DNA from: Macrostomum lignano | Taxonomy: Eukaryota | Assembly (NCBI GenBank): GCA_002269645.1 | Contig: NIVC01001539.1 | Location: forward strand, 1 to 64,000 | Length of the DNA stretch: 64,000 nucleotides | Direction of reading: 5' to 3' | Shown: positions 1 through 64,000 of the stretch, one piece after another | Position numbering within the stretch: the stretch's first letter is position 1 | Layout of the letters: each line of letters begins with the position of its first letter | Notes under the pieces: generated by a model | Seen by the model: the letters and a program-made list of their open reading frames with translations, nothing else | Database searches by the model: none | Told to the model about the DNA's origin: nothing | Position numbers and translations under genes: made by a program

Positions 1-368
1 GCAAACGTCAGCTGGCAAACGTCCCGCTGGCAACACGTCGGCTGGCAAACGTCGCTGGCAAACGTCGGCTGGCAAACGTCCCGCTGGCAAACGTCAGCTG
101 GCAAACGTCCCGCGCAAAGGCAAACGTCCGCTGGCAACGTCGGTGCAGGCAAACGTCAGCTGGCAAACGTCCCGCAGGCAAACGTCAGCTGGCAAACGTC
201 CCGCCGGCAACGTCGGCTGGCAAACGTCCGGCAGGCAAACGTCAGCTGGCAAACGTCCCGCAGGCAAACGTCGGCTGGCAAACGTCGGCTGGCAAACGTC
301 GCGCAGGCAAACGTCGGCTAGCAAACGTCGGCTGGTAAACGTCGCCGCAGGCAAACGTCCGGCAGGCA
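1..368. repeat. Degenerate tandem repeat GGCAAACGTC(N4-5), ~14-15-nt unit
   Basis: Direct reading; runs off the window start. Confidence 0.9.
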
Positions 369-1550
369 AACTTCATAGACCCCTTCCCCCGGGGGGCACC
401 GACTATTTCCCCCGGGCCTTCCACTTAGGAGTGCTTTTTAGTAGCCTTCCCTATTCCTACTGACCCACCGAGATCCATGCCATAATGCGTGGCAAATTTA
501 CTGAAAAATACTAGTAAACTAAGAATTAGAAATGAAGCCTACAAAGAGTCGTTTACCGGTCTGCTCGTGCCAGATCCTGCCGCCAAGAGAAAGTGCAGAG
601 TGCGCTCCTCTGTCTTTTTTTGGTTGTCAAGGGAACAACTAAAGGTCCGCGTTTGTCCTTAAGCCTATCCAATTAAGGATACGCAGTCATATCACGCGAG
701 TTTTATTTTTTGCAATCCTGAGCGTCTTGGCGCCTAGCTTTGTCTTGGCGTCCTGACGCGGGCATCAGTTCACATAGGAGCGTCCTGACGCCCCAAGCTG
801 CACGTGAGCACTCGCGTCCTGATGCAGGCGAGCAAGGACCCTTATGGATATACTGTACCCTGTATACATGTGTGAGTGCGTTGACTGCTGGTCGAGAAAA
901 GTGTTATTGTACAGGTGTCGGCGTTGTACAGCAGGACAGTCTCGTCTCGATCGACCAGGCTACTACATCGCCTGGTAGGGCATCGGATTAATCTGTGTAC
1001 GATCGCTGTAACTTGAGGCAACAAGGATAGACTAACTGCAAACTTTGAACAACACTATTTAAAAGTACATTTTAATTGTGTCAAAACTCCAAAATAGTAA
1101 ATAACAGCTAGGCCTACCGATGTTTAAATATTGTATTTAATAAGCTTTTCGAATGATTTTTGATTTGTTTGATTTTGACGGTATATTTGAATTTTTAGAT
1201 ATCGAAATTAAACTGAAGTCTCGTCTTGGTGAAAGATATCGATAAAAAATATCAAAAGATTCTCGGCGCTTGTTCGCTCTTCCTCAGTAATGTTGAACCA
1301 TTCGATTCTATAGATGAAGGCAGCTGGCTAAATTCTAAAGTAGGCAGAGTTCGAATCTACGGAAAGCGTAAAAGAGCCTTTTCTATATGAGTCTAAAGCG
1401 CAGAAAATGAATATGACAGTTTGTCTGTTGGGGTAGAAAAAAGAGCTAATGATATTTCTAATACGGCTAATCAGCATGCATCTGTTTTGTTAAGCAAAAG
1501 CATTTCATAGGCTGAGTATTGTGCGCATATAAGTACGTAGATTATGATTT

Positions 1551-1556
1551 TTTATT
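1551..1556 (-). promoter_or_regulatory. Polyadenylation signal of kettin-like gene
   Basis: AATAAA on minus strand, ~70 nt after the second in-frame stop. Confidence 0.5.
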
Positions 1557-1727
1557 GAACATTCCTGTTCGCATCGAGTGCGTTTATCCGCGTTGCATCC
1601 TTTCAACTGGGTGTTTTTTCAGCTAGAACTCTGATCGCTGCTCATGTTGGCCACTCCACTGAGATTGAGGCTGCCGCTGCTGCTGCTGCTGCTGCAACCG
1701 CTGCTGGTTCATTTGCTGCTGTGCCTG

Positions 1728-4150
1728 CTATGGGTTCTGCTGTCGCTGACCCCACTGCTGAGTCTGAGGCTGCTGCTGCTGCGACTGACCCCACTGCTGA
1801 GTCTGAGGCTGCTGCTGCTGCTGCGGCTGACCCCACTGCTGAGTCTGTGGTTGCTTCTGCTGCTGCGGCTGACCCCACTGCTGAGTCTGTGGTTGCTGCT
1901 GCTGCTGCGGCTGACCCCACTGCTGAGTCTGTGGTTGCTTCTGCTGCTGCGGCTGACCCCACTGCTGAGTCTGAGGCTGCTGCTGCTGCTGTCGCTGACC
2001 CCACTGCTGAGTCTGAGGCTGCTGCTGCTGCGACTGACCCCACTGCTGAGTCTGAGGCTGCTGCTGCTGCGGCTGACCCCACTGCTGAATCTGTGGTTGC
2101 TGCTGCTGCTGCTGCTGCGGCTGACGCCACTGCTGTGTCTGCGGTTGCTGCTGCGAAGAAGCCTGCGAGATCTGCGCAGTCGTGTGCCCAGTACCAGTTT
2201 GCTGCGTCTCCGACCACTGATTCGATTGTTGGGGCTGGGGCTGCAACTGCTTTTTTGGCTGCATCTGAAGCTGAGAAGTGCTTTGTTTCATTTGATATTG
2301 CTGCTCAGTCGGTGCTTGATTCTGCAATGCCTTTGTTGGAGACTGTTGCTGCGGATAAGCTGGTTGAGCCTGCTGCGGCATTTGCTGTGCTGACAGCCCA
2401 AACTGATTCTGCATTTGCGGCTGCAACTGAGCCTGCTGATGCAGCTGAATCTGATGCTGTGCTCCCGCATTTTGGCTCTGAATTTTCTGCCGCTGTGGTT
2501 GCATCTGCTGCTGCTGTGGTTTCATCTGCTGCTGTTGTGGTTTCATCTGCTGCTGCTGTGGTTTCATCTGCTGCTGCTGTGGTTGCATCTGCTGCTGCTG
2601 TGGTTGCATCTGCTGCTGCTGTGGTTGCATCTGCTGCTGTGGTTGCATCTGCTGCTGTTGTGGTTTCATCTGCTGCTGCTGTGGTTGCATCTGCTGCTGT
2701 TGTGGTTTCATCTGCTGCTGCTGTGGTTGCATCTGCTGCTGCTGTGGTTGCATCTGCTGCTGCTGTGGTTGCATCTGCTGCTGTTGTGGTTTCATCTGCT
2801 GCTGCTGTGGTTGCATCTGCTGCTGCTGTGGTTGCATCTGCTGCTGCTGTGGTTGCATCTGCTGCTGTGGTTGCATCTGCTGCTGTTGTGGTTTCATCTG
2901 CTGCTGCTGTGGTTGCATCTGCTGCTGTTGTGGTTTCATCTGCTGCTGCTGTGGTTGCATCTGCTGCTGTTGTGGTTTCATCTGCTGCTGCTGTGGTTTC
3001 ATCTGCTGCTGCTGTGGTTGCATCTGCTGCTGCTGTGGTTGCATCTGCTGCTGCTGAGGTTGCATCTGCTGCTGCTGAGGTTGCATCTGCTGCTGCTGAG
3101 GTTGCATCTGCTGCTGAGGTTGCATCTGATGCTGAGGTTGCATCTGATTTTGAGGTTGCATCTGCTGCTTTTGTGGTTTCATCTGCTGCTGCTGTGGTTG
3201 CATCTGCTGCTGCTGTGGTTGCATCTGCTGCTGAGGTTGCATCTGCTGCTGTTGTGGTTGCATCTGCTGCTGTTGTGGTTTCATCTGCTGCTGTTGTGGT
3301 TGCATCTGCTGCTGCTGAGGTTGCATCTGCTGCTGCTGTGGTTGCATCTGCTGCTGCTGAGGTTGCATCTGCTGCTGCTGAGGTTGCATCTGCTGCTGCT
3401 GAGGTTGCATCTGCTGCTGCTGTGGTTGCATCTGCTGCTGAGGTTGCATCTGATGCTGTTGTGGTTGCATCTGCTGCTGAGGTTGCATCTGCTGCTGAGG
3501 TTGCATCTGATGCTGAGGTTGCATCTGATGCTGAGGTTGTGGTCTTTGTCGCTGTCTCTGAGGCCGCTGCTGCTGCTGCTGTTGCGGCTGGTGTACTTGC
3601 TGCTGAGGCAATGGGGCCTGTGGCACCTGCTGCTGGTGAGGCAATGGGGCCTGTGACACCTGCTGCTGCTGAGGCAATGAGGCCTGTGGCACCTGCTGCT
3701 GCTGAGGCAATGGGGCCTGTGGCACCTGCTGCTGCTGAGGCAATGGGGCCTGTGGCACCTGCTGCTGCTGAGGCAATGAGGCCTGTGGCACCTGCTGCTG
3801 CTGAGGCAATGGAGCCTGTGGCACCTGCTGCTGCTGAGGCAATCGAGCCTGTGGCACCTGCTGCTGCTGAGGCAATGAGGCCTGTGGCACCTGCTGCTGC
3901 TGAGGCAATCGAGTCTGTGGTACGGTGGCTTTCGGCAGCTGCTGCGCATTAGTCTGAGCCGGAGTCTTTGGCCAGGCAGGATTGAGGTCCTTGACCGTTG
4001 CTTCAGCATTTGGCTTGTGCACGGGCAGCTGCCTGCCCTCCTGGCAGCCTGCGTAGAGCCCGCCGCGCAGCCGGGACTGGACGGAGGCGTACAGCCTCTC
4101 AGCCTGCTCCACCTCCGGGTCCCGGTAGGTCAGAGACTTGATCTCCGATT
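1728..4150 (-). CDS. Kettin-like exon 10: Gln/Pro-rich repeat tail
   Basis: ESEIKSLTYRDPEVEQAERLYASVQSRL, then PQAPLPQQQQV, QPQQQQM and PQTQQWGQPQQQQ repeat blocks; 2.4 kb open in one frame. Confidence 0.75.
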
Positions 4151-7100
4151 CTGCGATAATAAATTTTCGAACTTGCTGAGAATCATCATGGACACACTCA
4201 TGATCATCATGGACACACTCATAATCATCCTGGACACACTCATAATCATCATGGACATACTCATAACCATCCTGGACACACTCATAATCATTATGGACAC
4301 ACTCATAATCATCATGGACACACTCATAATCATCATGGACACACTCATAATCATCATGGACATACTCATAACCATCCTGGACACACTTATAATCATCATG
4401 GACACACTCATAATCATCATGGACACACTCATAATCATCATGGACATACTCATAACCATCCTGGACACACTCATAATCATTATGGACACACTCATAACCA
4501 TCCTGGACACACTCATAATCATCATGGACACACTCATAATCATCATGGACATACTCATAACCATCCTGGACACACTCATAATCATTATGGACACACTCAT
4601 AATCATCATGGACACACTCATAATCATCATGGACACACTCATAATCATCATGGACATACTCATAACCATCCTGGACACACTCATAATCATTATGGACACA
4701 CTCATAACCATCCTGGACACACTCATAATCATCATGGACACATTCATAATCATCATGGACACACTCATAATCACCCTGGACACCCTTGTAATAATCATAA
4801 ACACACGCAATCCTATAGACATACTCGTAATAACCACGAGACACAATAATTTTACGACATAAAACACAAATTCGTAGAATTCCGCACCTCGTTCCACTTT
4901 TCTTAGATTGTCCGCCGCTCCCATCGGTCTGCTGATCTTCTGCTGCAGCTCCTGCGATATCGCCACTTTGCGCAGCTCGGCCAGCCGACTGAAATTCGCC
5001 TCTGCATTGGGGAAGAGCAATGGAACGATCTTCAGTCTTTCCATTTGGAACAATTGATCTCTGTTGACAGTTCTGTGTGTGGTCTTAACTTTTACAAGAC
5101 TGATTGTGTCAGACAATAACACTAACACTAAGAGGCTCATCATTGAATGCTCCGATTGGTTCCCGGATCTGCATCACTGTCATCTGAGGTCATAAAAGTC
5201 CACTAAGAAGGATATCTTTTGTCTTGAAAATAATTCACTTGATAACTATGTGAAAAAGAGGAAGGCGTAGCGTAGGTATGTTACTATAGTGTGGAGCACA
5301 ACAATGGATTATTTGTCCATGGTCAGCAGTGCTTACCATGTAGGCACTAAGGGAGTTAGATCATGGATCCCTTCATCCATGAATGAGTGGCCCATCTTGT
5401 GTATATATGATCTTTGGGCCAGACTCATAGCTCGTACCCATGGATGAAGGAATATCATGGATTTCTCATCTGCGCAATGTCCGTGGAGTCGTGGACCCGA
5501 CCAACCCCCAATCTTGGAATTGTGACGTACCGGTTGAAGTAGATTGACTGAGCGAGTCTATAAATACTCATCCCGCTTCGTATAAAATTTTCAACTTTCT
5601 TTTCAGTATAGGTTGTCTTAAAGAGCAAATGTATAGTCACGATCAATGCAAAGAGTAACAGTAGCTGGGGAGTAGAGGGTTTCTGGGAGGGAGAGGATGA
5701 TCCACTTTGAGCATGAGCGGCTACAGCTTGATCTATGTTATGTTATTCCTTCATCCATGCTCATACCCGGCTCAGTCTGCTCCAATAGAGACTGGGTCAT
5801 CCAATTCACTCAAAGTAGCAGACAAGAGCGGGAATGATAAGCTCTGTTAATTTATGGTAAGCACCATTTGATGACGCAATTCTTATGGTTTCAAGCCTAA
5901 AAAATCATTCGGAATTATATATCTAGTCCTCTATTTCTCGCTCAGAACAGCAGCAACAGAATCAAAGTACGGCTGACTGACGCTGCAGTTAGAGAAGAAG
6001 CATCGCGTGGCGCATCTTTCCACGCCGGGGTAGAGGGAGGGCCTTCATTTTTTAGCAGCGGTGCTTCGTGGACCGTCATTCGCCTTGGATGGAGACGACT
6101 GTATGGTAGACTATGGTATACACACAAGATTTGAAGAGAGAGAGAGAGAGGACTCAGACTGAAAGAAATCTTGAAGATCTAATCAGGACAAATCACTGTC
6201 CCTCAAGAGGTGTTTCTGAAGCCGTACAACCTCAACTTGACTCAAGCCAGCACAAGCTTATAAGAACTTCTGAGACTCAAGTTCCTTTCCCACAGTAGTG
6301 AATTATTAGCCTCAAATTCTTCTCTAGCTACTTAGTAGTAGGCAATCTCAAACAGCAAACATCCATGCTCTCGCCTGGCTCAATGTGCTTGAGATCCGGT
6401 CGAAAGTCGCCAGCCGGCACCACGCTGACGACGGCCTCGGCGAACACCTGACCCAATGGGTTCGCCGCCAACACTCGGAGCTGGTGCTGGCCGACATCCT
6501 GGCAGCGAACAATCTCCAGCCAGTTGATGGAACCGTCTTTGTGCACAACGTAGTTGGCCGTCTGGGAGCCCGGTGGAATCGTGATTAATTTTATCGATTT
6601 TTATTGAGTAAAAAGACTCACGAATCTAATAACGAAATTCAAAACTTGACTTACATTGCTTGTCTCCAGGTTGTTCTGTGTCTCATCACCGCTCTGGAAA
6701 AAATTCAATGCCAATGTGGGGGTCAGAAGCGTCAATTGGATGCAAGGACATCAGATAAGTCAGAATTGAATATCATGCCTAAAACCTTGGGGTCAAGAGT
6801 GGTGTAACGAGCGGCCAATTGGATGTCAGGAGCGTCCCAAATTTTCATCATGACAGCCCCTACATGTATAAATACGCTCGTATATGTTCACATCCTCCAT
6901 GGCATATGAAATTTAAGTACTGACCGTCGCAATCGGTTGATTATCCAGACACCAGGTGACTACTGGCCGCGGATTGCCGCTGAGCTTTACCAGCACCTTC
7001 ACCGGATCGCCTTCGCCAACCGTGCACGACTCGGGTAGAATGTCGAAATATGGCGCCGATTGAGGCTCCTCCGATTCTCGAAATCGAAACTCGTCAGGCG

Positions 7101-10100
7101 CTATGGGGGTCCTGAAACGGGGGTTGGTTTCTCGAGGTCTAAAGTAGTGCAAATAGGTTTGCTTATCGTACAGGCTAAGATTGAGGTAGGTTTGGTTGGG
7201 GCACGGTTTTAGGTGAATGTGGCTAGGCAGAGGAGTGAGGTGAGTGTTGTGGTAAATCAGCTATGCTGCTTGTTTAAAGTGGTTGAAAACTACGAGAGAG
7301 CTATCAAAGCTCTGATGTCTGTATTTATATTGTAAAGCGATGCTACGTGCGCGAGAGTGATAACATAATTTAAGCGTACACAATTTGCCCATAACTCAAA
7401 TAGCAATAACTCAAACCTAACGTGCCAAGCTTGCGTAAATAATAATAGAGAAAGAAATAATAGGAAAGTACAAATACAAATCAATACTCGTACTGAGTGC
7501 ATGCACATACTTGTAGCTACACGACAAGTGTGGCTAGGCAGGGAGTGAGGTTGGATTGGCTAGGCAGGGGAGTGAGGTGGGTGTGGCTAGGCAAGGGAGT
7601 TAGGTGGGTGTGGCTAGGCAGGGGAGTGAGGTGGTTGTGGCTTGGCAAGGGAGTGAGGTGGGTGTGGCTAGGCAAGGGAGTGAGGTGGGTGTGGCTAGGC
7701 AGGGGAGTGAGGTGGGTGTGGCTAGGCAAGGGAGTGAGGTGGATGTGGCTAGGCAAGGGAGTTAGGTGGGTGTGGCTAGGCAGGGGAGTGAGGTGGTTGT
7801 GGCTTGGCAAGGGAGTGAGGTGGGTGCATCTGGGGTACGGAGGAGTGTGGTTAAAATGGGGAGTGATTTGTTTGCGGACAAACTATTAATTACTGTTGAG
7901 ACTTACTCTCGCCACTGTCTCTCCAGCTCCTCTAGACGCTTGTATCCCTGCGCCTCACCAGGCAGCTGCGTCCGAGTGACGACCCCTTCTCCGGCCCGGC
8001 AGACCAGGCCGACGCGATTCGACTCGGCTACGCCGCCGCGGTTGCTGACCACCGCCCAGTAGAGGCCGGAGTCCTCCGGCTTGCAGTGACTGATGTGCAG
8101 CAGGGCGCGGCCTTTTTCTAGTTCAAAGCGCACTCGAGCGGCGCAAGCCACCGAGGCGCCGTCTTTGATCCACTCGACGCTGAGGTCGCTGTCGCTTGAC
8201 GGTTCAACCTAAGTTGCAGTGAAAATATTCTTTAAACAATGATACAGCGTTTGTATTCAAAGATGAGTTTTAAGTTAACGAAAGGCCTCTCTTATGATTA
8301 GGGTTAGGGTAGGGTTAGGGTTAGGGCTAGGGTTAGGGCTAGGCTTAGGGTTAGGATTTGGATTAGGGTTAGGGTTAGGGTAGGGTTAGGGTTACGGCGA
8401 GGGTTAGGGTTCGGGCTAGGGTTACTAGCTTCTTCCGAAGACTGCAGACTTTTCGCCGACTGTAGACTTCAGCTTTCTTCTTACTTAGTAAAAACTCAAT
8501 TGCGTCATATCAGATATTAAATTCGCTACGCCTCCCTAAAGACGCACCTGCAGATCCAGCAGCACCTGGCCGCCCTCGCGGATCTGCGGCGGCGGCTTGA
8601 CACCTCGTACAATCCTTGGCGGCGGCTGCTGCTGCTGCTGCATTGCCAGAAACGCGGCGCTAGAATCGTCGGTTCGACGCTCGAGCTCCTCCTCGAGCAG
8701 CATGAGGCTGCGCATGCTCTGCTCGGCGTCTCCGGGCAGCTGGGAGGTGGTGACCACCCCGCCCTGCGCGTAGCAGACCAGCCGGCAGTAGCCAGACTGG
8801 TGCTGCCCGTTTTCGCTCAGCGCCACGGCGCAGTAGTCACCGGAGTCTTCGGCGTTGGCGTGCCCGAACCGCAGCTGAGCGACGCCCATTTCGAAACTGG
8901 CCGTCACGCGCGAGCCGAACTGGACTGGCTGGCCGTCCTTGAACCAGGCCACCTGGACTCGACTGCCGTTGCCGGGGTCGAGGCGAGCTTCGAACGCGGC
9001 TGGCGAGCCTTCGATCAGCTGGAGCTGGGCCGGCGACGGGTCGGAGAGGAAGCGGGGCGGCTCCGGCAGCTGGTTCCGCGATTCAGCCTCCAGGCTGTTG
9101 GTGGCGGTGTTGTGGTAAAGCTACAGGGAATCTGGCCTCATCGGTACACCATCCACGTTACTCTCTATTTGATGGCAAAATGATTTTTTCCTAACTCCGC
9201 AGTGGATTTTTTTCCAGGAAATTGGCCTCCAAAAACTACACGATCTTTGAGTTCTACGTCCTGTTACACCACAGTGGTCCTTGGCGTTACATCTTGATAC
9301 AGGTCTGGTACGAGACTTGCGGCGTTAGTAAAAGGGCACAACTATGCAAAAATAATTTCCTGTGAGAATTTTAACACACTTGCTAAGATGCATAAAATAT
9401 TAATCCAGTGGAGAGGTCTCGCTTACGGATCGAACTCCTCCTGCAGAGTGTACTCCTCCAGTCGCTGAATATTCATGACAGACGACTCCGGTAGGGCGGA
9501 CGCCGTGACGACGCCCGCCGAAGCTGAGCACCTGAAATTTTTGTTTTCGCGATTTGAGAAGCTCAGTATGCTGATTTTCTGCAGTATTGAGAGCACCAGT
9601 GCTCATGCTTAGCTACCTGAGCTCAGCCTGGTTGCTCTGCGCCTTGCCGTGCTTGTTGGCGGCCTCGCAGTGATAAAATCCGTTGTCCTCCGGGTAGCAG
9701 CAGTTGATCTCCAGCGCCGTGTAGCCCCGGTCGTACACAGCCTTGAGCCGGGAGCCCAGCGTCAGCGGGAAGCCGTTCTTGAACCATTCGATCTGCACGT
9801 TGGGATCCGCGGCCGGCGTCACCCGAGTCTCGAACCGGACGCGACCGTTTTCCTGGGCCACGATGCTCTCCAAATGCCGCACGAACTGCGGCACCGCCTG
9901 AGGCACCTGGTCGTCAAAGTCTTGGCGGACGCTGCGGCTGTTCAGCCGCTCGTTTAGTCGGTCGATGTTTGCCGCCATGGACGCTTCGGGGAGTTGCGTT
10001 CGCGTCACCACGCCTTCGTCGGGCACCACTCTGGCGGAAACAATGGGAGTTTACAATACTCGAGTACAAAATATCCGGATAGTTACTAGCCAAATGGGTC

Positions 10101-11584
10101 AGTGTATTCGTTGCAAGTTAAGTAGAGTTTGCTTTGGTTAGTACTTGCCAAAGTTACGGTGGAAGCTGCGATCTCAAATAATCTTATCAGGGGGGGGGGG
10201 TGCGTAGCCCAGTGGTCTGGCGCGGCGCTCTGATGTGCCAGCGGCCCAGGCTCGATTCCCAGTGCAGTCACATTAACTTTGGGGCTGAATTGGAATCTCG
10301 GCTTGGCTCTGCTCGTGCAATTAACGGCCTTAAGGGCCAACCCCCCAAGGCGCAGTGAAGTGTACATGCCTAACGATAAATAAAGTTAGGGCCGCTGTAC
10401 ACTCCTGTGTGAGTGTGTGCTTGTGCTTTTGACTGTGTACATATCCGCGCTTTTGTGCCTGCTCGTTCACACAGTGTGTACAGTGACTCTGACTTTCGAA
10501 TCTTCAGGCATGTACAGTCTCTCCGTGCCTTGAACCAGGGATCTTGACGCGTTTCCTTCCGAACTGCTGTGCTGCAGACTCTGATTTACAAAAAAAAATT
10601 GACAGACAGATCTGGGCACTCACGTCAGTGTCACGGGGTTGCTTTGGTCCATGCCGAAGTTGCTTTTTGCTACGCACGAGTACTCGCCGCTGTCGTCCGG
10701 GTAGGTGTGCGTGATGTGCAGCAGCACGAAGCCTCGCTCGAAAGTTGTGTTAAAACGGGAGCCTTATGAAGGGCGGCGAGATTTTACTGCAGATGGACCA
10801 TTGTTGCTTGGAGTCAGTCGCACACAACACATTTAATCAACATTGACTTGCTGAAGACCTTGCCACAATAGAAGCGTTCTAATTCTCAAACCTGGCTCTA
10901 CCCAGACCATGCTCTGTCCTCTGGTCGGGTCTATGCTCTACCCAGACCATGCTCCACCCTCTGGTCCGGTCCATGCCCTACCCTCCGGTCCAGTCCATGC
11001 CCTACCCTCCGGTGCAGTCCATGCTCTACCCTCTGGTCCAGTCCATGCTCTACCCTCTGGTCCAGTCCATGCCCTACCCTCCGGTCCAGTCCATGCCCTA
11101 CCCTCCGGTCCAGTCCATGCCCTACCCTCTGGTCCAGTCCATGCCCTACCCTCCGGTCCAGTCCATGCCCTACCCTCCGGTCCAGTCCATGCTCTACCCT
11201 CCGGTGCAGTCCATGCTCTACCCTCTGGTCCAGTCCATGCCCTACCCTCCGGTCCAGTCCATGCCCTACCCTCCGGTCCAGTCCATGCCCTACCCTCCGG
11301 TCCAGTCCATGCCCTACCCTCTGGCCGATCATACCTGCATTCAGTGGGCGGCCATCCTTGAACCACTCGGTTGCCAAGGAGCTGTCATTGAGCGGCAGCA
11401 GCCGACACTCCAGGTGCACCGAGCGGCCCTCGGCCACGCTTAGCACCGGCTTGGGGTGCTTGACGAACCTGGGCGGCTCACCCGGCCGGGTCAACGACGC
11501 TCGCCGGATCCCCACGGAGGAGTCGCCATCGTCGCTGATAAATTCGCGCGACAGGCCGCCGTCGACGATGGCAGCGGCCGACAT
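1728..11584 (-). CDS. Kettin/titin-like protein: five Ig domains plus long Gln/Pro-rich tail (10 exons, 1564 aa)
   Basis: Exons 11584-11335, 10762-10624, 10030-9617, 9531-9427, 9094-8548, 8208-7907, 7138-6925, 6561-6375, 5001-4888, 4150-1728. All junction phases match; total 4695 nt. Ig I-set motifs (WFKDG, DSGEYSC, DNGFYHC, DSGDYCA, DSGLYWA) and kettin-type linkers (GVVT..QLP..I/L..LE). AATAAA lies downstream. Confidence 0.85.
4181..4790. repeat. 21-nt minisatellite (CATAATCATCATGGACACACT), kettin-like intron 9
   Basis: Direct reading. Confidence 0.95.
4888..5001 (-). CDS. Kettin-like exon 9
   Basis: EANFSRLAELRKVAISQELQQKISRPMGAADNLRKVER; symmetric phase-1 exon, 114 nt. Confidence 0.75.
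5431..5767. mobile_element. hAT-like MITE (321 bp)
   Basis: Perfect 16-bp TIR CATGGATGAAGGAATA (5439-5454 and 5744-5759), flanked by near-identical 8-mers CTCGTACC / CTCATACC (probable TSD). Confidence 0.6.
6375..6561 (-). CDS. Kettin-like exon 8 (Ig5 C-half)
   Basis: TANYVVHKDG...VLAANPLG...DFRPDLKHIEP; the in-phase donor is GC (CAG|GCGAGA). Confidence 0.8.
6925..7138 (-). CDS. Kettin-like exon 7 (Ig5 N-half)
   Basis: APYFDILPESCTVGEGDPVKVLVKLSGNPRPVVTW. Confidence 0.88.
7526..7826. repeat. 27-nt G-rich minisatellite, kettin-like intron 6
   Basis: Unit GTGGCTAGGCAGGGGAGTGAGGTGGGT. Confidence 0.95.
7907..8208 (-). CDS. Kettin-like exon 6 (Ig4 + linker)
   Basis: VEPSSDSDLSVEWIKDG...EDSGLYWAVVSNRGG...GVVTRTQLP; donor GTAAGT. 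Confidence 0.88.
8298..8423 (+). repeat. Interstitial telomere-like (TTAGGG)n, degenerate
   Basis: About 20 TTAGGG / CTAGGG / TAGGG units. Confidence 0.9.
8548..9094 (-). CDS. Kettin-like exon 5 (Ig3, linker, start of Ig4)
   Basis: PPRFLSDP...VAWFKDG...EDSGDYCAVA...GGVVTTSQLP. Confidence 0.88.
9427..9531 (-). CDS. Kettin-like exon 4 (linker)
   Basis: CSASAGVVTASALPESSVMNIQRLEEY; TTTCAG and GTAAGC boundaries; 105 nt. Confidence 0.85.
9617..10030 (-). CDS. Kettin-like exon 3 (linker + Ig2)
   Basis: GVVTRTQLP...EWFKNG...EDNGFYHCEAANKHG. Confidence 0.9.
10199..10480 (+). mobile_element. tRNA-derived SINE-like element
   Basis: A box TAGCCCAGTGG, B box GGCTCGATTCC; body contains GCCAACCCCC and TGTACACTCCTGTGTGAG. 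Confidence 0.6.
10624..10762 (-). CDS. Kettin-like exon 2 (Ig1 C-half)
   Basis: GSRFNTTFERGFVLLHITHTYPDDSGEYSCVAKSNFG; AG and GTGAGT boundaries; absent from ORF track. Confidence 0.9.
10895..11325. repeat. 24-nt minisatellite, kettin-like intron 1
   Basis: Unit CCAGTCCATGCCCTACCCTCCGGT. Confidence 0.95.
11335..11584 (-). CDS. Kettin-like exon 1 (probable ATG; Ig1 N-half)
   Basis: MSAAAIV...PPRFVKHPKP...EWFKDGRPLNA; donor G|GTATGA. Confidence 0.8.
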
Positions 11585-12246
11585 GCCCGAATCGGAGGAA
11601 AAGAAGCGGAAAGTTCAAAGAAAAAATTAGGGGGGGGGAGAAGTTAACTGCGTGAAAATTGTGAAAAATCTCGATGGGAGGAGCAGCCGAGTTTCTCCAC
11701 ACGAAGTTGGACGTCTTTTCCTGCGACTTCCGCTCTGCTGCCTACCAGACTTCCTACCCCAGCTGCTTATCTCCCGCCAGAAATCCCTTTAAAATTCTAG
11801 CCGAAATTCTCTCCCCCCCAAGCCGTCCAGATCGGCGCTGGCGAGGAGGGTAGGACGTTGTTGCGCTCGCAAAATTATCCCCTCGACGCACGCGCACGGG
11901 AATCGATCAATCCCAACGCCAGGTAAAGGGCAAGGGGGTGAGGTCTCGGGGAGTCGGAAGGTCGGAATCTGCAGACTGGCCGGCCGACCGTCAACTGAAT
12001 AGCAGGAATAGCCAGCATCGATTCTGTTCTGTTGCAGAAACTATATAAGAAATTTTCCCTGCTTTGCCTGACGTGTTTGGCTTGCAGTCGACAACAAAGC
12101 CGCCCCCCAACCACTACTTGCGGAGAGGCGATGAACACAGGGCTAACCTTTCGCGAACGGTGCTGGGCCTTCAACCCGGGTGTACAAATGAAAATGGTTA
12201 ATCGACGATTTTCATGGACCCCTGGTGGGGACGTCTGAACTGGAAC

Positions 12247-12905
12247 TCAAGGACTCCCTGGCCTTCCGTCCCAGATTGATTCTCAAGGACTCCCTGGCCT
12301 TCCGTCCCAGATTGATTCTCAAGGACTCCCTGGCCTTCCGTCCCAGATTGATTCTCAAGGACTCCCTGGCCTTCCGTCCCAGATTGAGTGTCAAGGACTC
12401 CCTGGCCTTCCGTCCCAGATTGAGTCTCAAGGACTCCCTGGCCTTCCGCTCCAGACTCAGTCTCAAGGAGTCATTGGCCTTCCGTTCCAGATTAAGTCTC
12501 AAAGGACTCCCTGGCCTTCCGTCCCAGATTGAGTCTCAAGTACTCTCTGGCCTTTCGTTCCATATTGAGTCTCAAGTACTCTCTGGCCTTTCGTTCCATA
12601 TTGAGTCTCAAGGACTCTCTGGCCTTTCGTTCCATATTGATCCTCAAGGACTCCCTGGCCTTCCGTCCCAGATTGAGTCTCAAGGACTCCCTGGCCTTCC
12701 GCTCCAGACTCAGTCTCAAGGAGTCATTGGCCTTCCGTCCCAGATTGAGTCTCAAGGACTCCCTGGCCTTCCGCTCCAGACTCTGTCTCAAGGACTCCCT
12801 GGCCTTCCGTCCCAGATTGAGTCTCAAGGACTCCCTGGCCTTCCGCTCCAGACTCAGTCTCAAGGAGTCATTGGCCTTCCGTTCCAGATTGAGTTTCAAG
12901 GACTC
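12247..12905. repeat. 36-nt minisatellite
   Basis: Unit CTCAAGGACTCCCTGGCCTTCCGTCCCAGATTGAGT. Confidence 0.95.
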
Positions 12906-13349
12906 CCTTGCATCTCGGGTCCCATGTGCCTGCTCGGAAAAAAGTACCAATCGAGTACATGGAGCACTTTTTCTCTTTGTAGCCGCAGTCAGCTTCATTT
13001 ACTGGGTGATAATTGCCTGCCCGTCCGTATGCTCCAGTGTCCATGGGATCTCGGATTAATCCCATCGGAGGCCGAGCCTTGCTCAACCGAGAGAAATTCC
13101 TATTTCAATTGGCGGGGGGGAGTGAAGCGAAAGAAGCTGAGCTAGGCTTGTGTGCAGGAAATCTGATTTGGCAACTCGAATTAGTGAGGCGCTCACTGAC
13201 TCCAAGCACGCTGGGTACGGCTTCATCTGACCTCAGCTTGCACTGGCTTATCGCTGGCCCTGCAGGCACTGCTGTATTGCTGCGAGCACTTTCCTCACAA
13301 GTACGAGTACTAGGCTGAGAATTGCTGCCCACGAAGTGCTGGCCCGATG

Positions 13350-13700
13350 ACTCTCTCACCCTGTCTCACTCTCTCACCCTGTCTCACTCTCTCACCCTGT
13401 CTCACTCTCTCACCCTGTCTCACTCTCTAACCCTGTCTCACTCTCTAACCCTGTCTCACTCTCTAACCCTGTCTCACTCTCTCACCCTGTCTCACTCTCT
13501 TATTCTGTCTCACTGTCTCACTGTGTCTCACTCTCTCACCCTGTCTCACTCTCTCACCCTGTCTCACTCTCTAACCCTGTCTCACTCTCTAACCCTGTCT
13601 CACTCTCTCACCCTGTCTCACTCTCTTATTCTGTCTCACTGTCTCACTGTGTCTCACTCTCTCACCCTGTCTCACTGTCTCACTCTCACCGTCTCCCACT
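13350..13700. repeat. 18-nt minisatellite
   Basis: Unit CTCTCTCACCCTGTCTCA. Confidence 0.95.
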
Positions 13701-14341
13701 CTCCGTCATCGTTATTCACTCATCTCACTCATCGTCACACTTCGCTATCACACAGTTCCCACCCCATGATTCACTAAGATGTAATTAGGCAGACAGAATC
13801 TGCCTCAAGAACTCCCTTTTCCTCCATCTAATTAGAGGCACAGCCTACAAATTACCCTTGGCAACCAATTTTTTAGGCGAGAAGTGCATGAAGCGGAACC
13901 GAACTCAAAAGAAACGCAAGCTGTCAGCTGCAGGGCCACTTCGCTTCCCCAAGGGAAATCCAGATCTCCTCCTGACGGAGAAGCCCCAGCTCCAGCCCCT
14001 CTTCTCTACGACTCGTAGTTGCAAAAAAGTGCAAAGTCAAAAAATGTAAGTACGACCCAGCATAGTTATCAATTATAAATCAATGTGGAAGTTGGGCGGA
14101 AGGATTTTTTTTTCTTCCTTGCACGCTGGCTAACTGCTGCTGGGAGTGACCGTTTATCTCCTGGCTGACTTCCTTATCGTCCATCATTCCGCATAGATAC
14201 ATGCATTTACTGTAACAAATGTTCAGTAAATATTTTATGAGAAATTTACTGATTTTACATTTTATAATTGGAAAAACGGTCGTTCGGCTCAGGACAATGA
14301 GGGGGACAGCTGCTGAGCTCCTTATGCAGTGAAACAAGGAA

Positions 14342-15322
14342 CTCTCTTCTCTCCTCTCTTCTCTCGTCTCTTCTCCCCTCTCTTCTCTCTCTTCTCTCCT
14401 CTCTTCTCACTTCTCTCCTCTCTTCTCTCCTCTCTTTTCCCCTCTCTTCTCTCTCTTCTCTCCTCTCTCCTCCTCTCTTCTCTCGTCTCTTCTCCAATCT
14501 CTTCTCTCTTCTCTCCTCTCTCCTCCTCTCTTCTCTCGTCTCTTCTCCCCTCTCTTCTCTCTCTTCTCTCCTCTCTTCTCACTTCTCTCCTCTCTTCTCA
14601 CTTCTCTCCTCTCTTCTCACTTCTCTCCTCTCTTCTCTCCTCTCTTTTCCCCTCTCTTCTCTCTCTATTCTCTCCTCTCTCCTCCTCTCTTCTCTCGTCT
14701 CTTCTCCCCTCTCTTCTCTCTCTTCTCTCCTCTCTTCTCACTTCTCTCCTCTCTTCTCACTTCTCTCCTCTCTTCTCTCCTCTCTTTTCCCCTCTCTTCT
14801 CTCTCTTCTCTCCTCTCTCCTCCTCTCTTCTCTCGTCTCTTCTCCCCTCTCTTCTCTCTCTTCTCTCTTCTCTCCTCTCTCCTCTCCTCTCTTCTCTCTT
14901 CCCTCCTCTCTTCTCTCCTCTCTTCGCCCCTCTCTTCTCTCTCTTCTCTCCTCTCTTCTCACTTCTCTCCTCTCTTCTCTCCTCTCTTTTCCCCTCTCTT
15001 CTCTCTCTTCTCTCCTCTCTCCTCCTCTCTTCTCTCGTCTCTTCTCCCCTCTCTTCTCTCTCTTCTCTCCTCTCTCCTCCTCTCTTCTCTCGTCTCTTCT
15101 CCCCTCTCTTCTCTCTCTTCTCTCTTCTCTCGTCTCTCGTCTCTTCTCTCTTCTCCCCTCTCCCCTCTCTTCTCTCCTCTGTTCTCTCTTCTCTTCTCTC
15201 CTCTCTTCTCTCGTCTCTTCTCTCCTCTCTTCTCTCTTCTCTTCTCTCGTATCTACTCTCTTCTCTACTCTCTTCTCTTCTGTCCTGTCTTTTCTCTCCT
15301 CTGCTCTCCTCTCCTCTCCTCT
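14342..15322. repeat. ~980-bp polypyrimidine (CT-rich) tract
   Basis: Almost only C and T on the plus strand. Confidence 0.95.
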
Positions 15323-16128
15323 CTTTCACAACAATGTCACTTTGTACCCAGCGCAGTTCGCACTCTCGTATCAAAACTCTGCGGCAATACTGGTAGAAGA
15401 CCCCCCTCTGTCCTCTACCAGCCCTTGCGTATGCCAATCCCACTCGACCTTCCTTCACGCGTGTTCTCACAAAGAAATTTTACAGGTACGAACTGAGATA
15501 ACAGGTGCGCATTGTCGACTGTTAAGTTTACAACTTGTTGTTTTGCAACCTGCGCGAGAGTTCAGCCAGTCTATCACCGGCCCCTGCACTCCCCAGCCAG
15601 TCCCGCACCAGGGCAATGTTGAAAAAGTCAGTCTGACTCAGTCAGTCAGTCAGGTTAGCAAACCGCTTCCCTTCCCTATCAGTGTCGCTTTGTCATTTGC
15701 TTATTTCTGCTACAGCTGTTGTACTGAGAATATCGAGGGAGAGAGGGAGAGGGAGAGAGGGAGAGAGGGAGATGGGAGGTGGTAGGTGCCAACCCCCACC
15801 CGCGTAGATCTCTGCTTTATACACAAGCGCAACCAGCGGCCCCTGGGGGCGAGAGGGAGGGGGCCAGCCAGTGTGCATTCGTGTCAACCGCACCCCTGCA
15901 CCCCCCCCCCCCCCCCCCGGCTTTTGGCGGCAGTTGGCTGACTGAAAAAAGCTGGAAATGAGAGAGAGAGGAGAGGCAGGCATAGAAATTAGTCTTCGCA
16001 GCCCTGCAGTGCATATATATAGTACATTTTTTCTGTTCCTTTACGGGCAAAGCGAAAAGCCAGGGGCCAGAATTTACTGAATTTTGCTGTTAATAGTCGT
16101 GTCTTCTTCTAGAAGTTGGAAATCAAGA

Positions 16129-33287
<17,159 letters not shown>

Positions 33288-33837
33288 TGGCTTCTGAACA
33301 AATTAAATAAATTATTCATATTTTAATTTTTTAATTTATCCATATAAAAGAATTGACAAATAAAATAGAACTCCGTTAAGAAATTTTAATTTTAACTAAA
33401 ATGGTTTTATAATTTAACTTTAGTGCGCGTTTCGAATAGGTTCTTTAAATTTTGTTGTATTCTATCTAGTGACACTGAGTTAGCAGTGTTGTAATGCTAG
33501 GGTTGAAAGCAATTTTTAGATTTGTAATTTGTAGTCAATTCATAACTTCTTCATATTTTGTTACTCAATATTCAACTTTTACGCATTCATTCCCAGTTAT
33601 TTGAATTTGAATTTTTGTTGAACCAAAAATAAGGGGGGACCCTTGAAAAAGTCAAACCAGATTAATAAAAAATTTGATATGGTTTTTGAGTCACTGTCTG
33701 CCCCATCCCATGCCTTCATCATTAAAGATTACTTTAATTGGAATTTGTTTTATCGCAATAAATATGCTGTCAATAAATATAAGCACTGCAACTTAATAAG
33801 TACTTTGAATTGGTGTAACTGAAGTATTTATAGTTTC

Positions 33838-34800
33838 AGGGGAATTTCTGTCTTGCTGTACGGGGAATCCATATTCTTGCTGAAAAGTGAATTTCTCTCT
33901 TGCTGAAAAGGGGAATTTCTCTCTTGCTAAAACTGGGAATTTCTCTCTTGCTGAAAAGGGGAATTTCTCTCTTGCTGAAAAGGGGAATTTCTCCTTTACA
34001 AAAACGGGGAGTTTCTCTATTGCTGAAGAAAATAAGCTCTCTCTGGTTGAAAAGGGGAATTCCTCTCTTTCTGACACAGAAAATTTCTCTCTGGATGAAG
34101 AGGGGAATTTCTCTCTTACTGAAAAGGGGAATTTTCCTCTGGTTGAAAAGGGGGATTTCTCTCTGGTTGAAGAGGGCAATTTCTCTCTTGCTGAAGAAGG
34201 GAATTTCTCTCTGGCTGAAAAGGGGAATTTCTCCTTTACAAAAACGGGGAGTTTCTCTATTGCTGAAGAAAATAAGCTCTCTCTGGTTGAAAAGGGGAAT
34301 TCCTCTCTTTCTGACACAGAAAATTTCTCTCTGGATGAAAGGGGGATTTCTCTCTGGCTGAAAAGGGGTATTTCTCTCTGGTTGAAGAGGGGAATTTCTC
34401 TCTGGCTGAAAAGGGGGATTTCTCTCTGGCTGAAAAGGGGTATTTCTCTCTGGCTGAAAAGGGGAATTTCTCTCTGGCTGAAAAGGGGTATTTCTCTCTG
34501 GCTGAAAAGGGGGATTTCTCTCTGGCTGAAAAGGGGGATTTCTCTCTGGCTGAAAAGGGGTATTTCTCTCTGGCTGAAAAGGGGGATTTCTCTCTGGCTG
34601 AAAAGGGGTATTTCTCTCTGGCTGAAAAGGGGAATTTATCTCTGGCTGAAAAGGGGTATTTCTCTCTGGCTGAAAAGGGGAATTTCTCTCTGGCTGAAGA
34701 AGGGAATTTCTCTCTTGCTGAAGAGGGAAATTTCTCTCTATTTGAAGGAATTTTCTCACTGGATGAATGGAATTTCTAGATTGATTAAAAAAGGAATTTC
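33838..34800. repeat. 24-nt minisatellite with 240-bp internal duplication
   Basis: Unit TGCTGAAAAGGGGAATTTCTCTCT; block at 33961 recurs at 34201. Confidence 0.9.
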
Positions 34801-35261
34801 GAACTAAAATGGGAAATATTTAGCTTACCCGACGTGAGAAAAAGGTTCCAGAGAGAAGCTGCATCTCTCGGAGCGCCTGGAAACGGACTGTCTGCGGTGT
34901 CTGTGGACTCAGCGGCAGGCATTTGAAAACAGCAGCTGCCGGTTGCATTGACACTTCGCGAGACAGGCTTCGTCTGCAAATTTGAATTCGTGCCAATTCT
35001 TGACAAAAATTTGTTGACAAAGCAATTCCCGATTCAGTTTGTCGTTTGAATATCCAAATTTAGCTGCAAAGCACCGATGGCTTGTCGAGTTTGCGGATGT
35101 CCCAATCCGTGAAATGATTGATGGAAACAGGCAGGTGGGTGGGAAACTTCCGCTGGCTCAAACTGTTTTCTTTCAGAATCTTTGTTTACCTTTGAGAATT
35201 GCGAAATTCTATTTTTAGATTACTGCTTCAAATTTGCCTCACTGATCTCACTTATCCACCT

Positions 35262-38200
35262 CTGATCTCTAATCTCTCTGATCTCTCTCTGATCTCTCTC
35301 TGATCTCTCTCTGATCTCTAATCTCTCTCTAATCTTTCTCTGATCTCTCTCTGATCTCTCTCTGATCTCTCTCTGATCTCTCTCTGATCTCTCTCTGATC
35401 TCTCTCTGATCTCTAATCTCTCTCTAATCTTTCTCTGATCTCTCTCTGATCTCTCTCTGATCTCTCTCTGATCTCTCTCTGATCTCTCTCTAATCTCTCT
35501 CTGATCTCTCTCTGATCTCGCTCTAATCTCTCTCTGATCTCTGATCTCTCTCTGATCTCTCTCTGATCTCTCTCTGATCTCTCTCTGATCTCTCTCTGAT
35601 ATCTCTCTGATCTCTCTCTGATATCTCCCTGATCTCTCTCTGATCTCTCTCTCTGATCTCTTTCTGATCCCTCTCTGATCTCTCTCTGATCTCTCTCTCT
35701 CTCTCTCTCTGATCTCTCTCTGATCTCTCTCTGATCTCTCTCTGATCTCTTTCTGATCCCTCTCTGATCTCTCTCTGATCTCTCTCTGATCTCTCTCTCT
35801 CTGATCTCTCTCTGATCCCTCTCTGATCTCTCTGATCTCTCTCTGATCTCTCTCTGATCTCTCTCTGATCTCTCTCTGATCTCTCTCTGATCTCTCTCTG
35901 ATCTCTCTCTGATCTCTCTCTGATCTCTCTCGGATCTCTCTCTGGTCTCTCTCTGATCTCTCTCTGATCTCTCTCTGATCCCTCTCTGAACTCTCTGATC
36001 TCTCTCTGATCTCTCTCTGATCTCTCTCTCTGATCTCTCTCTGATCTCTCTCTGATCCCTCTCTGATCTCTCTGATCTCTCTCTGATCTCTCTTTGATCT
36101 CTCTCTGATCTCTCTCTGATCTCTCTCTGATCTCTCTCTGATCTCTCTCTGATCCCTCTCTGATCTCTCTCTGATCTCTCTCTGATCTCTCTCTGATCCC
36201 TCTCTGATCTCTCTGATCTCTCTCTGATCTCTCTCTGATCTCTCTCTGATCTCTCTCTGATCTCTCTCTCTGATCTCTCCCTGATGTCTCTCTGATCTCT
36301 CTCGGATCTCTCTCTGATCTCTAATCTCTAATCTCTCTCTAATCTCTCTCTGATCTTTCTCTAATCTCTCTCTGGTCTCTCTCTGATCTCTCTCTGATCT
36401 CTCTCTGATCTCTCTCTGATCTCTCTCTGATCTCTCTCTGATGTCTCTCTGATCCCTCTCTGATCTCTCTGATCTCTCTCTGATCTCTCTCTGATCTCTC
36501 TCTGATCTCTCTCTGATCTCTCTCTCTGATCTCTCCCTGATGTCTCTCTGATCTCTCTCGGATCTCTCTCTGATCTCTAATCTCTAATCTCTCTCTGATC
36601 TCTAATCTCTAATCTCTCTCTAATCTCTCTCTGATCTCTCTCTGATCTCTCTCTGATCTCTCTCTGATCTCTCTCTGATCTCTCTCTGATCTCTCTCTGA
36701 TCCCTCTCTGATCTCTCTGATCTCTCTCTGATCTCTCTCTGATCTCTCTCTGATCTCTCTCTGATCTCTCTCTCTGATCTCTCCCTGATGTCTCTCTGAT
36801 CTCTCTCGGATCTCTCTCTCTCTGATCTCTCCCTGATGTCTCTCTGATCTCTCTCGGATCTCTCTGATCTCTCTCTGATCTCTCTCTGATCTCTCTCTGA
36901 TCTCTCTCTGATCTCTCTCTAATCTCTCTCTGATCTCTCTCTGAACTTTCTCTAATCTCTCTCTGGTCTCTCTCTGATCTCTCTCTGATCTCTCTCTGAT
37001 CTGTCTCTGATCTCTCTCTGATCTCTCTCTGATCTCTCTCTGATCTCTCTCTGATCTCTCTCTGATCTCTCTCTGATCTCTCTCTGATCCCTCTCTGATC
37101 TCTCTGATCTCTCTGATCTCTCTCTCTGATCTCTCTGATCTCTCTCTGATCTCTCTCTGATCTCTCTCTGATCTCTAATCTCTCTCTAATCTTTCTCTGA
37201 TCTCTCTCTGATCTCTCTCTGATCTCTCTCTGATCTCTCTCTGATCTCTCTCTGATCTCTCTCTGATCTCTCTCTGATCTCTAATCTCTCTCTAATCTTT
37301 CTCTGATCTCTCTCTGATCTCTCTCTGATCTCTCTCTGATCTCTCTCTGATCTCTCTCTAATCTCTCTCTGATCTCTCTCTGATCTCGCTCTAATCTCTC
37401 TCTGATCTCTGATCTCTCTCTGATCTCTCTCTGATCTCTCTCTGATCTCTCTCTGATCTCTCTCTGATATCTCTCTGATCTCTCTCTGATCTCTCTCTGA
37501 TCTCTCTCTGATCTCTCTCTCTGATCTCTCTCTGATCTCTCTCTAATCTCTCTCTGATCTCTCTCTCTCTCTCTCTCTGATCTCTCTCTGATCTCTCTCT
37601 GATGTCTCTCTGATCTCTCTCGGATCTCTCTCTGATCTCTAATCTCTAATCTCTCTCTAATCTCTCTCTGATCTTTCTCTAATCTCTCTCTGGTCTCTCT
37701 CTGATCTCTCTCTGATCTCTCTCTGATCTCTCTCTGATCTCTCTCTCTGATCTCTCCCTGATGTCTCTCTGATCTCTCTCGGATCTCTCTCTGATCTCTA
37801 ATCTCTAATCTCTTTCTAATCTCTCTCTGATCTTTCTCTAATCTCTCTCTGGTCTCTCTCTGATCTCTCTCTGATCTCTCTCGGATCTCTCTCTGATCTC
37901 TCTCTGATCCCTCTCTGATCTCTCTGATCTCTCTCTCTGATCTCTCTCTGATCTCTCTGATCTCTCTCTGATCTCTCTCTGATCTCTCTCTGATCTCTCT
38001 CTGATCTCTCTCTGATCTCTCTGATCTCTCTCTCTCTGATCTCTCTCTGATCTCTCTCTGATCTCTCTCTGATCTCTCTCTGATCTCTCTCTGATCTCTC
38101 TCTAATCTCTCTCTAATCTCTCTCTGATCTTTCTCTAATCTCTCTCTGGTCTCTCTCTGATCTTTCTCTAATCTCTCTCTGGTCTCTCTCTGATCTCTCT

Positions 38201-38278
38201 CTGATCTCTCTCTGATCTCTCTCTGATCTCTTTCTGATCTCTCTCTGATCTCTCTCTGATCTCTCTCTGATCTCTCCT
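35262..38278. repeat. 3-kb 11-nt satellite (GATCTCTCTCT)n
   Basis: Direct reading. Confidence 0.97.
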
Positions 38279-38360
38279 AAATGTTCTTGTCTCAAGTCCC
38301 ATAGCTTTTATGTTCTCCTACTAAAGTTTTGTTCTATCGCTCCCAGCCACATCGCTTCTG

Positions 38361-38374
38361 ATTTCCATGGCAAC
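38361..38374. promoter_or_regulatory. RFX X-box-like motif
   Basis: ATTTCCATGGCAAC, close to the X-box palindrome GTTGCCATGGCAAC, in a unique island between two arrays. Confidence 0.3.
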
Positions 38375-38809
38375 CAAACCAGTTCTAAAGAATAGCGGAA
38401 CTGGGAGATGCATTTCTCAGCCTTTATTTCAGGAAACAAAGCAAAAACCCATATTGTAAGTTTTGAGATTTTTCCAAGAAAGAAACTGCCTTTGCAAATC
38501 GCGAGTCGCGTGACCGCCCGTCTCTCGCGCCGATTTTGCCAATTTCCCTGACAAATTTGACAAGTTGGCATCAAGACGCGCTGCGGTGCTCACTACCCAG
38601 TTTGAGCCTGTCCTCGGCTGAACTCGAATTGAGTTGATTCGAATTCCTTAATTAGCTGCATTGACAGGCCCGCCTAGCAACTGACACAGATCAGAAGTCT
38701 CTGAGATCTACTGATAATTATGGGATGTCAATGTAATAATTTTGGATGGCGGCTGGAGCAGCGGAACTCCTGTGATGACGCCAGCATCGTCTGCGGGATG
38801 ACATCTGAA

Positions 38810-39540
38810 TGACAGCAGCATCTTCATAACAAGAGTCTGTGTGACAGAATCTTCACGAAAAGAGTCTGTATGACAGCATCTTCATAACAAGAGTCTGTAT
38901 GACAGCATCTTCATGACAAGAGTCTGTATGACAGCATCTTCATAACAAGAGTCTGTATGACAGAATCTTCATAACCTGAGTCTGTATGACTGCATTTTCT
39001 GACAGCATATTTATGACAGCATCTTCATGACAGCATCTTCATGAGAGCATCTTCATAACAGCATCTTCATGACAGCATCTTCATGACAGCATCTTCATGA
39101 CAGCATCTTCATAACAGCATCTTCATGACAGCATCTTCATGACAGCATCTTCATAACAGAATCTTCATAACAGCATCTTCATAACAGCATCTTCATAACA
39201 GCATCTTCATGACAGCATCTTCATGACAGCATCTTCATGACAGCATCTTCATGACAGCATCTTCATGACAGCATCTTCATGACAGCATCTTCATGACAGC
39301 ATCTTCATGACAGCATCTTCATGACAGCGTCTTCATGACAGCATCTTCATGACAGCATCTTCATGACAGCATCTTCATGACAGCATCTTCATAACAGCAT
39401 CTTCATGACAGCATCTTCATAACAGCGTCTTCATGACAGCATCTTCATGACAGCATCTTCATGACAGCATCTTCATGACAGCATCTTCATAACAGCATCT
39501 TCATGACAGCATCTTTATGACAGCATCTTCATGACAGCAT
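38810..39540. repeat. Minisatellite grading from a 29-nt to a 14-nt unit (GACAGCATCTTCAT)
   Basis: Direct reading. Confidence 0.93.
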
Positions 39541-40412
39541 CAGAGATGCCAAATAGCTTCAACCCTGGTTGGCTGCACTGCACTGCCTGCAGACTGGCTA
39601 ACCAATGAACGGGCCATGCTGCAGTGAGTATGCGGGCCGGCTGCCCATAGGTAAAAATGTTTTAAAGCCGCAGAGCCGACCGAAGCATCCCAGTTGCGCG
39701 AAAATTATTTTTAAAAACTGCGAGCTCTGTTCCTCATTGAAAAAGTTCGGCTTGCTCTGCAACTGTTTCGGCCGAAATCTCAAAGGTGAGAGGCGGTGAC
39801 ATTAAATCATTGGTTTGGTATCTGAGTGGCTTCGAAATCTTATTATCTGAGGTGAAAAGAAGGCAGCAGATCCGAGTAGGCACCGAGATTTACAACTTTC
39901 CAAGTTGGACTCAAGGCGCCAGAAGCACGAATCACCATGGAACACGCAGTCGCTCACGCAGGGTGTTACAGCAGTCCTGGCTTGTTTTTTAGTTGGGAAA
40001 TTGTTCCCTGTGTCAAGAATCTTTCCTTGGCTAATCAAGGGCTGCTTCTTTACTGCAGCAGGTGGGAAAGCACCCGCTGCGATGGCCTCAAGAACAAGGA
40101 GACCAGGCGCATGCGGTGACTGCATTGTGGCCAAATTTAGCATGCAGCTGCTTCTGCAGCAGAGCTGGCAAAGTATTCTCAAGTGGGTCTCAGTCCCCGG
40201 GGCAGCGATGGAGGCAGCTGCGCTTGAGAAAATGAAGAGCAGTTTTAAAGGCAAGTTTTTTGCGCCTGGGAGAAGGCTGAAAAGGCTGGAAAACAGCGCG
40301 GGAATGAGACGGGGAGAAATTCGAGAAATATTGAAACCGAACCGATTTGAACTCAGTGCCATTTGACAATTACATTTGCGCTCCTCTTTCAAATTTGAAG
40401 AACTGCTAGAAG

Positions 40413-40482
40413 ATGCACCGACTGTCGATCCTGCTGCTGGCTGCTGGACTGCTGGCTACCGGACTCGCCTGCTGCGCTTCTG
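40413..40482 (+). CDS. Prohormone exon 1 (signal peptide)
   Basis: Basic N-terminus, hydrophobic core LSILLLAAGLLATGL; donor G|GTGAGC. Confidence 0.8.
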
Positions 40483-42550
40483 GTGAGCTGCTCCGACTGA
40501 TTCACACTTTGCCGACATTGACTTGGGGTCAGGGGAGCTTTTATTGGGGAAGGGGCGCCAGCACCTAGGGGCTGTGAGTAGGGACTGTAAACAGTAGCTG
40601 TGTGAACAGTAGCTGTGTGAACAGTAGCTGTGTGAACAGTAGCTGTGTGAACAGTGGCTGTGTGAACAGTGGCTGTGTGAACAGTGGCTGCGTGAACAGT
40701 GGCTGTGTGAACAGTAGCTGTGTGAACAGTGGCTGTGTGAACAGTGACTGTGTGAACAGTGGCTGTGTGAACAGTGGCTGTGTGAACAGTAGCTGTGTGA
40801 ACAGTGGCTGTGTGAACAGTGGCTGTGTAAGCAATGGCTGTGTGAACAGTAGCTGTGTGAACAGTGGCTGTGTGAACAGTGACTGTGTGAACAGTGACTG
40901 TGTGAACAGTGGCTGTGTGAACAGTGATTGTGTGAACAGTGGCTGTGTGAACAGTAGCTGTGTGAACTGTGGCTGTGTGAACAGTGGCTGTGTGAACAGT
41001 GGCTGTGTGAACAGTGACTGTGTGAACAGTGGCTGTGTGAACAGTGGCTGTGTGAACAGTGATTGTGTGAACAGTGGCTGTGTGAACAGTAGCTGTGTGA
41101 ACTGTGGCTGTGTGAACAGTGGCTGTGTGAACAGTGGCTGTGTGAACATAACTTTGTGAACATGACTTTGTGAACATGACTTTGTGAACATGACTTTGTG
41201 AACATGACTTTGTGAACATGACTCTTTGCAGGCGCCGCCGCTGCCGCTCCGCCGGCCGCCGACTCCTACTTGGCCGCCGCCGCCAGCCGCCACGAGCCGG
41301 TCCGCTTCAAGAAAGGCTTCCACTTCTTCAGGCTGCGCCGTCGCCCGTCGGCCGAAGAGGTGTGCAGCATCGATCCGGACTCTGCGGCGGCCGTGATGGC
41401 AGCTGTTGTGAGTTGATGGACTCGGTGACTGACTGTGGTACTGGGGACCTGCCATGGACAACTAAATTAGATGGACGATGGGGGGCAGAGCAGCTCAGCG
41501 GTGAACGCGGCTGAATCTCGCGCTACGAACCCCTGGTTCGATTCCGTTCGATTCATTTAAGGCTTGTGAACTAAAATTGGCCGGGCGGGGGTTCGTGCGG
41601 TTCACAGCTAAGAGAGCCAACCCCCAGCTCATGTACACCCTGTGTGAGCGCGTGTACGAGTGCGTGCCTGCGTACAGTATTGTGATGTCACCGAAGGACG
41701 ATGTCACCGAAGGACGATGTCACCGAAGGACGATGTCACCGAAGGACGATGTCACCGAAGGACGATGTCACCGAAGGACGATGTCACCGAAGGACGATGT
41801 CACCGAAGGACGATGTCACCGAAGGACGATGTCACCGAAGGACTATGTCACCGAAGGACGATGTCACCGAAGGACGATGTCACCGAAGGAAAATGTTACC
41901 GGGGTGCCCGCAGCCCTGCCTGCATTTTCATAAAACTGTTGCATCAATAAAATTTTTTAAAAACCTAGTTCCTACTGGAAAGAGAGTCATAAATTTACAG
42001 GTAGAAACTGAAAGCTTCCATTCTACGTATTTTCCCATTGAAATTGCTCAATTCCCAAGTGTGAGACCCTCCCGCTTTAATTGTCCACGAATTCTCGGCC
42101 GCATGTCCAGTAGAAGGTGGGAAAACGCTCAGAGCTCAGTGCCTGCCCTCGGCTCGCAACAAAAGCTTGCTGCCTTCAATTAAACTTGCAAGACACGGGA
42201 GGCGCGTGCTTGAGTAGTCCGTGCGCGAGAATTGAAGACAATAGCGCGCCGCAAGCAGCTAATTATTAATTTAATGAGCGCGCTAGCAACGCCAGCGGAC
42301 ACCATCGGGTGTGGAAGACGGAAGTTCTTGCTTGTTACTGGTTGGAGACCAGGAGAAAATAGTCAGTTTTAGCCAACTCTGTTTCCCATCACAATGATTC
42401 AACTAGCGGCTGCTCCACCCACCGCTGTCATGTCTGCTCTGCAGCTCAGTTGCCCCCCCATCCCGCTTTCAGCGTGCGGCCAAGGCTGGGCAGCTTTGCG
42501 AGAGGGACCGCGCCTTCCTGCGTCTGATGGTCAACGAGCTGCTGCAGTGA
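40413..42550 (+). CDS. Secreted neuropeptide prohormone (GFHFFRL), 3 exons, 107 aa
   Basis: Exons 40413-40482, 41232-41407, 42473-42550 with canonical GT-AG boundaries and matching phases. Protein: MHRLSILLLAAGLLATGLACCAS-GAAAAAPPAADSYLAAAASRHEPVRF-KK-GFHFFRL-RRR-PSAEEVCSIDPDSAAAVMAAVRAAKAGQLCERDRAFLRLMVNELLQ*. Confidence 0.85.
40588..41222. repeat. 15-nt (TGTGTGAACAGTGGC) then 14-nt (TGTGAACATGACTT) arrays, prohormone intron 1
   Basis: Direct reading. Confidence 0.95.
41232..41407 (+). CDS. Prohormone exon 2 (mature peptide at 41315-41335)
   Basis: CTCTTTGCAG acceptor, GTGAGT donor; KK-GFHFFRL-RRR. Confidence 0.85.
41480..41685 (+). mobile_element. tRNA-derived SINE-like element
   Basis: A box CAGCTCAGCGG (41491), perfect B box GGTTCGATTCC (41535); shares 3' motifs with the 10.2-kb element. 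Confidence 0.6.
41684..41895. repeat. 16-nt minisatellite (GATGTCACCGAAGGAC), prohormone intron 2
   Basis: Direct reading. Confidence 0.95.
42473..42550 (+). CDS. Prohormone exon 3
   Basis: GCTTTCAG acceptor; RAAKAGQLCERDRAFLRLMVNELLQ*. Confidence 0.75.
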   Translation, partial: RAAKAGQLCERDRAFLRLMVNELLQ

Positions 42551-43193
42551 ACAGCCAACGCAGTTACCGATCTTTGCTATTGAAAACTATATTCAGAACT
42601 GAACTTCGAATCATTAGACTTCGACTTCGATTTTTGTTAGCGTCGGTCAAGACGCCGGAACACCAATAATAATGAAGGACACCGCGCTTCGAAAGAAATC
42701 AACATCCTAAATCCCCGTACGAGTCAAAAGGCTCTTATCTGCAGACATGCAGCTCTCAAACCGCGTTCAACAAGATTCTTCTTTCTTTTTTCGATCAGCT
42801 GCGCGCGTCCTCCGGTGGGGCGGCTCTGAGTGAGAGAAAAGTTTGTTCTGTCCCCCTGATGCGTGTCCCGTATTGACCGGAGCATGAACATCACATGCAC
42901 ACACGGGACTAAGCAACTCAATCTCTCATGGGCCAGTAATTTATGCATAGATAAATCCATGCTTTAATCCGGTATGCAGTGTCGAGCCCCCCCCCCCCCC
43001 CCCGAGTATCTGGGGCTCCGAATTTACATGCCTTTCCTGGCACAAGTAGTTTTAACTAAACCGCACAGCAGCCTTTACACGAGCGTAGTATAGAAGTGCC
43101 GCTCAGAGTCCCTTTGTTAAAAACACTTTTTCAAGTTTAAACATGCAGCAGAGTAGTTGTATGTGGAGAATGGGGTTCGATCGCCGCTTTTTA

Positions 43194-44935
43194 CAGGGTT
43201 GGCGCCCGTGTCTGTGAGGGTTGGCTTCTGTCTGTGAGGGTTGGCCCCTGTCTGTGAGGGTTGGCGCCACTGTCTGTGAGGGTTGGCCCCTGTCTGTGAG
43301 GGTTGGCCCCTGTCTGTGAGGGTTGGCCCCTGTCTGTGAGGGTTGGCGCCACTGTCTGTGAGGGTTGGCCCCTGTCTGTGAGGGTTGGCCCCTGTCTGTG
43401 AGGGTTGGCCCCTGTCTGTGAGGGTTGGCCCCTGTCTGTGAGGGTTGGCGCCCGTGTCTGTGAGGGTTGGCCCCTGTCTGTGAGGGTTGGCTTCTGTCTG
43501 TGAGGGTTGGCGCCCGTGTCTGTGAGGGTTGGCTTCTGTCTGTGAGGGTTGGCCCCTGTCTGTGAGGGTTGGCGCCACTGTCTGTGAGGGTTGGCCCCTG
43601 TCTGTGAGGGTTGGCCCCTGTCTGTGAGGGTTGGCCCCTGTCTGTGAGGGTTGGCCCCTGTCTGTGAGGGTTGGCCCCTGTCTGTGAGGGTTGGCCCCTG
43701 TCTGTGAGGGTTGGCCCCTGTCTGTGAGGGTTGGCCCCTGTCTGTGAGGGTTGGCCCCTGTCTGTGAGGGTTGGCCCCTGTCTGTGAGGGTTGGCGCCCG
43801 TGTCTGTGAGGGTTGGCCCCTGTCTGTGAGGGTTGGCCCCTGTCTGTGAGGGTTGGCGCCCGTGTCTGTGAGGGTTGGCGCCCGTGTCTGTGAGGGTTGG
43901 CCCCTGTCTGTGAGGGTTGGCCCCTGTCTGTGAGGGTTGGCGCCCCTGTCTGTGAGGGTTGGCTTCTGTCTGTGAGGGTTGGCGCCCGTGTCTGTGAGGG
44001 TTGGCGCCCGTGTCTGTGAGGGTTGGCCCCTGTCTGTGAGGGTTGGCCCCTGTCTGTGAGGGTTGGCTTCTGTCTGTGAGGGTTGGCGCCCGTGTCTGTG
44101 AGGGTTGGCCCCTGTCTGTGAGGGTTGGCCCCTGTCTGTGAGGGTTGGCGCCCCTGTCTGTGAGGGTTGGCGCCCGTGTCTGTGAGGGTTGGCCCCTGTC
44201 TGTGAGGGTTGGCCCCTGTCTGTGAGGGTTGGCGCCCCTGTCTGTGAGGGTTGGCCCCTGTCTGTGAGGGTTGGCCCCTGTCTGTGAGGGTTGGCGCCTG
44301 TCTGTGAGGGCTGGCGCCCCTGTCTGTGAGGGTTGGCACCTGTGTCTGTGAGGGTTGGCCCCTGTCTGTGAGGGTTGGCCCCTGTCTGTGAGGGTTGGCG
44401 CCCCTGTCTGTGAGGGTTGGCCCCTGTCTGTGAGGGTTGGCCCCTGTCTGTGAGGGTTGGCGCCTGTGTCTGTGAGGGCTGGCGCCCCTGTCTGTGAGGG
44501 TTGGCACCTGTGTCTGTGAGGGTTGGCGCCCCTGTCTGTGAGGGTTGGCCCCTGTCTGTGAGGGTTGGCGCCTGTGTCTGTGAGGGTTGGCGCCCCTGTC
44601 TGTGAGGGCTGGCGCCCCTGTCTGTGAGGGTTGGTCCCTGTCTGCGAGGGTTGGCCCGTCTGCGAGGGTTGGCCCCTGTCTGTGAGGGTTGGCGCCCGTG
44701 TCTGTGAGGGTTGGCGCCCCTGTCTGTGAGGGTTGGTCCCTGTCTGCGAGGGTTGGCCCCTGTCTGCGAGGGTTGGCCCCTGTGTGTGAGGGTTGGCGCC
44801 CGTGTCTGTGAGGGTTGGCCCCTGTCTGTGAGGGTTGGCCCCTGTCTGTGAGGGTTGGCGCTTGTGTCTGTGAGGGTTGGCCCCTGCGTCTGTGAGGGTT
44901 GGCGCCTGTGTCTGTGAGGGTTGGCGCCCCTGTAT
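43194..44935. repeat. 20-23-nt minisatellite (GTCTGTGAGGGTTGGCCCCT)
   Basis: Direct reading. Confidence 0.95.
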
Positions 44936-45229
44936 TATTAAAAGCTAATTTAACGATGCTCCAGTCATAAAATAATTGTAAACCACAGGCTTTATTACTT
45001 TCGCCAAGCTGCTGATCGCAGTAACAATTCTTTTCACACAATGCTCAAGACTCACTTTGAAGGGTGGACAAAAATGCATTACTTCAGGCTCCTAGCGAGC
45101 AGAGTCACTTATTAAGCCCTGGGGAATTCCGAGAGCCAGTTGCACCTGATCTTGCAAGCTCAGCTGCACAATGACTGTAGCAGTCTCTTACAGGCAGATC
45201 TGTCACTCCACTCCACCTTGTCCATCTCA

Positions 45230-45810
45230 GTCACACCAAGCACATAAAAACCACACTAAGCACATGAGAATCACACCAAGCACACGAGAATCACATATCA
45301 AGCACATGAGAATCACACTAAGCACACGAGAATCACACCAAGTACAGGAGAATCACACGAAGCACATGAGAATCACACCAAACACATGAAAATCACAAAA
45401 AGCACACGAGAATCACACCAAGCACATGAGAATTACACCAAGTACATGAGAATCACACCAAGCACATGAGAATCACACTAAGCACGAGATTCACACGAAG
45501 CACATGAGAATCACACCAAGCACATGAGAATCACACCAAGCACATGAGAATTACACCAAGCACACGAGAATCACACTAAGCACGAGATTCACACGAAGCA
45601 CATGAGAATCACACCAAGCACATGAGAATCACACCAAGCACATGAGAATTACACCAAGCACATGAGAATCACACTAAGCACGAGTTTCACACCAAGCACG
45701 AGATTCACACCAAGCACATGAGAATCACACCAAGCACATGAGAATTACACCAAGCACATGAGAATCACACTAAGTACATGAGAATCACACCAAGCACATG
45801 AGAATCACAA
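45230..45810. repeat. 20-nt minisatellite (CAAGCACATGAGAATCACAC)
   Basis: Direct reading. Confidence 0.93.
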
Positions 45811-46469
45811 GCTCTTGAAAGAGATCGCTGAATTTGATTTTCAAAAACCTGGTATGAAAATACATAAAAATAGTGAAGACTACTTGAGTTTTTAAGATAA
45901 AAATATTAGTTTTGTATTCGATAATTTATACTCGTATTTCAGCAGAGATTAACACATGGAAAATCTTTAAAAAAAACAAAATGACAAGCAAAACACCGCA
46001 TAATTGTTCAATTCACGCAATCATTATTGCAATAAATATTTTTCTAATTTGTTAAAATTATTGGCAATAAACTGATAAATCTTACTGGTCAGGTGAGTTG
46101 AGACGGACAGGCAAATAAAAATTGGTGCTAAAAACAATCAAGTTCAGTATTGGGCATGTTTTGGTTGTTTTGTAGTCAAGAGATGCAGACTTCTTGATTG
46201 TTGAGCGACTGTACAAACTTAAATGATAGTAAGTCATACCATCACTGGTTGCAACATTGATAAAAACTGGCGCATAATGATAGACAGACACACCCTGGTT
46301 GAACTGAAATAACAGGTGAACACCGACATAGCGACAGCTCCAACAACTGATGCGTCATGCTCAGTGATTGACAGCGTATTGTTAAATTGTCTTCTGGAAC
46401 TGGTCCCAGGTGAACCTACACCTAGTGACTAATTTTAGGTTAACTAAAAAGGGATTTACGAACTACCAG

Positions 46470-46915
46470 ATGAACCACACGGTGAACTACCAGGTGAACA
46501 ACAAGATAAACTACCAGGAAAACTAACAGGTTAACCACCAGGTAAACTAACAGGTTAACCACCAGGTAAACCAACAGGTTAACCACCAGGTAAACCAGGT
46601 AGGAGCAAACTAGTTAAACTACAAATTAACCACCAGTTTAAATTCCGGGTTAGCTACCAGGTTTACCACTAGTTTAAATTCCTGGTTAGCTACCAGGTTT
46701 ACCACTAGTTTAAATTTTGGGTTAGCTACCAGGTTTACCACCAGTTTAAATTCCGGGTTAGCTACCAGGTGTACCACCAGTTTAAATTCCGGGTAAGCTA
46801 CCAGGTGTACCACCAGTTTAAATTCCGGGTTAGCTACCAGGTTTACCACCAGTTTAAATTCCGGGTTAGCTACCAGGTTAACCACCAGTTTAAATTCCGG
46901 GTTAGCTACCAAGTG
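46470..46915. repeat. ACCAGGT-containing arrays, including a 36-nt unit
   Basis: Unit ACCACCAGTTTAAATTCCGGGTTAGCTACCAGGTTT. Confidence 0.85.
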
Positions 46916-47082
46916 AGCTAATTAAACCACCAGGCGAACTCACGCAAACCCAGCTAGATAAAACCCAGATGAGCCATTCATTATCAGGTGAACTATCAGG
47001 TAAAGTCAAGCAACACCTAGAAACAAAAACTACAAAAGCTTGCAGACCGGGGCATTTGGAGCAGCATCAACCCATTGATAGC

Positions 47083-62574
<15,492 letters not shown>

Positions 62575-62719
62575 CTGGAATAAGAACAGATCAGCATCTG
62601 CTTAAATACTAGATATTACTATTCGCGTTTGCCTACTGATAGTAGCAACCTAAGAATTTGCAGTAGTACTTTAACCCGACAATTCTCTGGCTAGCGGCTA
62701 TAGACTGGTTACCCTCTGA

Positions 62720-63155
62720 CTTAAACTAGAAGCTTCACAAACCAAAAACTTGACGAACGAGAAACTTCACAAACTTGAAACTTCATAAACTAGAAACTTT
62801 ATAAACTAGAAACTTCACAAACTAGAAACTTCACAAACCAAAAACTTGACGAACTAGAAACTTCACAAACTAGAAACTTTATAAACTAGAAACTTCACAA
62901 ACTAGAAACTTTATAAACTAAAAACTTCATAAACTTGAAACTTCACAAACTGGAAACTTCACAAACTGGAAACTTCACAAACTTGAAACTTCACAAACTG
63001 GAAACTTCATAAACATGAAACTTCACAAACTAGAAACTTCACAAACTTGAAACTTCACAAACTTGAAACTTCATAAACTTGAAACTTTCACAAACTTGAA
63101 ACTTCACAAACTTGAAACTTCACAAACTTGAAACTTCATAAACTTGAAACTTTCA
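62720..63155. repeat. 16-nt minisatellite (AAACTTCACAAACTAG)
   Basis: Direct reading. Confidence 0.9.
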
Positions 63156-63504
63156 CAGAGAACACCCCAAATTACATCTATCCTAAACTTTGTAAAAAGC
63201 ATTAATCTCAATATCTAAGAAACACAAATTAAATAAAATCACTCAAAGGATTCGAAAATATTTTTGCTTTCACACAAAACTGCAAGCAGTGTATTTTCAT
63301 TACTAAACAGAAATTTTAAAAGATGCAAGCATTGAACTCTTTAAGCACAAATACGAGTACTTTTCCTGTTTCTATTAACAGAATAGGTCAGCTACTGATT
63401 TAAAAAAATATGAAAGAAAGACAGGTTCATACTCGAATATAATGAGCTCAGTGATAGCAAAGATCAGCTATATTTGGCTGCTGCAATATACAGCTTTAGA
63501 GCTA

Positions 63505-64000
63505 CTACAGTGGGCAGCAACAGCTACACTGAATGCTTACAGTGGGCAGCAACAGCTACACTGAATGCTTACAGTGGGCAGCAACAGCTACACTGAATGC
63601 TTACAGTGGGCAGCAGCAACAGCTACACTAAATGCTTACAGTGGGCAGCAACAGCTACACTGAATGCTTACAGTGGGCAGCAACAGCTACACTGAATGCT
63701 TACAGTGGGCAGCAACAGCTACACTGAATGCTTACAGTGGGCAGCAACAGCTACACTAAATGCTTACAATGGGCAGCAACAGCTACACTAAATGCTTACA
63801 ATGGGCAGCAGCAGCTACACTGAATGCTTACAGTGGGCAGCAACAGCTACACTAAATGCTTACAGTGGGCAGCAACAGCTACACTGAATGCTTACAGTGG
63901 GCAGCAACAGCTACACTGAATGCTTACAGTGGGCAGCAACAGCTACACTGAATGCTTACAGTGGGCAGCAACAGCTACACTGAATGCTTACAGTGGGCAG
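63505..64000. repeat. 32-nt minisatellite (ACAGTGGGCAGCAACAGCTACACTGAATGCTT)
   Basis: Direct reading; runs off the window end. Confidence 0.95.

What the first reader, a model, noticed from the sequence alone, without database searches (positions are those of the whole stretch)
1728..11584. Mini-kettin ending in a glutenin-like Gln/Pro repeat domain
Seen: splicing joins five Ig domains, kettin-type linkers and a short post-Ig segment (DFRPDLKHIEPEANFSRLAELRKV...YRDPEVEQAERLY) in frame to a 2.4-kb exon. That exon has three repeat blocks: PQAPLPQQQQV x~11, (Q/K)PQQQQM x~50, and PQTQQWGQPQQQQ x~10. Its units are all multiples of 3 nt and the non-repetitive spacer is also Gln-rich, unlike most intronic arrays here (8, 11, 16, 20, 22, 31, 44, 53 nt). 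Established: kettins carry about 30 or more Ig repeats, and in insect Sallimus/titin the elastic part is PEVK. Inference: a very short kettin in which a Gln/Pro polymer resembling gluten or involucrin repeats takes the place of PEVK. It could be an elastic spring, a phase-separating scaffold or a transglutaminase substrate (Gln plus interspersed Lys). I know of no described muscle protein with this architecture.
Basis: partly seen in the sequence, partly recalled or inferred. Interest (0 to 1): 0.8.

Follow-up and report, generated by a model that had tools for sequence, protein, structure and literature searches.

The report
Small kettin-like protein, giant Gln-rich tail
A flatworm (Macrostomum lignano) gene for a small, probably actin-binding muscle-type protein with five titin/kettin-like Ig domains ends in a 776-residue glutamine/proline/methionine repeat tail, which seems to be a species-specific expansion of a shorter Pro/Gln-rich tail that related flatworm proteins already have.

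Summary
On the minus strand, 11 exons (11584-1728) join in frame into a 1,568-codon ORF. It has five I-set Ig domains, four kettin-type spacers and a conserved 85-residue post-Ig segment. A 2,423-nt last exon follows, with arrays of 33 nt x10, 21 nt x51 and 42 nt x10.

The organism is Macrostomum lignano. UniProt holds partial models of this gene, named 'Titin', that break off at the first Gln repeat.

The gene is not a truncated kettin. It belongs to a conserved, uncharacterised flatworm family with 3-5 Ig domains, an invariant DFRP[DE]L motif, LKKVE and LY..V...LR. In cestodes the exon carrying LY..LR continues into a 70-140-residue Pro/Gln-rich tail, as it does here. The Macrostomum tail (Gln 54%, Pro 14%, Met 7%) is therefore best read as an expansion of an ancestral disordered tail, not a replacement for PEVK.

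The best evidence that the tail is coding is phase: 429 of 435 CAG/CAA triplets sit in the exon's frame over 2.3 kb, including the non-repetitive spacer.

Still open:
- There is no RNA evidence.
- The TAG at 1730-1728 looks like a recent nonsense mutation.
- A downstream final mini-exon is possible.
- Muscle expression and any spring function are inferred only.

The parts
11335..11584 (-). Exon 1. First in-frame ATG at 11584, a short N-terminal stretch and the first half of Ig1. Donor G|gtatga. The true 5' end is uncertain.
   Evidence: UniProt models start inside this exon.
10624..10762 (-). Exon 2: second half of Ig1.
9617..10030 (-). Exon 3: kettin-type spacer 1 (VTRTQLP..IDRLN) and Ig2.
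9427..9531 (-). Exon 4: spacer 2 (VTASALP..IQRLE).
8548..9094 (-). Exon 5: Ig3, spacer 3 (VTTSQLP..LMLLE) and the first half of Ig4.
7907..8208 (-). Exon 6: second half of Ig4 and spacer 4 (VTRTQLP..KRLEELE).
6925..7111 (-). Exon 7: first half of Ig5.
   Evidence: Same boundary in Spirometra.
6655..6693 (-). 39-nt micro-exon (SGDETQNNLETSN), flanked by ttttccag| and |gtaagt. Probably a cassette exon inside Ig5.
   Evidence: Present in UniProt models P0001, P0151 and P0152. Orthologues have only 3-7 residues here.
6375..6561 (-). Exon 9: second half of Ig5 and the start of the post-Ig segment (DFRPDLKHIEP). The donor is GC (CCAG|gcgaga).
   Evidence: Automated UniProt models skip DFRPDLKHIEP by using an upstream GT.
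4888..5001 (-). Exon 10: (E)ANFSRLAELRKVAISQELQQKISRPMGAADNLRKVER, the middle of the conserved post-Ig segment.
1728..4150 (-). Exon 11 (2,423 nt). It holds the end of the conserved segment (ESEIKSLTYRDPEVEQAERLYASVQSRLRGG, 4150-4056) and then the 776-residue Gln/Pro/Met tail, up to TAG 1730-1728.
3598..3920 (-). Array 1: 33-nt unit x10, PQA(P/S/R)LPQQQQV. Each unit also contains a phase-0 donor-like CAG|GTGCCA.
2487..3533 (-). Array 2: 21-nt unit x51, (Q/K)PQQQQM. All length variants are whole CAG codons.
2157..2486 (-). Non-repetitive Gln-rich spacer (110 codons, no stop). CAG/CAA triplets by phase are 39:5:0.
1737..2156 (-). Array 3: 42-nt unit x10, PQTQQWGQ(P/S/R)QQQQ(Q).
1623..1727 (-). 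34 further codons in the same Gln frame after the TAG (QAQQQMNQQRLQQQQQQRQPQSQWSGQHEQRSEF), then TAG 1625-1623. This is probably the older end of the ORF.
1551..1556 (-). AATAAA, about 70 nt after the second stop, at the switch from CAG-rich to AT-rich sequence. Probable poly(A) signal.
1195..1224 (-). Weak lead only: a possible terminal mini-exon (TRLQFNFDI*) that resembles the family C-terminus AEFxIx[IL]*. ATTAAA lies at 1141.
   Evidence: The search pattern was loosened after the candidate was seen.

Best explanation
**What it is.** This is a Macrostomum lignano gene for a 1,568-residue protein from a conserved flatworm family of small titin/kettin-like proteins. The family is uncharacterised.

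**N-terminal half (792 aa).** It has five I-set Ig domains separated by four 45-55-residue spacers that carry the two kettin spacer motifs. After them comes a family-specific, mostly helical 85-residue segment. That segment opens with an invariant DFRxxL motif, the F-actin-binding motif of myosin light-chain kinase. By inference this half lies along actin thin filaments the way kettin Ig-spacer modules do.

**C-terminal half.** The last exon carries the reading frame from the conserved LY..V...LR motif straight into a 776-residue tail that is predicted to be disordered (Gln 54%, Pro 14%, Met 7%, with scattered Lys). The tail consists of three tandem arrays plus Gln-rich unique sequence.

**Origin of the tail.** Cestode orthologues have a 70-140-residue Pro/Gln-rich tail in the homologous exon, with small tandem repeats of their own. 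The M. lignano paralogue also runs into Gln-rich sequence. The tail is therefore a lineage-specific tandem-repeat expansion of an ancestral low-complexity tail.

**Likely role (inferred, not shown).** The tail would act as a long flexible tether or self-associating low-complexity arm projecting from an actin-bound anchor.

**State of this copy.** The TAG at 1730-1728 looks like a recent CAG>TAG change that removes the last 34 codons in this genomic copy.
For: **Domains and gene model**
- Domains.
- The gene model has canonical junctions and a CDS divisible by 3.

**Species and family**
- Species and existing partial models (A0A1I8HAJ4, A0A1I8IVX9, A0A1I8GUV7, named 'Titin').
- Orthologues and paralogue align through the post-Ig segment. 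L101, L116, V119, E124, L125, E162 and L172 are invariant, and DFRP[DE]L is nearly invariant.
- Spirometra has the same exon boundaries. Its tail lies in the same exon as LY..LR and contains PPPPPAQPVA repeats.

**Actin-binding motifs**
- The kettin spacer motifs are defined in PMC3207145. All four linkers fit them.
- DFRXXL is an F-actin motif in PMC2196421.

**Evidence that the tail is coding**
- 429 of 435 CAG/CAA triplets are in the exon frame from 3920 to 1626. This includes the unique spacer (39:5:0) and the post-TAG stretch (17:1:0).
- The 176 non-array codons are stop-free, against 55 of 2,000 shuffles.
- All unit-length variants are whole codons, and none of the roughly 420 Gln codons has become TAG or TAA inside the ORF.
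- AATAAA follows just after the ORF, where the composition changes.

**Structure prediction**
- AlphaFold gives Ig5 pLDDT about 95, helices in the post-Ig segment at pLDDT 57-80, and the start of the tail below 50.

**Size limit**
- No further Ig exons in the window, and the upstream neighbour is a MEKK4-like gene.
Against: - No transcript or peptide evidence was available. Both searches with single sequences from this gene (Ig5 to pre-repeat, and the unique spacer) found nothing in the word-indexed protein database, and a profile of the post-Ig segment found only one 114-aa fragment.
- The public M. lignano models stop within about 60 residues of RLRGG, so they confirm only the start of the tail.
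- Codon usage in the tail differs from the Ig part. Pro is CCA/CCT rather than CCG/CCC, Lys is AAA rather than AAG, and GC3 is 0.66 against 0.79.
- The three arrays are open in all three minus-strand frames, so their openness carries no information.
- Intronic arrays of this gene are also 3n and open.
- In Spirometra the tail exon is penultimate and splices to a final mini-exon. The homologous exon here could therefore use an internal donor, for example CAG|GTGCCA x10 in array 1, so that part of the tail would be intronic in some transcripts.
- The in-frame TAG before the end of the Gln frame shows this copy is not perfectly maintained.
- Actin binding, muscle expression and any mechanical role are inferred from motifs only.
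Confidence: 0.7

Rival explanations
1. Two kinds of transcript exist. In one, exon 11 is read through to the poly(A) signal at about 1556, giving the long Gln tail. In the other, a phase-0 donor early in exon 11 (CCC|GTGCAC, ACG|GTCAAG or one of the ten CAG|GTGCCA in array 1) splices to a small terminal exon. That exon would lie at 1224-1195 or beyond the window edge and would restore a family-type hydrophobic C-terminus. Arrays 2-3 would then be intronic in that isoform.
For: - Spirometra has exactly this layout: tail exon, a 6.6-kb intron, then a 25-codon final exon ending AEFSIEI*.
- Hymenolepis has several isoform models that differ in the tail.
- All Val codons in the early tail provide phase-0 GT sites.
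- TRLQFNFDI* lies on the correct strand about 430 nt downstream of the ORF, with a pyrimidine tract, aag|/cag| acceptors and ATTAAA 54 nt after its stop. It is one of only two matches to the loosened pattern in all six frames of the 64-kb window.
Against: - The pattern was widened after the candidate was seen, so the chance estimate (0.03-0.1) is soft.
- The strict orthologue pattern F[STQA][IV][EQ][IL]* does not match it.
- The phase lock and the open unique spacer show that arrays 2-3 and the spacer have been kept in frame. That is not expected of sequence that is only ever an intron.
Confidence: 0.2
2. The Gln-rich region beyond the first 50-150 residues is not translated at all. It would be an intronic or 3'-UTR CAG-type minisatellite complex that happens to be open because CAG-rich DNA lacks stop codons, in a genome full of tandem arrays.
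For: - The arrays are open in all three minus frames, and a plus-strand frame of 743 codons is also open.
- The window holds more than 40 tandem arrays, and this gene's introns contain 3n arrays that read as ORFs.
- Codon usage differs from the Ig exons.
- There is an in-frame TAG before the end of the Gln frame.
- No database protein covers the spacer.
Against: - After RLRGG there is no in-frame stop for 776 codons, so without splicing the ribosome must read the tail.
- CAG/CAA triplets are phase-locked 429/435 across three unrelated arrays, two unique joints and the unique 330-nt spacer, in the same phase as the conserved upstream coding sequence.
- The unique segments are stop-free at p of about 0.03.
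- Homologous exons in cestodes and in the M. lignano paralogue also continue into Pro/Gln-rich coding sequence.
Confidence: 0.07
3. The window holds a decaying duplicate (pseudogene-like copy) of the gene in a polyploid genome, and the functional copy lies elsewhere.
For: - The TAG at 1730-1728 interrupts a frame that runs 34 codons further.
- At least three near-identical (about 98%) UniProt entries for this gene imply several genomic copies.
- The family C-terminal motif is missing.
Against: - All ten Ig and post-Ig exons are intact, with good splice sites and no frameshift or stop.
- The single nonsense change removes only 2% of the protein.
Confidence: 0.03

Closest known systems
Kettin / Sallimus (Drosophila sls) and C. 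elegans KETN-1
   Same: - Titin-type I-set Ig domains alternate with spacers of about 40-55 residues.
- The spacers carry motif I, (I/V)xxxQ(H/L)(P/E), and motif II, I/LxxLE, which Hakeda et al. proposed as actin-binding sites.
- There is no Fn3 or kinase domain.
   Different: - Five modules instead of 30-35.
- About 88 kDa of folded part instead of 470-540 kDa.
- It has a DFRxxL-containing post-Ig segment and a Gln/Pro tail, features not among those described for kettin in Hakeda et al..
- It forms its own orthologous family in flatworms.
Uncharacterised flatworm Ig proteins: Hymenolepis diminuta VUZ41204-7 (A0A564Y1U5), Spirometra KAL7057852 / VZI05847, Cichlidogyrus KAL3308451, and the M. 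lignano paralogue A0A1I8GIE9 / GZH8 / FX68
   Same: - Same Ig-spacer modules.
- Same post-Ig segment (DFRPDLKH..PENPFKKM..LKKVE..LY..V...LR).
- Same exon boundaries.
- In cestodes and in the paralogue, a Pro/Gln-rich tail lies in the same exon.
   Different: - The tail here is 776 residues of tandem arrays, against 10-140 residues in relatives.
- Cestodes have three Ig domains plus a Gln/Pro-rich N-terminal exon of about 355 residues that is absent from this window.
- Cestodes end in a separate mini-exon, AEFxIx[IL]*, which was not found cleanly here.
PEVK segments of titin and Sallimus
   Same: A long, low-complexity, proline-containing, probably disordered repeat region attached to Ig modules of a titin-family protein.
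   Different: - The composition is Gln 54%, Pro 14%, Met 7%, with almost no Glu or Val.
- The region is terminal, not flanked by Ig domains on both sides, so it cannot transmit tension unless its end is anchored.
- No sequence similarity was found.
N-terminal actin-binding region of smooth/non-muscle myosin light-chain kinase
   Same: A DFRxxL motif next to Ig domains and a repeat region (PMC2196421). The motif is nearly invariant across the flatworm family.
   Different: - One motif copy instead of three to five.
- No kinase or Fn3 domain.
- The alignment to Pecten MLCK outside the Ig domain is not significant.
Myotilin / palladin / myopalladin (recalled from memory, not tested here)
   Same: Small proteins with 2-5 titin-like Ig domains, Pro-rich low-complexity regions and actin binding. 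They have a short conserved C-terminal peptide that docks PDZ proteins. The flatworm family's hydrophobic-x-hydrophobic C-terminus (IEI, IEL, IQL, VQI) would fit such a role.
   Different: - None of them appears among the 60 best solved-structure sequence matches at E<=1e-5; titin is the top hit.
- Kettin-type spacers are not a feature of that family.
- The window copy lacks the C-terminal motif.
Cereal prolamins (glutenin, gliadin) and involucrin
   Same: Gln/Pro-rich short tandem repeats.
   Different: The resemblance is in composition only. No Pfam family reaches E<=1 on the tail. The methionine-rich QPQQQQM unit matched no Pfam family, prolamin families included.

Membership tests
Kettin / Sallimus | Titin-type I-set Ig domains with no Fn3 or kinase domains | tested here: met
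   Pfam finds I-set x5 and nothing else relevant. The best solved-structure relatives are titin Ig domains.
Kettin / Sallimus | Spacers of about 40 residues carrying motif I, IXXXQH(P/E), and motif II, IQXLE (Hakeda et al. 2000) | tested here: met
   All four linkers fit: VTRTQLP-7-IDRLN, VTASALP-6-IQRLE, VTTSQLP-9-LMLLE and VTRTQLP-6-KRLEELE. Val replaces Ile and Leu replaces His. One linker matches IQXLE exactly.
Kettin / Sallimus | Giant protein with about 30-35 Ig-spacer modules | tested here: not met
   There are five Ig domains. tblastn finds no further Ig exon in 11.6-64 kb. A MEKK4-like gene occupies 47-56 kb on the same strand.
Kettin / Sallimus | Binds actin and alpha-actinin, and localises to the Z-disc or dense body | not testable with these tools
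   Needs biochemistry and localisation.
Flatworm small Ig / DFRxxL family (unnamed) | Post-Ig segment DFRP[DE]LKH..PE(N)PFKKM..LKKVE..EL...KPK...ER...E(A/T)E.LY..V...LR | tested here: met
   12-sequence alignments with 34-60% identity to the window sequence, with invariant and nearly invariant columns. phmmer gives E from 1e-25 to 1e-52 for full-length orthologues.
Flatworm small Ig / DFRxxL family (unnamed) | Shared exon-intron boundaries around Ig5 and the post-Ig segment | tested here: met
   Spirometra L002 has exons ..LPT|SGGGG..HVEPE|NPFKK..LER|ESQ.., matching the window junctions.
Flatworm small Ig / DFRxxL family (unnamed) | Pro/Gln-rich low-complexity tail that continues the LY..LR exon | tested here: met
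   Present in Spirometra, Hymenolepis, P0034, P0080 and the M. lignano paralogue. Absent or short in P0021, P0035, P0039 and P0041.
Flatworm small Ig / DFRxxL family (unnamed) | Final mini-exon ending in AEF[STQ]I[EQ][IL]* | tested here: inconclusive
   There is no strict match in window 1-1625. The older ORF ends ..RSEF*. A loose candidate, TRLQFNFDI*, lies at 1224-1195. The exon could also lie beyond the window edge.
PEVK-type elastic segment | Composition dominated by Pro, Glu, Val and Lys, with PPAK-type repeats of about 28 residues | tested here: not met
   The tail is Gln 54%, Pro 14%, Met 7%, Lys 3%, Val 2%. Units are 7, 11 and 14 residues.
PEVK-type elastic segment | Intrinsically disordered and flanked by anchoring domains at both ends | tested here: inconclusive
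   The start of the tail is predicted with pLDDT below 50. No C-terminal anchoring domain was found.
Prolamins / involucrin | Match to the family's sequence profile | tested here: not met
   hmmscan of the 807-residue exon-11 product against Pfam-A returns no family at E<=1.
MLCK actin-binding region | DFRXXL motif | tested here: met
   DFRPDL in the window. DFRP[DE]L or DYRPDL in 10 of 12 family members. The motif is defined in PMC2196421.
MLCK actin-binding region | Three to five tandem DFRXXL copies, and a kinase domain downstream | tested here: not met
   There is a single copy and no kinase domain.

The most novel reading that the evidence does not exclude
In Macrostomum, an actin-bound mini-kettin has acquired a 776-residue Gln/Pro/Met polymer that is functional in its own right. 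It might act as an entropic tether, or as a self-associating, possibly redox- or transglutaminase-sensitive, low-complexity arm that organises thin-filament attachment sites in flatworm muscle. That would be a muscle-cytoskeleton solution unlike PEVK. The whole flatworm family (kettin spacers, DFRxxL, Pro/Gln tail, hydrophobic C-terminal peptide) would then be a previously unrecognised class of thin-filament scaffold.
Probability: 0.2. Interest if true: 0.7.

Novelty: new variant of a known kind. Interest (0 to 1): 0.42.

Why it matters
**A neglected protein family.** If the model is right, flatworms have a conserved family of small kettin-like proteins that nobody has characterised. The proteins combine two independent actin-binding signatures (kettin spacer motifs and the MLCK DFRxxL motif) with a fast-evolving Pro/Gln tail. 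This gives a handle on how thin filaments are organised in muscles that lack Z-discs.

**Repeat expansion inside a coding exon.** The Macrostomum copy shows minisatellite expansion doubling a protein's length while keeping the frame. Three arrays and more than 70 repeat units sit in phase.

**Practical annotation points.** Public M. lignano models of this gene are truncated. They skip the conserved DFRPDLKHIEP because the intron there is GC-AG. One of them adds a dubious N-terminus translated from a 36-nt array.

Tried and rejected
**Searches that gave little**
- Word-indexed protein searches with Ig5 plus the post-Ig segment, with the unique spacer, and with a profile of the post-Ig segment gave almost nothing. 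Only the exhaustive HMMER search found the family.
- Apparent matches of the post-Ig segment to vertebrate titin, Drosophila unc-89 and Pecten MLCK are a neighbouring Ig domain or non-significant alignment, not homology of that segment.
- Literature searches for kettin in flatworms returned only the author name 'Ketting' or unrelated papers. No paper on this family was found.

**Ideas tested and dropped**
- The large Ig proteins that score best (M. lignano A0A1I8GNE9, C. japonica, Saccoglossus titin-like) lack the kettin spacer motifs. They could not serve as a kettin reference, so the published motif definitions were used instead.
- 'Unit length is a multiple of 3, therefore coding' is rejected as evidence.
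- ORF length alone is rejected as evidence.
- Repeat-unit variants are roughly 10 synonymous to 14 non-synonymous, with no stops. That is too few independent events to test selection.
- No Gln/Pro-rich N-terminal exon like the cestode one exists anywhere in the window.
- Shifting the frame by one base around ..SEF* does not recover a family-type C-terminus (read directly from the sequence).

**Steps not taken**
- Fold search was not run. The only confidently folded part of the model is an ordinary Ig domain.
- The look-up of encoding contigs had no record for the Hymenolepis protein.

Full report
**1. What is in the sequence**

The gene lies on the minus strand. A three-frame translation and Pfam (I-set E=6e-64, five stretches) show five Ig domains spread over exons between 11584 and 6375. 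I fixed every junction from the DNA and assembled an 11-exon model:

| Exon | Coordinates |
|---|---|
| 1 | 11584-11335 |
| 2 | 10762-10624 |
| 3 | 10030-9617 |
| 4 | 9531-9427 |
| 5 | 9094-8548 |
| 6 | 8208-7907 |
| 7 | 7111-6925 |
| 8 | 6693-6655 |
| 9 | 6561-6375 |
| 10 | 5001-4888 |
| 11 | 4150-1728 |

The CDS is 4,707 nt and encodes 1,568 residues. Nine introns are GT-AG with good pyrimidine tracts. The intron after 6375 must be GC-AG (CCAG|gcgaga ... tgcag|AG), because only that join keeps DFRPDLKHIEP-EANFSRL, which is conserved in every relative. A 39-nt micro-exon (6693-6655) has near-perfect signals and is used by the public models.

- 33 nt x10
- 21 nt x51
- 42 nt x10

They are separated by a 21-codon joint and a 110-codon non-repetitive, Gln-rich spacer. 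After RLRGG the tail is 776 residues: Gln 54%, Pro 14%, Met 7%, Lys 3%.

**2. Is the tail coding?**

- About a third of the 40-plus arrays in the window have periods divisible by 3, as chance predicts. But all arrays in and just upstream of this gene do (21, 27, 6, 24, 36, 18), and several read as long ORFs.
- The CAG-rich arrays are open in all three minus frames, and a 743-codon plus-strand ORF overlaps them.

Better evidence comes from five points.
- (a) The frame entering exon 11 is fixed by homology up to RLRGG. No stop follows for 776 codons, so unless the RNA is spliced the tail must be translated.
- (b) The 176 codons that are not part of any array are stop-free. Only 55 of 2,000 dinucleotide shuffles achieve this.
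- (c) CAG/CAA triplets are phase-locked to that frame: 429 of 435 between 3920 and 1626. This includes the unique spacer (39:5:0, holding in each of its five 66-nt sub-windows) and the 102 nt after the TAG (17:1:0). Sequence downstream of 1624 shows no phase preference (6:5:5). No net frameshift has survived across three unrelated arrays, two joints and a diverged unique segment.
- (d) All unit-length variants are whole codons, and none of about 420 Gln codons inside the ORF has mutated to a stop.
- (e) The CAG-rich composition ends abruptly, and AATAAA follows at 1556-1551.

Three points count against.
- Codon usage differs from the Ig exons (GC3 0.66 against 0.79; Pro CCA/CCT against CCG/CCC).
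- I could obtain no transcript or peptide evidence.
- The TAG at 1730-1728 sits 34 codons before the point where the Gln frame really ends (..WSGQHEQRSEF, TAG 1625-1623). I read this as a recent CAG>TAG change in this genomic copy. UniProt holds at least three near-identical entries for this gene, which implies several copies.

**3. Whose gene is it, and what are its relatives?**

The exhaustive HMMER search returned a 98%-identical protein. It is UniProt A0A1I8HAJ4, 'Titin', from Macrostomum lignano, with cluster mates A0A1I8IVX9 and A0A1I8GUV7. These are partial automated models with several faults:
- They end at or just inside the first Gln repeat.
- One leaves the frame through loss of one C in a CCCC run (VPQAHCLSSSRC).
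- They skip DFRPDLKHIEP by choosing an upstream GT donor.
- One has an N-terminus translated from the 36-nt array at 12.2-12.9 kb.

The same search revealed a family.
- A M. lignano paralogue (A0A1I8GIE9, GZH8, FX68) is 56-58% identical over the post-Ig segment. It runs RGGHYAG and then Gln-rich sequence.
- Orthologues exist in Spirometra (KAL7057852, VZI05847), Hymenolepis diminuta (VUZ41204-7), Cichlidogyrus (KAL3308451) and several unnamed assemblies.
- Members have three to five Ig domains with the same spacers.
- All share an 85-residue post-Ig segment: DFRP[DE]LKH..PENPFKKM..LKKVE..EL...KPK...ER...E(A/T)E.LY..V...LR.

In Spirometra the exon boundaries around Ig5 and this segment are the same as in the window. 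The exon carrying LY..LR continues for about 140 codons of Pro/Gln-rich sequence with its own PPPPPAQPVA repeats. It then splices across 6.6 kb to a 25-codon final exon ending AEFSIEI*. Hymenolepis and two unnamed members end AEFQIEL, AEFTIQL and AAFAVQI. Cestodes also carry a Gln/Pro-rich N-terminal exon of about 355 residues, which has no counterpart in this window.

So a Pro/Gln-rich tail is ancestral to at least part of the family. Macrostomum has expanded it about ten-fold by tandem duplication.

**4. Is it a kettin?**

Hakeda et al. (PMC3207145) define kettin as 30-35 Ig domains separated by spacers of about 40 residues. The spacers carry motif I, IXXXQH(P/E), and motif II, IQXLE, which the authors propose as actin-binding sites.

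All four linkers here fit in slightly degenerate form, and one contains IQRLE exactly. The Ig domains are titin-type.

The defining size is not met. There are five modules and no other Ig exon in the window. A MEKK4-like gene on the same strand (kinase exon 47083-48138, MEKK4_N exons up to 55.8 kb) bounds the gene on its 5' side. It should be filed as a member of its own flatworm family that works like a short kettin, not as a kettin orthologue.

**5. How it probably works**

*Shown:*
- the domain order
- the conservation
- the predicted fold of Ig5 (pLDDT about 95)
- low-to-moderate-confidence helices in the post-Ig segment
- disorder at the start of the tail

*Inferred:*
- Four Ig-spacer modules lie along F-actin as in kettin.
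- The nearly invariant DFRxxL adds an MLCK-type contact. It matches the high-affinity F-actin motif of MLCK (PMC2196421).
- The tail projects as a long flexible, Gln-driven self-associating arm.

Because the tail is terminal and no C-terminal anchoring domain was found, a load-bearing spring like PEVK is less likely than a tether or scaffold. No Pfam family matches the tail, so the likeness to glutenin or involucrin is compositional only. Muscle expression was not testable here.

**6. What remains open**
- Whether some transcripts leave exon 11 early. Ten CAG|GTGCCA sites in array 1 and three Val-codon GT sites before it are phase-0 donors. They could splice to a terminal mini-exon as in Spirometra.
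- The only candidate for that mini-exon in the window is TRLQFNFDI* (1224-1195, with ATTAAA at 1141). It is one of two hits to a pattern that I loosened after seeing it, so it is a lead, not a finding.
- Whether the TAG at 1730-1728 is present in the other genomic copies.
- Where the true 5' end lies.

**7. Verdict**

This is a real and unusual member of an uncharacterised but conserved flatworm family. Its Gln/Pro/Met tail is a lineage-specific expansion of an existing low-complexity tail. It is a new variant of a known kind and of moderate interest.

Noticed in passing
window 8298-8424: An interstitial (TTAGGG)x21 telomere-type array sits inside the intron between exons 5 and 6 of the Ig gene.
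   Followed up: no
window 4181-4806, 7528-7826, 10942-11321, 12246-12908, 13350-13683: Every tandem array in or just upstream of this gene has a period divisible by 3 (21, 27, 24, 36, 18), and several are open in frame with the adjacent exon. Examples are DDYECVH in the frame of exon 11 and GHGLDRRV in the frame of exon 1. Elsewhere in the window only about a third of arrays are 3n. One UniProt model (A0A1I8IVX9) even translates the 36-nt array as an N-terminus.
   Followed up: partly
window 6373-6375 / 5001-5002: There is a GC-AG intron. Automated public models avoid it and so delete the family's most conserved motif (DFRPDLKHIEP).
   Followed up: yes
window 1623-1730: An in-frame TAG (1730-1728) is followed by 34 more phase-locked Gln-rich codons and a second TAG (1625-1623). 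This looks like a recent nonsense change in this copy.
   Followed up: partly
window 47083-48138, 50180-50644, 53054-53413, 53711-55816 (minus strand): The upstream neighbour is a MEKK4 (MAP3K4)-like gene, with Pkinase at E=1e-52 and MEKK4_N in three exons. Its 702-codon ORF at 53708-55816 begins with about 45 in-frame copies of a 21-nt unit (SGQFSSL). This may be another case of a 3n array fused to coding sequence.
   Followed up: partly
window 23861-32866: A 9-kb array of an 8-nt unit (TGTCTTAG x1,125). Together with arrays of 25 nt x110 (17266-19916) and 11 nt x273 (35273-38276), it makes most of 14-39 kb tandem repeat.
   Followed up: no
L002 (Spirometra sp. Aus1 CM118280.1) 41808-42311: The annotated Spirometra protein (941 aa) lacks about 49 codons of PPPPPAQPVA repeats that are open in frame in the genome. 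These repeats are present in the S. erinaceieuropaei protein (999 aa). Either the model splices out part of the tail exon or the tail length varies.
   Followed up: partly

What the first reader, a model, noticed from the sequence alone, without database searches (positions are those of the whole stretch)
40413..42550. Hidden three-exon neuropeptide prohormone encoding GFHFFRL
Seen: absent from the ORF track because the exons are 70, 176 and 78 nt. Splicing gives a signal peptide, a spacer, KK-GFHFFRL-RRR and a C-terminal region with two Cys 23 residues apart. Established: prohormone convertases cut at dibasic sites; no Gly donor follows, so the peptide would be non-amidated. From memory, and needing verification, flatworms have [G/A]YHFFRL peptides (planarian SPP-18/19, schistosome NPP-28). 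This would be a Tyr>Phe variant from a free-living lineage, and I know of no identified receptor. Its position 7 kb from a GABA-degrading gene may be incidental.
Basis: partly seen in the sequence, partly recalled or inferred. Interest (0 to 1): 0.8.

Follow-up and report, generated by a model that had tools for sequence, protein, structure and literature searches.

The report
Flatworm FRL-peptide prohormone gene (GFHFFRL)
This is a real three-exon gene of the free-living flatworm Macrostomum lignano for a small secreted prohormone that should release the peptide GFHFFRL. It belongs to a flatworm neuropeptide family known since 2010 and is already in GenBank as a "hypothetical protein", so it is a correct but fairly ordinary find.

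Summary
Exons 40413-40482, 41232-41407 and 42473-42550 have GT..AG borders and splice into a 107-aa protein with a signal-peptide-like N-terminus, KK-GFHFFRL-RRR, and Cys68/Cys91.

The window is M. lignano contig NIVC01001539.1. GenBank already holds this exact CDS (BOX15_Mlig034597g1), from an RNA-seq-based annotation, so it is unnamed rather than hidden.

Planarian spp-18/-19 (GYHFFRL, confirmed by mass spectrometry as the free acid) and schistosome npp-28 (AYHFFRL) align over the peptide and over the C-terminal Cys loop. BLASTP against spp-19 gives E=4e-10. An HMM built without Macrostomum sequences scores 34.8 bits, against at most 11.3 for 20,000 shuffles. Intron phases (1, 0) match S. 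mansoni npp-28 and two M. lignano paralogues.

An exhaustive search found the family only in flatworms. It includes GnRH-like precursors (Smed grh-1, polyclad "GnRH-2", Mlig008027) that carry the same FRL-peptide and Cys-loop module after a GnRH-like peptide. This gene is best read as a GnRH-less paralogue.

Tyr>Phe is not unique (Fasciolopsis AFHFFRI, Smed grh-1 GFHYFRL). No receptor or function is known. Verdict: new member of a known kind, modest interest.

The parts
39605..39787 (+). Probable non-coding 5' exon. Its start is uncertain. The donor is AAG|gtgaga at 39787/39788.
   Evidence: An older UniProt gene model (P0005) reads through this stretch and joins it to the acceptor at 40410. 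This is inferred from a public model, not from reads.
40400..40412 (+). Splice acceptor ctgctag|AAG, 3 nt before the ATG. It may be an SL trans-splice (outron) acceptor.
   Evidence: Two different public models (P0002, P0005) join different upstream exons to this same point. About 39% of M. lignano genes are trans-spliced (PMC5730564). Trans-splicing at this site is an inference.
40413..40482 (+). Coding exon 1 (70 nt): Met1 to the first base of codon 24. It encodes the signal-peptide-like segment MHRLSILLLAAGLLATGLACCAS.
   Evidence: charged n-region, a 16-residue hydrophobic core, and small residues at -3/-1. It is identical to GenBank protein P0001.
40483..41231 (+). Intron 1 (phase 1), mostly a 15-nt minisatellite (40586-41218, about 42 copies).
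   Evidence: The duplicate locus has the same borders but only 272 nt.
41232..41407 (+). Coding exon 2 (176 nt): Ala-rich spacer, degenerate first module HEPVRF, KK-GFHFFRL-RRR, and Cys68 with the first half of the loop.
41315..41335 (+). Codons for the predicted mature heptapeptide GFHFFRL. The flanking KK is at 41309-41314 and RRR at 41336-41344.
   Evidence: The orthologous GYHFFRL was detected by mass spectrometry in planarians.
41408..42472 (+). Intron 2 (phase 0), containing a 16-nt minisatellite at 41684-41901.
   Evidence: Its phase and its position relative to the second Cys are the same in Mlig013730 and Mlig008027. S. mansoni npp-28 has the same phase and a near-equivalent position.
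42473..42550 (+). Coding exon 3 (78 nt including TGA): RAAKAGQLC(91)ERDRAFLRLMVNELLQ*. This is the conserved LCxxD[RK]xF[LI] end of the Cys loop.

Best explanation
This is Mlig034597, a Macrostomum lignano member of the flatworm 'FRL-containing' prohormone family (planarian spp-18/spp-19, schistosome npp-28).

Likely mechanism:
- The 107-aa preproprotein enters the secretory pathway through its N-terminal signal peptide.
- A PC2-type convertase cuts at K50K51 and within R59R60R61.
- A carboxypeptidase E-type enzyme trims the basic residues, releasing the free-acid heptapeptide GFHFFRL. It is not amidated because no Gly follows.
- A 46-residue C-terminal peptide is also released. Its Cys68 and Cys91 probably form a disulfide that staples a helix-loop-helix.
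- The peptide would then act on a still unidentified receptor, presumably a GPCR, from a small set of neurons.

Evolution: the gene is a paralogue of the flatworm GnRH-like precursor. It has lost the GnRH-like peptide, its second module (HQIFRL) has decayed to HEPVRF, and it keeps the YHFFRL-type peptide and the Cys loop.

Shown here: the gene model, the homology, the conserved gene structure and public transcript-based annotation. Inferred: signal cleavage, convertase processing, the disulfide, neuronal expression and receptor action.
For: - Gene model: canonical splice sites and an intact 324-nt CDS. The identical 107-aa protein is GenBank BOX15_Mlig034597g1, called at exactly 40413-42550 of NIVC01001539.1. 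That annotation derives from RNA-seq transcript assemblies (PMC5730564).
- Second copy: a copy on another contig (g3) keeps the same three exons and borders.
- Homology: BLASTP against Smed spp-19 gives E=4e-10 over the peptide plus Cys loop. Against Mlig013730 it gives 1e-22 and against Mlig008027 1e-12. An HMM built from non-Macrostomum members only scores 34.8 bits, against at most 11.3 for 20,000 shuffles.
- Conserved columns across 18 members: H54, F56, R57, C68 and C91 are invariant; K50, F55 and D94 are nearly invariant.
- Gene structure: three coding exons with intron phases 1 and 0 in this gene, in Mlig013730, in Mlig008027 and in S. mansoni npp-28. The last exon starts 8 residues before Cys2 in all three M. 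lignano genes.
- Processing in relatives: KR.GYHFFRL.KK and KR.GYHFFRL.RK were sequenced by tandem MS in S. mediterranea at 938.48 Da, the free-acid mass.
- Expression in relatives: spp-18/-19 are expressed in discrete coe+ neurons (PMC4214590).
- GnRH link: Smed grh-1, polyclad 'GnRH-2' and Mlig008027 carry Q-x-x-HFS-x-GW-x-PG-KR followed by HQ[IM]FRL, G[YF]H[FY]FRL and the same Cys loop. Collins et al. group grh-1, spp-18 and spp-19 as 'FRL-containing'.
Against: - No SignalP or NeuroPred run was possible. The signal peptide and cleavage sites rest on simple rules, and the long Ala run makes the exact signal-peptidase site ambiguous.
- RRR is followed by Pro. This may hinder cleavage after the third Arg, although cutting after R59R60 would still yield GFHFFRL.
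- I saw no RNA-seq reads, peptidomics or expression data for M. lignano itself.
- The two near-identical copies differ by 1 synonymous and 2 non-synonymous changes. That is too few to show purifying selection.
- M. lignano has a more canonical paralogue, Mlig013730 with HQIFRL and GYHFFRL, so this copy could be drifting.
- The AlphaFold model is of low confidence (pLDDT 63).
Confidence: 0.83

Rival explanations
1. The working product is the conserved disulfide-looped C-terminal peptide, or the whole secreted protein. The heptapeptide would be only a by-product or spacer of processing.
For: The C-terminal region is conserved from Macrostomum to schistosomes and cestodes: C68, C91, D94 and the F/L at 97-98. 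This module is also what persists in the GnRH-like precursors.
Against: The heptapeptide is the most conserved stretch of the whole family, with H-F-F-R-L nearly invariant and always flanked by dibasic sites. It accumulates as a discrete peptide in planarians. The two readings do not exclude each other.
Confidence: 0.1
2. It is a decaying, redundant duplicate (a nascent pseudogene) of the canonical M. lignano GYHFFRL gene Mlig013730. It would be transcribed but no longer under selection.
For: The first module has degenerated (HQIFRL to HEPVRF, with no upstream dibasic site). Tyr has changed to Phe. The two copies differ by 2 non-synonymous and 1 synonymous change.
Against: The ORF, both splice-site pairs, the dibasic sites, both Cys and the LCxxDRxFL motif are intact in both copies, despite only 45% identity to Mlig013730. 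That much divergence with every family-defining position kept argues for constraint. Phe or Leu at position 2 also occurs in other species' only copy.
Confidence: 0.06
3. It is a chance assembly of short open frames in GC-rich, repeat-rich DNA and not a gene.
For: The exons are short. The surrounding DNA is full of minisatellites that produce long meaningless ORFs on both strands. Older public models of the same locus are frameshifted (P0004-P0007).
Against: The model is identical to an RNA-seq-based GenBank CDS. The homology to independent species is significant. Intron positions are conserved.
Confidence: 0.01

Closest known systems
Smed-spp-19 and Smed-spp-18 (Schmidtea mediterranea secreted peptide prohormones 19 and 18; Collins et al. 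2010)
   Same: Both have a signal peptide, one dibasic-flanked non-amidated x-[YF]-HFFRL heptapeptide, then C-x(19-23)-C with LCxxD[RK]xF[LI]. spp-19 also has an upstream HQIFRL module, which aligns with HEPVRF here.
   Different: This gene has Phe instead of Tyr at position 2. Its precursor is longer and Ala-rich, with a 4-residue insert (PSAE) before Cys1. The first module is degenerate and lacks an upstream dibasic site. Identity is only about 30%.
Sma/Sja-npp-28 (Smp_043650) and its trematode and cestode orthologues
   Same: The architecture is the same. The gene layout is the same three coding exons with intron phases 1 and 0.
   Different: The parasite peptides are AYHFFRL, AFHFFRI or GLHFFRL. 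Their Cys loop is shorter and the C-terminus ends at ...DREFLGL. The S. mansoni introns are 14 kb and 5 kb.
M. lignano Mlig013730 (PAA71739.1 / PAA88328.1)
   Same: This is the closest relative: 45% identity, E=1e-22. It is also 107 aa, has the same 78-nt last exon and the same PS..E.EVC.ID insert. It too lacks a GnRH-like peptide.
   Different: It keeps canonical HQIFRL-KK-GYHFFRL-KK.
Flatworm GnRH-like precursors: Smed-grh-1, Stylochoplana and Notocomplana 'GnRH-2', and M. lignano Mlig008027
   Same: After the GnRH-like peptide they carry the same HQxFRL and G[YF]H[FY]FRL peptides and the same Cys loop. The M. lignano gene has the same two intron phases and the same last-exon start.
   Different: They begin with Q-x-x-HFS-x-GW-x-PG-KR straight after the signal peptide. 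This gene has no such peptide, and no such motif is encoded anywhere in the 64-kb window.

Membership tests
Flatworm FRL-containing prohormones (spp-18 / spp-19 / npp-28) | N-terminal secretory signal peptide | tested here: met
   The N-terminus has MHR, then a 16-residue hydrophobic core, then small residues at -3/-1 (CAS|G); hydropathy peaks at 2.5. This is a heuristic only, since SignalP was not available. The signal peptide ends at the exon 1 boundary, as in the relatives.
Flatworm FRL-containing prohormones (spp-18 / spp-19 / npp-28) | One [GA]-[YFL]-H-[FY]-F-R-[LI] heptapeptide bounded by dibasic sites, with no C-terminal Gly (free acid) | tested here: met
   KK-GFHFFRL-RRR is present. 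The alignment of 18 members is.
Flatworm FRL-containing prohormones (spp-18 / spp-19 / npp-28) | C-terminal domain with two Cys 19-23 residues apart and [LIV]-C-x-x-D-[RK]-x-[FL]-[LI] | tested here: met
   C68...QLC91ERDRAFL is present. C68 and C91 are invariant and D94 nearly invariant.
Flatworm FRL-containing prohormones (spp-18 / spp-19 / npp-28) | Statistically significant similarity beyond the heptapeptide | tested here: met
   BLASTP against spp-19 gives E=4e-10. An HMM excluding Macrostomum scores 34.8 bits, against at most 11.3 for 20,000 shuffles, with the alignment running from KK to LRLMV.
Flatworm FRL-containing prohormones (spp-18 / spp-19 / npp-28) | Shared gene structure: a phase-1 intron after the signal peptide and a phase-0 intron inside the Cys loop | tested here: met
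   Exon lengths are 70/176/78 here, 82/116/48 in S. mansoni npp-28 and 79/167/78 in Mlig013730. All have phases 1 and 0.
Flatworm FRL-containing prohormones (spp-18 / spp-19 / npp-28) | Mature peptide actually produced, and expression in neurons | not testable with these tools
   This is known only for planarian relatives: mass spectrometry and in situ hybridisation.
GnRH / corazonin-type precursors (flatworm grh-1 / 'GnRH-2') | pQ-x-[YF]-H-F-S-x-G-W-x-P-G(amide) peptide directly after the signal peptide | tested here: not met
   The residues after the signal peptide are GAAAAAPPAADSYL... A six-frame motif scan of the whole window finds no GnRH-like motif.
GnRH / corazonin-type precursors (flatworm grh-1 / 'GnRH-2') | Associated region with FRL peptides plus the Cys loop, and the same intron layout | tested here: met
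   BLASTP against Mlig008027 gives E=1e-12. The gene is therefore a paralogue of the GnRH-like precursor, not a GnRH precursor.
GnRH / corazonin-type precursors of other phyla (molluscs, annelids) | Homology of the associated peptide and Cys loop outside Platyhelminthes | tested here: inconclusive
   The exhaustive profile search found flatworm proteins only: 17 hits at E<=1e-3 among 1.84 billion representatives. A search with the GnRH-bearing flatworm profile also returned only flatworms. I could not obtain mollusc or annelid precursor sequences for a direct profile-profile test.

The most novel reading that the evidence does not exclude
The YHFFRL-type prohormones of flatworms, this gene included, are GnRH/corazonin-precursor paralogues. 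They have repeatedly shed the GnRH peptide while keeping the 'associated' FRL heptapeptide and disulfide loop. If so, the GnRH-associated region in flatworms is an independent, ancient signalling module with its own receptor, dating at least to the base of Rhabditophora. M. lignano shows all three stages side by side: Mlig008027 (GnRH + HQIFRL + GYHFFRL), Mlig013730 (HQIFRL + GYHFFRL) and Mlig034597 (GFHFFRL only). This would make it a tractable, transgenic system for finding that receptor. A more speculative extension is that the FRL peptides arose by internal duplication of the GnRH peptide, because both share a Y-H-F core.
Probability: 0.4. Interest if true: 0.5.

Novelty: new member of a known kind. 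Interest (0 to 1): 0.3.

Why it matters
- It gives a name and a likely product to an unnamed GenBank "hypothetical protein".
- It extends the YHFFRL (spp-18/19/npp-28) family to Macrostomorpha, an early-branching rhabditophoran lineage, so the family is old within flatworms.
- The family includes peptides from schistosomes, liver flukes and tapeworms whose receptor is unknown. M. lignano is a free-living species in which transgenesis works, which makes it a convenient place to look for function and receptor.
- The side-by-side series of M. lignano paralogues with identical intron layout gives clean evidence that these prohormones descend from the GnRH-like precursor. Collins et al. 2010 only hinted at this with their 'FRL-containing' grouping.
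- None of this overturns anything. A flatworm neuropeptide specialist would expect such an orthologue.

Tried and rejected
- Pfam scan of the protein: no family.
- Rfam scan of 39000-43500 and ARAGORN on the window: nothing above threshold. The tRNA-looking stretch at about 41483-41560 in intron 2 is not a recognised RNA.
- Minus-strand and other-frame ORFs over the locus (for example 40389-41219 on the minus strand and 41212-41514 and 42394-42669 on the plus strand): these are products of minisatellites or GC-rich alternative frames. They correspond to the frameshifted older models P0004-P0007 and have no homologues.
- Comparing the two M. lignano copies (g1 and g3) for selection: uninformative. 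CDS, introns and flanks are all 96-99% identical, with only 3 CDS differences.
- Looking for a missed GnRH-encoding exon: none anywhere in the window.
- Reaching non-flatworm GnRH precursors: the profile searches returned flatworm proteins only, and the mollusc GnRH paper I read (one of 10 hits) did not print a full precursor.
- Structure route: the AlphaFold2 model had pLDDT 63 and pTM 0.32, too weak for a meaningful fold search, so I ran none.
- Literature: no paper in the library mentions Mlig034597, Mlig013730 or Mlig008027. The only neuropeptide paper containing 'HFFRL' is Collins et al. 2010. I found no receptor or functional study.
Full report
**1. The observation**

The sequence at 40413-42550 is as described.
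- An ATG at 40413 opens a 70-nt exon that ends at a G|gtgagc donor.
- A ctctttgcag| acceptor opens a 176-nt exon (41232-41407) that ends at TT|gtgagt.
- A ccgctttcag| acceptor opens a 78-nt exon (42473-42550) that ends in TGA.
- The spliced CDS is 324 nt. The 107-aa product is MHRLSILLLAAGLLATGLACCAS GAAAAAPPAADSYLAAAASRHEPVRF KK GFHFFRL RRR PSAEEVC(68)SIDPDSAAAVMAAVRAAKAGQLC(91)ERDRAFLRLMVNELLQ.
- The in-frame open stretches are 51 and 48 codons, and exon 3 has no start codon. A 60-aa ORF list therefore misses the gene.
- Both introns are dominated by minisatellites: a 15-mer with about 42 copies at 40586-41218 and a 16-mer with about 14 copies at 41684-41901. These also create long meaningless ORFs on both strands.

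**2. Where the window comes from and whether the gene is "hidden"**

A protein search returned an identical 107-aa GenBank entry, hypothetical protein BOX15_Mlig034597g1 of Macrostomum lignano. It also returned a 98%-identical copy, g3.

The encoding contig is NIVC01001539.1 of assembly GCA_002269645.1. The called gene spans exactly 40413-42550 there, so the window is positions 1-64000 of that contig.

The GenBank annotation of this assembly was produced from genome-guided RNA-seq transcript assemblies (StringTie/TACO/TBONE 'coregenes'; PMC5730564). A spliced transcript model with these junctions therefore already exists. I did not see the reads themselves.

The gene is hidden only from a prokaryote-style ORF list. 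It is unnamed, not unknown.

Older UniProt models of the locus (P0004-P0007) are frameshifted or skip exon 2. They reflect an earlier error-prone assembly.

**3. The family**

Collins et al. 2010 (PMC2953531) list GYHFFRL as a tandem-MS-confirmed peptide of S. mediterranea spp-18 and spp-19, and AYHFFRL as the predicted peptide of Sma/Sja-npp-28.

Their supplement gives the full precursors and the observed cleavages KR.GYHFFRL.KK and KR.GYHFFRL.RK at 938.48 Da. That is the free-acid mass; I calculate 938.477.

Aligned with the M. lignano protein, the similarity is not confined to the heptapeptide. All members share a dibasic site, x-[YF]-HFFRL, a second dibasic site, a few residues, then Cys, a 19-23-residue loop, and [LIV]-Cys-x-x-Asp-[Arg/Lys]-x-Phe-[Leu/Ile].

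The statistics are:

| Comparison | Result |
|---|---|
| BLASTP against spp-19 | E=4e-10 |
| HMM from 15 non-Macrostomum members, scored on this protein | 34.8 bits |
| Same HMM on 20,000 shuffles of this protein | at most 11.3 bits |

**4. How wide the family is**

A word-indexed profile search found schistosomatid orthologues. An exhaustive HMMER search of 1.84 billion representative proteins found 17 hits at E<=1e-3, all from flatworms:
- Trematodes: Fasciola, Fasciolopsis (AFHFFRI), Opisthorchis, Calicophoron, Paragonimus and Schistosoma species.
- Cestodes: Spirometra and Sparganum (GLHFFRL).
- Planarian: spp-18, spp-19 and grh-1.
- Polyclads: two proteins deposited as 'gonadotropin-releasing hormone-2'.
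- M. lignano: two further gene groups (below).

Phe at position 2 is therefore one of several tolerated residues. It is not a distinctive variant.

**5. The GnRH connection**

Three of the hits begin with a GnRH-like peptide directly after the signal peptide. This is followed by HQ[IM]FRL, then G[YF]H[FY]FRL, then the same Cys loop.

| Precursor | GnRH-like peptide |
|---|---|
| Smed grh-1 | QSYHFSNDWLPG-KR |
| Stylochoplana GnRH-2 | QNMHFSNGWQPG-KR |
| M. lignano Mlig008027 | QQFHFSHG(VN)GWKPG-KR |

Collins et al. had already grouped grh-1, spp-18 and spp-19 as 'FRL-containing'.

M. lignano holds a graded series:
- Mlig008027 has the GnRH-like peptide, HQIFRL, GYHFFRL and the loop.
- Mlig013730 has HQIFRL, GYHFFRL and the loop, with no GnRH-like peptide. 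It is 107 aa and 45% identical to the gene studied here (E=1e-22).
- Mlig034597, the gene studied here, has HEPVRF in place of HQIFRL with no dibasic site upstream, then GFHFFRL and the loop.

The gene structures agree.
- All three M. lignano genes, and S. mansoni npp-28, have three coding exons with intron phases 1 and 0.
- In all three M. lignano genes the last exon starts exactly 8 residues before the second Cys.
- In Mlig008027 the first intron splits the GnRH-like peptide at the Gly of G-W. In the gene studied here the same phase-1 intron splits a Gly codon just after the signal peptide.
- No GnRH-like motif is encoded in any frame of the window.

The simplest reading is that this gene is a GnRH-less paralogue of the flatworm GnRH-like precursor. 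It probably arose by a Macrostomum-lineage duplication of a Mlig013730-like gene. That last step is an inference from identity and shared indels, not from a robust tree.

**6. Mechanism**

Inferred by analogy and standard prohormone biochemistry:
- Signal-peptide removal. The n-region is MHR, the h-region is LSILLLAAGLLATGLA, and many small residues follow, so the exact site is ambiguous.
- Convertase cleavage at K50K51 and at R59-R61. Pro62 follows, so cutting after R60 is more likely than after R61. Either cut gives the same trimmed peptide.
- Carboxypeptidase trimming to GFHFFRL-OH ([M+H]+ 923.489).
- Release of a 46-residue C-peptide with no internal dibasic site. A low-confidence AlphaFold model (pLDDT 63) places each Cys just before one of two helices (72-84 and 92-105), which is compatible with a disulfide-stapled hairpin.

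In planarians the orthologous peptide is made, and the genes mark discrete coe-dependent neurons (PMC4214590).

I found no receptor or function in the literature available.

**7. Surroundings**

- A GABA-transaminase-like gene ends at 33285-33287, with C-terminus ...[27 protein letters not shown]. It is Aminotran_3 in the duplicate locus.
- A MEKK4-like kinase of 1814 aa lies downstream on the minus strand.
- The same three-gene order is kept on the duplicate contig NIVC01000936.1. That contig is 96-99% identical in exons, introns and flanks, which fits the known large-scale duplication in the DV1 line.
- Two older public models join different upstream exons to one acceptor, ctag|AAGATG at 40410. 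One uses 39605-39787. The other uses a donor at the end of the GABA-T gene.
- That pattern suggests a 5' non-coding exon, an SL trans-splice acceptor 3 nt before the ATG, or both. I saw no functional link to GABA metabolism, and the adjacency is probably incidental.

**8. Verdict**

The gene is a new, unnamed member of a known flatworm neuropeptide family.

The modest added value is twofold. It places the family in Macrostomorpha. It also provides clear structural evidence that the YHFFRL prohormones are GnRH-like-precursor paralogues that lost the GnRH peptide.

Interest is 0.3.

Noticed in passing
window 33180-33290 (+), and L002 1-2205: This is the last coding exon of a GABA-transaminase-like (Aminotran_3) gene, with its stop codon at 33285-33287. 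An older UniProt model (P0002) splices a donor at about 33284 to the prohormone's acceptor at 40410. That hints at read-through or polycistronic pre-mRNA.
   Followed up: partly
window 39605-39787 and 40400-40412 (+): A probable 5' non-coding exon has its donor AAG|gtgaga at 39787. An acceptor ctag|AAG lies 3 nt before the ATG and is used by two different public models. It may be an SL trans-splice site.
   Followed up: partly
window 46671-52550 and beyond (-); ORF 47083-48138 (-): A MEKK4-like protein kinase gene of 1814 aa (MEKK4_N + Pkinase) lies downstream on the minus strand. The gene order GABA-T, prohormone, MEKK4 is kept on the duplicate contig NIVC01000936.1.
   Followed up: partly
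window 40586-41218, 41684-41901, 43195-44925, 45231-45809, 38870-39541: Large minisatellite arrays with 14-20-nt units lie in and around the gene. The intron 1 array differs greatly in length between the two gene copies (intron 1 is 749 nt here and 272 nt in the duplicate). The arrays generate long spurious ORFs, for example the 616-aa ORF at 43191-45041 (-).
   Followed up: partly
L007 4160-4202 (M. lignano contig NIVC01000001.1, gene Mlig008027): M. lignano's GnRH-like gene encodes QQFHFSHGVNGWKPG in copies g1, g2 and g4, but QQFHFSHGWKPG in copy g6. This is a 6-nt (Val-Asn) difference inside the hormone itself. L007 shows no alternative GT donor that would explain it, so it looks like a copy-specific indel.
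   Followed up: partly
window 41483-41560 (+), intron 2: A stretch superficially like a tRNA (GGGCAGAGCAGCTCAGCGGTGAACGCGGC...GGTTCGATTCC) occurs once in the window. Neither ARAGORN nor Rfam calls it. It may be a degraded tRNA-derived SINE fragment.
   Followed up: partly
window 24000-32000: The composition is strikingly uniform over about 8 kb: GC 0.41, GC skew +0.27, AT skew -0.55. This suggests a very long tandem array upstream of the GABA-T gene's 3' end.
   Followed up: no
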